From Pecten maximus (taxonomy: Eukaryota), in contig NC_047033.1 in the NCBI RefSeq assembly GCF_902652985.1, positions 13,578,001 to 13,642,000 on the forward strand: 64,000 nucleotides of DNA. Reading direction: 5' to 3'. The position numbers and the translations under genes were made by a program. Positions 1-64,000 of the stretch are shown piece after piece. The notes under the pieces are model-generated. The model was not told the origin of the DNA. It was given only the letters and a program-made list of their open reading frames with translations, and did not search any database. Numbering within the stretch: position 1 is the stretch's first letter; the number at the start of each line of letters is the position of its first letter.

Positions 1-1256
1 GATATAAATGAAAAATGAATAGACATCGTCGGCCATTATTTCAATTTAAACTCATTAATTCTTAATTATGTAGTTAGTTGTGGCACATCGTTCTAGCATT
101 TTTCTTATAAATATATATATGAAGCGTGTCGGGTACACCGTTCAGTAAATCTTGTACAGGCATTTAAGCATTTTTATTTTCATGTCCTAGTTTTGAATTA
201 GAATCACTACTTAGTCATGGAACGCCTCTTTAACTAATAAAAGCAGAAAGAACTGAACAAAACATGTTCAAGTCCAAAATTACTGAGGCAGCATCAAAGT
301 ATTTGAAGTTATTTATGTAGATGCTGAACGTTTGCATTATTTCCGTCCCTTAGCCAATAGTCAGAATCGCTCCATAAGTAGTAGCCGACGTTCCCAAGCA
401 ATTATTTCATTTTCGCAATGAGGCATATGCGCGAACTAGGGCGTACTTAAACTCCGACGGAACAACGAAGATCATTCGCGCTAGCCAACGAATTCTGTAA
501 AACAAAAACCCAGGACTTTTAGAGGCTTTTTAAGATGAATGGGAGATATTTTCTTTAAAATCTAACATTTTGAACGTACGATTTTAACCAGAAAATCCAG
601 GTCCCGCTATGACTGTTGCTCGATTCAAAATTCAGAAATTAATTTCGTTGACAAGTATTCACAAGTGACACGCGCGCAGATGCTATGATTGCCTGTGAAT
701 CGGTTTCGCAATTACTTAACCTAGTATGTGCTTTTGGCTATAATGCTATTTCGATTAAGATATTTAAAGTATTTCGGACTGCTTGCTTTTTAAGGACGTT
801 TCCTCAACACAACTGTTTGATGAAAATATTTACAAGTCTTTAAGTTCATTGATAAACTCCGTGCTTGCTCCAGACAGTGTTTTCAAGGAAACCTTGGTTT
901 GCCTTTACAGAATTATCAATTTCGAATGATAGTTTGTATGATTTATTGCAATATGTAAATACATTTGAAAATGTAGTTTGAATGTTATTTATTTGGGGCC
1001 AACTTTCCTCATCACAATGTTGATCTGTTCTGCAGCTTCTCGAAGTGTATATCAAAGTGACGATTAGTCGACTTAATCGAGGCGGCAGAGGAGTTTCCGA
1101 AGCGGAAAGCACCAACACCTTTCGGTAGAAAGCTCTAGATATTTCATAGTATTTGCTACTTATATCGCACCTCTGCTTGTTATAATTATATAAGAGTATC
1201 ACTACTCCGATAACACAAATGAAAAAAAATGAATTTCTTAAGTTAAAAACACCTAA

Positions 1257-2655
1257 CCTGGTCTGACATGGGTCACTCCTGCAATCAAAAAACTTACCAG
1301 GAAGAGGGACAGATTGTATTAACAATCCAAAAATGTGATGGGGTCACTGTCACCATAACTAAATTCTAAAAGGTCAAACGCCTTATTCAGAGAAATATCT
1401 GAGCTTCACAATAAAGTCATATGGAATCCATGATTTCATCGGATACAGCAAAGAACACAATTACTAGTAAAATAAGTTCTGGTCATATCTAAAAATTTAA
1501 ACGGACATATTATTGTGGCATAACCTTTTTGAAACGGGACGGGAATCTAGTCCACGACCCCTTTATAAATCCCGGATGTTGAACTCTAATATGTTCAGTC
1601 TTCGGAAACCCTACTAACGAAAATTTTTGCACTGTAATATATGTCCCCTCTCAAATCTTACCCCACTAGCCTGAAATTGTCATCGAGGGGAAAACGTCTT
1701 CCAGGCCTTAACCCATCTAAGATAACATCAAATCCGGGGTCCTGAAAGAACTAACTACAGAAATAGCACCGATCTTTACTCTAGTGTTTAACAAATCTTT
1801 GGTAACAGGTGTAGTCCCTGTGGATTTAAAACTGTCAATATTCCACCAGTTTATAAAAATCCAGAAAAGTACCGGCCTATATCCTTGACTTGTACAATAA
1901 TAATGTATCTGTACTCTGTGCTCTCCATCACCATGACACATACAGATACAAATAACCACCTGTATCCGTTTCAGCATGCTAGAAACCTTGACGATGGCCA
2001 ACAACAGACATCCTAATAATGGACGTTACCAAGGATTTTTATAACGTCAGTCATTCACTCCTCAAACATAAGCTACAACATTATGGAATTAGGGGCAATG
2101 GTGTCAACTGGATTGAGAGTTTCCTGTGTGGTAGAACCTAAACAGTGTTAATAGTGGGAGATAAATCAGTGTTAATTCTGGAGTACCCCGGTGACTAGTT
2201 TCTGGACCTGGTTTATTTCTCTACCATAGAAACGATATCACTGTGGGCCCTGATGCTACAATAAGACTATTTGCAGATGACACAATTGTATACTTGGTTG
2301 TCAAGACAAACAGTGACGCAAAGACGGTTCAGAAAGATCTTGACAAATTTTTTACTTTGGGAGCAAAAACGGAAGATTACTTTTCATCCGGGTAAATGCA
2401 ATTTGTCATCTGTGGCATAAAACAAAACAAAAAAAAACACTTTCCTTAACTACAAATTTCATTGCTGTATATCCAGACATAGTTACCAGCTCCCATTTCA
2501 ACTGTTCCAAATTCTGGCTACAAAAACAAATTCATTTTTCCAATGCCTACAACCGAGTGAAATAAATTACCACCAGGCACCGTCTCCTGTCAAACCACAG
2601 ACTCGCCAGACATCATCTCCTGTCCCTTACAGACTCATTTAAATCAGCCATTTAC
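1257..2655 (+). mobile_element. Degenerate non-LTR retrotransposon (CR1/L2-group LINE) ORF2 remnant
   Basis: Hand translation across frameshifts gives LINE motifs in order: WVTPAIKKLTRKRDRLY (~1270-1320), NKFWSYLK (~1475), VLKELTTEIAPIFTLVFNKSLVTGVVP and YRPISLTC (1740-1895), LKHKLQHYGIRG..NWIESFL (2060-2130), IRLFADDTIVY (2261-2293) and an SFF...EWNKLP-like C-terminus (~2530-2575). Confidence 0.85.
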
Positions 2656-3197
2656 TGGCTTTACCATAACTAAGTAGAGCAAAAATATTTCATATATCTC
2701 TTATCTTAATAAATATAGACAAATGTAGATAATAATGATCAATAAAATCTTTCTCCAATTTTACTCCTCTGTGAAATTTCTCCTTTAAATGGTAAAATGT
2801 AGTATAACTAACTTTTAGGTCACTTGAGGTCATCTGCCATTTGCATTTTACAATGGGCCCGGCAAAGTAAACACTACCCATGCAATGTTAGTTGAATAGT
2901 TACACACGGTACACACGGTCAACAAGCAATCGCAATGACTGTATATGACGCAAACAAATGAATGGTGTCACTAAAAATGAATTCAGAATCGCATACGACA
3001 TATGCCGATAATGAAAATACAATTGCGCCATACATGTGTCATTTTAGTTATATATAAAATATTCCTATACAACATAAGGCTAAATCAGAATCGCATCTGA
3101 TACCTGAAATAAAGAGCTGAACACACAATTTGAAGTTAAAAAAACGTATCCTAGAAAGTATACATACATATTTATATATAACTGATTACATGTAGTT

Positions 3198-3629
3198 ATC
3201 AATAGCTTTAGATCTATGACATTAACTGATATCGGAGTAACGCATCATGAATCAATTAAAGGGTATGTGTATGTATTTTTTCAAGCAGTAGTAATACTTA
3301 CCATATGTAGTATATACCATCGTAAACAGTATAAGAAGTTCTGCTCTCATGGTTTCTGATTTGTTGTTGGAAGTTTAAATACAAGACCAAATATTGAGAA
3401 GCTCACACGATACACGATGAGTTTTCAAATATCTTTTCTTAAAACTAACACATTGCTGTTTTAACAAAACACGTCGCTTCGTTCCCCTTCGTTTATCTAA
3501 TTGGTTGTTGCCCGTTCCTTTTAGCTCTTTGTTCGTTCAGAAGGAAAGTGTTATAAATAAGTAATTGATGACGATAGGAAGTTTGGATGCACTTTTGATA
3601 TACCTGGAAACCCCAAAGGCCAATATTTA
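3198..3629 (+). repeat. Direct repeat copy 1 flanking the LINE (candidate extra-long target-site duplication)
   Basis: Near-identical to 7366-7725 (ATCAATAGCT...CCAATATTTA); copy 2 lacks about 72 bp. Confidence 0.9.
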
Positions 3630-6600
3630 TTTATTATTATTTCTTTATTTCCTCCAAATTTGAAGAGCAATAGAAATACCACAAAATACACATACATCTC
3701 AAACAACATAGAAAGAAAAGAAAATTCGTTCACACTCAGGTTTACATCCTTACATAGTGATACACGCTTTGACATAAAAACATTATAGAATGATAATAGC
3801 ATGCGCAGTTCACTATACACAACACAAAAATATAACAGGGGCAAATACAAATGTAGAATCGTACGGTGATATTTAATGACATGCATTCTATCACTCAAAA
3901 TAGACAACTTACACTCCTCGTACTAAATTATCATCATAGTGTGTGCAATAATACATACAACACACAGCAATGAAAATAGCATCTTGTACACCTTACAAGA
4001 AAAGTTCAAACAATCAAACAAATACATTAATCAGACTAGTAGTGAGTTGCACTAATCGTGCATACTAATTGTGCCATACAATGAAGTATATCAGGAAAAG
4101 TGTAGACAATGTTGGTCAACTAATATAATATATACATTTATATATATCCTGTATTGGTCACAGAGTTCTCCATCAAGGACAAATATAAGTTATATGATAC
4201 CACTTTGTTGAAGATTTTAGATATAATAACTATGGATTTTATTCTAAATTCCTCTAATTCATAAGGTGTTAAGTCACAATTGAGAAAACCACCAAGAAGA
4301 ACGTGAATTAAGTGGTAATTAGACATTGCGTTAAGATAAAATAAGAAATCTATATCTTTTACAGTACTGAGTTTGCACCAGAGCTGGTCACGTAATGGTT
4401 CTATATGCAAACATTCCAGTACACAGTGAGCGATATCGTCATTGTACATATATCCACAGTAATGACATAAATGTATATTTTCACTGTAACGCATATCAAC
4501 ACAAAGTTTAACAACTTTCTTAAAAGATAAACTGTATTGTGGAAACCTGAGAGCAAGTTTCCATATTGTACATGGTTGTATGTTCTTATGTACAAGAATA
4601 AAGCGAGAACAATCACTGTCAGCATTCATTCTTTCACACAATTTAAACTGTTCATAGTGTATTACATGGTTGTTGACAAGACGTTTCCATTGACATTTGC
4701 TTGGAAACACACCATTTTTCAAGTATACCTCGAGAACATGATACAAATTATACTTTTGTAGAATATTAACAATGTCAGGAACAAATCCTCTGCTAAAGTG
4801 ACACAAATTGAATTCAAAAAGACGCTTCATAAGAATCTCGCGTGTTAAACAGCCAACCTCCATGGTACATATTCTACCTAGAAATAACATTTTCCTTATG
4901 CTAATGTAAACCTCTATGGAAAACCAGCCAATAAGGGACGTACACATATCCGTTCTTGTTCTTACATTAAGACCTTGAATTGATTTCACAATGAAGTTCT
5001 GAGCTTTTTCTAACATGTAAATATCATTCTTCTTTAAATGCCACAGTTCACATCCATATAGTGCTGACGGATATACTTTACATTTAACAATCTTTGCTGT
5101 AGTTAAAGGATTCAGCGCACATGGATGTGCACCAGAACGTATTAATGGCATAGCACCACATTTCAATTTAGAACATGCAAGTTCTGTACGTTCGACATTG
5201 TTATTTTTACTATTTAATAAAACACCAACATGAGTTATACTTTCTACAACTTGTAGTTTCTTACCATATATAGCTATATTACAGTGAACATTAGTCTTCT
5301 TTTTAGAAGTAAAAACAGTAATTTTAGATTTAGTAGAGGAAAATGTAAACCTCCACTTTCTACTATATGTCTCACATATAGTGAGTAGATACTGTAAACT
5401 TTTAACATTATTGCTGATTATACATACATCATCAGCTTGTGTAGGTATATTTATTCGCGAGGAAAGGACTATTGCCCCATTCCCGCTAAATTCTACTTCA
5501 TTAAGCAAGTCATTAATAAATACTGAATATAATTTTGCAGACAAAGATCCACCTTGTAAGATTCCCCGTTTCATGATTACATTGTCAGACTTGAAACCAT
5601 TAAAAACAACATTACTGGTAAATCGAGAATACATTTGTTTCATGATATTCCATACTTTCCCTTTAATTCCCATATTGTAAAGCTTATAGTATAGGCCATC
5701 TTGCCATACAGAATCGAAGGCTTTATTGCTATCAAGAAAAGTGAAGAGCACATCGGATCCATTATCTAGATTATAATTCACGCTTTCCTGAAGGTTAAAA
5801 GAAGTACATAAACTACATATTTGTTTGCGGTATGCTGACTGATGCCTGTTCGGAAATGTGGGTGAGTCTAATACTGGACTTAAACGTGTAGATAAAAGTG
5901 TCTCGAAAATCTTGAAAAACACAGGAATTAACGTTATACTCCTATAGCTGTTTGGATCGTCTTTTGGTTTCCCATTACCTTTGTACAGAGTGATTATTGT
6001 ACCATGTTTCCATGACTTGGGAATATACTCCTGTTTAACGATGAGGTTGAACAGAAATGTAATATGATTGATCATTGGACTATAACTATATTTAATATGC
6101 TCATATACCAAACCGTCAGGACCACCAGACTTTTTTGTTTTAAGACCTCTACATATGTCAGCAACCTCTTTAAAAGTGAATTCTATATCTAAAAACACAT
6201 CTTTATCTGTCTTAGCTTTTTCTGTCATATTCAGTAAATCACAATTAACCTGGTTAAAGAAATCTACATCAAACAAGTCATTAGGTTCGTTGTCGAACAA
6301 TTTGCAAAAATGCGTACCCCATGCCTTTGCTATTCCTTCTGGATTACGTAGGTCATGGCCATCATTCTTCAATTCAGTTTGTTTTAATTTGGGTTTACGT
6401 GCTTTACTTTTATATATTTGCCAGAATAATGCCTGGTCAATCTCACCTGATTGATCAATTTCTTCGAATTGATGCCTCATATACTCGTTAAAAGCCTTTC
6501 TGAGCTTGCTTCTAAAAACATTCTCAAATAACGTATAGTCTAAATAATAAACATCATCACCTCGACATTGACCATTTTCTCTCCATAGTTTCCTTTTACT

Positions 6601-7365
6601 CGCCATCAGACGGTGAACATGTGTTAACTCATCATTCCAATACGGTTTTAAATGTTTCTTAAATTTACATTCCCGAATACAACATTTTGAAGCATTTAGC
6701 AAAACAGATTTTAGAACGTTATAATAATTATCAATGTCACGGGTCAACGTGATATTTTGAGGAAATGATATTGGACTTAGGGAAAAATCGACAGTATGTT
6801 TATAGCTTTGTATTTTACCAGTTTTTACAGCATTACGCCAATTGTACCTCAAACATTCATCATTGAATTGTTAAGTTAGAATCCGGGGAGCCCTCACAGA
6901 ACATATAACAAGAAGGTGTTCTGAAGTATTGATTTCACATTCGTCTAGGACTTGAGACCATTCTACTAAATCTGTCATTCTACTTTCAACAAGGATATGG
7001 TCAATCATTGTACAGTTTCCGGTGGAAGGACAAAATGTATATTCTGGACCTTTACATTCGGTCTGAACATTTACCGAGAGTAAATTATTTCTTTTCAAAA
7101 ACATTTCGAACAAAGTGGATCTTTCATTGTGTTCCTTTCTCCAAGTACACGGTCACACGAGATTCTAATGTGTCTAGAGTCTCTTTAAAAACATTCAAGT
7201 GTCTTGATGACGCTGGGATGTATGCGGAAAAGACAAAAATATAATTGCTATCAGACTCTTGAATTTCAACACCTACAATTCGAGACCTACCGGTAACAAT
7301 CTTCTGAACATTAAGATAAGCTTTGTAAAGAATGCAAACGCCCCCTCTAATGTTGCATTTATAGC
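3630..7365 (-). mobile_element. 5'-truncated LINE (APE endonuclease remnant + RT + CCHC-like C-terminus), clade uncertain (RTE-X/L2/Crack-like)
   Basis: An A-rich tail with AATAAA lies on the minus strand at ~3630-3650. Broken endonuclease motifs lie upstream of the RT ORF: RGGVCILYK (~7320-7350) and YTF...IDHIL...TSEH (6871-7113). The element is bounded by the 3198/7366 direct repeats. Confidence 0.9.
4138..6852 (-). CDS. LINE ORF2 reverse transcriptase region (904-aa open remnant; endonuclease part disrupted)
   Basis: Motifs: KSGGPDG, NSYRSITL, FLDSNKAFDSVW, GILQGGSLS, QADD catalytic motif, YGCELW and C-terminal CHYC...HCVLEC. Confidence 0.9.
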   Translation of the reverse strand: MRYNWRNAVKTGKIQSYKHTVDFSLSPISFPQNITLTRDIDNYYNVLKSVLLNASKCCIRECKFKKHLKPYWNDELTHVHRLMASKRKLWRENGQCRGDDVYYLDYTLFENVFRSKLRKAFNEYMRHQFEEIDQSGEIDQALFWQIYKSKARKPKLKQTELKNDGHDLRNPEGIAKAWGTHFCKLFDNEPNDLFDVDFFNQVNCDLLNMTEKAKTDKDVFLDIEFTFKEVADICRGLKTKKSGGPDGLVYEHIKYSYSPMINHITFLFNLIVKQEYIPKSWKHGTIITLYKGNGKPKDDPNSYRSITLIPVFFKIFETLLSTRLSPVLDSPTFPNRHQSAYRKQICSLCTSFNLQESVNYNLDNGSDVLFTFLDSNKAFDSVWQDGLYYKLYNMGIKGKVWNIMKQMYSRFTSNVVFNGFKSDNVIMKRGILQGGSLSAKLYSVFINDLLNEVEFSGNGAIVLSSRINIPTQADDVCIISNNVKSLQYLLTICETYSRKWRFTFSSTKSKITVFTSKKKTNVHCNIAIYGKKLQVVESITHVGVLLNSKNNNVERTELACSKLKCGAMPLIRSGAHPCALNPLTTAKIVKCKVYPSALYGCELWHLKKNDIYMLEKAQNFIVKSIQGLNVRTRTDMCTSLIGWFSIEVYISIRKMLFLGRICTMEVGCLTREILMKRLFEFNLCHFSRGFVPDIVNILQKYNLYHVLEVYLKNGVFPSKCQWKRLVNNHVIHYEQFKLCERMNADSDCSRFILVHKNIQPCTIWKLALRFPQYSLSFKKVVKLCVDMRYSENIHLCHYCGYMYNDDIAHCVLECLHIEPLRDQLWCKLSTVKDIDFLFYLNAMSNYHLIHVLLGGFLNCDLTPYELEEFRIKSIVIISKIFNKVVSYNLYLSLMENSVTNTGYI

Positions 7366-7725
7366 ATCAATAGCTCTAGATCTATGACATTGACTGATAT
7401 CGGAGTAACGCATCATGAATCAATTAAAGGGTATGTGTATGTATTTTTTCAAGCAGTAGTAATACTTATCATATGTAGTATATACCATCGTAAATAGCTC
7501 ACACGATACACGATGAGTTTTCAAATATCTTTTCTTAAAACTAACACATTGCTGTTTTAACAAAACACGTCGCTTCGTTCTCCTTCGTTTATCTAATTTG
7601 TTGTTGCCCGTTCCTTTTAGCTCTTTGTTCGTTCAGAAGGAAAGTGTTATAAATAAGTAATTGATGAGGATAGGATGTTTGGATGCACTTGTGATATACC
7701 TGGAAACCCCAAAGACCAATATTTA
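7366..7725 (+). repeat. Direct repeat copy 2 flanking the LINE
   Basis: Matches 3198-3629 with an internal deletion between CATCGTAAA and AGCTCACACG. Confidence 0.9.
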
Positions 7726-10700
7726 ATTGATAGTACTGTCATTGTATATGGAAACCTACTTAACAACACGGTATATTTTTGTCATCTTCATCGTGCTTCA
7801 TGCATAAAGCATCGGTCGTGAGAGGGACCATTTCCCTCTCATAAATTATTATCTTATCTTCGAACAGTGTGTTGATATTATCTTAGTGAATTTAATTCGA
7901 TTCAGATGCTGGTGTTTTCAATATCTACAAAAACATGAAATTGAGTTCAATATGGCGTCAATCTCCCTTTCGCTTATGATTAAAGAATTGTTATTTTGAC
8001 CGATTGATTACAATGATTGTACTTTTTAATTTTCCCACTACCATCATCGAATTCCTTAAGGAGTTAACGGCTATATGGTGTCCTTAGCATCACTGACGAG
8101 TCCACGAAAAATTCATTCGTTGTATGATGTCCCTATGATCACTGAATCCTGAGTCCTAGAAGGAAGTAATATCTTAGTGACGTCCATAGCATCATTGAGT
8201 CATACAAGGAGGTAATAGCTGTAGCTGTAAGGTTAGGGTTAATGCTTCGTAGCACATCGAAAGTTGGAAGCTGTCTACTTCCCGGAGGTTCACGTGAACC
8301 AAATTGCTGCACTGGTTTACAGGCGCTTGCATAGAAAATGAGAATGAATTTTTAAAAGAATGATATCAGTGGTATGTGTACTGTGTAAAAGTGAAGGCCG
8401 GAAACTCCGTCACGAGCAAAACGGCACCCCATCTCACTTCAATCGACTAAGAACGCCTTTTCTCAAATTGCTCCTTCAGCCTGTCCAGATTCTTCATTCA
8501 CATACGGGATTGAAAGGTCATGCGTTTGTATAATCGTCTGTCGTCAGGTGCACTTTTTGGGTTCATCTCCCCAGGCATTTTGTCCGGGAAACGCTTTGGC
8601 TCGTTGATAAGTTTCGTCTAATTTACGATTATATGAAGAGTTTCGTCGAATGAACGATGATTTATAATCATAAATCATTTATCATTTTGGACGTGAAAGT
8701 ACTCAAGAAAAGCAAACGAAATCAAGAATGCCTATTCTGCAATCACATTCACGTAGTAGGCCTAGACATTTCATACTTGAAAATTAAAAAATAAAAGATA
8801 AAAGGGAAACGGATTAGCATACCTTTGTCACAAAGGTAGAACACGATGCTTATTTATTGATTAACTTTTGTCAGTTTACTGAAATCAGGACGAACAAAAA
8901 GAAAAGTGTATCACGAATAAGACTGTCATCAGGTTACTGGAACGTATACATGTGTACCAACATTGCTTACTTCAAACCTGTTCATTTATTTCCACAAATT
9001 TTACAAATATCATGTCGTTGTCAAATACATAGATCATACTTCAGACTTGCTAAACGATTTGTACGTTGAAATCAGTGATACATCATCAATTTATTGTCAT
9101 GAGTCCCACAATGTTAGATTTAATATTTCCCAGAAATTCTTCGAGTTCCATCAAAATTATATGAGTACATTCAGGACTTGGGACTTGCATATAGATTTAA
9201 CACCGTGTGATTATCGAAATATTGAGGATGAGTTTCGTTTTATTTTGAACCCTTTTGTATTCATATTTTTGAAACCGTTGTTATTTGCTTACTTGATTTC
9301 GATTTTCATAAACTTGATATCATTTTGCCACTTAGTGTCAACAATGTCAAAGAGTTTAACGCATTGTGAAGTATTCTTCGTAATACTGATTATCTATGTA
9401 ATTCCACTTTACACCGCATATATAATATGTAAGCTATTGATGATTAAGTGTAATTGAGTGTGTAAGCATCAAACGCTACTCTAAAAATAATTAAGCTTGA
9501 TGAAGGGCTTACAGAATAAAGAAACTGAATTGAAATGAGAAAGAAAAGAGAATACTTTAGGGGTATTTTTAGTAGTTATTTTGTGTCAACGCCAGAATTT
9601 AGGGCCAACACAGAAACCCCTATCCCCCTTCTCGGAAAAAAGCTCTCATAGTAAATATAATGTAGCAACGGTTGCAAACTGCTGATTGCAAAACTACAGC
9701 CTAAAAATTAAACCTCTTATTCTGACCGGTATAGTGTGGTCTATATATTTTTAAGTAGTCATGTAGTGGTTCATTTTTTTAATTGGAGATAGGCATAACC
9801 CTAAAAAGATGGCATGTTCAATTTGAAAACAAAATATCAAACAACTATCAGCTATTACCCCCTTCCAAATTTTAACAACTTCGAAAAATTACAACCGATA
9901 CTGCTAGTTCATGGTATACGTATAATGACAAGACCCTGTCTTGAACAAGTTATTGAGCACCGTTACATACAATCTTTCGAATTAAAAACGAAGTTTCAAC
10001 AACTACCGAAATGATGCAGTTGAAGAAAAGGAAAGGACGATCTCATCACTGGCATGAAACATGCTATCTAATTCGTCCGTGATCTCGCAAACAACGTCCT
10101 GTACATGCACCTGTAAAATAAAGTAAGCCGAGATGACCCCAAACAGTGCACCTGGTGACAGTCGATTATATAATCACATGACCTTTCAACCCCGTATGTA
10201 AATGAATAATCTGGACAGGCTGAGGGAGCAGTTTGAAAAGTGGTGTTTTGTTGGAGGAATTCGGCGATGTTTTCACGGATTATGTGTTTTGGATGTAGCA
10301 ATTCGTATTGAGTGACACGGTAGGTTAAAGATAAATGTTTGAAGATGACGGTAGTATATATTATGCACCGTGTCAGTTTGAATAAATGTGTTTTTAGTCG
10401 ATTAAAGTGTGGTAGTGTGCCGTTTCGCTCGTGGTGGAGTTGTCAGCCTTGTACCGTACAGAGTACACATAACACTGTCATATAAAAAAAATGAAAAACA
10501 TGTTCTATGCAAGCGCCTGTTCACTGGTTGTATGATATTTTTCATCAAAGTCAGGTCTTGTAGAATGGAATCGCGCGTATCTATTGCCTAGACATTCTTA
10601 GAGTTGTGTATTATATTAGGCATCTGGATAAAAGCAGACAGTCCGCAATTTCCCTATAGTAACATCGAAGATATGCAGGTCATCCCACTCCAAAGGCATA

Positions 10701-11337
10701 GTTCCCGCCATATTTGTTTTCCCTGTAAACAGCAACTCTCCAACCGAAGTCAGAGTTATGTTCTTTTGAAAACTATTTGTTAAATTTTCACAACATGGAT
10801 ATACTTACATGTTGTATAATAACATGGTTTCGCGTGTTATATGTCATTTTTTGTAATAAATCTATTTTGCTTTGAAATTATTTATTTATTTATATATTTT
10901 AGATTATCCAATACATTTTGTTTAAATGCAATTAAAAATCTAAGATATATCTTAATGATTTATCATAATTAATCTAGTTCAATGAGTAATCAATCTCAAA
11001 GTTTAAAATGGCATTTTAAGTTAAAATATGTAGTTTCTAGAACCTGGGTAATTATTTCACAAATATGATAATAATAGAAAAAAAGACCAACACACTTTTG
11101 TTCAAACATTTCTTCCAATTTCAATAATGAAAAAAATACATGCAATTCTGAGATATGTCATGAATCACCATTTCAACATTTTTCATGATTTTTAGGCAGA
11201 CTGATACTCAATGATTCGGAATGTATTGTTCCTGGAACGGAATTCATTATCGGAACTTCATTTATTGTATTGTGGTGTTTACGTTGTATCCATTGCATTT
11301 GATTGATTTTTATAAAATGTAAATAACTCTGTTTTAG

Positions 11338-11376
11338 GTTGAATCGTAATGTCACGATCACAACATGAGAACTAAG
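11338..11376 (+). other. Candidate 5'-UTR exon of the host gene
   Basis: CTCTGTTTTAG acceptor and AAG|GTAAGG donor, 1.3 kb upstream of the ATG-bearing exon, which itself starts with an acceptor (CTAACAG, ending 12664). Supported by splice signals only. Confidence 0.35.
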
Positions 11377-12669
11377 GTAAGGACAACTTACATGTAAATG
11401 TCACCAGAGCGAAAAATAGATACCAACCCTTGGGCAGATATGAACTGAACTTTGTTGTAAAATGTTTATATGGACGCTTCTAATAAATTAATTGATAAAT
11501 GTTATTTCTATAGAGAACATGTATGTAAATCCTTATTAATAAGTTAGTTATCAATGGTTACCTACAATTTACATACAACGAACCATAATTGATTGCGTAT
11601 TATTGCCTAGAGAGTGAAAAGTGTCCTTGATTATTAATGTAAATGTTTAGACTTCTGGGAATTCATCAACTGTTATAAGTTCCTTATATTATTGTAGTTC
11701 ATCGATGGACGATGACACAATATTGAATACACTCGAGACAATTTCATTACAAAAGAAAGTATTGGCTATGTTTTATTATCCCATATGTCACGTTATAAAA
11801 TTGGTAACAATGTGTTATTGTTTGCGTTAACACCTTGCGGTATGTAACCACTTTAAAAGCCCCCTATTGGTCATTTCTGACCTCCAACAATTCTAATTGG
11901 CTAACCTCTTGCCTATAATTACGGATTTTTTTACTACTTTAACTTATTCTTGTGTTGTCGTCTGTCATTCCGAACATCACCACGGACACGTTTTGTGAAA
12001 TGATCGCGGCGTCTAACGTTTACTTATGTTAAAGACTCCAGCTTCGTTCATCGGTATAGTGGTAGGTCTGTGTCACTTTGTACAAAAATTGTCACTAACA
12101 GACAAAACAACAAAATATTATTAAACACTATCCTATTATACGACTAACTTTTATTGAAAATTCATTTCCAAAACCCAGGCGAACTTTTATTGAAAATTCA
12201 TATCCAATACTCAAATCTTAAATACACACGTTGCTTAGCGCCTCAGCTCGGTTTCCGAAATGTTTGTTGAAATGCATGGTGCTTTGAATGAATAAATATT
12301 AAGGTGAACATTTAACATCACCGTAAACAATGATAGCATACCAATAAAGTCCGGGAAAGGAAAGGTGATCGAATTAATATGTCTGTTCATCATTTTCCTT
12401 CCATTTATCGATATCGATTTCGAATCATGTGTAATCATTGTCAGGAAAAGTCTGTATGAATAATTCATTCACCTTTGCAGTCGGTATAATACACTGAACA
12501 GTATAAGGTTTGATTTTATATATGAGGATTGGTCCAGTTGTTACCATAACGAGGATCTTAATTTCATTCCGGATTACTTATATCTGAAGTAAATATTGTG
12601 TGGGTAGCCGAACCAGGGGAGAGGATTGCAACTTGTCCTCATTCATGTTTTATGACTCTAACAGACGCC

Positions 12670-12718
12670 ATGGCACCGGGGATATTAATACTTTTGGCAA
12701 TGTTGTATGTCACCCAGG
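12670..12718 (+). CDS. Host gene coding exon 1: signal peptide MAPGILILLAMLYVTQ(G)
   Basis: GCCATGG start context, hydrophobic core and G|GTAAGT donor in phase 1, matching the phase-1 acceptor at 36396. Confidence 0.75.
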
Positions 12719-15700
12719 GTAAGTATTGGCGTAATTGGCTTAAATCAAACATATTTTAACTTTTGATCGTGAAAGCAGAATTGTCTCTTGTATTTGATGA
12801 ACGTCGAGTTTGGTTTTTAAAGTACAGGTTTTGTTTATAGTTATAAAAAGCCACCAAATGCTTGAACTTAGTTTAGGCATGACTCTGATAGATATTGAAG
12901 GTGGCGTACATTGTGATTAACTTAATTCTCACACTATGAAATAGACAAAAGCTATATTCACTCCTTTGATAACAAATGCTTATCAAACAATTAATAGAGC
13001 ATATTAAAGAAAAAGTATACCTACTATGCCGCTACTATTGCGTTATTTTGGAATCCTTATTTTAATCTTCCTTCCTTCCTTCCTTCCTTCCTTCCTTCCT
13101 TCCTTCCTTCCTTCCTTCCTTCCTTCTAATGTTTGCTTAATTTGGTCATAATATCTAGAGATGATTGATAGACCCCTGGGAACTCACTATGCCTTTCTCT
13201 TGGTCGACTTGTTTTTGTTCTCACACGAGGCAGGTAACATACAAGAGCCTGTCAGAAAATGTATCGGAGACCTTGTGAAGTTCTTCAATAGCAGATACTT
13301 TTGTATTATCGCAAAATAATGAAAAAAGCGTTATTGACCACATTGATTGTATATACCTTTTTTAGCTAAAATCAAGGACATCAGTCGCTTACCTCTATTT
13401 TTACTTACACCATGTCCAGCAGAACATAAACGTAGGGATTTCAATTATTGAATAATTAATTTCCCATTTCTAGATGGTAATATTCCTGATTCACCTACCT
13501 ACGGTGCTGACGTCCCCCGGTTGATCAGATATTCAAGTACCTGTTGATATTATTGCATGACATATGTCGAATCATGCTTGCGATAGATGCATGTAGAGGA
13601 AATAACTTCTGTGGTCGGAAACATGATCCATTTGGAGATATCTATTTTCTTGCGCGATGTTAATATACCTAGTTGTTCCATTGTCTCCACCACTGTTCTT
13701 TAATTGAGAGTCTATCCGGTTACGACCTAGATTTGCATGGCGCTGTCAACAATTCAGTAAAAGGCGCTTACCCTTCCTGGCCTTCTTGTCCTGTTTTCCC
13801 TGTACTTTTTATGAGTGTTTCCATACAAATCGATATGTTTGCTTGATTTCTTAGTGAAAATCACGTTTTTTTATATTCCGGATATTCACTGTATTTCCAT
13901 GTTCTTTTTAATTTTCGTTTATTAGTATCCATATTAGAATGGCTGTCCATGACCATATATGGCTTCAATTTCACTTAAATGACATCTATAACACTACCTC
14001 TGTGTTCATTCCAATATGGCTGACGTTAAAACATTCGCTTCAAACCACATACAAATATTACTTAAAAGGTACAATATATGTCCAGTAGAAAAACAAATCT
14101 GTATTTAAAAAACAGCATTCGAGACGATATTATGGCGGATGCTGTGGAGTTTCAGTTAGATAGTTACGTTTGGAAGACATGTTGTGGGCTCATATGTTAT
14201 TTGTGGTCAGGTGACTGACCATGATTCCAAATGCATTTTCTGTTAACAAAAACGGTCAATAAATTATACACAAAATTGTAATTATTGTTGTTGTGTAAAC
14301 GGCTAGACTTTGTTGTAAGGAAGGTATATAGGTAATAATAAGATCCCTTGAATTAAAAAGCAGAATCAATTGATTAGTTGGCTAACACATGCCTTGTAGT
14401 ACGGCGCTGACGATCGAAGTGACACGGTAACTTCTGCAATATTCAGATAGTATTGATATTTATCGACACGCATCAAATGCTTACTATATATGCAACAAAT
14501 TATCTGTTTTATGGCTTGTTGTAATTCGAAAAAAAAGACAGTTGTATACGAACAGGCGTTCTAACTCTTGACAGCGACGACATCGTTATACCATGTACAC
14601 GACATGTTTACTGTTTAACTCTCTGTTAAAGCGACTATCACACTTGATTTTGCCCTCAGGAAACGGAAAGTTTGGTCTGGTTAAAACAGTATTATATTAC
14701 CAAAAATATTTACAATACATTGGTCAATATATACAACAATTAAATTCCCATAATAAAGCGATAGACGAGCCTATACCGTGAAATCTGCTGTTCTTGTACA
14801 TCATATTGCGGGGGTTAAACATTGTTTATTTAGACTGCTGCATATAAACATGACCATGCTCGATTAATTACAAAGAAAGCAGGATTGGTTATACGGACTG
14901 TCGCGTACCGACGTCATTTACTTATCTGAAAATAGGACGGAAAGAATGGTGTGGCCTAATACCGAGACCCCTACTACCGAGACCCCTAATACCGAGACCC
15001 CTAATACCGAGACCACTACTATCGAGACCACTACTACCGAGACCACTACTACCGAGACCAATAACACCGAGACCCCTAATACCGAGACCACTACTACCGA
15101 GACCCCTAGTACCGAGACCACTACTACCGAGACCAATTTTACTCAGACCCCTAATACCGAGACCCCTACTACCGAGACCCCTATTACCGAGACCACTAAC
15201 ACCGAGACCACTTATACCGAGACAACTAATACCGAGACCACTAATACCGAGACCACTACTACCGAGACCACTACTACCGAGACCCTAATACCGAGACCCC
15301 TACTACCGAGACCACTACTACCGAGACCACTAATACCGAGACCACTAACACCCAGACCACTACTACCGAGACCACTACTACCGAGATCCTAATACCGAGA
15401 CCCTAATACCGAGACCACTAATACCGAGACCACTACTACCGAGACTCCTAATACCGAGACCCTAATACCGAGACCACTAATGCTGAGACCAATTTTACTC
15501 ATACCCCTACTACCGAGACTACTACAACGGAGACCCGCCTACTACAGAGACCAATTCTACTGTGACCACTGATACCGAGAGCCCTAATACCGAGACCAAT
15601 TTTACTCAGACCCCTAATGCCGAGACCCCCACTACCGAAAGCCCTAATACCGAGACCACTACTACCGAGACCACTTATACCGAGACCACTACTACCGAGA

Positions 15701-18700
15701 CCACTACTACCGAGACCACTTATACCGAGACCACTACTACCGAGACCAGCACTACCGAGACCACTTATACCGAGACCACTACTACCGAGACCACTTATAC
15801 CGAGAACACTAATACCGAGATCCTAATACCGAGACCATTAACACCCAGCCCACTAATACCGAGACCCCTACTACCGAGACCAATTTTACTCAGACCCCTA
15901 ATGCCGAGACCCCTACTACCGAGACCACTACTACCGAGACCACTACTACCGAGACCACTAATACCGAGACCACTAATACCGAGACCCTAATACCGAAACC
16001 ATTAACACCCAGCCCACTAATACCGAGACCCCTACTACCGAGACCAATTTTACTCAGACCCCTAATGCCGAGACTCCTAATACCGAGACCCATACTACCG
16101 AGACCCCTACTACCGAGACCACTAATACCGAGACCACTTACACCCAGATCACTAATGCTGAGACCCCTAGTACCGAGACCACTACTACCGAGACCACTAC
16201 TACCGAGACCCGCCTACTACCGAGACCACTAACACCGAGACCCCTTATACTCGGTAGTAGTGATCTCGGTAGTAGGCGGGTATCGGTAATAGGGTCTGGG
16301 TATTAGGGGTATCGGTATTAGGGGTCTCGGTAAAAGGCGGGTCTCGGTAGTAGAGGTCTCGGTAGTAGGCGGGTCTCGGTAGTGGTCTGGGTGTTAGTGG
16401 TCTCGGTAGCAGTGGTCTCGGTATTAGGGGTCTAGGAAGTAGTGTTCTCGGTATTAGGGGTCTCAGTATTAGTGGTCTGGGTGTTAGTGGTCTCGGTAGT
16501 AGGGATCTCGGTATTAGGGGTCTCGGTAGTAGAATCTGGGTATTAAAGGTCTCGGTAGTAGTTGTCTCGGTAGTAGGCGGGTCTCGGTAGTAGGCGGGTC
16601 TCGGTAGTGGTCTCGGTAGTAGTGGTCTCGGTATTAGGGGTCTCGGTATTAGTGGTCTCGGTACTAGGGGTCTCGGTAGTAGTGGTCTCGGTAGTAGGGG
16701 TTTCGGTAGTAGTGGTCTCGGTAGTAGGGGTCTCGGTATTAAGGGTCTAGGAAGTAGTGGTCTCGGTAGTATGGGTCTCAGTATTAGTGGTCTGGGTGTT
16801 AGTGGTCTCGGTTTCAGGGTCTCGGTAGTAGGGGTCTCGGTAGTAGAGGTCTCGGTAGTAGTGGTCTCGGTAGTAGGGTCTCTGTATTAGGGGTCTCGGT
16901 AGTAGGCGGGTCTCGTTAGAACGCGGGTCTCGGTAGTGGTCTGGGTGTCAGTGGTATCGGTAGTAGGGGTCTCGGTATTCGTGGTCTCAGTATTAGGGGT
17001 CTTGGTATTAGTGGTCTCGGTAGTAGTGGTTTCGGTATTAGGGGTCTCGGTATTGGGGGTCTCGGTAGTAGGGGTCTCGGTATTACTGGTTTCGGTAGTA
17101 GTGGTCTCGGTAGTAGTGGTCTCGGTATTAGGCTCTCGGTATTAGTGGTCTCGGTAGTAGTGGTTTCGGTAGTAGTGGTCTCGGTAGTAGTGGTATCGGT
17201 AGTAGTGGTCTCGGTAGTAGTGGTCTCGGTAGTAGTGGTCTCGGTAGTAGTGGTCTCGGTAGTAGTGGTTTCGGTAGTAGTGGTCTCGGTAGTAGTGGTA
17301 TCGGTATAAGGGTCTCGGTAGTAGTGGTCTCGGTATTAGGGGTCTAGGAAGTAGTGTTCTCGGTATTAGGGGTCTCAGTATTAGTGGTCTGGGTGTTAGT
17401 GGTCTCGGTAGTAGGGATCTCGGTATTAGGGGTCTCGGTAGTAGAATCTGGGTATTAAAGGTCTCGGTAGTAGTTGTCTCGGTAGTAGGCGGGTCTCGGT
17501 AGTAGGCGGGTCTCGGTAGTGGTCTGGGTGTTAGTGGTCTCGGTATTAGGGGTCTCGGTATTAGTGGTCTCGGTACTAGGGGTCTCGGTAGTAGTGGTCT
17601 CGGTAGTAGGGGTTTCGGTAGTAGTGGTCTCGGTAGTAGGGGTCTCGGTATTAAGGGTCTAGGAAGTAGTGGTCTCGGTAGTATGGGTCTCAGTATTAGT
17701 GGTCTGGGTGTTAGTGGTCTCGGTTTCAGGGTCACCGTAGAAGGGGTCTCGGTAGTAGAGGTCTCGGTAGTAGTGGTCTCGGTAGTAGGGTCTCTGTATT
17801 AGGGGTCTCGGTAGTAGGCGGGTCTCGTTAGAACGCGGGTCTCGGTAGTGGTCTGGGTGTCAGTGGTATCGGTAGTAGGGGTCTCGGTATTCGTGGTCTC
17901 AGTATTAGGGGTCTTGGTATTAGTGGTCTCGGTAGTAGTGGTTTCGGTATTAGGGGTCTCGGTATTGGGGGTTTCGGTAGTAGGGGTCTCGGTATTACTG
18001 GTTTCGGTAGTAGTGGTCTCGGTAGTAGTGGTCTCGGTATTAGGCTCTCGGTATTAGTGGTCTCGGTAGTAGTGGTTTCGGTAGTAGTGGTCTCGGTAGT
18101 AGTGGTATCGGTAGTAGTGGTCTCGGTAGTAGTGGTCTCGGTATTAGGCTCTCGGTATTAGTGGTCTCGGTAGTAGTGGTTTCGGTAGTAGTGGTCTCGG
18201 TAGTAGTGGTATCGGTATAAGGGTCTCGGTAGTAGTGGTCTCGGTATTAGGGGTCTAGGAAGTAGTGTTCTCGGTATTAGGGGTCTCAGTATTAGTGGTC
18301 TGGGTGTTAGTGGTCTCGGTAGTAGGGATCTCGGTATTAGGGGTCTCGGTAGTAGAATCTGGGTATTAAAGGTCTCGGTAGTAGTTGTCTCGGTAGTAGG
18401 CGGGTCTCGGTAGTAGGCGGGTCTCGGTAGTGGTCTGGGTGTTAGTGGTCTCGGTATTAGGGGTCTCGGTATTAGTGGTCTCGGTACTAGGGGTCTCGGT
18501 AGTAGTGGTCTCGGTAGTAGGGGTTTCGGTAGTAGTGGTCTCGGTAGTAGGGGTCTCGGTATTAAGGGTCTAGGAAGTAGTGGTCTCGGTAGTATGGGTC
18601 TCAGTATTAGTGGTCTGGGTGTTAGTGGTCTCGGTTTCAGGGTCACCGTAGAAGGGGTCTCGGTAGTAGAGGTCTCGGTAGTAGTGGTCTCGGTAGTAGG

Positions 18701-21700
18701 GTCTCTGTATTAGGGGTCTCGGTAGTAGGCGGGTCTCGTTAGAACGCGGGTCTCGGTAGTGGTCTGGGTGTCAGTGGTATCGGTAGTAGGGGTCTCGGTA
18801 TTCGTGGTCTCAGTATTAGGGGTCTTGGTATTAGTGGTCTCGGTAGTAGTGGTTTCGGTATTAGGGGTCTCGGTAGTGGGGGTCTCGGTAGTAGGGGTCT
18901 CGGTATTACTGGTTTCGGTAGTAGTGGTCTCGGTAGTAGTGGTCTCGGTATTAGGCTCTCGGTATTAGTGGTCTCGGTAGTAGTGGTTTCGGTAGTAGTG
19001 GTCTCGGTAGTAGTGGTATCGGTAGTAGTGGTCTCGGTAGTAGTGGTCTCGGTATTAGGCTCTCGGTATTAGTGGTCTCGGTAGTAGTGGTTTCGGTAGT
19101 AGTGGTCTCGGTAGTAGTGGTATCGGTATAAGGGTCTCGGTAGTAGTGGTCTCGGTATTAGGGGTCTAGGAAGTAGTGTTCTCGGTATTAGGGGTCTCAG
19201 TATTAGTGGTCTGGGTGTTAGTGGTCTCGGTAGTAGGGATCTCGGTATTAGGGGTCTCGGTAGTAGGGTCTGGGTATTAAAGGTCTCGGTAGTAGTTGTC
19301 TCGGTAGTAGGCGGGTCTCGGTAGTAGGCGGGTCTCGGTAGTATGCGGGTCTCGGTAGAGGTCTGGGTGTTAGTGGTCTCGGTATTAGGGGTCTCGGTAT
19401 TAGGGGTCTCGGTATTAGTGGTCTCGGTACTAGGGGTCTCGGTAGTAGTGGTCTCGCTAGTAGGGGTTTCGGTAGTAGTGGTCTCGGTAGTAGGGGTCTC
19501 GGTATTAGGGGTATAGGAAGTAGTGGTCTCGGTAGTATGGGTCTCGGTATTAGTGATCTCGGTAGTAGTGGTCTCGGTAGCAGGGGTCTCAGTATTAGGG
19601 GTCTAGGAAGAAGTGTTCTCGGTATTAGTGGTCTCAGTATTAGTGGTCTGGGTGTTAGTGGTCTCGGTTTTAGGGTCTCCGTAGTAGGGGTATCGGTAGT
19701 AGGGGTATCGGTAGTAGGGTCTCTGTATTAGGGGTCTCGGTAGTAGGCGGGTCTCGTTAGTAGGCGGGTCTCGGTAGTGGTCTGGGTGTAAGTGGTATCA
19801 GTAGTAGGGGTCTCGGTATTCGTGGTCTCAGTATTAGGGGTCTTGGTATTAGTGGTCTCGGTAGTAGTGGTCTCGGTATTAGGGGTCTCGGCATTGGGGG
19901 TCTCGGTAGTAGGGGTCTCGGTATTAGTGGTTTCGGTAGTAGTGGTCTCGGTAGTAGTGGTCTCGGTATTAGGGTCTCGGTAGTAGTAGTCTCGGTATTA
20001 GGGGTCTCGGTATTAGTGGTCTCGGTAGTATGGGTCTCGGTAGTAGTGTTCTCGGTAGTAGTGGTCTCGGTAGTAGTGGTCTCGGTATTAGTGGTCTCGG
20101 TAGTAGTGGTCTCGGTAGTACAGACCCGTGTACGTTCGCAGTTCCGATTTAAGCGTAGCGTTTCCGTAGCACTTCCGTAGCATTACCGTATCACTTCCGT
20201 ACCATTTCCGTATCACTACCGTAGCATTTCCGTACCATTTCCGTAGCACTTCCGTAGCATTACCGTACCATTTCCGTAGCATTTCCGTAGCATTTGCGTT
20301 TACCTATTTTCACTCGCTGACCGTCTCATAACCGTTCGGTAGAAAATTTTGCGGAGTGTATTTTTTATCGAAACGAAATTTAGTTAAATATACTTACCGA
20401 ACGTCACTAAAGCATAGTAGTGACAGCAAATAATTTAATAAGGAGGTGAGAATTAAATATATATGGTTATACATCTTTCTGTATCTTTGTTTAGAAAAAA
20501 TAACACTCTCACAAAAAACAAGTCAAGTCACGTGGTCCATCGATCTTAGTGTGATAAAAAAATGGTATAGTATAGTAGTCGACGCATTACGATGGAAACG
20601 AAGATGAAGATCGTGTCAAATAAATAATATTTCCTTTACTGTGCTATAGTCAAACCTTTAAAACTGTTCCATGTAATATGCACTGGTCAGGCTACATGTA
20701 TAGGGTACAAATGGTCCAGACAGTATCACACAGGTAAACTAGGGTAGTTAGACTTAATTGTCAGCGATGATACAAACAACACAGCATGTTGTACACTAGT
20801 CAACTAAAGGTACGGTATTCTGTGGACCAAGTGATACTAGGTGTGAAAGGTAGAACAATAAGAGATAATTATGACCTACAGGTAAGGCTATAGACTGCTT
20901 CATAAAACTTGGCTTCCAACATTAATGAGAATGTCATCGTGATCTACGGAGTTATTCATTATTTATTTCAGTTTTAAAACCCAAAGGTCTAATCACAAAA
21001 TTGATAACACATGATAAAATCAGAGACCGTATAAACGTGATATATATTTCTCTCGGTAAAACTACGACAGGAAATTCAAATCTATATCTTCGGATCATAT
21101 GTGATATATATGTATGTATCTGATAAAGTATAACAAGAGTAAATTAATTACAAAGTAAGAGCAAATACGGTATATAAAGTGCATACACATGTGAAATATA
21201 ACTGATGTCCTAAATAGAAATCATCCAGATAATCAAGTTAGTCTTTTTATAAACAGTAAAAAAGAGACTTAATTCTGAAAACAAATCTTCGTCCGACATA
21301 AATCTCTCAAGTGAGACGTTAAAAAACTGTCAGGAATATGACAAACGTAGTTTTAATCAATTAGGACTCTTTTAAGAACATTACAATTTCTTACAATAAT
21401 CCAGAATTTACAGGGATAAAGCAGGGTTGAGCTACTCGACCTAGTCAAAAAAAGATGTGGAACTAAAAAGTTAAATTATCCTGTACAAGTTCGATCAAGC
21501 AGGCAATGTAAAGATTTGAATAAAAATATATGTATTAATGCCTACATACCAGACTAGGTAAGTTGAATTGTGTACAAAACATGTAATATAGACTATGATC
21601 GTTTAGTTTTGATTTAAAACACGTAAAAGATGTAAAAGAGAGGGTGAATCATTTGAATCGCGTAGTTTAAGGACTGATATTATACAGATATTTTTTGTAT

Positions 21701-24700
21701 CATCACACTAACATCATCGTCAAAGTTGGAATAGCAAAACTTTTCTTCGTGGCAACGTTGCTTTACTTCATTAAGAAACACATCCGCTGCTAGTTTGATA
21801 GAATTTTATAATTATTGGTATGCACAAAAAATATTTGCTTTGGTGTCTTTTCTAAAATTGTTATTTTGTAAAAAAAAAAAAAAATAAAAAAAAAAAAAAA
21901 AAAATAACACACACACCCTCACACATATACACAGATTTAAATAACAGTCATACAAGACACTTGTTAATACTTCTATTATAAAAAGCATACCTTTGTAATT
22001 TAAACTCTTGAGATGGTGATGGTTTCATGATATATGTAAACTTAATAAATTTCGATTTTTACTGTGAATATCTAAGATTTGTTATAAGTAGCCTCTATAA
22101 ATTCATTTGAATCATTATTGTATAAGTCATATTCAACTTGACATTTTCATATTTTCTTTCATGAAAGTAAGAACAGGCTACTGCTATAGTTTAAACTCAC
22201 TCAGGTGTAAAATTTGACATGTTGGCCAGGTAATACAGGTAAATTTCTGTATGTTGGCTAAGTGAGAATAAGCCATAACTGGACCCCGAGGGGTTAATTG
22301 GGGACAGGTCACCTGGCCAGGTATACCACGTGCCAGACATAAAAGAGCTAGACTGATCGGCATCTTACAGGTAAAGTGTGATAGGATGCATGTCCTCAAG
22401 GCTGTGGGGGTTGCATATTGCGCCCAGTTGGCCATTGGCAACAGGTCTTTCATAGATGTTTGGCTTCAATGTAATGTACATGTGGTCTGGACATGTACAT
22501 GTCTCAAGATCTGTCGACAGAACATACAATGTATAATATCATATAGATGACTTGTACTGTAAAAAGCCTTTCAAGTTGAGAATAACAATGTAAAAGAAAC
22601 TTTAGTAAATTAACATTCAATTAAAATATTAATTTGTCTGACAAAATATTTACATGAAGTATATGTACACCTGAGTCAGCCATTATTAGGCCTCTGACAC
22701 AAACTGATGTATTGTAATAGAAGCATGTAAATGATTAAAATGATCGCAAACAGCATCAAAATTAATTTCAAAAGTAGATTCTTCACTCTACACTGTTGAA
22801 GTCTTTATATATTGAATCAAAGTATTACCGGGTTATGTCCTTTGTGATAATAAGTTTAAAAAAAACCATTGTGCACTAATTATACGTTTACTTCAGTACC
22901 TTAAATCTCGTGCACTCCTCACTTCTCCTAGGGTGCAAAGGTTAACTGATTGTCACTCAACTGTAGTTGTAGTCCATTAATAAATATTTTCAGAGTGTTA
23001 TCCATTATCACGTAAACATACAGAGTCTGCTCCATTGCAGACGTGTGATATCAGAGACATATATATGTCTCTGGTGATATACACGTATCTGATTGCACAT
23101 GTACATTGTATAGTCTTAAGTATATAATTATTGATGTTTTGTTTTTAGTTTTTATCCCTCCCCATGCAGCCAGAATTTCCTCTGATCCGACATCAGACTT
23201 TTAAACAAATCGTCAATGCTTACACACCATTAACATTACCAGTGATTGTTATATATAGACTTGCCAGGCATGTACATGTACTTGACTTAATTGTCCCCCT
23301 TACTTGTTGCCATGGGTACTAATCCCCCCTCCCCACCACCATCAACTTCACCTGATGGCCATGGATATACACTTGATTAGGAGTCACCGGGCTCAGGTGT
23401 GTAAGTCATAACCACACCTGGTCAGTTTCTCCTTTTTACAATTAGCCCTAGGCGGGTCTATTCATAGCCTGGTCAATCTGTGTTCAGAATTCTTGATCTG
23501 TTTACCTGTACCTAAATTAACACTTTGATACAAGTTTTACAATTCAATTAGTCTATTACTTAAACCTTAGGGTTTATCAGTACAAATGCGGTGAATAAAT
23601 GCAGTGAAAATATAGATAAATACATAAAAACAAAACGATAAAGTTCGGACACACAGAGACAACACATACGCGACCGCAGCGCTAGTGTCGAGAGTGATTT
23701 TATTTTAAAATTAAATACTATCGTCTTTTGTTGCCGAGAATAATAAATTATGACCTTAATATTTCCGGTTTCTAAAAGTTGTACAAATTCTCGCAAACTG
23801 AGGTTTTCTATTGTAGTAAAGTTTGATACAAAACGTTCTTCCACTTCCCGATACAACATTCACTCCATCAGACACCTTTCACTGTCGTTTCTACGAGTTC
23901 GCTTCGTCTAGGTTCCGCTTTTTATCAGAACCAGATAATTTATTCAGAAACGGTCGATTATTTGTGAGCGTCAACCGTAGCATTTCCGTAGCATTACCGT
24001 AGCATTACCGTAGCACTTCCGTAGCATTACCGTACCATTTCCGTAGCATTACCGTACCATTTCCGTAGCACTTCCGTGGCATTAGCGTAGCATTTCCGTA
24101 GCGTTTGCGTTTAAGACGGAACAGCGAACGTACACGGGTCTGTAGTGGTCTCGGTATTAGTGGTCTCAGTAGTAGTGGTCTCGGTAGTAGTCGTCTCGGT
24201 AGTGGTGGTCTCGGTAGTAGTGGTATCGGTATTAGGGTCTCGATAGTAGTGTTCTCGGTAGTAGGCGGATATCGGTAATAGGGTCTGGGCATAGGGGTAT
24301 CGGTATTAGGGGTCTCGGTAAAAGGCGGGTCTCGGTAGTAGAGGTCTCGGTAGTAGGCGGGTCTCGGTAGTGGTCTGGGTGTTAGTGGTCTAGGTATTAG
24401 GGGTCTAGGAAGTAGTGTTCTCGGTATTAGGGGTCTCAGTATTAGTGGTCTGGGTGTTAGTGGTCTCGGTAGTAGGGATCTCGGTATTAGGGGTCTCGGT
24501 AGTAGAATCTGGGTATTAAAGGTCTCGGTAGTAGTTGTCTGGGTAGTAGGCGGGTCTCGGTAGTAGTGGTCTCGGTAGTAGTGGTCTCGGTATTAGGCTC
24601 TCGGTATTAGTGGTCTCGGTAGTAGTGGTTTCGGTAGTAGTGGTCTCGGTAGTAGTGGTATCGGTATTAGGGTCTCGGTAGTAGTGGTCTCGGTATTAGG

Positions 24701-27700
24701 GGTCTAGGAAGTAGTGTTCTCGGTATTAGGGGTCTCAGTATTAGTGGTCTGGGTGTTAGTGGTCTCGGTAGTAGGGATCTCGGTATTAGGGGTCTCGGTA
24801 GTAGGGTCTGGGTATTAAAGGTCTCGGTAGTAGTTGTCTCGGTAGTAGTGGTCTCGGTAGTATGCGGGTCTCGGTAGAGGTCTGGGTGTTAGTGGTCTCG
24901 GTATTAGGGGTCTCGGTATTAGGGGTCTCGGTATTAGTGGTCTCGGTACTAGGGGTCTCGGTAGTAGTGGTCTCGCTAGTAGGGGTTTCGGTAGTAGTGG
25001 TCTCGGTAGTAGGGGTCTCGGTATTAGTGGTCTAGGAAGTAGTGGTCTCGGTAGTATGGGTCTCGGTATTAGTGATCTCGGTAGTAGTGGTCTCGGTAGC
25101 AGGGGTCTCAGTATTAGGGGTCTAAGAAGAAGTGTTCTCGGTATTAGTGGTCTCAGTATTAGTGGTCTGGGTGTTAGTGGTCTCGGTTTTAGGGTCTCCG
25201 TAGTAGGGGTATCGGTAGTAGGGGTATCGGTAGTAGGGTCTCTGTATTAGGGGTCTCGGTAGTAGGCGGGTCTCGTTAGTAGGCGGGTCTCGGTAGTGGT
25301 CTGGGTGTAAGTGGTATCGGTAGTAGGGGTCTCGGTATTCGTGGTCTCAGTATTAGGGGTCTTGGTATTAGTGGTCTCGGTAGTAGTGGTCTCGGTATTA
25401 GGGGTCTCGGCATTGGGGGTCTCGGTAGTAGGGGTCTCGGTATTAGTGGTTTCGGTAGTAGTGGTCTCGGTAGTAGTGGTATCGGTAGTAGTGGTCTCGG
25501 TATAAGGGTCTCGGTAGTAGTAGTCTCGGTATTAGGGGTCTCGGTATTAGTGGTCTCGGTAGTATGGGTCTCGGTAGTAGTGTTCTCGGTAGTAGTGGTC
25601 TCGGTAGTAGTGGTCTCGGTATTTGTGGTCTCGGTATTAGTGGTCTCGGTAGTAGTGGTCTCGGTATTAGTGGTCTCAGTAGTAGTGGTCTCGGTAGTAG
25701 TGGTCTCGGTAGTGGTGGTCTCTGTAGTAGTGGTATCGGTATTAGGGTCTCGATAGTAGTGTTCTCGGTAGTAGGCGGATATCGGTAATAGGGTCTGGGT
25801 ATTAGGGGTATCGTTATTAGGGGTCTCGGTAAAAGGCGGGTCTCGGTAGTAGAGGTCTCGGTAGTAGGCGGGTCTCGGTAGTGGTCTGGGTGTTAGTGGT
25901 CTAGGTATTAGGGGTCTAGGAAGTAGTGTTCTCGGTATTAGGGGTCTCAGTATTAGTGGTCTGGGTGTTAGTGGTCTCGGTAGTAGGGATCTCGGTATTA
26001 GGGGTCTCGGTAGTAGAATCTGGGTATTAAAGGTCTCGGTAGTAGTTGTCTCGGTAGTAGACGGGTCTCGGTAGTAGGCGGGTCTCGGTAGTGGTCTGGG
26101 TGTTAGTGGTCTCGGTATTAGGGGTCTCGGTATTAGTGGTCTCGGTACTAGGGGTTTCGGTAGTAGTGGTCTCGGTAGTAGGGGTCTCGGTATTAAGGGT
26201 CTAGGAAGTAGTGGTCTCGGTAGTATGGGTCTCAGTATTAGTGGTCTGGGTGTTAGTGGTCTCGGTTTCAGGGTCTCCGTAGTAGGGGTCTCGGTAGTAG
26301 AGGTCTCGGTAGTAGTGGTCTCGGTAGTAGGGTCTCTGTATTAGGGGTCTCGGTAGTAGTGGTCTCGGTAGTAGGGGTCTCGGTATTAAGGGTCTAGGAA
26401 GTAGTGGTCTCGGTAGTATGGGTCTCAGTATTAGTGGTCTGGGTGTTAGTGGTCTCGGTTTTCAGGGTCACCGTAGAAGGGGTCTCGGTAGTAGAGGTCT
26501 CGGTAGTAGTGGTCTCGGTAGTAGGGTCTCTGTATTAGGGGTCTCGGTAGTAGGCAGGTCTCGTTAGAAGGCGGGTCTCGGTAGTGGTCTGGGTGTCAGT
26601 GGTATCGGTAGTAGGGGTCTCGGTATTCGTGGTCTCAGTATTAGGGGTCTTGGTATTAGTGGTCTCGGTAGGAGTGGTTTCGGTATTAGGGGTCACGGTA
26701 TTGGGGGTCTCGGCAGTAGGGGTCTCGGTATTACTGGTTTCGGTAGTAGTGGTCTCGGTAGTAGTGGTCTCGGTATTAGGCTCTCGGTATTAGTGGTCTC
26801 GGTAGTAGTGGTTTCGGTAGTAGTGGTCTCGGTAGTAGTAGTCTCGGTAGTAGTGGTCTCGGTAGTAGTGGTCTCGGAAGTAGTGGTATCGGTATTAGTG
26901 GTATCGGTATTAGGGTCTCGGTAGTAGTGGTCTCGGAATTAGGGGTCTAGGAAGTAGTGTTCTCGGTATTAGGGGTCTCAGTATTAGTGGTCTGGGTGTT
27001 AGTGGTCTCGGTAGTAGGGATCTCGGTATTAGGGGTCTCGGTAGTAGGGTCTGGGTATTAAAGGTCTCGGTAGTAGTTGTCTCGGTAGTAGGCGGGTCTC
27101 GGTAGTATGCGGGTCTCGGTAGAGGTCTGGGTGTTAGTGGTCTCGGTATTAGGGGTCTCGGTATTAGTGGTCTCGGTACTAGGGGTCTCGGTAGTAGTGG
27201 TCTCGCTAGTAGGGGTTTCGGTAGTAGTGGTCTCGGTAGTAGGGGTCTCGGTATTAGGGGTCTAGGAAGTAGTGGTCTCGGTAGTATGGGTCTCGGTATT
27301 AGTGATCTCGGTAGTAGTGGTCTCGGTAGCAGGTGTCTCAGTATTAGGGGTCTAGGAAGAAGTGTTCTCGGTATTAGTGGTCTCAGTATTAGTGGTCTGG
27401 GTGTTAGTGGTCTCGGTTTTAGGGTCTCCGTAGTAGGGGTATCGGTAGTAGGGGTATCGGTAGTAGGGTCTCTGTATTAGGGGTCTCGGTAGTAGGCGGG
27501 TCTCGTTAGTAGGCGGGTCTCGGTAGTGGTTTGGGTGTTAGTGGTATCGGTAGTAGGGGTCTCGGTATTCGTGGTCTCAGTATTAGGGGTCTTGGTATTA
27601 GTGGTCTCGGTAGTAGTGGTCTCGGTATTAGGGGTCTCGGCATTGGGGGTCTCGGTAGTAGGGGTCTCGGTATTAGTGGTTTCGGTAGTAGTGGTCTCGG

Positions 27701-30700
27701 TAGTAGTGGTCTCGGTATTAGGGTCTCGGTAGTAGTAGTCTCGGTATTAGGGGTCTCGGTATTAGTGGTCTCGGTAGTATGGGTCTCGGTAGTAGTGTTC
27801 TCGGTAGTAGTGGTCTCGGTAGTAGTGGTCTCGGTATTAGTGGTCTCGGTATTAGTGGTCTCAGTAGTAGTGGTCTCGGTAGTAGTGGTCTTGGTAGTAG
27901 TGGTATCGGTATTAGGGTCTCGATAGTAGTGTTCTCGGTAGTAGGCGGATATCGGTAATAGGGTCTGGGTATTAGGGGTATCGGTATTAGGGGTCACGGT
28001 AAAAGGCGGGTCTCGGTAGTAGAGGTCTCGGTAGTAGGCGGGTCTCGGTAGTGGTCTGGGTGTTAATGGTCTAGGTATTAGTGGTCTAGGAAGTAGTGTT
28101 CTCGGTATTAAGGGTCTCAGTATTAGTGGTCTGGGTGTTAGTGGTCTCGGTAGTAGGAATCTCGGTATTAGGGTCTGGGTATTAAAGGTCTCGGTAGTAG
28201 TTGTCTCGGTAGTAGGTGGGTCTCGGTAGTAGGCGGGTCTCGGTAGTATGCGGGTCTCGGTAGAGGTCTGGGTGTTAGTGGTCTCGGTATTAGGGGTCTC
28301 GGTATTAGGGGTCTCGGTATTAGTGGTCTCGGTACTAGGGGTCTCGGTAGTAGTGGTCTCGCTAGTAGGGGTTTCGGTAGTAGTGGTCTCGGTAGTAGGG
28401 GTCTCGGTATTAGGGGTCTAGGAAGTAGTGGTCTCGGTAGTATGGGTCTCGGTATTAGTGATCTCGGTAGTAGTGGTCTCGGTAGCAGGGGTCTCAGTAT
28501 TAGGGGTCTAGGAAGAAGTGTTCTCGGTATTAGTGGTCTCAGTATTAGTGGTCTGGGTGTTAGTGGTCTCGGTTTTAGGGTCTCCGTAGTAGGGGTATCG
28601 GTAGTACGGGTATCGGTAGTAGGGTCTCTGTATTAGGGGTCTCGGTAGTAGGCGGGTCTCGTTAGTAGGCGGGTCTCGGTAGTGGTTTGGGTGTTAGTGG
28701 TATCGGTAGTAGGGGTCTCGGTATTCGTGGTCTCAGTATTAGGGGTCTTGGTATTAGTGGTCTCGGTAGTAGTGGTCTCGGTATTAGGGGTCTCGGCATT
28801 GGGGGTCTCGGTAGTAGGGGTCTCGGTATTAGTGGTTTCGGTAGTAGTGGTCTCGGTAGTAGTGGTCTCGGTAGTAGTGGTCTCGGTATTAGGGTCTCGG
28901 TAGTAGTAGTCTCGGTATTAGGGGTCTCGGTATTAGTGGTCTCGGTAGTATGGGTCTCGGTAGTAGTGTTCTCGGTAGTAGTGGTCTCGGTAGTAGTGGT
29001 CTCGGTATTAGTGGTCTGGGTATTAGTGGTCTCGGTAGTAGTGGTCTCGGTATTAGTGGTCTCAGTAGTAGTGGTCTCGGTAGTAGTGGTCTTGGTAGTA
29101 GTGGTATCGGTATTAGGGTCTCGATAGTAGTGTTCTCGGTAGTAGGCGGATATCGGTAATAGGGTCTGGGTATTAGGGGTATCGGTATTAGGGGTCTCGG
29201 TAAAAGGCGGGGTCTCGGTAGTAGAGGTCTCGGTAGTAGGCGGGTGTCGGTAGTGGTCTGGGTGTTAGTGGTCTAGGTATTAGTGGTCTAGGAAGTAGTG
29301 TTCTCGGTATTAAGGGTCTCAGTATTAGTGGTCTGGGTGTTAGTGGTCTCGGTAGTAAGGATCTCGGTATTAGGGTCTGGGTATTAAAGGTCTCGGTAGT
29401 AGTTGTCTCGGTAGTAGGTGGGTCTCGGTAGTAGGCGGGTCTCGGTAGTATGCGGGTCTCGGTAGAGGTCTGGGTGTTAGTGGTCTCGGTATTAGGGGTC
29501 TCGGTATTAGGGGTCTCGGTATTAGTGGTCTCGGTACTAGGGGTCTCGGTAGTAGTGGTCTCGGTAGTAGGGGTTTCGGTAGTAGTGGTCTCGGTGGTAG
29601 GGGTCTCGGTATTAGGGGTCTAGGAAGTAGTGGTCTCGGTAGTATGGGTCTCGGTATTAGTGATCTCGGTAGTAGTGGTCTCGGTAGTAGTGGTCTCGGT
29701 ATTAGGGGTCTAGGAAGAAGTGTTTTCGGTATTAGTGGTCTCAGTATTAGTGGTCTGGGTGTTAGTGGTCTCGGTTTTAGGGTCTCCGTAGTAGGGGTAT
29801 CGTAGTAGGGGTCTCGGTAGTAGGGTCTCTGTATTAGGGGTCTCGGTAGTAGGCGGGTCTCGTTAGTAGGCGGATCTCGGTAGTGGTCTGGGTGTTAGTG
29901 GTATCGGTAGTAGGGGTCTCGGTATTCGTGGTCTCAGTATTAGGGGTCTTGGTATTAGTGGTCTCGGTAGTAGTGGTCTCAGTATTAGGGGTCTCGGTAT
30001 TGGGGGTCTCGGTAGTAGGGGTCTCGGTATTAGTGGTTTCGGTAGTAGTGGTCTCGGTAGTAGTGGTCTCGGTAGTAGTGGTCTCGGTATTAGTGGTCTC
30101 GGTATTAGGTTCTCGGTATTAGTGGTCTCGGTAGTAGTGGTCTCGGTAGTAGTGGTCTCGGTAGTAGTGGTCCCGGTAGTAGTGGTCTCGGTAGTAGGGG
30201 TCTCGGTAGTGGTGGTCTCGGTAGTAGTGGTTTCGGTAGTGGTGGTCTCGGTAGTAGTGGTCTCGGTAGTATTGGTCTCGGTAGTGGTGGTCTCGGTAGT
30301 AGTGGTTTCGGTAGTGGTGGTCTAGGTAGTAGTGGTCTCGGTAGTGGTGGTCTCGGTAGTAGTGGTTTCGGTAGTGGTGGTCTCGGTAGTAGTGGTCTCG
30401 GTAGTGGTGGTTTCGGTAGTGGTGGTTTCGGTAGTGGTGGTCTCGGTAGTGGTGGTCTCGGTAGTAGTGGTCTCGGTAGTAGTGGTCTCGGTAGTAGTGG
30501 TCTCGGTATTAGTGGTCTCGGTATTAGTGGTCTCGGTAGTAGTGGTCTCGGTAGTAGTGGTCTCGGTAGTGATGGTCTCGGAAGTGGTGGTCTCGGTAGT
30601 GGTGGTCTCGGTAGTAGTGGTCTCGGTAGTGGTCGTCTCGGTAGTGGTGGTCTCGGTAGTGGTGGTCTCGGTAGTAGTGGTCTCGGTAGTGGTGGTCTCG

Positions 30701-33700
30701 GTAGTAGTGGTATCGGTATTAGGGTCTCGATAGTAGTGTTCTCGGTAGTAGGCGGATATCGGTAATAGGATCTGGGTATTAGGGGTATCGGTATTAGGGG
30801 TCTCGGTAAAAGGCGGGTCTCGGTTGTAGGCGGGTCTCGGTAGTGGTCTGGGTGTAAGTGGTCTAGGTATTAGGGGTCTAGGAAGTAGTGTTCTCGGTAT
30901 TAGGGGTCTCAGTATTAGTGGTCTGGGTGTTAGTGGTCTCGGTAGTAGGGATCTCGGTATTAGGGGTCTCGGTAGTAGGGTCTGGGTATTAAAGGTCTCG
31001 GTAGTAGTTGTCTCGGTAGTAGGCTGGTCTCGGTAGTATGCTGGTCTCGGTAGTGGTCTGGGTGTTAATGGTCTCGGTATTAGGGGTCTCGGTATTAGGG
31101 GTCTCGGTATTAGTGGTCTCGGTAGTAGTGGTCTCGGTAGTAGGGGTCTCGGTATTAGGGGTCTAGGAAGTAGTGGTCTCGGTAGTATGGGTCTCGGTAT
31201 TAGTGGTCTCGGTAGTAGTGGTCTCGATAGCAGGGGTCTCAGTATTAGGGGTCTAGGAAGTAGTGTTCTCGGTATTAGTGGTCTCAGTTTTAGTGGTCTG
31301 GGTGTTAGTGGTCTCGGTTTTAGGGTCACCGTAGTAGGGGTATCGGTAGTAGGGGTCTCGGTAGTAGAGTCTCTGTATTAGGGGTCTCGGTAGTAGGCGG
31401 GTCTCGGTAGTAGGCGGGTCTCGTTAGTAGGCGGGTCTCGGTAGTGGTCTGGGTGTAAATGGTATCGGTAGTAGGGGTCTCGGTATTAGTGGTCTCAGTA
31501 TTAGGGGTCTTGGTATTAGTGGTCTCGGTAGTAGTGGTCTCGGTTTTAGGGGTCTCGGTATTAGGGGTCTCGGTATTGCGGGTCTCGGTATTAGTGGTTT
31601 CGGTATTAGTCGTCTCGGTATAAGTCGTCTCGGTATTAGTGGTTTCGGTATTAGGGTCTCGGTATTAGGGTCTCCGTAGTAGTGGTCTCGGTAGTAGTGG
31701 TCTCGGTAGTAGTGGTCTCGGTATGAGGTGTCTCGGTAGTAGTGGTCTCGGTATTAGTGGGCTGGGTGTTAATGGTCTCGGTATTAGGGTCTCGGTATTA
31801 GTGGTCTCGGTAGTAGTGGTCTCGGTAGTAGTGGTCTCGGTATTAGTGGTCTCGGTATAGGTGGTCTCGGTACTAGGGGTATCAGTATTAGTGGTCTCGG
31901 TATTAGGGTCTCGGTAGTAAGGGTATCGGTAGTAGTGGTCTCGGTATTAGGGTTCTCGGTATTTGGGGTCTCGGTAGTAGTGGTCTCGGTACTAGGGATC
32001 TCAGTATTGTGGTCTCGGTAGTAGGGGTCTCGGTATTAGGGGTCCCAGTATAAGTGGTCTCGGTAGTAGTGGTCTCGGTATTAGGGTCTCGGTAGTAGTG
32101 GTCTCGGTATTAGGGGTCTCGGTAGTAGGGGTCTCGGTAGTAGTGGTCTCGGTATTAGGGTTCTCGGTATTTGGGTCTCGGTACTAGGGGTCTCGGTAGT
32201 AGTGGTCTCGGTAGTATGGGTCTCGGTAGTAGTGGTCTCGGTAGTAGTGGTCTCGGTAGTAGGGGTCTCGGTATTAGGGGTCTAGGAAGTAGTTGTCTCG
32301 GTAGTATGGGTCTCGGTATTTGGGGTCTCGGTAGTAGTGGTCTCGGTAGCAGGGGTCTCAGTATTAGGGGTCTAGGAAGTAGTGTTCTCGGTATTAGTGG
32401 TCTCAGTATTAGTGGTCTGGGTGTTAGTGGTCTCGGTTTTAGGGTCTCCGTAGTAGGGGTATCGGTAGAAGGGGTCTCGGTAGTAGGGTCTCTGTATTAG
32501 GGGTCTCGGTAGTTGGCGGGTCTCGGTAGTAGGCGGGTCTCGTTAGTAGGCGGGTCTCGTTAGTAGGCGGGTCTCGGTAGTGGTCTGGGTGTAAGTGGTA
32601 TCGGTAGTAGGGGTCTCGGTATTAGTGGTCTCAGTATTAGGGGTCTTGGTATTAGTGGTCTCAGTTTTAGGGGTCTCGGTATAAGGGGTCTCGGTATTGC
32701 GGGTCTCGGTATTAGTGGTTTCGGTATTAGTCGTCTCGGTATAAGTCGTCTCGGTATTAGTGGTTTCGGTATTAGGGTCTCGGTATTAGGGTCTTGGTAG
32801 TAGTGGTCTCGGTAGTAGTGGTCTCGGTAGTAGGGGTCTCGGTAGTAGTGGTCTCGGTAGTAGTGGTCTCGGTATTAGTGGTCTCGGTATTAGTGGTCTC
32901 GGTACTAGGGGTATCAGTATTAGTGGTCTCGGTATTAGGGTCTCGGTAGTAAGGGTCTCGGTAGTAGTGGTCTCGGTTTTAGGGTTCTCGGTATTGGGGG
33001 TCTCGGTAGTAGTGGTCTCGGTACAAGGGGTCTCAGTATTGTGGTCTCGGTAGTAGAGGTCTCGGTATTAGGGGTCCCAGTATTAGTGATCTCGGTAGTA
33101 GTGGTCTCGGTATTAGGGTCTCGGTAGTAGTGGTCTCGGTATTAGGGGTCTCGGTAGTAGGGGTCTCGGTAGTAGTGGTCTCGGTATTAGGGTTCTCGGT
33201 ATTTGGGTCTCGGTAGTAGTGGTCTCGGTAGTAGTGGTCTCGGTATTAGGGGTCTCGGTAGTAGTGGTCTCGGTATTAGGGGTCTCGGTAGTAGTGGTCT
33301 CGGTATAAGGGGTCTCGGTATTAGTGGTCTCGGTATTAGGGGTATCGGTAATAGGGATCTCGGTATAAGGGGTTTCGGTATTAGTGATATCGGTAGTAGT
33401 GGTCTCGGTATTAGGGGTCTTGGTATTAGTGGTCTCGGAAGTAGGGTCTCGGTATTAGGGGTCTCAGTATTAGTGGTCTGGGTGTTAGTGGTCACGGTAT
33501 TAGGGTCTCGGTAGAAGTGGTCTCGGTATTAGTGGTCTCGGTATTAGGGTCTCGGTAGTAGAGGTCATGGTAGTAGTCGTCTCGGTATTAGTTATTTCGG
33601 TATTAGTCGTCTCGGTATAAGGGGTCTCGGCACTAGTGGTCTCGGTATTAGGGGTTTCGATATTAGTGGTCTCTGTAGTAAGGGTTTCGGTAGTATGGCT

Positions 33701-36700
33701 CTCGGTATAAGTGGTCTCGGTAGGAGGGTCTGGGTATTAGGGGTATCGGTAATAGGGGTCTCTGTATTAGTGGTCTCGGTATTAGTTGTCTCGGTATTAG
33801 TGGTCTCGGTATAAGTGGTCTCGGTAGTAGTGTTTTCGGTATTAGGGTCTCGGTAGTAGTGGTCTCGGTATTAGGGTTCTTAGTAGTAGGGGTCTCGGTA
33901 GCAGTGGTCTCAGTATTAGGGGTCTCGGTGTAAGAACCTCTAATACCGATACCCCTAATACCCAGACCCTACTTCCGAGACCCTAATACCGAGACCACTA
34001 CTACCGAGACCCTAATACCGAAAACACTACTACCGAGACCACTAATACCGAGACCCCTACTACCGAGACCCTAATACCGATACCTCTACTACCGAGATTC
34101 CTAATACGATACCCTAATCCTAAGACCCCTAATACCGAGACCCCTAATACCGAGACCCTAATACCGAGATAAATAATACCAAGACCCCTAATACCGAGAC
34201 CCCTAATACCAAGACCCCTAGTACCGAGACCCTAATACCGATACCACTACTACCGAGACCCCTAATACCGAGACCGTATTTCCGAGAGGCCTAATACCGA
34301 GACCCCTGATACCGAGACCCTATTACCGAGACCCTAATACCGAGATAAATAATACCGAGACCTCTAAAACCGATACTACTAATATCAAGACCCCTACTTC
34401 CGAGACCACTACAACGCGAAATCCCTAATACTTTTCTGTTTGTGATACGGGGATGTAACTCGCTAGGTTGGTTCACATTCTATTTTAGATGCTTATTGCA
34501 TGTTTGACCTGACTGAGTACATGTCACTGCTCTGACGTTGCAAATATGTTTCAGTTGTAATTCATTTATAAGTACAAGTACAGTCATTTATTATCTTTTT
34601 CGTGTGTAAGGAAGGTTTAGTTTATTTGGTATTATGCTGTACCTGATAACATGCTAATTAAAATGAGCAGCCAATTCGAAACGTCCCACCCTTAATTATA
34701 GTTTTAATATTGCGATAATATTTTTTTTAAACACTGCGTGCTATATGACCGTATTGTCATACCGGAGAACATCATATATATTTCACTCGTGAGACAAAGT
34801 GTTTCAATAGGTTCCCCTCGTGTTTCACATCAGCGGAATTGACAACGATGTGTATATACTCTTTGTTTTGTAGCAATATTTCATTGCTCATTAGCTAATT
34901 TTGTGAAAGCACGATTAATAATTAAAACTCGATGTCTATTCAATGTGTTTGCTTCTTCCACACGTTGACGTTATAACCTGTCAAAATGTATGTTGTCTAA
35001 GTTATATGATGAACCGTTTCTTAAATTTGTTTTAATTTCACATTTGTTACACGTTTCTACTTTACATTCTGATTTTTGAAGCAGATTAACACTAATGAGT
35101 CCTAGAGGACCAAAACACCTAAATGATCCTATATCGTGAACCCGCATATAGATTACTGTATAAATGAAACTTTATCTTTAAACATATTGGATAAACCCTT
35201 ATGAACCTGAAATCTATGACACTGCGGTCTCTTATCATTTTTCATTGTTACCATAACGCGCTGTGTTCTTGGTATCTTCCTGATGAAATGATATTTGTGT
35301 TATGCTTAATAAAAAATATATCTTTTTAATACAATGCGTTAGCTAGCTCACGCGATACTTAATATACATTATTGTATTTGAGTCTTGATTTGGTCAATTT
35401 CATGGGGTCATGAATTGAGTTGCTCTTGAGACAAATTTAATGAACTGCGAAGCAGTTCATGTTGAATTTGTCTCAAGAGCAACTCAATTCATGACCCCAT
35501 GAAATCGACCAAACCAAGATTCAATCCTTATTGTTATATTGTTTGTTTTTTTTTTCTAATAAAAATGTCGGTCTAGATATTAATGTCTCAAAGCTTGTGC
35601 AAGTCCAAATACGGAAAAGCCCGAGGAGTTCCGGATTGTGCATGTCTAGTCGGTCGAGTAAAATAGTCCGCAATTTTAGGATTAAAAACAGCTTTAGTTT
35701 GTCAAAATAGAAGTATCTAGCATATCTGGTTTTTCATAAAATACAAGAATACATTATAAATCTGATAATTTTAATAATTATTTCATGTTTATAACAACAA
35801 TGTAGAAAAAGTGAAATCGTTCCGCGGAAGGATTTTAACCATGTATTCATACGCACTGATCAATGTTAATCTGGTCAAATTCATGAGCAAATGAAACAGA
35901 TTAAGTTTGGTAGTTTCATTGAGTCCAACTTGAGTAGAAATTGAAATATTAATGTATAAAAAAAAACTTTATTCAATGAAATAAACATGTATTCTTGATA
36001 CAGTCTGATCCGAATCATATTAAATCACTGTGCTGACCGTTGAATGTTTGGAAACAAGTCTATATTTATCAATAATGGACCATTGGTGAGGTCAAGATGG
36101 TGTTGAAACGACCTGGTAGAGTCAGCCTTTAGGGATTTATTTGCGTTATGTTAATATTCAAGAGCAGGAAATTTACCTTGGTCATTGTGTCGTCAAAATG
36201 ATTATTACGTCATCAACCCAAAATCAAACTTGATTTGGCGTTTCAAAGGATTAGAAACGTCAGGTTAATATCTTAAAATACTGACCTTCACATGACCATG
36301 TTTACGTCAACGAAAATTGAGAAAATCGAACGATATCTAATATAAAATTCCCATATACTAAATACTGATAAAGGGACGAATTGCTATGTTTGCAGGTGAT
36401 GATTGGGAAATCAAAGTCAGTATGTCTACTGTTACCAGTTTGACCACACACATTAACCTAACAGTTACATTCTACGAGCGAGGTTTGACCAGCAGCAGTA
36501 TTGCGTCAAGCGTTACCATCTTAATAAGGAAAAATCTTACCGAAGACACGCCCACTAAAGCTGACGTCAGTATCCCTGGTATTACAAGACCAATGAAAAT
36601 CGACGTATGGGATATTGAAACGGAATTTGTATCTTTACAATTACTGGAGGTATGTAATGTGCTATAGGAATATTTTACTTGCCTTGGAATTACGGGCACT

Positions 36701-39700
36701 GCAGGCTTCATTATGACTGAAATTGGTAGCTTATTCTACAAATACAGTGGAACTTCGTTAACTCGAACTCGGATAACTCGAATACCCCGCTTAACTCGAA
36801 GTACCTCGTCGGTCCCGACCGAATTCTCTCTTTATCTTAGTATCTGTAACTATAAAATGCAAATACGTCACATTACTATGTAAATACACTTATGAAAAAC
36901 ATGGTGTACTCAGACAAATATATCAACATGTATTATTTAATAGATTAGCTGGATGATAACAACTTTGTGAGATGAAGGTAATATTGGTGATACTGATCAA
37001 CTGCTATATGCACGAGAAGTATAGAGTTCACTAGATCACTACCATAGCCGTCTAATGGTACATACAACGTTTATATATGCAAGTAATTTCAGTTGTCACG
37101 AACATCCGCCTGTCACAAACCTCAATGTTTCTTGACCACTGAGTCAGGACTAGTGCATGATGGTAAAACATTTGGCGCAATATGTAAATTTCATACAGTT
37201 GAAATCCAAGCCAACGATTGAAGAAAAATAATTATAAATTTAAATGGTAACATTTATAGCGTAGAAAACAAAACAAAAAACAAAACAAAAACCAGATGAA
37301 TAAGACATAGTCATTATGTTTGAAAATATTTTATCTGCTATGATACTTCATTATGCTTTAAGATTCTGAATTTGGTTTAAAAAACACGTTTTTGTTGTTT
37401 TTGTTGTTACAGACAATATCTAAAACTCCTTTAGTTATAAAGGTCATTGTATCCATTTAAACGGTAACCATTGCTACACCAGCACACAATATACAGACAT
37501 ATAGTTATATAGTTATTTTTTCTTTCTTTTTTTATTAATTATTAGGTTTTTTTTTTTTTTAAATAATAATCATATAAACTAGCGGTAAAAAGAGACGGAA
37601 TTCTGTTCTAGTATAACTTTTTAGACACATGGTCTAAATTCAATTAAGTTTCACACTGAGCTAATTCCGTGCACTGTGAAAATATTCTTTCATATGCTTT
37701 CAGCAGATTTTTCAAGAAAGCGTGCATCCGGGGTATTCTTGCACCATACGTGCTGGTAAATCATTACAAATTGAACATTGAAACAATACAGATCAGTTAC
37801 ACAACATTTCTTTTCGAAGCGATTATACAGCGAAATGTCGCATTTGAGTGAAGCCGATAGAGGTAGGGCCATTACTCTGATAATGCAGGTGCATTCACAT
37901 TGTCATGTAGCACAGCAGTATGGTGTACATGATAAAACATTATCCCGTTTAGTTAGGCGTTTGAGAGTAACAGGATGATTGGGTGACCGTCCCAGTAGCG
38001 GACGCCCGCGCATTACGTCGTGACGGTGAATATAGAGGCATACGTCTTTCTAACCTCCGTAAGCGATTTCAGACGTCGACGGGGACGGCACGTCAAGTTG
38101 CCGGCACTCATGGTTGGCCAGTGTGTCTAAGAACGGTTAGAAATCGGTTGCAGGATTTTCATTTAAGGCCACGACGTCCCTATGTTGGTCCGCCAATTAC
38201 GCCGAGGCGACGCCAATGTCGATTGCGATGGCTGCTTGTACATGTACCTAATTAGTTCCGTTTTGCCCATTGGGACGCGTATTGTTCACTGACGAGTCTC
38301 GCTCTACGCTTTACAGATGCGATGGACGACAACGTGTCGATCGACGTTGTGGTTTAATGACGCTGGTGTAACAGAAAGCGACAGATCCGTGGGAGAGTCT
38401 GTTGTAGTTTGGGCAGGGATATCTATAGGCGTGAAAACACATCTCTTGGTTATTGATGGTAACCTAGGTTAGGTCTTGACACCACATGTTCCCCTCCTAT
38501 TCATCAACGGAACCTTACGTTGCAGCAGGACAAAGCGAGGCCCCACGTTGCTAGGGTTTGTCGTGACTTTCTGGCTCAAAACAACGTTCTAGTTCTTCTT
38601 GATTGGCCACTATACAGTCCAGATATGTCCCCAATCGAGCATTTGTGGAACGACCTAGACAGGAGGGTCAAAGTACCATATAACGTCGCTCAACTCATGC
38701 AGGCCCTTATTCAGGAGTGGAAAATATCCCTTAAAGGGCAATAAACGTCTTGATAGTGTCGATGTTAAGGAAAATAAGATCAGCGACGGATGCCAGGGGT
38801 GGGCACACATGCTACTTATTTCGATCAGGAAACGGGGTTGGGTACTCTTGTTTTAACGGTATTCACGCAAACACCGTTTGTGATAGCTTGCGTTTCTTTT
38901 TTCCACTAGTATACTTAATAACATGGTAACATAGGACATATATGACTCTTGCTCTGACCGCAGTGACAGAGCCTCAAAATCACGATCTACGGCAACTAAT
39001 TGGTCAGCCAGTAATACATAGAGCATACACCGCTACACCACATCCACGTGTTAATTTCATACTTTACGTACGATAGATAATTAATGTTTCTAATAGATAG
39101 CAGCTTCGTGACCTATTGTTCGACTATTGGTTATTTTTTCAAACAATTTTATTTTTACAGTTTTGGAATTGCACAATGCATCAACATTATGAAGACACTT
39201 TCCAAAGATGTCTTGTAGTTATGTCGAAATAGGGTCTCGTATAACAGTGTGACTTCTTCTTGGAAGATATACTTGCCCATCCGTAGTACAAACATACGCT
39301 GCTTTTTTTTCGATTTCCTCCCACATCCTTTTAAACTTACCTGTCTGAGACTCAATTTGCTTTATACTCACATACAGCTACGTTCATTTTTAATTTTTTT
39401 TTCCAAATATAACGTCCCCTTTATTTGCCCAAAATTGTTCTTCCACTTGAGTTTTCCAAAAAATAGCATTCCCTAATTTTTTCCCAGAAAGAACTTCCCC
39501 TTAATTTTTTCCTAAAATGTACTGTATATTTTCCCCAAAAGTTACTTCCAAATAATTTTTACCCAAAAATTAATTCTTAATTTACCCAAAAAGTACTTCC
39601 ACTTTGTATTTTCCCAAAAGTTATTTCCCCTTAAATCTCCCCCAACGCTACTTTCCTTTGATTTTTCCCAAAAATACATCCGCTTGAATATTTTAGTTTC

Positions 39701-42700
39701 CTAACTACAGCCTATCCGGCGATCTACCACGACCAATCGTATTGAAACGGTATATATATAACTGTGATACTAGTTCTACTTTTGATTTATTGCAGCTGAC
39801 GATGCAGAGCTCATCATACAACTTTACATTTGAATGCAACTGCAAGTTGGTTACAGAAGATAACAAAACATCAATATTTCCAACAGGTATTTCATCAGAA
39901 CAGTATTGTAGGAACTTTTTTTAAGATATGCTTTAACATTTTTCTTCAAATGATTTTGAAATCCAGAGAAGATATAACAGAACATTTGTAGCAACTTGTT
40001 ATGATAATCCTGTTATTGCAAATAGTTAATGGTTTTGACAATCGGTAATCAATCTAATCATTTTTTTATAAACTATTTATCATAAAATCGGCTTGTTATC
40101 CACCTTCTTTCGCTCACGTAATATTGTAGCATACTTTTTATGTCACTAGTGCAATATATTCTGGAGCATTTTTCAGTACATGCGTAAGTCATAAAACGAT
40201 TGTGATGCCATAATATCTACGACATAAATTAACTAAAAGTGACGCAATAATACACAATTACTGCATCCGTTAGATCCTTTTGCACATTTTAACATTAAAA
40301 TTTGTCAAAAATCAAAGTTTTCTTAGTAATTCGAAAAAAATGATCTGAATTTATTTTAATTCCACATTCACAAAAAAAAACATTCATTAATTCTCACATG
40401 AATTGAAAACTCGTTTAAGATTTGATGGTTTAACAAATGTATTTACGTTATAGCCCAGTGATACTATGATCATGTTACTTTGTTTCGGGGAAACCAGCAG
40501 CGTTTCACAGGCTGGTTTTGTGGCGGAGTTTTTGACAACCCCCACACAGGCTTTTGTGGTGATTTACTACCATTGTCATGTTGAGATGTTTATTTTCAGA
40601 CGTTTTTTTAATGATTGTGTTATGCTATGTTAATTTTGTATTGTTAAATTGTAATATGTTTAGAATTTATATAAAATGTCACCATATGCCATGTATGGTG
40701 GCCATTTTCAATCTATACATTCTTTGTGTTGTTCGTGACAGGACCGAAGATGCATAAAGGGCAGCTAAGCACTTAGCTTAATTTATGCATCGGAAGGCCT
40801 GCACATTTCCTTATTTTCGTTTAATTTTTGCTAAAAATCATACACGAGTTATTTCCCTTTAATTACATTATATATCCATACATACTTATCTGCCCCTTTT
40901 GAACAGCAAATAATTATGGTAGCAGCTTTCCGATGCGCGCCATTAAGAACTGTAAACAGAGTTTTGAAATTGGAAGTTTTCAACTATTTTCAGAAGTTTT
41001 AAAGGTCTTCTCACTTAACCCACCCACTTCCTCCCCTGATTCTTGTATTTTCTTATTTTATGTTTACTATATTGGATGATGTTTCACATGCCTGTTTGAA
41101 GGCGGAGTTTGGCAACCCCCACACAATGATTGTGTTATGCTATGTTAATTTTATATTGTTAAAATGTAATATGTTTAGAATTTATATTAAATGTCACCAT
41201 ATGCCATGTATGGTGGCCATTTTCAATCTATACATTCATTTTGTTGTCTGTGACAGGACCGAAGATGCATAAATGTATTTACGTTATAGCCCAGTGATAC
41301 TGTGATAATGTTACTTTGTTTCAGAGGATATGTGGGCCATGGAAACAACCACATCCGGCTGGTACAATGCTCCTTCATACGATCGCTTTGCCATTATCAT
41401 CTGGGACAGGTCTGGAGTAAGTCAGACAGAAGAGTTTTATGTTGGTTTACGCAGGAATGAAGTAAAGCTAACACACTTGGTTTTACATCTGGACGATCCT
41501 TTAAGTACCAAATGTGGAATTTGTATAAAAGAGATACTTGGGAGTGTACCAAGGTAAGTCAGTGGGCACGAATGACATAGCTTTACGCGCGTTTTATTTG
41601 GTTTATTTTGTTTAACGTCCTATTTACGGACAGGGTCATTTAATGACGGTAGGTCCTACAATGAATGAACGCGCAATTCGGTAGAACCTGCAATGAAGGC
41701 TGTACGGACTCGTCTTGCTCAATCATGTGACTCTATTCGGCTTTCTCAGTGTTGCATTGTTTACCAACATCGACCCAGGTAAACAATGTTTTATAACCGG
41801 TTTATAAGCCGTTTATACAAAATAGGCTCGTGTAACGTTATATCACAAACCAGTTTCACTTTTTAGCAGAAAAAAATCGCCGTTTAATTCACAGTTATAC
41901 ATGTAGTCGCAGTAATGAGTACATAATCCGCTAATATTAAATTTTCATTTATATTCGTTTTAATGAGTATGATATCGACAGTTATATTCCATTTAATAAG
42001 TATGATATCTACAGTTATAGTCGCTTTAATGAGTATGAGATATACAGTTATATTCCCTTTAATGAGTATAAAATCTACAGTTATAGTCGTTTTAAAGAGG
42101 CTTACCCGCAGACGGACCGGTAAACGGCACATCTCCGATCACTATATAAACTTCAGTACACGTTTCTATGTGACAAAATTAGAGGCTTTCCGACTTTATT
42201 TCTTGAAAACAATTACAGAATATGTATTTAAAAAACGTTTTAAAACTCAACCTGAGAGGGAAATGTATGGAATATAACAGCAAATCTTCTTTGTAAATCG
42301 CCGCTGCCTTTGAATTTATCACTGTGCGGCACTGTGCACATGCTTGTTTCTTTGATGTGTCAATCAAATTAGACTCCACTTTATAGCGGGGACTTATTGC
42401 GGGTTGCGATTAAATAAATAATATTTAAAAAAATGAGGTTTTAATATCACTTTTCAGCGTTTTATAAGGAAAATAAAATGAAAAACTCAACAATTCCAAC
42501 AATCTGTCATGTGTAAAAAATCTTTTTCTATTAGCCAATTTTTCTGATCTCTCTGCGGGCAAGCCTCTTTAATGAATATAGCAACATTTCAAAGATATGG
42601 CGGAACTTCTTTGCAACCCCGGCCCTCAATAACATGATGTCATCAGTCACTTGAGTTTTTAATATGTCTTCAGTTGTTGTACCGGTGATATAACCTCGTT

Positions 42701-45700
42701 AGAGAGCCTTCCTGATAAAATTAGGATACGTGTCGTGAGATAGTAATGCATGTCAAAAAGGTAACTCCGAATATGATAGTAATGCATGTCAAAAAGGTAA
42801 CTTCTGATAAGATAGTAATGAATGTCAAAAATGTAACTCCGGATAAGAAAGTAAAATGTCAAAAATGTAACTCCGGATAAGAAAGTAAAATGTCAAAAAT
42901 GTAACTCCGGATAAGAAAGTAAAATGTCAAAAATGTAACTCCGGATAAGAAAGTAAAATGTCAAAAATGTAACTCCGGATAAGAAAGTAAAATGTCAAAA
43001 AATGTAACTCCGGATAAGAAAGTAAAATGTCAAAAATGTAACTCCGGATAAGAAAGTAAAATGTCAAAAATGTAACTCCGGATAAGAAAGTAAAATGTCA
43101 AAAATGTAACTCCGGATAAGAAAGTAAAATGTCAAAAATGTAATTCCGGATAAGAAAGTAAAATGTCAAAAATGTAACTCCGGATAAGAAAGTAAAATGT
43201 CAAAAATGTAACTCCGGATAAGAAAGTAAAATGTCAAAAAGGTAACTCCGGATAAGAAAGTAAAATGTCAAAAAGGTAACTCCGGATAAGAAAGTAAAAT
43301 GTCAAAAATGTAACTCCGGATAAGAAGGAAATATCCAAACCTAGGTCTAGATGTGCCCAGAATTATGTCAACGTTTCATCATATGTATTTTTCATTTCAG
43401 ATAGTTTTCATTCATAAGCTCACCTGTAACACCTTCATCTTTACCTGTGGGCGAATAATGCACTACCCCATGACACGTAATATTAGAAGTACAGGTAAGT
43501 GCATGGTTCATCAAGTTGTCAATTAAAAGAAAAGATCTTGTTTGTTGGGTTCTGATTAAATAACTTATGAAAATGTTTGTATCACTGACTCATTACACTA
43601 ATTGGATACTTCGCAATCCTATATATATATATAGGGTCTAGTAAATAATAACGACGGTATAAACCAATATAGGTACTGGATCCTAACAAACAAATATTGG
43701 ATGCGTATTACTAGAAATAGATATATGTCAAGTAGCAATAGGAACAGTTACACAAATATAGTAGGCATTCTTACGGAAGCGTATAGGTACGGAAGCGTAT
43801 AGGGGACACGACATACTTATTTATAATACATTATGTATAGTTATCATATCCCGTTTTACACACATATTTACTGTTATCTTGAGATAGATATGTCGACATA
43901 ACATACTTTATCTTCACATTTTACAGTTAAATAATCCAACTTATACATATAAAAGCATCTATCTAGAGTAAACATACATCGATATACATAATGTCAGTAT
44001 AAGTCCTTATAACACTATCTCGACTTGTTGCATTATATCTAATATGTTAATTTTACCGAAATCGACCTGTATATATATTTACCCTGAAGTTGAATCTTTT
44101 TATCGAGTTTTCGTGACATATTTAGTTTTATCAAGATGTGTAATATCGAGAAATCGTTTTGCAATATGGCTATTCGAGTAACGTGGAATCGTTTTTACAA
44201 CAACTATATCAACAATTCGAGTTTGACATTTCGAGAAATTCTACAACATCATGACAAGTTGAGTTGACGTAAGTCAAATTCATTAAACAGACACAACAAT
44301 TTGACATAAAAAAATGCGGGAATAATATATGTACGGTAATGTATGTCGAGAAGATTACCTGGCGTTCTTTATATACATTTGTAGCTAGGTTTAGACGGCG
44401 ATTTGGAAAATTTCTGGTATATTAGCCAATCGGAGCCAAGTATTGGTCCAAACATAATCTTATAGAAAGTGATCTTCATGACGAAGATTAGTCTTAACCA
44501 TGAGGAAACTTCTTCATACAAAGGTGCCGTTCTCGATTGTGATTGGCTGATGTAAAAGCCCAATCACAGTCGAGTAGACGCTCAGATTTCTTCCACGGGG
44601 ACATAATTTCCCAGCTTACGATCCATACATGCGTGTTAAAACAATATTGTAGGCTAAGAAATCGCGCCAAGTCCCTGGGATTTCTTTCGTATGAAAAGGG
44701 TTTCCACATTTAAAACAAATCTTAATCATGACGATAAAAATACACAAAAACTTTTTTTCACACAGGTCAACTTTATTTTACAAATACATACACTTAAATT
44801 TCAATCTTAACCTTTTTGCCGTTATTTACGACGATGACCATACCGACACTGTCCGGAACATGAATGGTTAAAGAGTCGTTCGAGTTCACTAGCACTGCAT
44901 TTTCAAACATATTTTCCTTAGATCCGTCGTCCGGGTTCTTTATCGCTGAGGAGTAACTAGGGGTAGCACCTGTACTTGAACTTGATTGTAAAGCAACAGA
45001 GTTTTCAATATTCTCGTTTTCTGTGTTTCTAACAGGGGGATTCAGAGAGTTACTGATATCCTTGAGCATATGCGTGAGTTCGCGCTTGTATAGATTTACA
45101 GCAGAGATGCGGTGCCAGGATCTTGAAGTTACAGCTTTATCATCAAACCCCTGGTTATAGAGTGTAGTACAACATGTGACACGTCCTCTATGATTGGAAA
45201 TATATCTACCACTTGTATCAATACCGGCCTCATTGTAGAATTTTTTCATCCTATTTCTCATGTCTTTCTCGGGAATATCTGCGGCACCAAATCGAGGATA
45301 TTTGTATTTGTCAGACAATGGTAATGGTTTCTTGTAAAAGTTTCCTTTTCCCAGGAATAAGGGACAGGTATAATGAGTACAATTTTATCAAACACCTAGG
45401 ATTTTCTGGACTAGCAAAATGTTTTACCTTTTTTGGTGCTACTTTTCGGTGGTTCAGTCCCCCTTGAGTATTTTTGGTTACTCTGGATTCGTAAAGAATG
45501 TATTCCTGTCCGTTTTCACGATCCGTTTCAATTTTGAACTGTTCCGCTTCCAAGTTTTTGTGCTCCTCCATGCCTCTAATTCCGAATGCCTTGCAGTTGT
45601 AAAAAAAAATACTGCATTTGATAAACCTTCCGCCGTATTGAAATTAAACACTCCTGATTCCCAGAATGTATTCTCCTCTCCAGGTAACACAGAATCCTTT

Positions 45701-48700
45701 GTTTTAACGTGTACACCAATTCCAAGAGAAGTAAGCTCTTTCATACGGGAATCCAGTGATTTTCTGAAGTTATCAAATGTAGCACTGTTACGCTGAAACA
45801 AACGTATTTCCTGACGATTCAATTCGTCGCGCAAATGTCTCTAAATTCCAGATCCAATCTGAGCTAGAGTGTTGGGAGGGTACGGCGTTCCGTCTTTCCT
45901 CATAATTTCGATAATAATCTGGACAGCCAGAAATCTAATGCTTTTGTATCGGTCATACTCAAATCCAAGGGAAGTGCGTACTGTTCATTATATGTTTCCG
46001 GCAACGTTTTCCGGTGAACCACCAAGTCGTTCCATATCGAAACACACCATTTAGTATTTGATCTTGTTTTCTTTCGAATCCTGTCAATGTGTTTTTTAGC
46101 CACATCCTCCGACGATAACGCGGGCCTAAAGCTTTCGGAATTCCTCGATACTTGAGCATCATCAGTTCTAAATGCCGATAAATTCAGTGTTGGAATAAAA
46201 GTTTCTAATTGTGTCAAACTGACAGACGCCCAGCTTCGCCCCTCTCAAAATCATGAAGATTTTTCTTAATATCATCTAACCTTTACTACCGTAGTAGTTT
46301 CCAAACCAGATAGTCGGAGGATAAGTCAGGGAATTTCTGATGCAAGAACGCTTTACAAAAGAGTATTGGAGGTGTATGATCCTGGCAGTGAGATGGCTAT
46401 AGTTTGGGCCGGTAAAATTGAAAGGCTAAAGCCAGTAAGAGGCTAAATGTCTGCATATTAGAATCCCGAGAAACGCCCAGTAATTTTATCTATTCGACGA
46501 GAACTTGAGTACAGATTGAATCGAAGTAATAACATTGCTTCCATAAAACCATCATGTGTGATACTTTCAACAAAACAATTACTGTACGGGGTATAGTATG
46601 GGCTACATTTTAAGCTGTACAGTGTACATTCTACAAACGGCAATTCAAAAACAAAAGGTTTTTTTTTAATTTTACTAGTAGACTACATATATCTTCAGCG
46701 CAGTGTTGCTAAACATGCTCAAATGGGGGAAATGTGCCAGGTATGGGGATGCATAAACAAGGGCAGATAACCATATAAATTCACTTATGAATCATATTGA
46801 AAGGTTCTACCGAGTTTACCGTCATATAAATCTTGTTCATGCCCAAGTTAATGTCCTAGACATGTATAAATCATGGGGATCTTATGAGCATACTTAAAAT
46901 CTTATCCCTTCAAATAACGAAATGGTATAGAAAATTTCCAAATAAGTCGAAGAGCCCAGCAATACAACATATCAATTTAATTACAGTGAAACATCGGTAT
47001 TCAAACCTCATTAGAGACTTGACAGAATTGGTAATAGTGAGTGTGACCATGCGGACAGGTCTTTCCAGTTGCTATTTTTCAGTATATTTTCATAAGTATT
47101 TAATTAGCAAGTGGGCTTCATTATATTAAACACTAGTTGCTTAAGCATTGAACTGCATTCAGTTGCCATTAATGGGTATATGAATGCCAACTAGACAAAG
47201 GCAAATCCAACGAATCAAGAACAATGCTTATATTTACAATTTTTGCAATATGTTCATCTCATAAAAAATCACTGCATCATTTGTGATTGTGCAGTTGGAA
47301 CAGCCATCGTCCATCAGGGTATGTGGTCCCCAACGTTACAATTATAACGTCGTTATAATGATGATGTCAACTATAGGTCCATGGTAGCTATTGAGTTTGG
47401 AAATGATATTTCAGTCTATGATGAGGTCAATATAGTGTTATACCGACCTAGTAGAGTGAAATATTAGCCGAGAGCGAAGCCCGAAGTCAATATTTTAGAT
47501 ATCAAAATATCGACATCTACATGACTAGGATTTAGCCAATGAGAATTGAGGAAAATCGGAGCATATCTATATTCTATGAATTTAGGTTTATGTTTTACAT
47601 CCGGCGGACCCGTATATTAGTGCAAAAGCCTTCCTGCGATAGTGTTTTAGTGAGGTATTCTATATCTTTAATGATATATTGAAAAAATATGTATGATCTA
47701 ATCATATCATTGTTTTTGAACATTAACCATCTTGAGCAGTTTATTACCCTGTGCATGGGCTCTGCTTCAAAAGCACATAAGCATATCGGCTATAAGATAT
47801 TGTCATGTATTTAGGGGTCATTTAACTGTGTATTCTGTATATAATTTGTTATGCATTTTATTAGCCTTTGCTCGTGGACAGAGTTAAAGAAGTATTTGGG
47901 CAGCTAAGTAGCCATAGATAATTGTTTTGGTTCGGAAGCTGTAGATTAGAGTGACCGTGTGAAATCTTGTGTGGAGAAGTCTAGTCTGTGACATCACTTG
48001 TTAGGGAGGCCGAATGAGCTGACCTGTAGGTCAATCTAAAGTTATCCTTATCAGCAGCCTCGATTTAGGTACCAGTATTCTGACAAAGGGGAGCACATTT
48101 AGAATAGGGATTTCGGAAAGAGCGGTCAGTTGTTAGTTAGTCGGTAGCCAGCGGTCAGTAGTGAGCAGTACGTAGGACTAGTGAGTTGGAGATCAGACAG
48201 TAAAGAGGTCTGGAGGTTAGGGTTTTATAGTAGAGAATAGAAGTGAGCAGATTCGAGGAGATCTGAGAGTTGAGAATATATTCCAGAGATCGGATAGTTA
48301 TAGTAGTCTTAAGAGTAGTTTGTGGTAGATAGTGTGAATAATAGTGTGTAGTTTTAGTAGTTGGAGTTAACAACTGAGTAGATGTACAGGTAGTAATAGA
48401 GAACGATTGGAGACTAGTGTGGAGTGCCTTGATATTGACTGATGAATTTATTATATGATTTATGATGTAAATAAAGTGTAAATATAATCTTAGATAACTT
48501 TTGTTCAATTAATTTTGAACTGGTGGCAGCGGTAAAGACAAACGGCGAGATACAGAAACGTAATACTGGTACCAGTGGACGAATTGTTAGAGTTTACAAA
48601 ACTTGCAACACTGGTGGTCGCGGTGGAATTTAGAGTTGACAAAACATGTAACAATATGTACAATGCAACAATGATGAATTTTTAGAAAATGTAATGATTT

Positions 48701-51700
48701 CATCAGTGTGATTTTTGGACAAAGTGTGTGTGTTTTATTGTCGTTATAATATGATAATTATGATAAAGTGTCCGGTTTTCTTAAAATTCATTTTTCTCAG
48801 TGATTATTTAAAGGATAATTTAGGTCGATAAGCCAAATATCTTGCTCACATGCGATGTCAGATCAGTTAATAGCGGCGACGAACATTGATGTACAATGTT
48901 ATTGAAATGTTCATTTCTATATTATTAACCAAAGGTGAAATTAGGCAGTACATTTGTACCTACTGTTAAGATTTTTTAAATTAGGCGTTAACAAAGATAT
49001 TTTCAGCAGAATGGTCAAAGCACAATGTTAAAAACAACACCGCATTTGAAATAGAGTTTATTTTGTTTCATTTTAATGCAATACACACAATGTATACAAG
49101 TAATCACTTTGTAGTACTAAATAGTATCGCGACATTGTATTTATTCATGTACTAGTATGTATAAATAGGCACTCGTTACCACAGTTTCATTATTCTGGAC
49201 TTTGGGAGACAACATTACTTCAAAACGTCTAGTTAAGCTGTAAACATTCTTATTGCTTCATTGGCCGTCCTTGGTTGCACAAGCTCGTCGCGATTTGTAT
49301 CTGAAAGTAATTCCACAATTTGCAGAAAATTGTCATTGCAGTCAAACTTTGGAAATGGGACGGTATAGATATCAGCAACACGTTCCACGTCTTGTTGTTC
49401 AAAGGGAACAGGGAGAGAATAGTAAATTGTACCAAATAATTCTGGTTGGAAATAGGGTACATTTGGTATTCCACAGTAACAGTCACTTAAATGCTGTTGT
49501 CGTATGCGGTGCCTGTTCCACATGTATCTAAACTCATCAAGCTGTCTCTGTATCGCGCCAATAAAACAGAATATTACGCACTCAATATGAATAGGATATG
49601 TATCTTGCAGTATCCCAGAATCACCCAGGCCTTTGAAAAGTGACTTCCAAAACTGTATTACATGTCTGTTAAGGAAACCCCAAAACATTTCGATCCTTTG
49701 ATTGGCTGTGGAACGTCCTTTCAGAAATACGGGCTGGCCTGCTACTGCATCCGGATGACGTGATCGCAGAGTTTTATGCAAGTCTTCGATTATTACATTT
49801 TCTGTACCGTTATCAGAACGAATACATCTAGGAACAGTCATGGTTCGTAAAACCTCATCTATATAAAACCGTGCAACATATCGTGGGTTGTTGTTGGTGA
49901 ATCAAGCTTTCAACCAAACAATTCGTCGCGAAAATCCGTCGATTGAACCATGTATCGCAATACCGTAAGGTTTAAGCATATCGAATCCATCCATGTGCAT
50001 CAGGAAATTCGATCCCTTATTGTAGTATAACCGTCTCCGTAGTCTGTGACTTCTGCGATTATTTACGCCTTCATTGTCAATTAGTCGTAGTGCTGTCGAG
50101 TCATTAACTGTGTAACACGCAATCCACACCTAGTATTCAGCAGTTTCCATACCGTTCTGTACCCGACGTCAATTAGACCTGCATCCCGGAGTCTTCGGAT
50201 TCCCCGTTTGACATCTCGAGCCGGAGCTCCTGCGTTAGAACGACGCAGTCGTTGTCTACGAAGTATTCTTTTCAGCTGCCGTAAATTCAAAACAACATCA
50301 TGATGGATCAAAAGAAATCCAAGGATTTCATAATACGTATAACCATCATTGAAGTAAAACGTGACCATTTCGTCCAGATTTGAATCATCATTTATGAATA
50401 TGTCAGGGTCATCTGCGCCGTCTACTGCCACCACAAGGAAGATTGACAACACCAGTACAATCTGTAAAATACAAAATGACCACAATACTATCTCAAATAA
50501 CAATTGGTGTAAACATGTTTCGCAATGGATCTTCTTGAAAACTTCAACATCTCGGTAAAAGACACTTATTGTTCTTATTATTTATAATAACATTCCAGTA
50601 AGTTTTCTTTATTTAGAATAATTAAAATTGATACCAATGTCTATGCATTGGATATGCATTACGGAAAATAATTCATTAGCAGTTCTCGATTATACAAATA
50701 AATTTAATGCAATTGAAGGAAATTTCGCCCCCTGTTATTTTCGCTCTCGGCCATTAAAATCCTTTTTAACTGAGAGGCCAAACCGGTATAAAGTACTGAT
50801 TCAGCAACTCTATTGTTTAGTCTCAATTTGGTCCTCTAACTTCCAAGATTTTTCAGAGGTTATCCAAGGCAGAATCATGTGCCGTGATAATTTAAAAAAT
50901 ATAATAATTATTGCTTATTATATTTACCTGCTTCAGTGGCAGCATATTCCAAAATTATTGTTGTACGTCCACACTCAATAGTAGCAGCTCTCCCTTCTTC
51001 AAACGCTATGCAAATGCCCTTGTATCTTATTAATTTTATTGTTCTTTTGTAGAGGAAAACATCAACAGTACTAAATCGAAATACATCAGTATGAGCTATT
51101 GTATAACCAGACAAATCGTTTTACTACAATTAAGCAATTAAGATTTAACTTGCCAAGTCGAGAAGTTTACCTAAATGTAGCCGAGTATAAGTTAATATCT
51201 CAACAACACCTACGTCGAACATGAACTTTCAAACTTAAAATTCGAGATAATATAAATCGTGTTCAAATGTTATACCTTATTCTTACCGGTTTTTTTCTTG
51301 GGATGGCAAGATATATTTCGTAAACACGAGTTATAGTATTTTGAGATATGAAAAAAAAAATATAAAAACCACAAACATTAAGTTAAAATGTGAAAGTACA
51401 AGGCTCTAAAGACAACAAATTAGATATTGAAATAACTAAGTATATGGATAATTCAAGATAGTGTTATAAGGACTTATAATGACATTATGTATATCGACAT
51501 ATGTTTACTCTAGATAGATGATTTTATATGTATAAGTTGGATTATTTAACTGTAAAATGTGAAGATAAAGTCTGTTATGTCGACATATCTATCTCAAGAT
51601 AACAGTAAATATGTGTGTAAAACGGGATATGATAACTATACATAATGTATTATAAATAAGTATGTCGTGTCCCCTATACGCTTCCGTATATAGGGGACAC

Positions 51701-54700
51701 GGCATACTTATTTATAATACATTATGTATAGTTATCTACGGAAGCGTATAGGGGACACGACATACTTATTTATAATATATTATGTATAGTTATCATATCC
51801 CGTTTTACACACATATTTACTGTTATCTTGAGATAGATATGTCGACATAACATACTTTATCTTCACATTTTACAGTTAAATAATCTAACTTATACATATA
51901 AAATCATCTATCTAGAGTAAACATATGTCGATATACATAATGTCATTATAAGTCCTTATAACACTATCTTGAATTATCCATATACTTAGTTATTTCAATA
52001 TCTAATTTGTTGTATTAGAGCCTTGTACTTTCACATTTTAACTTAATGTTTGTGTTTTTTTACAGTTTTTTTCATATCTCAAAATACTATAACTCGTGTT
52101 TGCGAAATATATCTTTCCATCCCAAGAAAATAAACAGGTAAGAATAAGTTATAACATTTGAACACGATTTATATTATCTCGAATTCTAAGTTTGAAAGTT
52201 CATGTTCGACGTAGGTGTTGTTGAGATATTAACTTATACCGGGCTACATTTAGGTAAACTTCTCGACTTGGCAAGTTAAATCTTAATTGCTTAATTGTCG
52301 TAAAACGATTTGTCTGGTTATTACAATATCTCATAATGATGTATTTCGATTTAGTACTGTTGAAGTTTTCCTCTACAAAAGCACAATAATATTAATAATA
52401 TACAAGGGCATTTGCATTGCGTTTGAAGAAGGGAGAGTTGCTACTATTGAGTGTGGACGTACAACAATAATTTTGGAATATGCTGCCACTGAAGCAGGTA
52501 AATATAATAAGCAATAATTATTATATTTTTAAAATTATCACGGCACATGATTCTGCCTTGGATAACCTCTGAAAAATCTTAGAAGTTAGAGGACCAAATT
52601 GAGACTAAACAACAGAGTTGCTGAATCATATACCGGTTTGGCCTCTCAGTTAATGGGTGAAAATGAAAAGTCGGCTAAAATAGATGGTATCATACAAAAG
52701 ACCGGCTGACTCAAGGGCAAATCTAAGACTGAGGAAAAAAGGATTTTAATGGCCGAGGGCGAAAATAACACTGGGCGAAATTTCCTTCAATTGCATTAAA
52801 TTTATTTGTATAATCGAGAACTGCTAATGAATTATTTTCCGTAATGCATATCCAATGCATAGACATTGGTATCGATTTTAATTATTCTAAATAAAGAAAA
52901 CTTACTGGAATGTTATTATAAATAATAAGAACAATAAGTGTCTTTTACCGAGATTTTGAAGTTTTCAAGAAGATCCATTGCGAAACATGTTTACACCAAT
53001 TGTTATTTGAGATAGTATTGTGGTCATTTTGTATTTTACAGATTGTACTGGTGTTGTCAATCTTCCTTGTGGTGGCAGTAAACGGCGCAGATGACCCTGA
53101 CATATTCATAAATGATGATTCAACTCTGGACGAAATGGTCACGTTTTACTTCAATGATGGTTATACGTATAATGAATCATTGGATTTCTTTTGATCCATC
53201 ATGATGTTGTTTTGAGTTGACGGCAGCTGAAAAGAATACTTCGTAGACAACGACTGCGTCGTTATAACGCAGGAGCCCCGGCTCGAGATGTCATACGGGG
53301 AATCCGAAGACTCCGGGATGCAGGTCTAATTGACGTCGGGTACAGAACGGTATGGAAACTGCTGAATACTAGGTGTGGATTGCGTTGCACAGTTAATGAC
53401 TCGACATGCACTACGACTAATTGACAATGAAGGCGTAAATAATCGCAGAAGTCACAGACTACGGAGACGGTTATACTACAATAAGGGACCGAATTTCCTG
53501 ATGCACATCGATGGATTCGATAAGCTTAAACCTTACGGTATTGCGATACATGGTTCAATCGACGGATTTTCGCGAGGAATTGTTTGGTTGAAAGCTGGTT
53601 TCACCAACAACAACCCACGATATAATGCACGATTTTATATAGATGAGGTTTTACGAACCATGACTGTTCCTAGATGTATTCGTTCTGATAACGGTACAGA
53701 AAATGTAACAATCGAAGACTTGCATAAAACTCTGCGATCACGTCATCCGGATGCAGTAGCAGGCCAGCCCGTATTTCTGAAAGGACGTTCCACAGCCATT
53801 CAAAGGATCGAAATGTTTTGGGGTTTGCTTAACAGACATGTAATACAGTTTTAGAAGTCACTTTTCAAAGACCTGAGGGATTCTGGGATACTGCAAGATA
53901 CAGACCCTATTCATATTGAGTGCGTAAGATTCTGCTTTATTGACGCAATACAGAGACAGCTAGATGTGTTTAGATACATGTGGAACAGGTACCGCATACG
54001 ACAACAGCATTTAAGTGACTGTTACTGTGGAATACCAAATGTACTGTATTTCCAACCAGAATTATGTGGTACAATTAATTATTCTCTCCCTGTTCCCTTT
54101 GAACAACAAGACGTGGAACGTGTTGCTGATATTTATACCGTCCCATTTCCAAAGTTTGACTGCAATGACGATTTTCTGCAAATTGTGGAATTACTTTCAG
54201 ATACAAATCGCGACGAGCTTGTGCAACCAAGGACGGCCAATGAAGCAATAAGAATGTTTACAGCTTCACTAGACGTTTTGAAGTAATATTGTCTCCCAAA
54301 GTCTAGACTAATGAAACTGTGGTAACGAGTGACTATTTATACATACTAGTACATGAATAAGTACAATGTCGCGATACTATTTAGTACTACAAAGTGATTA
54401 CTTGTATACATTGTGTATATTGCATTAAAATGAAACAAAATAAAGTCTGTTTCAAATGCGGTGTTGTTTTTAACATTGTGCTTTGACCATTCTGCTGAAA
54501 ATATCTTTGTTAACGCCTAATTTGAACATCTTAACAGTAGGTATAAATGTACTGCCTAATTTCACCTTTGGTTAATAATATAGAAATGAATATTTCAATA
54601 ACATTGTACATCAATGTTCGTCGCCGCTATTGACTGATCTGACGCCGATCTGACTGATCGACCTAAATTATCCTTTAAATAATCACTGAGAAAAATGAAT

Positions 54701-57700
54701 TTAAAGAAAACCGGAAATCTTTATTATACTTATCATATTATAACGACAATAAAACACACACACTTTGTCCAAAAATCACCCTGATGAAATCATTACGTTT
54801 TCTAAAAATGCATCATTGTTGCATTGTACATATCTTATAGCCGATATGCTGATGTGAATGGATACTTTTGAAGCAGAGCCCATGCACAGGGTAATAAACT
54901 GCTCAAGATGGTTAATGTTCAAAAACAATGATATGGTTAGATCATACATATTTTTTCAATATATCATTAAAGATAAAGAATACCACACTATAACACTATC
55001 GCAGGAAGGCTTTTGCACTGATATACGGGTCCGCCGGATATGTAAAACATAAACCTAAATTCATAGAATATTGATATGCTCCGATTTTCCTCAATTCTCA
55101 TTGGCTAAATCCTAGTCATGTAGATGTCGATATTTTGATATCTAAAATATTGACTTCGGGCTTCGCTCTCGGCTAATATTTTATTCTACTAGGTCGGTAT
55201 AACACCATATGGACCTCATCATAGACTTATATATCATTGCCAAACTCAATAGCTACCATGGACCTATAGTTGACATCATCATTATTACGACGTTATAATT
55301 GTAACGTTGGAGACCACATACCCTGATGGACGATGGCTGTTCCAACTGCACAATCAGAAATGATAAAAAAATAATAATGCAGTGATTTTTTATGTGATGA
55401 ACATATTGCAAAAATTGTAAATATTTGCCTTTGTTTAGTTGGCATTCATATACCCTTTAATTATAAAATATAATGAAGCCCACTTGCTAATTAAATAATA
55501 ATGAAAATATACTGAAAAATAGCAACTGGAAAGACCTGTCCGCATGGTCACACTCACTATTACCAATTCTGTCAAGTCTCTAATGAGGTTTGAATACCGA
55601 TGTTTCACTGTAATTAAATTGATATGTTGTATTGCTGGGCTCTTCATCTTATTTGGAAATTTTCTATACCATTTCGTTATTTGAAGGGATAAGATTTTGA
55701 GTATGCTCATTCCGGAAACTACAGACTTTACTCACAATTATGATCAACATGGACAGCTAACCACAAAGCTATACAATAGGTCCTAAACGTGACGATTTTG
55801 ACCTTCCGGTCGTAAATTTCCCTTTCTCGACAGCATCATTCCTGTTTCTCGATCCTAAGATATTTACATGTTGCAGTTGTTTCAGTTTTTTAAAGCTCAT
55901 TTCCTTGATATATTTCGGCTGCTGGCTAAAAATACTTGAGAGATTCTGGTTGATGAAAACTTTGGGCAAGTTTTACGGTCGCCACTTTCATCTCATCATG
56001 GAATATTCGGTCTCCTTGTTTGATTTGAAGGTGGACGTTTTATCGTTTGATTATTCATGCCCAGTGTTGTTATGTTGTTTATGCCTTGGTTCTGATTTGA
56101 AGGATGTGACCTTTACTTGAATGTGACCAAGATTTGCATGATGGATGTCGTCGACGAAGCAGTGTACGTTTTTGTTCGATTTTTGATGATGGTGGGCTAA
56201 AATGAAGGTGTTCAAATGAAGGTGTTCTATATTAACACAAAGGATGGCTATGTTTTAAGTTAGAGACTTATCTCCATAACATATACATATCAAATATCTC
56301 CGGTAAGCACATATATAGCGCATGTAACAGTTATAATACAAACTATTAAATACCCTCCCTTTGATATTTCTACTTATTAATTGTTCTAAAAATGTGTACG
56401 TTCAAGGAACACCCCAATCTCTAGTACGAATATGCATACGCTCCCTACACTATGCTCTAACGACGACCATCTGTCAGCAATCGTCCGTCCGTCGTTAGAG
56501 CAACGATATCGCAGCGACCCAATCTCACAAGGAACACAACCTTGGTTCATAACTGTATTCCATGTACATTTTGTATCTTGCATTATATTATATTTAGTTT
56601 TTTGTATACATTGTACTCAGTTACTGTATACTTCAACAGGTATAAATCGTCACCATATTAGATACAGATTAATATCAATGTATGTAATGTAAGGATAGGA
56701 TGCATGAGTTTCTCGATGTAACTGCTGAAAACTGGATATGAAAACATAACATAAGAGAATATATATCAACAAATATTCTATTTGAAAAAAAACATTAGCA
56801 TGCTTCTCAATCACAATAAGACAAGAACACCTCAAAACAATTGGAATCATACTGACCCTCGTACCCTTTAACTAAGAATAAGAGTAAAAGAAGCAATTGA
56901 GACCTGTGTCACACCTAGTGAATGTTCTAAATCAGCAGCAATAACGTTCAGCATATGTGACAACATATCAACAAGTCAAACGACATGGTTAAATGAAGCA
57001 TAAAAAGTAGGTCAAGAATATGCCTGTAACACACATTTAGACACCAAGCAAACATACCAACCAAACTGTGTACCTTAGGACGGATGGACGAGCACAAATC
57101 TACATTCCCTCAACCTTGTTGCAAGGGAAACAATATTTGGTATACAATATGAAAGAACTTACAAGGCATAATAGACCCTTCATATTACCGGGTATACACA
57201 AAACAATCAGAAAAAAAATATGCATAAATATACTCAGTAGGCTTTTTTTTTATAAACAAGCATCTGGCAGTGTAATATCACAAAACGTTTGTCATAAAAT
57301 ATCACATATTGCTTTGAGTAACCACTTGTCAATGTGCAGATATAATGACTGCAAAATATCAAAATATATTGGCTGCAAACTATGTGCAGTTTTACAGAAG
57401 GATACTTCCCACCAAACATTATTGAATTTGGCTAATCGGTTCTTTAATGTGATATAGAAAACCATTTGACCATTTACCCCTATTTAGCCCCCATGTTACG
57501 CAAATGTGAGCACAACTACCTTTTATAATACATAAATGTAATATTTTCACATGGGGATGTTTCCTCCCACATTTTGCACTATTTCAATACCCCTAGGTTT
57601 TCCCCCGTTTTGTTTACAAACTTTGAAGCCTTGTTCCTTTGGACTCTAGATGTCAATAATGAAGTCAATTGGACTGTTGGTTCATGAAAAGATTTCTCCA

Positions 57701-60700
57701 ATTTTACCCCTTTTCTCGAAGGGTCCACATCATTTTCCTTCAAATGTATCTATAGAACGCCAGGTAATCTTTTCGACATACATTACAGTACATATATTAT
57801 TCTCGCATTATTTTATGTCAAATTTTTGTGTTTGTTTAATGAATTTGACTTACGTCAACTCAACTTGTCATGATGTTGTAGAATTTCTCGAAATGTCAAA
57901 CTCGAATTGTTGATATAGTTGTTGTAAAAACGATTCCACGTTACTCGAATAGCCATATTACAAGACGATTTCTCGACATTACACATCTTGATAAAACTAA
58001 ATATGTCACGAAAACTCGATAAAAAGATTCAACTTCAGGGAAAATATATATACAAGTCGATTTCGGTAAAATTAACATAATAGATATAATGCAACAAGTC
58101 AAGATAGTGTTATAAGGACTTATAATGACATTATGTATATCGACATATGTTTACTCTAGATAGATGATTTTATATGTATAAGTTAGATTATTTAACTGTA
58201 AAATGTGAAGATAAAGTATGTTATGTCGACATATCTATCTCAAGATAACAGTAAATATGTGTGTAAAACGGGATATGATAACTATACATAATGTATCATA
58301 AATAAGTATGTCGTGTCCCCTATACGCTTCCGTACATTCTTGCAACAATACGATATTTTTTGTTGTTTATACCTGCTATATTTGTGTAACTGTTCCATGT
58401 TCTATGTCTATATGTGATCGTATGTAATTTACCTGTGTCTTGATAAAGGGGCAGATTGCCTCGAAAATTCGACAATTTACTTGTCTGTACTGTCGTTATT
58501 ACTACTTGACATATATATATATATATATATATATGCAATATGTGCGGCTGCGTCTTGCTTGTTTGATGTTATACCTAATTTGTAGATTGTACGTTGGTTT
58601 TATTTGATCTATAGTTGTTGATTTTCATATGGGGTAATAGCTGGCGATTTGTGTGGGAGATGTTTGAGGGAGTGTGTGAGTGTGGGAGTGTGTGTGAGGG
58701 TGTGTGTGTGTGGGAGATGTGTGAGGGAGTGTGTGTGAGGGAGTGTGTGAGGGAGTGTGTGTGAGGGAGTGTGTGTGTGGGATTGTGTGTGAGGGAATGT
58801 GTGTGTGGGAGATGTGTGAGGAAGTGTGTGTGGGTATAGAAATATCTGATGAGCATTTATTTACGCGCTATACACCTATATAGTATTGCATCATAGGATA
58901 ATGATGATCGGTGTTTTAAGAAGCATTGCTGTTTGGCTTTTAGGAACAAAAGTTGTTGTTGTTTTTTATAGTTGTACTATTTTGGTATGTAATGTTTCAT
59001 GTGTTGTCTGTCATTTCATATCGAAAGTTGATTAGATTTCAGCTGTTGTTTGTTCGACTCGCCAATTCGCAAAAACAAAATCGCTTTTTAAAAAATCTCC
59101 ACTAGTCAATACTAATCTTAACGCATATTTTACAGGTGTTAGGCATGACTGCTTCCCTACAACTACAACTACCTCTACCACCACCTCCACTACCACCACC
59201 ACTACCACCACCACCACCACCACCACTTCCACTCCTAGTACAACTGATTTCACTACTACTGACACCACTAGTACAAATGCTTTCACTACTTCTGACAATC
59301 CTGGTACAAATGCTTTCACTACTTCTGACACCCCAAGTACAAATGCTTTCACTACTTCTGACACCCCTGGTACAACTGCTTTCACTACTTCTGACACCCC
59401 TGGTACAAATGCTTTCACTACTTCTGACACCCCTAGTACAAATGCTTTCACTACTTCTGACACCCCTAGTACAAATGCTTTCACTACTTCTGACACCCCT
59501 GGTACAAATGCTTTCACTACTTCTGACACCACTAGTACAAATGCTTTCACTACTTCTGACACCCCTAGTACAAATGCTTTCACTACTTCTGACACCCCTA
59601 GTACAAATGCTTTCACTACTTCTGACACCCCTGGTACAAATGCTTTCACTACTTCTGACACCACTAGTACAACCGCTACCACCACAACTGACATTCCTAA
59701 AACTACCACTACCATTCCTACAACCTCAACCTCCTCCACTCTCACTGAATATCTATCAACAAGCGAGTCACCGACCACTAGTACCGCCATCGCCACCACT
59801 TCTACTGTCACTACAACTGAATCTCCACAAACAACCGTAACAGAGTCAGCAACGACAATGGAGGCAAATGAAACAACTACTACCAATGCATCGACAAACG
59901 CAACCGGTAAATAAGGTCGAAACGGGAATACAATGTCTTCTGAATCCCAGTGTCTGTCACGATTTTTAACATGCTAAGTAGTAAGCGTTTTGATCAGAAC
60001 ATCATAACTTTTAAGTGTTTGGGTTTTGAATTCACCAGCCGTTGATATTTTGTTACAAATATCCTAAAGTGTTTATCATCAGTTGGAGATTAGTATTATG
60101 CCTTGTACAATGTGGTTATCTATGGTAGGTTTTATACCTCCTAATTTCGTGGATGTTATATTTAATATATCCTTATTTGTTTTAAGATATGATTTTAGAG
60201 ATATTACTTTTCATGTTTGATTTCAGACATCGTAAGTCGGTGGTGTTAGGCTTCAAACATACTAATTTGTCGAAATTCCTTAACATCCTCCAATATATCA
60301 AATTGTTCCTCTCTTGACGTACCTTCTCTGAACTGTTAGTTATTTAACAAACTTCATACGGACGAATAGGAAAAGCCATTTTCTTAGGTCAGACTTAAGA
60401 TTTGACCATTCTGTCTGGGTTGCTATCTTTTTAACAGATAACGTGATTTCTTTAAATTTAACACTCGAAACCATGGTTACGCAACCAACTTTTAATATAT
60501 CTTATTATGCACAAAGCAAGGAGTAAAGAGTGCTCAATTTCGTTAGGAAATTTCCCAATGATGAACATTTGCAAGTACATTTTATATGCTAAACGTCCTT
60601 ACAGTATTTCGATATGTAAAATAACATTGGCTGCTCATTGGAAAATATATCCCAGCAAACAAATTTATCTTAGATTGATGCAAGATGCAAGATGCAAGAA

Positions 60701-62376
60701 CTCCGGTTCTCAATGCTAATGATGCATTTTTTTTAATTCGCTCGTATTAAACTGAACAATCACAATCTTATACCTGCGTTTCACCCTGTGGTGTATATTA
60801 CATACCGTTAATTGTTCTTTCTGTAGAAGATCAGCCTGGTTTACCCTTGCTGCCCGTGCGTCCACAGGAAGCCTACTGTCAATATGACTGCTTCTCAACT
60901 AGAGTCTGTTATTCAGGAGCTAAAGGTAGAACTCTCAGTGAAGAAAACGACGCTTTCGTGTAAGTACAGTTAAAGCATATACTGAAAATGAATTATTTTC
61001 GCGTGTACTAACTTTGATGATTTCCGCGATATAGTAAGTGTGTCTTTTTTCGCAAAACAGACCAAAACCATATTATTACTTTCGCTTCATAGAAAATCAC
61101 AGATTTGCCATACATGCATTAGAACGTTGAAAACAGGTGTAAGTAGAAAGATTCAGAAAGATAGTAGCAGTAGAGAAAGTATTTACATGGGTCCTTGTCA
61201 TTAACTCGTTAGAGATAAACAACTCAAAAACAAACGAATAGTAGTAATGTAAAATCAATGTAAAAATTTCTTTTGTATTACCTGTGCTTTATTTTCGTTA
61301 TATTCCTACCACGTAATTCGTGAAAATGAATCACACACGAAAGAAAGTTATAACAAAGTATTTGAAAGGTGGCACTAGTAAATGTTTGAATAGCTCTAGC
61401 TTCAGCAAATGCGTAAAGAAGTGCAACGAAAGCAGAGGTTGCCGTCTTCATCGACGACACATTCTCTGCACATCTTCGTCAAATCAACTTCAACTTTATT
61501 TTCATATTTGTTTCTCTCTACAAAAATATGATGTACAGACAAGAAAATGAAATAAAGCATTCAACAGTACATCAATCGGGAGGATATTTTAACTTTTTAA
61601 ACAAAACTTTTAAAGCTTGCATGGGTTGCGGAATATTTTGATATGGGTGTCACAATAGGCGTATTATATTTTGAAGTTCAATATTATTCCACCTGCAAGT
61701 GTTTACTTAAAATTTATGATTTGTTTTAAACATTTGAGATTTCAAAATATCTTTTTTTTTTAATTACAATTATTTTTTTCATAAATTCTGCAAAAAACAA
61801 TTCTGAAAAATATTTTGCGAAAAAATCATCGTATAAAATCTGTTTGACAATTAGTTTCATACATTGTGGATACAAATATCCCTGTAACTGAGAACTTTCA
61901 GATATGCATCAAGTCTTTTCATTTACATATTGAATAAATATGTTATAAAGTTAAGTGTTATATACTCACTTACATATCAATTTCCTATCTGTTAACGATC
62001 AATGTTTTACACGATTATATGACTTATGCTACTAAGAAGTACAGGGCCCCAAACCAAGGTCCATAAACGTATCATATGTAATATATAGATATATAGATGT
62101 CTGTATGGAATTCATGTCAAGTTGAGAATGAGTTTAGAATGATACATATACCGTCGTTTCTATATAATTATTAACCAAATTGACAATATTTAGCGTTTCA
62201 ATCGTTGTATAACAATATACCATTATTTACCTACAGCTACCATTCGTAAGAAGACCAGCGCACAAGACAGCCGCCCTTCCTCTAAAGCGATTGGAATGGT
62301 TGGAGCACTGTTCCTGATTATCCCATTTATTTTCATTGTTATTCTTGATTTGACGAGGCTCTGCCAACGCCTCTAA
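12670..62376 (+). CDS. Spliced host gene: predicted type I membrane mucin-like protein with two PLAT/LH2-like repeats (~608 aa)
   Basis: Exons 12670-12718, 36396-36649, 39796-39886, 41325-41553, (42674-42734 uncertain), 43401-43494, 59136-59906, 60227-60231, 60827-60959, 62237-62376. All introns are GT-AG, phases are compatible, and the total is 1827 nt = 609 codons including the stop. Confidence 0.75.
13068..13126 (+). repeat. (CCTT)n microsatellite
   Basis: About 14 perfect units. Confidence 0.97.
13170..13800 (+). mobile_element. Penelope-like element RT remnant
   Basis: Degenerate PLGTHYAFLLVDLFLFSHEA (compare PMGTNCAPLLADLFL) and KRRDFNY*IINFPFLDGNIPDSPTYG..RLIRYS (compare KRDDFNFPIVNFPFL..NIP.SPAYG). 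Confidence 0.75.
14955..16250 (+). repeat. 15-bp tandem repeat ACCGAGACC(A/C)CTA(C/A)T, left block in forward orientation
   Basis: Read directly from the sequence; occasional 14-bp and longer units shift the reading frame. Confidence 0.97.
16251..33934 (-). repeat. Same 15-bp repeat in inverted orientation (AGTAGTGGTCTCGGT), with ~0.9-1.2-kb higher-order repeats; interrupted at 20121-24142
   Basis: Strand switches at 16250/16251 and 33934/33935. Near-identical spurious ORFs recur at 16936, 17848 and 18759. Confidence 0.97.
20121..24142. mobile_element. Non-autonomous TIR DNA transposon (4022 bp) with TA TSD, inserted in the satellite
   Basis: Left end CAGACCCGTGTACGTTCGCAGTTCCG; right end reverse complement CAGACCCGTGTACGTTCGCTGTTCCG. 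TA is duplicated at 20119-20 and 24143-44, and the satellite resumes in register. There are 11-bp subterminal repeats (TTCCGTAGCAT-like) at both ends and no transposase ORF. Superfamily uncertain (EnSpm/CACTA-like or Tc1/mariner-like). Confidence 0.9.
33935..34431 (+). repeat. 15-bp tandem repeat, right block in forward orientation (more diverged)
   Basis: ACCGAGACCCCTAAT units decaying into unique sequence. Confidence 0.95.
35379..35523. repeat. ~70-bp-arm palindrome centred on GC-GAA-GC (probably part of a non-autonomous element)
   Basis: TCTTGATTTGGTCAATTTCATGGGGTCATGAATTGAGTTGCTCTTGAGACAAATT...ATGAACTGC GAA GCAGTTCAT...AATTTGTCTCAAGAGCAACTCAATTCATGACCCCATGAAATCGACCAAACCAAGA. Confidence 0.85.
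36396..36649 (+). CDS. Host gene exon 2 (first PLAT-like repeat, N-terminal part)
   Basis: TTTGCAG acceptor in phase 1, open frame DDWEIKVSMST...VSLQLLE, GAG|GTATGT donor in phase 0. Confidence 0.8.
36745..36835 (+). mobile_element. Single terminus of a Tc1/mariner-pogo-type MITE (truncated)
   Basis: TA|CAGTGGAACTTCGTTAACTCGAACTCGGATAACTCGAA with reiterated TAACTCGAA motifs; I found no partner end. Confidence 0.6.
37575..38913 (+). mobile_element. Tc1-family DNA transposon, decayed
   Basis: Imperfect TIRs (ACTAGCGGTAAAAAGAGACG versus reverse complement ACTAGTGGAAAAAAGAAACG) in TA context, enclosing a frameshifted transposase. Confidence 0.9.
37835..38817 (+). pseudogene. Tc1 (DD34E-type) transposase pseudogene
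   Basis: MSHLSEADRGRAI HTH start, SGRPR, RTVRNRL, FTDESR, QQDKARPH and WPLYSPDMSPIEHLW, with multiple stops and frameshifts. Confidence 0.9.
39400..39680. repeat. Degenerate low-complexity tandem repeat (~28-30-bp units with TTTTCCCAAAA cores)
   Basis: Recurring TTTTCC(C)AAAA...TTCCC motifs. Confidence 0.55.
39796..39886 (+). CDS. Host gene exon 3 (end of first PLAT-like repeat)
   Basis: TTATTGCAG acceptor in phase 0, LTMQSSSYNFTFECNCKLV..., ACAG|GTATTT donor in phase 1. Confidence 0.8.
40436..41322. repeat. Local insertion/duplication: ~50-bp flanking direct repeat plus ~170-230-bp internal direct repeats
   Basis: 40436-40486 matches 41271-41322, and 40522-40757 matches 41101-41272. Confidence 0.8.
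41325..41553 (+). CDS. Host gene exon 4 (second PLAT-like repeat, N-terminal part)
   Basis: TTTGTTTCAG acceptor in phase 1, EDMWAMETTTSGWYNAPSYDRFAIIIWDRSG..., AAG|GTAAGT donor in phase 2. Confidence 0.8.
41960..42095 (+). repeat. 33-bp minisatellite (TAATGAGTATGAAATCTACAGTTATAGTCGCTT family), ~4 units
   Basis: Same unit as the 63050-63460 array. Confidence 0.85.
42096..42568. mobile_element. Kolobok-type MITE (473 bp) with TTAA TSD
   Basis: TTAA|AGAGGCTTACCCGCAGA ... TCTGCGGGCAAGCCTCT|TTAA. Purine-purine ends with a TTAA TSD fit Kolobok rather than piggyBac, which has CCC ends. Confidence 0.85.
42674..42734 (+). CDS. Host gene exon 5 (uncertain bridging exon)
   Basis: A phase 2 to phase 0 exon is required between 41553 and 43401. 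The TCTTCAG acceptor with a GTC|GTGAGA donor gives (S)CCTGDITSLESLPDKIRIRV. An alternative donor at 42760 would need a 1-nt frameshift. Confidence 0.4.
42739..43326 (+). repeat. 34-36-bp minisatellite (AAGAAAGTAAAATGTCAAAAATGTAACTCCGGAT), ~17 units
   Basis: The first units are 36 bp; the rest are 34 bp and nearly perfect. Confidence 0.97.
43401..43494 (+). CDS. Host gene exon 6 (end of second PLAT-like repeat)
   Basis: TTTTTCATTTCAG acceptor, IVFIHKLTCNTFIFTCGRIM..., ACAG|GTAAGT donor. Same size class and phases (0 to 1) as exon 3. Confidence 0.8.
44794..46217 (-). pseudogene. Crypton-type tyrosine recombinase (DUF3504; ZMYM/KCTD1/KIAA1958-related), frameshifted
   Basis: Pieces join into KTRSNTKWCVSIW, LDFWLSR, RKDGTPYPPNTL, LDSRMKEL..GIG, EENTFWESGV, FGIRG.EEH, TKNTQGGL, NPRCLIKLY, ISNHRGR, SWHRIS and LYKR, which is the R-HxxR-H-Y pattern. 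Confidence 0.88.
47801..48653 (+). mobile_element. Solo LTR (Gypsy-like), 853 bp
   Basis: TG...CA ends, 4-bp TSD ATAT (47797-800 and 48654-57) and AATAAA at ~48470. The paralogous site in copy 2 (~54830) is empty. Confidence 0.9.
49215..50945 (-). pseudogene. IS3EU-like DDE transposase (rve/integrase-core fold), copy 1, disrupted
   Basis: YFNDGYTY.EIL...LRQLKRILR (HTH-like), GYRTVW, HMDGFD.LKPYGIAIHGSIDGFSR, RSDNGTEN and NQRIEMFW, with a frameshift near 50095 and premature stops. Putative first exon 50928-50945; second exon from 50461. Confidence 0.88.
52480..54286 (+). pseudogene. IS3EU-like DDE transposase, copy 2, disrupted
   Basis: HIDGFDKLKPYG, RSDNGTEN and QRIEMFW, with a frameshift near 53175 and stops such as TAG 53852-54. 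Putative exons 52480-52497 and 53042-54286. Confidence 0.88.
55720..56170 (+). mobile_element. Penelope-like element 3' RT remnant
   Basis: GQLTTKLYN..KRDDFDLPVVNFPFLDSIIP and KTLGKFYGRHFHLI. Confidence 0.75.
58650..58833 (+). repeat. Degenerate (TG)n/GAGGGAGT compound microsatellite
   Basis: Read directly from the sequence. Confidence 0.9.
59136..59906 (+). CDS. Host gene exon 7: Thr/Ser-rich mucin stalk with ~13 x 33-bp repeats (PSTNAFTTSDT)
   Basis: TTTTACAG acceptor in phase 1, 771 nt open (GVRHDCFPTTTT...NASTNAT), G|GTAAAT donor in phase 1. The ORF track shows only other frames of this exon. Confidence 0.88.
60227..60231 (+). CDS. Host gene exon 8: 5-nt micro-exon (ACATC)
   Basis: TTTGATTTCAG|ACATC|GTAAGT converts phase 1 to the phase 0 needed at 60827. 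Confidence 0.65.
60827..60959 (+). CDS. Host gene exon 9 (CCPC motif + amphipathic/coiled segment)
   Basis: TTCTTTCTGTAG acceptor, KISLVYPCCPCVHRK...QLESVIQELKVELSVKKTTLS, T|GTAAGT donor in phase 1. Confidence 0.85.
62237..62376 (+). CDS. Host gene last coding exon: juxtamembrane motif + transmembrane helix
   Basis: CCTACAG acceptor in phase 1, STIRKKTSAQDSRPSSKAIGMVGALFLIIPFIFIVILDLTRLCQRL*. Confidence 0.9.
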
Positions 62377-63049
62377 ATGTGTCGGGTACCGCAGACGAAG
62401 CCCCAGGTGACTCTTTCTAATCGAATTTGCCTTTTCGATATCTCCTCAGAACTCCCTGGACAATTTTACTGACATTTTCCTTGGTCATGGCATGGCCAAT
62501 CATGCGTCAAAATTGTGAGTTACGTCATCAGCGTGACCGGAGGGTCAAATTGGCGTCAAGGTCAATGTTTTCTTGTGATGTGATAACGTTAGCTTTAGTT
62601 TGTATAAGAAAATGATATTTTCATATATATTCTTTTTCATTTTTTAAGGACATTAATTTCAGCATGACTTGAATTATAACTCTGGGATGCCATTTTGATA
62701 TCATGAAACAGGGACTGATGGCAGACCCCAGAAGGACAAAAATTGACCTCGGGTTTCGTGTTTATATTTGTGTTGATTATATTTCGAAACCAAATCAACC
62801 ACAATTTGTCAAAACGACTATAACTGTAAAAATCACTGTTTGAAAATATTATTAGGCTTAATTTTTTTTTAATGTATCGTAAAACTAATTACGAATATTG
62901 AAAGTGTTTTGTAAATATCTAAATAAGTGCAAAAAATAGCATTACAACTCGAAAGATCCTACAAAAATGCATAAAGCAGAAACTCAGAAGGTGCGTGTAT
63001 CGATTATTTCTAAAACCTATTTCTCCATAGTATAAGTAATCACCATTTA

Positions 63050-63460
63050 ATTTATAGTTGCTTTAATGAGTATGAAATCTACACTTATAGTCACTTATAG
63101 TATGTATGAAATCTATATTTATAGTTGCTTTAATGAGTATGAAATCTACTGCTATAATCACTTTAATGAATATGAATGAGTATGAAGTCTACATTTATAG
63201 TTGCTTTAATTGAGTATGAAATCTACAGATATAGTCGCTTTAATGAGTATGAAATCTACAGTTATATTCCCTTTATTGAGTATGAAATCTACAGATATAG
63301 TCGCTTTAATGAGTATGAAATCTACAGTTATAGTCGCTTTAATGAGTATGATATCTACAGCTATAGTCGCTTTAATTGAGTATGAAATCTTTAGCTATAG
63401 TTGCTTTAATGAGTAAGACATATACAGTTATAGTCGTTTTAATGAGTATGAAATCTTATG
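63050..63460 (+). repeat. 33-bp minisatellite, ~12 units
   Basis: TAATGAGTATGAAATCTACAGTTATAGTCGCTT units. Confidence 0.95.
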
Positions 63461-63661
63461 ACATCACAAAAAAATGTGTTTTTCATGCATGGTTTTGTTT
63501 GATAAGTCAAGTGGTAAAATTTATAATCAAATGTTTTTAATCAATTGTTTTCTTATAATAAAATAATAATAAAAAGGCCAATGACATCACTATTTTTTAT
63601 TAAAGTTTTGATTTTTTAAATGAAATAAGATATCAAACTTTATCTTTATTGCAAATGATGA

Positions 63662-63822
63662 ATATATAGAGGATATTAAATGGTTTCCCGTTTGTATAAC
63701 ATATATTTCACGAGTATGACAGAATATTTCGAAATTTTTCACTCGTAAAAATATCGATATTCTGTTATACTCGTGAAATATATGTTATACAAACGGGAAA
63801 CCATTTAGTATCCTCTATATAT
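63662..63822. repeat. ~65-bp-arm palindrome (MITE-like or part of a non-autonomous element)
   Basis: ATATATAGAGGATATTAAATGGTTTCCCGTTTGTATAACATATATTTCACGAGTATGACAGAATAT followed by its near-perfect reverse complement. Confidence 0.85.
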
Positions 63823-64000
63823 TTCACTGGCTAAAATGCAATAAATCTATGAATTGAGCTTGTGTATGTGGTTGTATTTTGTTTTTTGTTTTTAGCATTG
63901 AGATGTAACGTTAGCTCTTTTAAATATGTATCCATGGAAGACCAAGAACAGAAGTCGCACTTAATGAAGTTAACAATCAGACTCTTTTCAACAAAAATAG

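Follow-up and report, generated by a model that had tools for sequence, protein, structure and literature searches.

Does a eukaryotic DNA transposon ever take the terminal inverted repeat (TIR) of a resident transposon as the place at which to insert? The question is raised by a block of nested elements in the window, i.e., the whole 64-kb stretch of DNA analysed here, where one TIR is interrupted after its position 16 and breaks off again after its position 58.

Two breaks in one terminus

The order can be read directly as CATTCT, a 16-bp piece of terminus, a first copy (E1), TATAGG with terminus positions 17-58, a second copy (E2), and CATTCT once more. In window positions the features are:

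43766-43771: left copy of CATTCT, the 6-bp target site duplication (TSD) for the whole complex, assigned on the basis of the identical hexamer at 58335-58340
43772-43787, + strand: recipient terminus positions 1-16, TACGGAAGCGTATAGG, matching the family tip; the TATAGG at its 3′ edge is the left copy of the E1 duplication
43788-51688: E1, 7901 bp, subfamily A1, transposase on the - strand
44797-46217, - strand: degenerate Crypton-like tyrosine-recombinase region (DUF3504 and Phage_integrase), common to subfamily A1 and absent in E2
47801-48653: 853-bp solo LTR nested in E1; the sister copy on C8 has a full LTR retrotransposon at the same point
49242-50461, - strand: E1 transposase remnant, HTH and rve/rva_4 core, with a 1-bp deletion near 50094 and stops
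51689-51736, + strand: recipient terminus positions 11-58; the leading TATAGG is the right copy of the E1 duplication, the last bases are GTTATC, and it has a private G
51737-58334, + strand: E2, 6598 bp, subfamily A2, transposase on the + strand, right end adjoining the outer CATTCT
53042-54259, + strand: E2 transposase remnant, with frameshifts and stops
58335-58340: right copy of the TSD CATTCT

A complete terminus opens at 43788, straight after TACGGAAGCGTATAGG, the right edge of E1 (...CCGTA) is at 51688, and the TACGG terminus of E2 begins at 51737. When 43772-43787 is joined to 51695-51736, positions 1-58 of the family TIR are rebuilt with a single private change, a G at TIR position 24 that was seen in none of the 31 other ends compared, and this private base shows that the recipient fragment does not derive from a copy elsewhere. 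E1 truly is inserted by both its ends, 16 bp into a TIR, and has duplicated the 6 bp TATAGG. What stands in front of E2 is an in-phase 58-bp duplication of the terminus with a single junction, and from it we infer the second insertion, at position 58. A collapsed nested insertion fits this duplication, and one-ended or sister-chromatid joining fits it too; a collapse within the 235-bp TIRs would need no same-orientation recipient. With 58 bp of a symmetric TIR, the recipient may have had either orientation.

The layout drawn in the original prediction was correct to the base (CATTCT, TATAGG, the cut after 16 bp and the TACGG end at 51737), and its first copy is a genuine insertion into a TIR. 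It had claimed two separate insertions into that one TIR; this holds for E1, but the second has one junction only and is explained equally well by a tip-bounded duplication without a second element, as with the C17 copy described below.

The 23-nt tip occurs four times in the window against an expectation of zero, and no further copy of the element is present in the 64 kb besides those in the block. A search for an empty site or intermediate allele found the left flank once in the assembly, with no haplotig. The block sits in a TE-rich intron.

The element and its two copies

To what class does the element belong? Judged by its sequence it fits IS3EU/GingerRoot, as the original prediction had it (IS3EU-like), with TA..TA ends, 6-bp duplications and an IS3-like integrase core. 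Every end reads TACGG...CCGTA, and TA..TA termini are a criterion for IS3EU/GingerRoot (PMC10045372). In addition to CATTCT and TATAGG in the window, 6-bp duplications accompany eight other copies, seven of them perfect (ATTTGA, TTAGGG, CAAACT, AATATC, CTTGCC, TGATTA and CTTAGC) and one matching at 5/6; the C8 copy, examined for the same, has none. The single transposase, of ~410 aa, has an rve-type DDE core. The window ORF matches Pfam rva_4 at E = 2e-20, the conserved D, D and E columns are retained in copy L054, and full-length homologues carry HTH_21 and rva_4/rve without a zinc-domain match, HHCC being absent as the class requires. The best bacterial models for these homologues are IS3 and IS481, both far under their cut-offs, and a PDB sequence search with a full-length homologue yielded nothing useful.

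E1 and E2 are of different subfamilies, A1 and A2, with ~95.5% identity and a segment of 2-2.5 kb that differs, and their interiors are inverted relative to each other. The TIRs are 233-236 bp long, 233 bp in E1 (43788-44020 and 51456-51688) and 236 bp in E2. The nearest relatives of E1 are the C8 copy, on another chromosome (99.3% identity), and the C17 copy (98.9%). On sequence comparison E1 is young, and younger than E2, which fits the sequence of events proposed below. The transposase genes of both are broken. In a related family, at least 12 identical frames of 452 aa are intact, a possible source of transposase. Might any of the stops be programmed, with recoding allowing synthesis of a longer transposase? 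This was considered and rejected: the in-frame TGA of copies L052 and L054 is CGA or CGG in other copies, and so the stops are copy-specific decay.

Ends inside ends across the genome

Is the window alone in having ends within ends? In the 918-Mb genome the 23-nt tip occurs 47 times, and its reversed control not at all. A generic search (tip 8-mer, 0-30 nt, tip 8-mer) gave 653 matches against 194 for its control and was swamped by satellites and a Gly/Tyr repeat; family-specific patterns were used instead. With these, a tip followed within 0-30 nt by another tip was matched 14 times genome-wide, compared to zero for the reversed control; five of the matches belong to a coding repeat of Gly/Tyr, a sixth is a tandem duplication of the ordinary kind, and the eight junctions that remain are in phase with tip nucleotide 1 (k = 10, 14, 14, 15, 15, 16, 18 and 18).

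Only two cases in the 918 Mb have both junctions intact, E1 in the window and one on C9, where an A-type copy has split a D-type MITE's TIR 18 bp from its tip, with TTAGGG duplicated, the TIR resuming on the far side, and the same relative orientation as E1. The C9 recipient comes from a separate MITE family whose tip is likewise TACGGAAG; with 194 ends, this D-type TIR marks a real family, and the junction is visible as a loose end in run X3, from another study. The right end of the C8 copy, a candidate third TIR hit, was rejected, as what lies there is a TA-flanked Tc1/mariner-like MITE, unrelated to IS3EU targeting. Five loci also have, between them, another six tip duplications that are in phase, their junctions lying 10-18 bp away from the tip; the window junction at position 58 falls outside this zone. 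Seven of the eight tip-containing duplications begin exactly at tip nucleotide 1, while that on C3962 extends into the flank by 7 bp and is plainly of the ordinary tandem kind. These other loci suggest a tendency of the family to place its ends within those of resident transposons, 10-18 bp from the tip.

How much of this would chance supply? By rough arithmetic, the ~407 counted ends, at 9 bp each, make up ~4e-6 of the genome, and for the ~18 other A-type insertions ~7e-5 tip-zone hits are expected where one is observed. The chance that random tandem duplications would all be in phase is ~1/8100, again roughly and for the informative cases only. The totals, two intact cases and seven in-phase tip duplications (six short ones and the 58-bp one of the window), are significant on the same rough footing, the events being few. 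Such a count had been proposed as a check on the original prediction, and by this arithmetic ends inside TIR tips exceed chance.

The tip duplications are without an inner duplication, and the MITEs seen whole (L045, L048 and L038) are without a matching outer duplication either, so that for the tip duplications an insertion origin is not proven. A tip duplication is present in none of the 194 D-type ends, and in a control with a neighbouring 10-mer, tandem arrays derived from TIRs turned up at 1-4 loci, which means that these TIRs are prone to tandem duplication anyway. A genome-wide search for abutted ends of the IS3/IS30 kind, circle junctions and tandem dimers found no tail-to-head ends within 30 bp. 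A different geometry is seen at C17, where the copy's right tip has been linked to DNA 168 bp upstream of its own insertion, giving (flank+element)(flank+element), with 168 bp of flank and 559 bp of element repeated at 99.45% and the right tip as the junction. This is a tip-bounded duplication, a tip being joined to nearby DNA with the flank duplicated, and it shows that in this lineage the transfer of tips to DNA very close by does take place.

A probable target choice, its alternatives and its precedents

That insertion by this family is directed to TIRs we judge to be likely, if only just, from few events. The sequence itself shows the older A2 copy, E2, with its outer duplication CATTCT and an extra in-phase TIR 1-58 before its left end, and the younger, non-autonomous A1 copy, E1, which went into this extra terminus at 16 bp in a normal reaction of both ends, with duplication of TATAGG. 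Under the proposal, both events would be instances of a transposon tip integrating into a resident TIR and would reflect how the transposase works in this group of families: it may recognise, or be bound to, a resident TACGGAAG terminus and capture it as target, strand transfer then landing in a hot zone ~10-18 bp inside the tip, much as bacterial IS3 and IS30 elements are directed to IRs. In-phase tip duplications could follow by either of two routes, one being that a nested pair collapses by recombination because long direct repeats are present, and the other that a single tip is transferred into the sister chromatid, as may be so for the 58-bp one. It is possible, though we are doubtful, that IS3EU transposases have kept or re-evolved the inverted repeat (IR) targeting of their bacterial IS3/IS30-like relatives, with the TACGGAAG terminus preferred and strand transfer fixed ~16-18 bp inside; families sharing the tip would then attack each other, and collapse would seed tip duplications and perhaps TIR-derived satellites.

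But what if E1 is the sole true TIR hit, and the 58-bp and short tip duplications arose as side products where the transposase had cleaved a tip, in repair or alternative transposition, through run-off synthesis with end joining or through transfer of one end to the sister chromatid, with no preference for TIRs as such? Such an origin would suit duplications that have one junction and no inner 6-bp duplication, and also the tandem duplication at C17, which ordinary insertion could not produce; alternative transposition of Ac/Ds gives tandem direct duplications and composite insertions (PMC3744419, PMC4270019). It is nevertheless unlikely, as it leaves unexplained both the clustering of k at 10-18 bp and C9, where the TIR of another family was entered at nearly E1's distance from the tip, and one-ended transfer into a sister's TIR is itself TIR targeting. 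It is quite improbable that a chance nested insertion in a TE-rich intron merely lies beside an unrelated small tandem duplication, and that the other loci are unrelated small duplications. The events are indeed few, tandem arrays from TIR sub-tip sequence occur, and the C3962 duplication with its 7 bp of flank is clearly of the ordinary tandem type, but one further tip-zone hit was found where ~7e-5 were expected, seven of eight tip-containing duplications start at tip nucleotide 1, and the reversed pattern had zero matches.

Local reinsertion is common among cut-and-paste elements. Very local hopping, which the original prediction had entertained, would have copies reinsert beside their donor, the TIR hits reflecting proximity and not recognition; in its favour are the recorded self-insertions of P-element constructs (PMC4744444) and the transfer at C17 to a site 168 bp away. 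However, E1 (A1) does not derive from E2 (A2), to which it is 95.5% identical with a 2-2.5 kb segment apart, and its nearest relatives are those on C8 and C17; the 64-kb window has no other copies, though a since-excised donor is possible, and at C9 the recipient was a MITE from a different family. With relatives of E1 on other chromosomes, the idea found no support and is very improbable. That the junctions are mis-joined reads from near-identical copies is hardly credible, for although two inverted repeats of 6-8 kb and ~96% identity make up the region and the read evidence is of short Logan contigs, none of those listed bridging 51688/51689, the 48-bp fragment has a base found in no other copy compared and shares with the 16-bp fragment exactly the 6 bp of the duplication, the outer hexamers match, the third junction is crossed, over bins 51705-51798, by a run X1 contig at about single-copy depth (5, the repeat having 134-500), and another study's run has a loose end at the C9 junction.

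IS3EU is among the least studied of eukaryotic DNA transposon superfamilies, and we know of no IS3EU transposase that has been characterised biochemically. Structure and function of the superfamily are largely unexplored (PMC11934779), and in the literature on it no description of target choice or TIR-directed insertion was found. If insertion is directed to TIRs, IS3EU would have its first rule of target choice, in the form of a reproducible hot zone within resident termini, and a link in behaviour to bacterial IS3/IS30 elements. This would also be a simple means of self-limitation, since every such hit puts a terminus out of use, and it would account for odd duplications at termini by which TE annotation is confused. 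For directed integration, a short DNA motif drawing insertions to a fixed distance would have practical value. Should the pattern amount to no more than a few coincidences, what the locus holds is two dead transposons, nested in the ordinary way within an intron.

How does this compare with systems already known? Nested MITEs were reportedly described by Jiang and Wessler in 2001, and they resemble the present case in that a copy lands inside a copy of its own family. The same is so for the self-insertion of P-element constructs (PMC4744444); these reports are not known to describe a fixed hot zone of the kind proposed here, a few bp inside the tip and common to families with the same tip. With IS3EU/GingerRoot the element shares TA..TA termini, 6-bp duplications and an rve-type DDE core, its homologues adding the IS3-type HTH_21, and beside that class it has long TIRs of ~235 bp and, in A1, the degenerate Crypton-like region. 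Maize Ac/Ds alternative transposition gives tip-bounded duplications, a geometry shared by C17 and the short in-phase tip duplications and perhaps by the 58-bp one of the window (PMC3744419, PMC4270019), but Ac/Ds are of the hAT superfamily, and two nearby elements and large segments are involved, whereas here the first 10-58 bp of the element's own TIR are duplicated.

Turning to bacteria, the junctions here, at 10-18 bp (and 58 bp) inside a TIR and with a normal 6-bp duplication, are unlike those of IS3/IS30, and the genome has zero abutted ends, neither adjacent ends nor tandem dimers being seen. In bacteria, IR-targeted insertion occurs directly beside the tip, the products being abutted ends or (IS)2 dimers. 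For IS911, of the IS3 family, and for the IS30 family, insertion is directed to a resident IR, even that of a merely similar element, with synapsis of donor end and target IR as the proposed basis (reviewed in PMC7986276, which cites Loot et al. 2002/2004 and Olasz et al. 1993 as the primary papers). What is alike is a transposase of the same broad lineage, and a resident inverted repeat as its target, here a putative one.

One copy within the terminus of another

Two dead IS3EU copies, E1 and E2 (subfamilies A1 and A2), make up the locus, and one copy certainly sits in the terminus of the other. Read at three places, the layout originally predicted was borne out to the base.

Layout of the locus (window positions, by direct reading)
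43766-43771: outer CATTCT, left copy
43772-43787: recipient terminus fragment, 16 bp, TACGGAAGCGTATAGG
43788-51688: E1, full element
51689-51736: TATAGG and onward recipient terminus, last bases GTTATC
51737-58334: E2, second full element
58335-58340: outer CATTCT, right copy

As predicted, E1 inserted in the ordinary two-ended manner, 16 bp within a terminal inverted repeat (TIR): both junctions are seen, the 6-bp duplication is perfect, the recipient TIR resumes on the far side and the overlap of its two pieces is exactly TATAGG. Joined, the pieces give family TIR positions 1-58 with a sole departure: position 24 is G, unlike in any of the 31 other ends compared. Four copies of the 23-nt tip are present in the window, with none expected, and 47 in the 918-Mb genome (reversed control, 0). 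Could the junctions be artefacts of assembly? The assembly holds no alternative haplotype of the site and the read evidence on the window junctions consists of short contigs, not long reads, but an artefact is unlikely given a base private to the recipient, an overlap of exactly 6 bp and identical hexamers at the outer ends.

Of the two insertions predicted for this one TIR, that of E1 stands; the second event shows one junction, with terminus positions 1-58 joined directly to nucleotide 1 of E2 and the right end of E2 adjoining the outer CATTCT, and is also obtainable without a second element. By route (a), a copy would insert after position 58, and direct-repeat recombination between copy and recipient would follow; the same orientation on which the predicted collapse relied is unnecessary here because the 235-bp TIRs are enough. 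By route (b), the sister chromatid's copy of the same element would receive a single tip, and the product would be flank, TIR positions 1-58 and whole element, with the outer duplication kept and no second element required. Across 58 positions the recipient fragment and the left TIR of E2 show two differences, one private to each, which agrees equally with both routes.

Relevant to route (b) is a tandem duplication on C17 (L044, C17:26558000-26567999, positions 1515-3992), in which a 168-bp flank with an internally deleted copy is followed by the 168-bp flank with a full copy. The 168 bp of flank and the first 559 bp of the element are repeated at 99.45% identity, and where the repeated flank begins it is joined straight to the right tip of the deleted copy. 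Ordinary insertion was rejected as the source since it cannot yield such a structure, and the arrangement suggests transposition that was one-ended or between sister chromatids: transfer of one tip to a sister-chromatid site 168 bp upstream would give the repeat. The C17 copy and E1 are of the same young clade. The case shows that tip-bounded local duplications occur in the IS3EU-type family of E1, and so keeps route (b) available for the 58-bp duplication.

Junctions within termini across the genome

Is the window a solitary case? The genome count of ends within TIRs that had been proposed as a check used a pattern of tip 8-mer, 0-30 nt and tip 10-mer, and gave 14 matches (control, 0). On inspection five are a Gly/Tyr-rich coding repeat and one, on C3962, is simply a tandem duplication of 28 bp taking in 7 bp of flank. 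The remaining eight junctions begin exactly at tip nucleotide 1.

In-phase junctions and their distance (k) from the tip
Window, E1: k = 16 bp, intact insertion
C9:7591312: k = 18 bp, intact insertion
C1:15667740: k = 10 bp, tip duplication in a MITE
C6:22598886: k = 14 bp, tip duplication in a MITE
C8:4058496: k = 14 and 15 bp, stacked, tip duplications in a MITE
C1:18473618: k = 15 bp, tip duplication in a MITE
C19:5586636: k = 18 bp, tip duplication in a MITE

Searches for right-hand junctions led with E- and D-type tips to C9 only and with A-type tips to the window only, so the intact nested cases are two. On C9 a 7.1-kb A1 copy, in the same relative orientation as E1, lies within a D-type MITE's TIR, which, counted at 194 ends, is a real family; TTAGGG is duplicated, the D-type TIR resumes past the nested copy, and the junction shows up as a loose end in one run from a different sequencing study.

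How much weight can so few events bear? On a rough estimate the tip zone, (213 ends of TACGGAAGCGTAT type + 194 D-type) x 9 bp, is ~4e-6 of the genome, and by rough arithmetic ~7e-5 hits would be expected for ~18 other A-type insertions, with one found. All k lie within 10-18 of a permitted 8-38, and the chance of all informative tip-containing random tandem duplications being in phase is, again roughly, ~1/8100. Position 58 of the window duplication is outside the 10-18 bp zone. No inner duplication accompanies the MITE tip duplications, tip duplication is absent from D-type ends, and the MITEs with TACGGAAGCG tips that were seen whole (B/E types; L037, L038, L039, L045, L048) are without a matching outer 6-bp duplication, unlike A-type copies, which have 6-bp target duplications. 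A neighbouring-10-mer control found TIR-derived tandem arrays, and these TIRs are therefore prone to tandem duplication anyway.

The largest array, C3:44682782-44683669, is a satellite with a 19-bp unit repeated ~47 times, and nt 1-14 of the unit are identical to positions 9-22 of a MITE TIR (L048 type); with smaller arrays at C12:7077151 and C13:5978750, it appears to be a TIR-derived satellite. In the window itself, 20168-20289 and 23990-24100 are arrays of an 11-bp repeat, TACGG(A/T)AA(T/G)G(C/G), of a family dispersed over many loci, the motif resembling the IS3EU tip TACGGAAG.

Identity, state and age of the copies

Self-comparison of the window reveals that the interiors of E1 and E2 are mutually inverted, which had been missed earlier; TIR length is 233 bp in E1 and 236 bp in E2.

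Coding features (window positions)
49242-50461, minus: transposase gene of E1, homologue-guided
53042-54259, plus: transposase gene of E2, homologue-guided
44797-46217, minus: Crypton-like tyrosine-recombinase region in E1 (DUF3504, E = 8e-13, and Phage_integrase)

In E1, minus-strand ORFs match the Pfam integrase core domain rva_4 (E = 2e-20), and guided by the best homologue the gene is one intronless frame of ~410 aa. Among 1.8 billion representative proteins searched there are ~2000 relatives; full-length ones are about 390-420 aa, with HTH_21 (IS3-type) preceding rva_4/rve, and among bacterial family models they score best against IS3 and IS481 transposases, in both cases far under cut-off. 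The best copy keeps the conserved D, D, E columns. Duplications of 6 bp flank eight other copies, seven perfect and one 5/6. Published IS3EU/GingerRoot elements have TA..TA termini and 6-bp duplications (PMC10045372), and in these features the element, which itself has TA..TA termini, fits that description; the IS3EU-like class originally assigned stands on termini, duplications and the rva_4 core of the transposase. The degenerate Crypton-like region is shared by subfamily A1 (also L054, 4807-6229) and may be either a Crypton nested there or a passenger gene; A2 has a different, unrelated 2-kb segment in its place.

None of ten copies examined has an intact transposase frame, and a shared recoding signal was rejected, the stops being copy-specific CpG-type changes. 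Because E1 shares 99.3% identity with a copy on C8 and 98.9% with one on C17, against 97.5% for E2 and its nearest relative and 95.5% between E1 and E2, E1 is the younger arrival, mobilised in trans, and no local offspring of E2, contrary to the very local hopping once proposed. E1 contains an 853-bp solo LTR (47801-48653, TG..CA, ATAT at both sides) where its C8 sister (L059+L060, C8:5571213-5585297) has a complete 6-kb LTR retrotransposon at the same point, so the retrotransposon was already in place when the composite moved or was copied. That C8 copy lacks a matching 6-bp duplication. Inside its A-type right TIR, at positions 31-32, is a ~960-bp MITE with CAGTCAAAC... inverted ends and TA at the flanks, Tc1/mariner-like.

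Elsewhere in the genome a related transposase gene has at least 12 copies with an identical uninterrupted 452-aa frame (e.g., C1:57160403-57161554, C4:3721952-3723103, C19:28444808-28445959). The frame shares 54% identity with its best outside homologue, and the family, IS3EU-like and probably active, may be a source of transposase. On C93, C381, C384 and C876 several A-type ends lie within a satellite of GTCGTAATAACGACTTAG-like unit, and their common flank, CTTAGC, suggests an element amplified along with the satellite, or haplotig copies.

A proposed capture of termini and its parallels

The locus and the rest of the genome point to TIR-directed insertion, from few events, and to that extent the original interpretation is supported in part. 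We incline somewhat to the view that the group's transposase captures a resident TACGGAAG terminus as target, that strand transfer would then fall 10-18 bp within it, and that later collapse or one-ended events would leave tip duplications. No description of target choice in IS3EU was found in the literature, and the superfamily's structure and function were in 2025 termed largely unexplored (PMC11934779). TIR-directed insertion has been described in bacterial relatives but apparently not in the IS3EU superfamily. Bacterial IR-targeted insertions abut the IR tip; the genome has no abutted ends and the junctions here lie inside the TIR, so that the likeness is one of outline. For the bacterial system the basis proposed is that a donor end and the target IR enter synapsis (PMC7986276). 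P constructs have been recorded inserting into themselves (PMC4744444), and for tip-bounded duplications the nearest eukaryotic parallel is Ac/Ds alternative transposition (PMC3744419, PMC4270019).

Follow-up and report, generated by a model that had tools for sequence, protein, structure and literature searches.

Transposases of an animal IS3EU-type transposon branch carry a predicted cleavable ER signal peptide, in part encoded by a micro-exon

IS3EU/GingerRoot transposons are defined, in the portion of PMC10045372 available to us, by TA..TA ends and 6-bp target duplications, and IS3EU elements are described as encoding two proteins (PMC8232023, in excerpt). According to the same partial sources, these elements also have terminal inverted repeats and an integrase-like DDE core without HHCC, and are found in oyster, coral and fish. 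A signal peptide or transmembrane segment is not mentioned in the available portions of PMC10045372 or PMC6839031, and no transposase leader was found among the papers listed on IS3EU, GingerRoot and signal peptides, although Repbase entries and supplements may hold one. Such a leader runs counter to the route expected of transposases, which is from the cytosol to the nucleus. For trafficking, the closest described system is HBV precore (p25/p22), a nucleic-acid-binding protein with a cleaved ER signal and a product that is cytosolic or secreted; after cleavage of its ER signal peptide, p22 can return to the cytosol (PMC9300162, in excerpt). The two differ in that fold and element are unrelated, and the trafficking is shown for precore and proposed here for the transposase; besides, precore is dispensable for infectivity, whereas the transposase is the only enzyme found in its element.

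The window analysed here, a 64,000-nucleotide stretch of Pecten maximus DNA from an assembly of 918 Mb, contains a large inverted repeat around 51712 that consists of two head-to-head copies of one DNA transposon. Copy 2 (51737..58334, + strand, 6.6 kb) has TACGG...CCGTA ends and terminal inverted repeats of about 240 bp, the 5' repeat (51737..51975, +) being 98% complementary to the 3' repeat with which it pairs (58096..58334, -). Copy 1 (43788..51688, - strand, 7.9 kb) has the same ends and inverted repeats of about the same size, and is flanked by the target duplication TATAGG (43782-43787 and 51689-51694). The whole nest lies between two copies of the target duplication CATTCT, the left one (43766..43771) followed by a 16-bp piece of terminal inverted repeat split by copy 1 and the right one at 58335..58340. 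Both ends were found in seven of nine further copies fetched from the genome, all reading TACGG...CCGTA, with a 6-bp target duplication that is exact in six of these and matches at five of six letters in one. Since TA..TA ends and 6-bp duplications define that group, we file the element as IS3EU/GingerRoot, a type to which it belongs by termini, duplications and DDE core rather than by tree placement. Its inverted repeats are longer than the 100-150 bp given for GingerRoot in the text available. The transposase matches PF24764 (rva_4), and its predicted structure (pLDDT 89.8) shows a helical N-terminal domain and a DDE fold which, together with the conserved D, D and E, corresponds to the integrase-like core without HHCC. 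The nearest named homologues are bivalve proteins. The best Foldseek matches of the predicted structure are IS21 IstA, Tn7/CAST TnsB and foamy-virus integrase (E 4e-5 to 2e-4), which share the RNase H-like DDE core at low overall TM-scores (0.2-0.3 by query). These are prokaryotic or retroviral proteins that are not known to have a secretory leader.

The nest has some features of its own. Copy 1 is inserted in the terminal repeat of another copy, at base 16 (43766-51737), and an extra piece of terminal repeat (51689-51736) precedes copy 2; copy L010 likewise lies head-to-head, just upstream of the first exon of the L119 family described below. The nested positions of copy 1 and L010 hint at insertion near IS3EU 5' ends. 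No long second ORF was found in copy 2 or in a 16.7-kb copy of an intact family (see below), in a search that genes of small exons could escape. A Crypton-like gene is carried by 5 of 11 copies in place of the second IS3EU ORF. It is broken in the 3' half of copy 1 (44794-46244, -), where it has DUF3504 and phage-integrase matches, and it also lies inside four of the nine other copies (L018, L022, L023 and L024); being present in several copies, it has travelled as cargo of the IS3EU element. An 850-bp insert in copy 1 (about 47800-48654) is likely a solo LTR, and its sequence occurs twice in L017, around retroelement-like ORFs. Elsewhere in the window, an open frame of 910 aa (4138-6870, -), which contains a reverse transcriptase domain (RVT_1), is likely a non-LTR retrotransposon, and strand-skewed long tandem repeats (about 14800-34000, -, and 59030-59970, +) contain Thr/Glu/Pro-rich or Thr-rich mucin-like frames.

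In copy 2, the transposase gene begins with a coding micro-exon (52480..52497, +) that reads MLPLKQ, has an A at -3 of its ATG and an in-frame stop four codons upstream, and would supply the n-region of a signal peptide. A phase-0 GT-AG intron of 544 nt follows (52498..53041, +), with donor GTAAAT and acceptor ...TTTTACAG (53041), and exon 2 opens with a hydrophobic h-region and a predicted c-region ending V-N-G (53042..53086, +), so that cleavage is predicted after residue 21 of the leader. The sequence of copy 2 thus places exon 1, donor, acceptor and hydrophobic run where the first-pass annotation had put them, and its claim that copy 1 retains all four is also confirmed (micro-exon at 50928..50945, -; exon 2 from 50461; intron of 466 nt). 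The ATG at 52480 begins the sole phase-0 micro-exon of the form ATG..GT[AG]A in the 1.3 kb that reach from the 5' end of the element to 52990, and it is also the sole candidate under a second donor rule. Of the 16 loci given, 15 aligned at the micro-exon, and all 15 retain its ATG and the GT of the donor; the AG of the acceptor is likewise present in 15 of 15. One copy has a stop in exon 1 and another has deletions in the leader. Since the copies resemble each other at about 95-100%, such retention carries little weight on its own. With regard to the Sec/SPI pattern, a basic residue stands soon after the Met in MLPLKQ and in the corresponding MELSK, MTVYK and MESSNILK, MAFL being without one; an uncharged hydrophobic h-region of 7-15 residues follows, and V-N-G supplies the small residues at -1 and -3 of the window leader. 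The body of the transposase, an HTH followed by the rva_4 DDE domain, occupies 53087..54286 (+) in copy 2, with catalytic codons at 53510 (D), 53687 (D) and 53810 (E), and is disrupted by a TAG at 53852-53854 as well as by two small deletions, one near 53174 and the other near 53383. In copy 1, exon 2 with h-region and transposase (49233..50461, -) is disrupted by a frameshift (near 50093), by a TGA (49902-49904) and by a premature stop (49233-49235). Both window copies are therefore broken downstream in the gene, and neither makes a full protein.

Eight of 24 listed public sequencing runs, none of them on record as RNA, were compared with the leader region. The junction 52497/53042, at which spliced reads would be expected, is crossed by one low-depth contig from run X7 (labelled as a second organism, organism B; RNA guessed), which skips exactly the 544 nt with GT..AG borders; it has a depth of 2.3 and 94 nt, its short side of 30 nt falls just below the 31 that the tool requires, and its joint is read as 52494->53039 (cut +3). 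In contigs of X4 and X8, which belong to two other studies, different sequence is joined at this acceptor, and all three joined forms keep the h-region, which is located in exon 2. Neither of the upstream pieces, from X4 or from X8, could be located in the window, nor was that of X4 found in the genome to which the window belongs; they may be exons of the host or alternative first exons of organism B. At window 53040 the frame of these upstream sequences is open over the 28-30 letters shown. Unspliced contigs, which may be DNA or pre-mRNA, run across the donor or acceptor in X1, X2, X3, X7 and X8; no joint at the leader was seen in X1-X4 among the matches listed, and from X5 and X6 there was no contig over 52150-53500. 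X7 differs from the window at 2 of 98 letters at the start of exon 2; the figures are 15 of 169 for a piece that covers exon 1 with the beginning of the intron and 10 of 129 for one covering mostly the intron end, all of them small numbers.

The same layout recurs in other families: each of the four examined has one phase-0 micro-exon donor within 950-1756 bp of upstream DNA. A second family in the same genome, 45% identical to the window family, has at least 12 stop-free loci, and four compared copies are 99.6-99.7% alike over about 9.9 kb. Its sole candidate donor follows MELSK, 804 nt ahead of the acceptor, and its hydrophobic run ends S-E-A, ahead of the conserved motif. This intact family is very young and is the best natural subject for experiments. 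One copy of 16.7 kb has a 6-bp target duplication; the 3' ends of two of the three extended copies were not found, and at L136/L142 (G000:C3:52510784 onward, 16.7 kb) the family contains much nested repeat DNA. A third, stop-free family, L119 (53% identical), begins MTVYK, and a metagenome locus, L026 (45% identical), begins MAFL. In the 15 listed of 43 members of a Mytilus cluster, four models start at an acceptor-like MFQ and eight RefSeq models have an 8-residue segment ending in K before the same hydrophobic run, and we infer that these model starts are RNA-supported splices. For the window family, no stop-free full-length copy was seen among 85 matches (98 of 297 candidates scored), and P0002, a stop-free protein of 429 aa that is 97% identical, is an intact relative from elsewhere.

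The wider distribution of the leader was assessed in 120 homologues, reduced to 91 at 80% identity, of which 81 were scored after setting aside 10 without an N-terminus. By a signal-peptide rule of our own (an uncharged 8-residue window with mean hydropathy of 2.3 or more, followed by small -3/-1 residues), 41 of the 81 passed, two of them partial, compared with 10 of 1121 internal windows. Among the 40 near homologues that fail, many look cut at an internal Met by gene calling and some are truly leaderless. The profile is common to homologues at 37-55% identity in bivalves, corals and a brachiopod, including Mytilus, Argopecten, Pinctada, Saccostrea, Montipora, Acropora and Lingula; the leader lies in one exon in coral-type members and is split by an intron in bivalve-type members. 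This breadth bears on the first-pass annotation, in which a transposase appeared to acquire a spliced signal-peptide-like leader. The spliced leader on an HTH and DDE transposase is borne out by the junction contig, by the micro-exons of other families and by the homologue profile, and its conservation across homologous transposases, which that annotation had proposed to test, proves wider than was supposed there; the word "acquire", however, misleads for a trait shared at such distances. In our trees, which were made with no outgroup and no AU test, leaders occur on both sides of a 99* split, intermixed with leaderless rows, and the leader would be either an old trait with many losses or one with repeated gains. 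None of 18 named fish homologues passed the rule and some closer relatives are leaderless, which indicates that the leader is not needed for IS3EU transposition. In many outer-group IS3EU transposases of fish and coral (P0279, P0296, P0470, P0546 and others), an N-terminal zinc-ribbon-like CxxC..CxxC stands in the leader's place.

When 32 rows, chosen beforehand with a less strict form of the rule and including one doubtful row, were anchored on a YxP motif of the mature protein, residue -1 was small in 29; positions -16 to -6 were hydrophobic with few charges, and K was enriched at -19 to -17. At least seven leaderless relatives have a Met at exactly -1 of the same motif, and one of these leaderless loci, L038, has a stop upstream and no acceptor nearby. 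The start of the leaderless proteins is thus in register with the predicted cut, and for this reason the cleaved form looks selected. Among leader-bearing rows, the catalytic D, D and E are kept in 59, 58 and 59 of 59. Because the catalytic residues are kept and the intact family is young, the leader would sit on a working enzyme, unless leaderless families of the same genome mobilise the elements in trans.

We consider it very probable that the leader-bearing transposases are targeted to the ER and cleaved there. As for what follows, we tentatively favour release, somewhat short of an even chance. The micro-exon spliced onto the hydrophobic run would give a cleavable ER signal peptide; the transposase would be targeted to the ER and clipped by signal peptidase just before the conserved motif, and the cleaved enzyme would slip back to the cytosol and enter the nucleus as the same mature form that leaderless relatives make directly. 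Release itself, for which the case is weaker than for cleavage, might follow if passage through the translocon stalls at the strongly basic HTH, 40-110 residues past the cut, and surplus protein may be degraded or secreted, so that activity would also be damped. Stalling of translocation by basic residues is known. The net charge after the predicted cut is -10 in residues 1-40 and +15 in residues 41-110, although such a basic stretch is expected of any HTH and does not single out stalling. We favour release over export because it involves one membrane step fewer and has a precedent in HBV precore, and because of this basic block and of a sequon in the window family right after the second catalytic Asp, where lumenal passage would be expected to lead to glycosylation.

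Full secretion nevertheless deserves weight as an unlikely but substantial alternative, in which a large branch of animal IS3EU transposons would secrete its transposase for other cells, from soma to germ line or from host to host. The cleaved protein would enter oocytes or stem cells through its arginine-rich HTH and mobilise copies in cells where transcription of the element itself is silenced, or aid spread between aquatic hosts. The leader has a textbook cleavable profile, and the conserved cleavage site fits secretion as well as it fits release; the superfamily is moreover widespread in aquatic animals, with horizontal transfer proposed (PMC6839031, in excerpt). Sequons are fewer than in shuffled sequences in leader-bearing rows (76 vs 102 +/- 9.5) and the intact family has none in 452 aa, but the depletion is of similar size in leaderless rows of that clade (63 vs 80), and cysteine content is alike in leader-bearing and leaderless rows, so that neither measure tells the two groups apart. 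Sequons persist in 41 of 59 leader-bearing rows, and the protein would have to pass through a membrane a second time. A self-limiting sink seems slightly more doubtful still: most of the protein would be diverted to the ER and destroyed, and the fraction escaping SRP, with its leader still on, would transpose. Cut-and-paste elements are known to fare well with little transposase, and the leader is retained alongside an intact DDE, yet a sink has no need of a precise cleavage site. Its register with the leaderless N-terminus instead implies that the cleaved product matters, which tells against a pure sink and also against an uncleaved anchor holding the transposase at the ER or inner nuclear membrane. 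Such tethering, raised in the first-pass annotation, is highly improbable; there is a single N-terminal hydrophobic helix (residues 4-32 of P0002 are modelled as helical, in part from intron read-through), but the h-region is short, at about 10-13 residues, the -3/-1 pattern is conserved, and a basic n-region is matched by an acidic flank after the h-region. By the positive-inside rule, this arrangement would put an anchored enzyme in the lumen.

There is also little likelihood that the run is no ER signal at all and reflects a structural helix, a translated polypyrimidine tract or an artefact of gene calling. Intron residues are indeed read through in some database models (P0002 and P0164), and CAG lies across the predicted cleavage site in 4 of 19 coral-type leaders. 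In 19 loci hand-picked from 80, however, T reaches 0.69 at codon position 2 compared with 0.39 and 0.38 at positions 1 and 3 and with 0.31-0.32 in the upstream DNA, a concentration that marks coding bias rather than a polypyrimidine tract; in 15 of the 19 an in-frame Met lies 15-29 codons upstream, within one exon with the leader, and 15 have no AG at the site. On these observations we reject the polypyrimidine-tract artefact. Furthermore, the h-region of the window lies downstream of the acceptor used in the X7 contig, and the leader sequence varies across homologues while the n/h/c pattern is kept. Just as improbable as the anchor is a model with two starts, in which the nuclear enzyme would arise by leaky scanning to a downstream Met and the leader form would be a by-product. 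The Met in question (53135..53137, +) has G at -3 and +4, and 15 of 57 leader-bearing homologues have some Met between mid-leader and the first HTH helix. This is below the roughly 46% expected from Met frequency, the column itself is Met in only 2 of 57, and the site lies inside HTH helix 1. The nuclear isoform suggested for this Met does not hold in general, although a second start may serve single families; with 42 of 57 lacking any such Met, it does not rescue the usual picture of a transposase.

The superfamily is known, and the surprise is a real, family-wide leader that is predicted to tag the enzyme for export. Across deep divergence, a predicted cleavable export signal has been kept by a transposon branch of corals, bivalves and a brachiopod that is catalytically intact and recently active, and whether this means a detour through the ER, an inbuilt limit on dose or transfer of a protein from cell to cell, each would be new for a DDE enzyme. 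Leaderless relatives occur naturally and an intact family is present in the same genome, which makes a direct test possible. If secretion is true, this would be a DNA transposon with a cell-non-autonomous enzyme and with no capsid or envelope, and passage from cell to cell would open a testable way past germ-line silencing and help to explain why aquatic animals commonly carry these elements.
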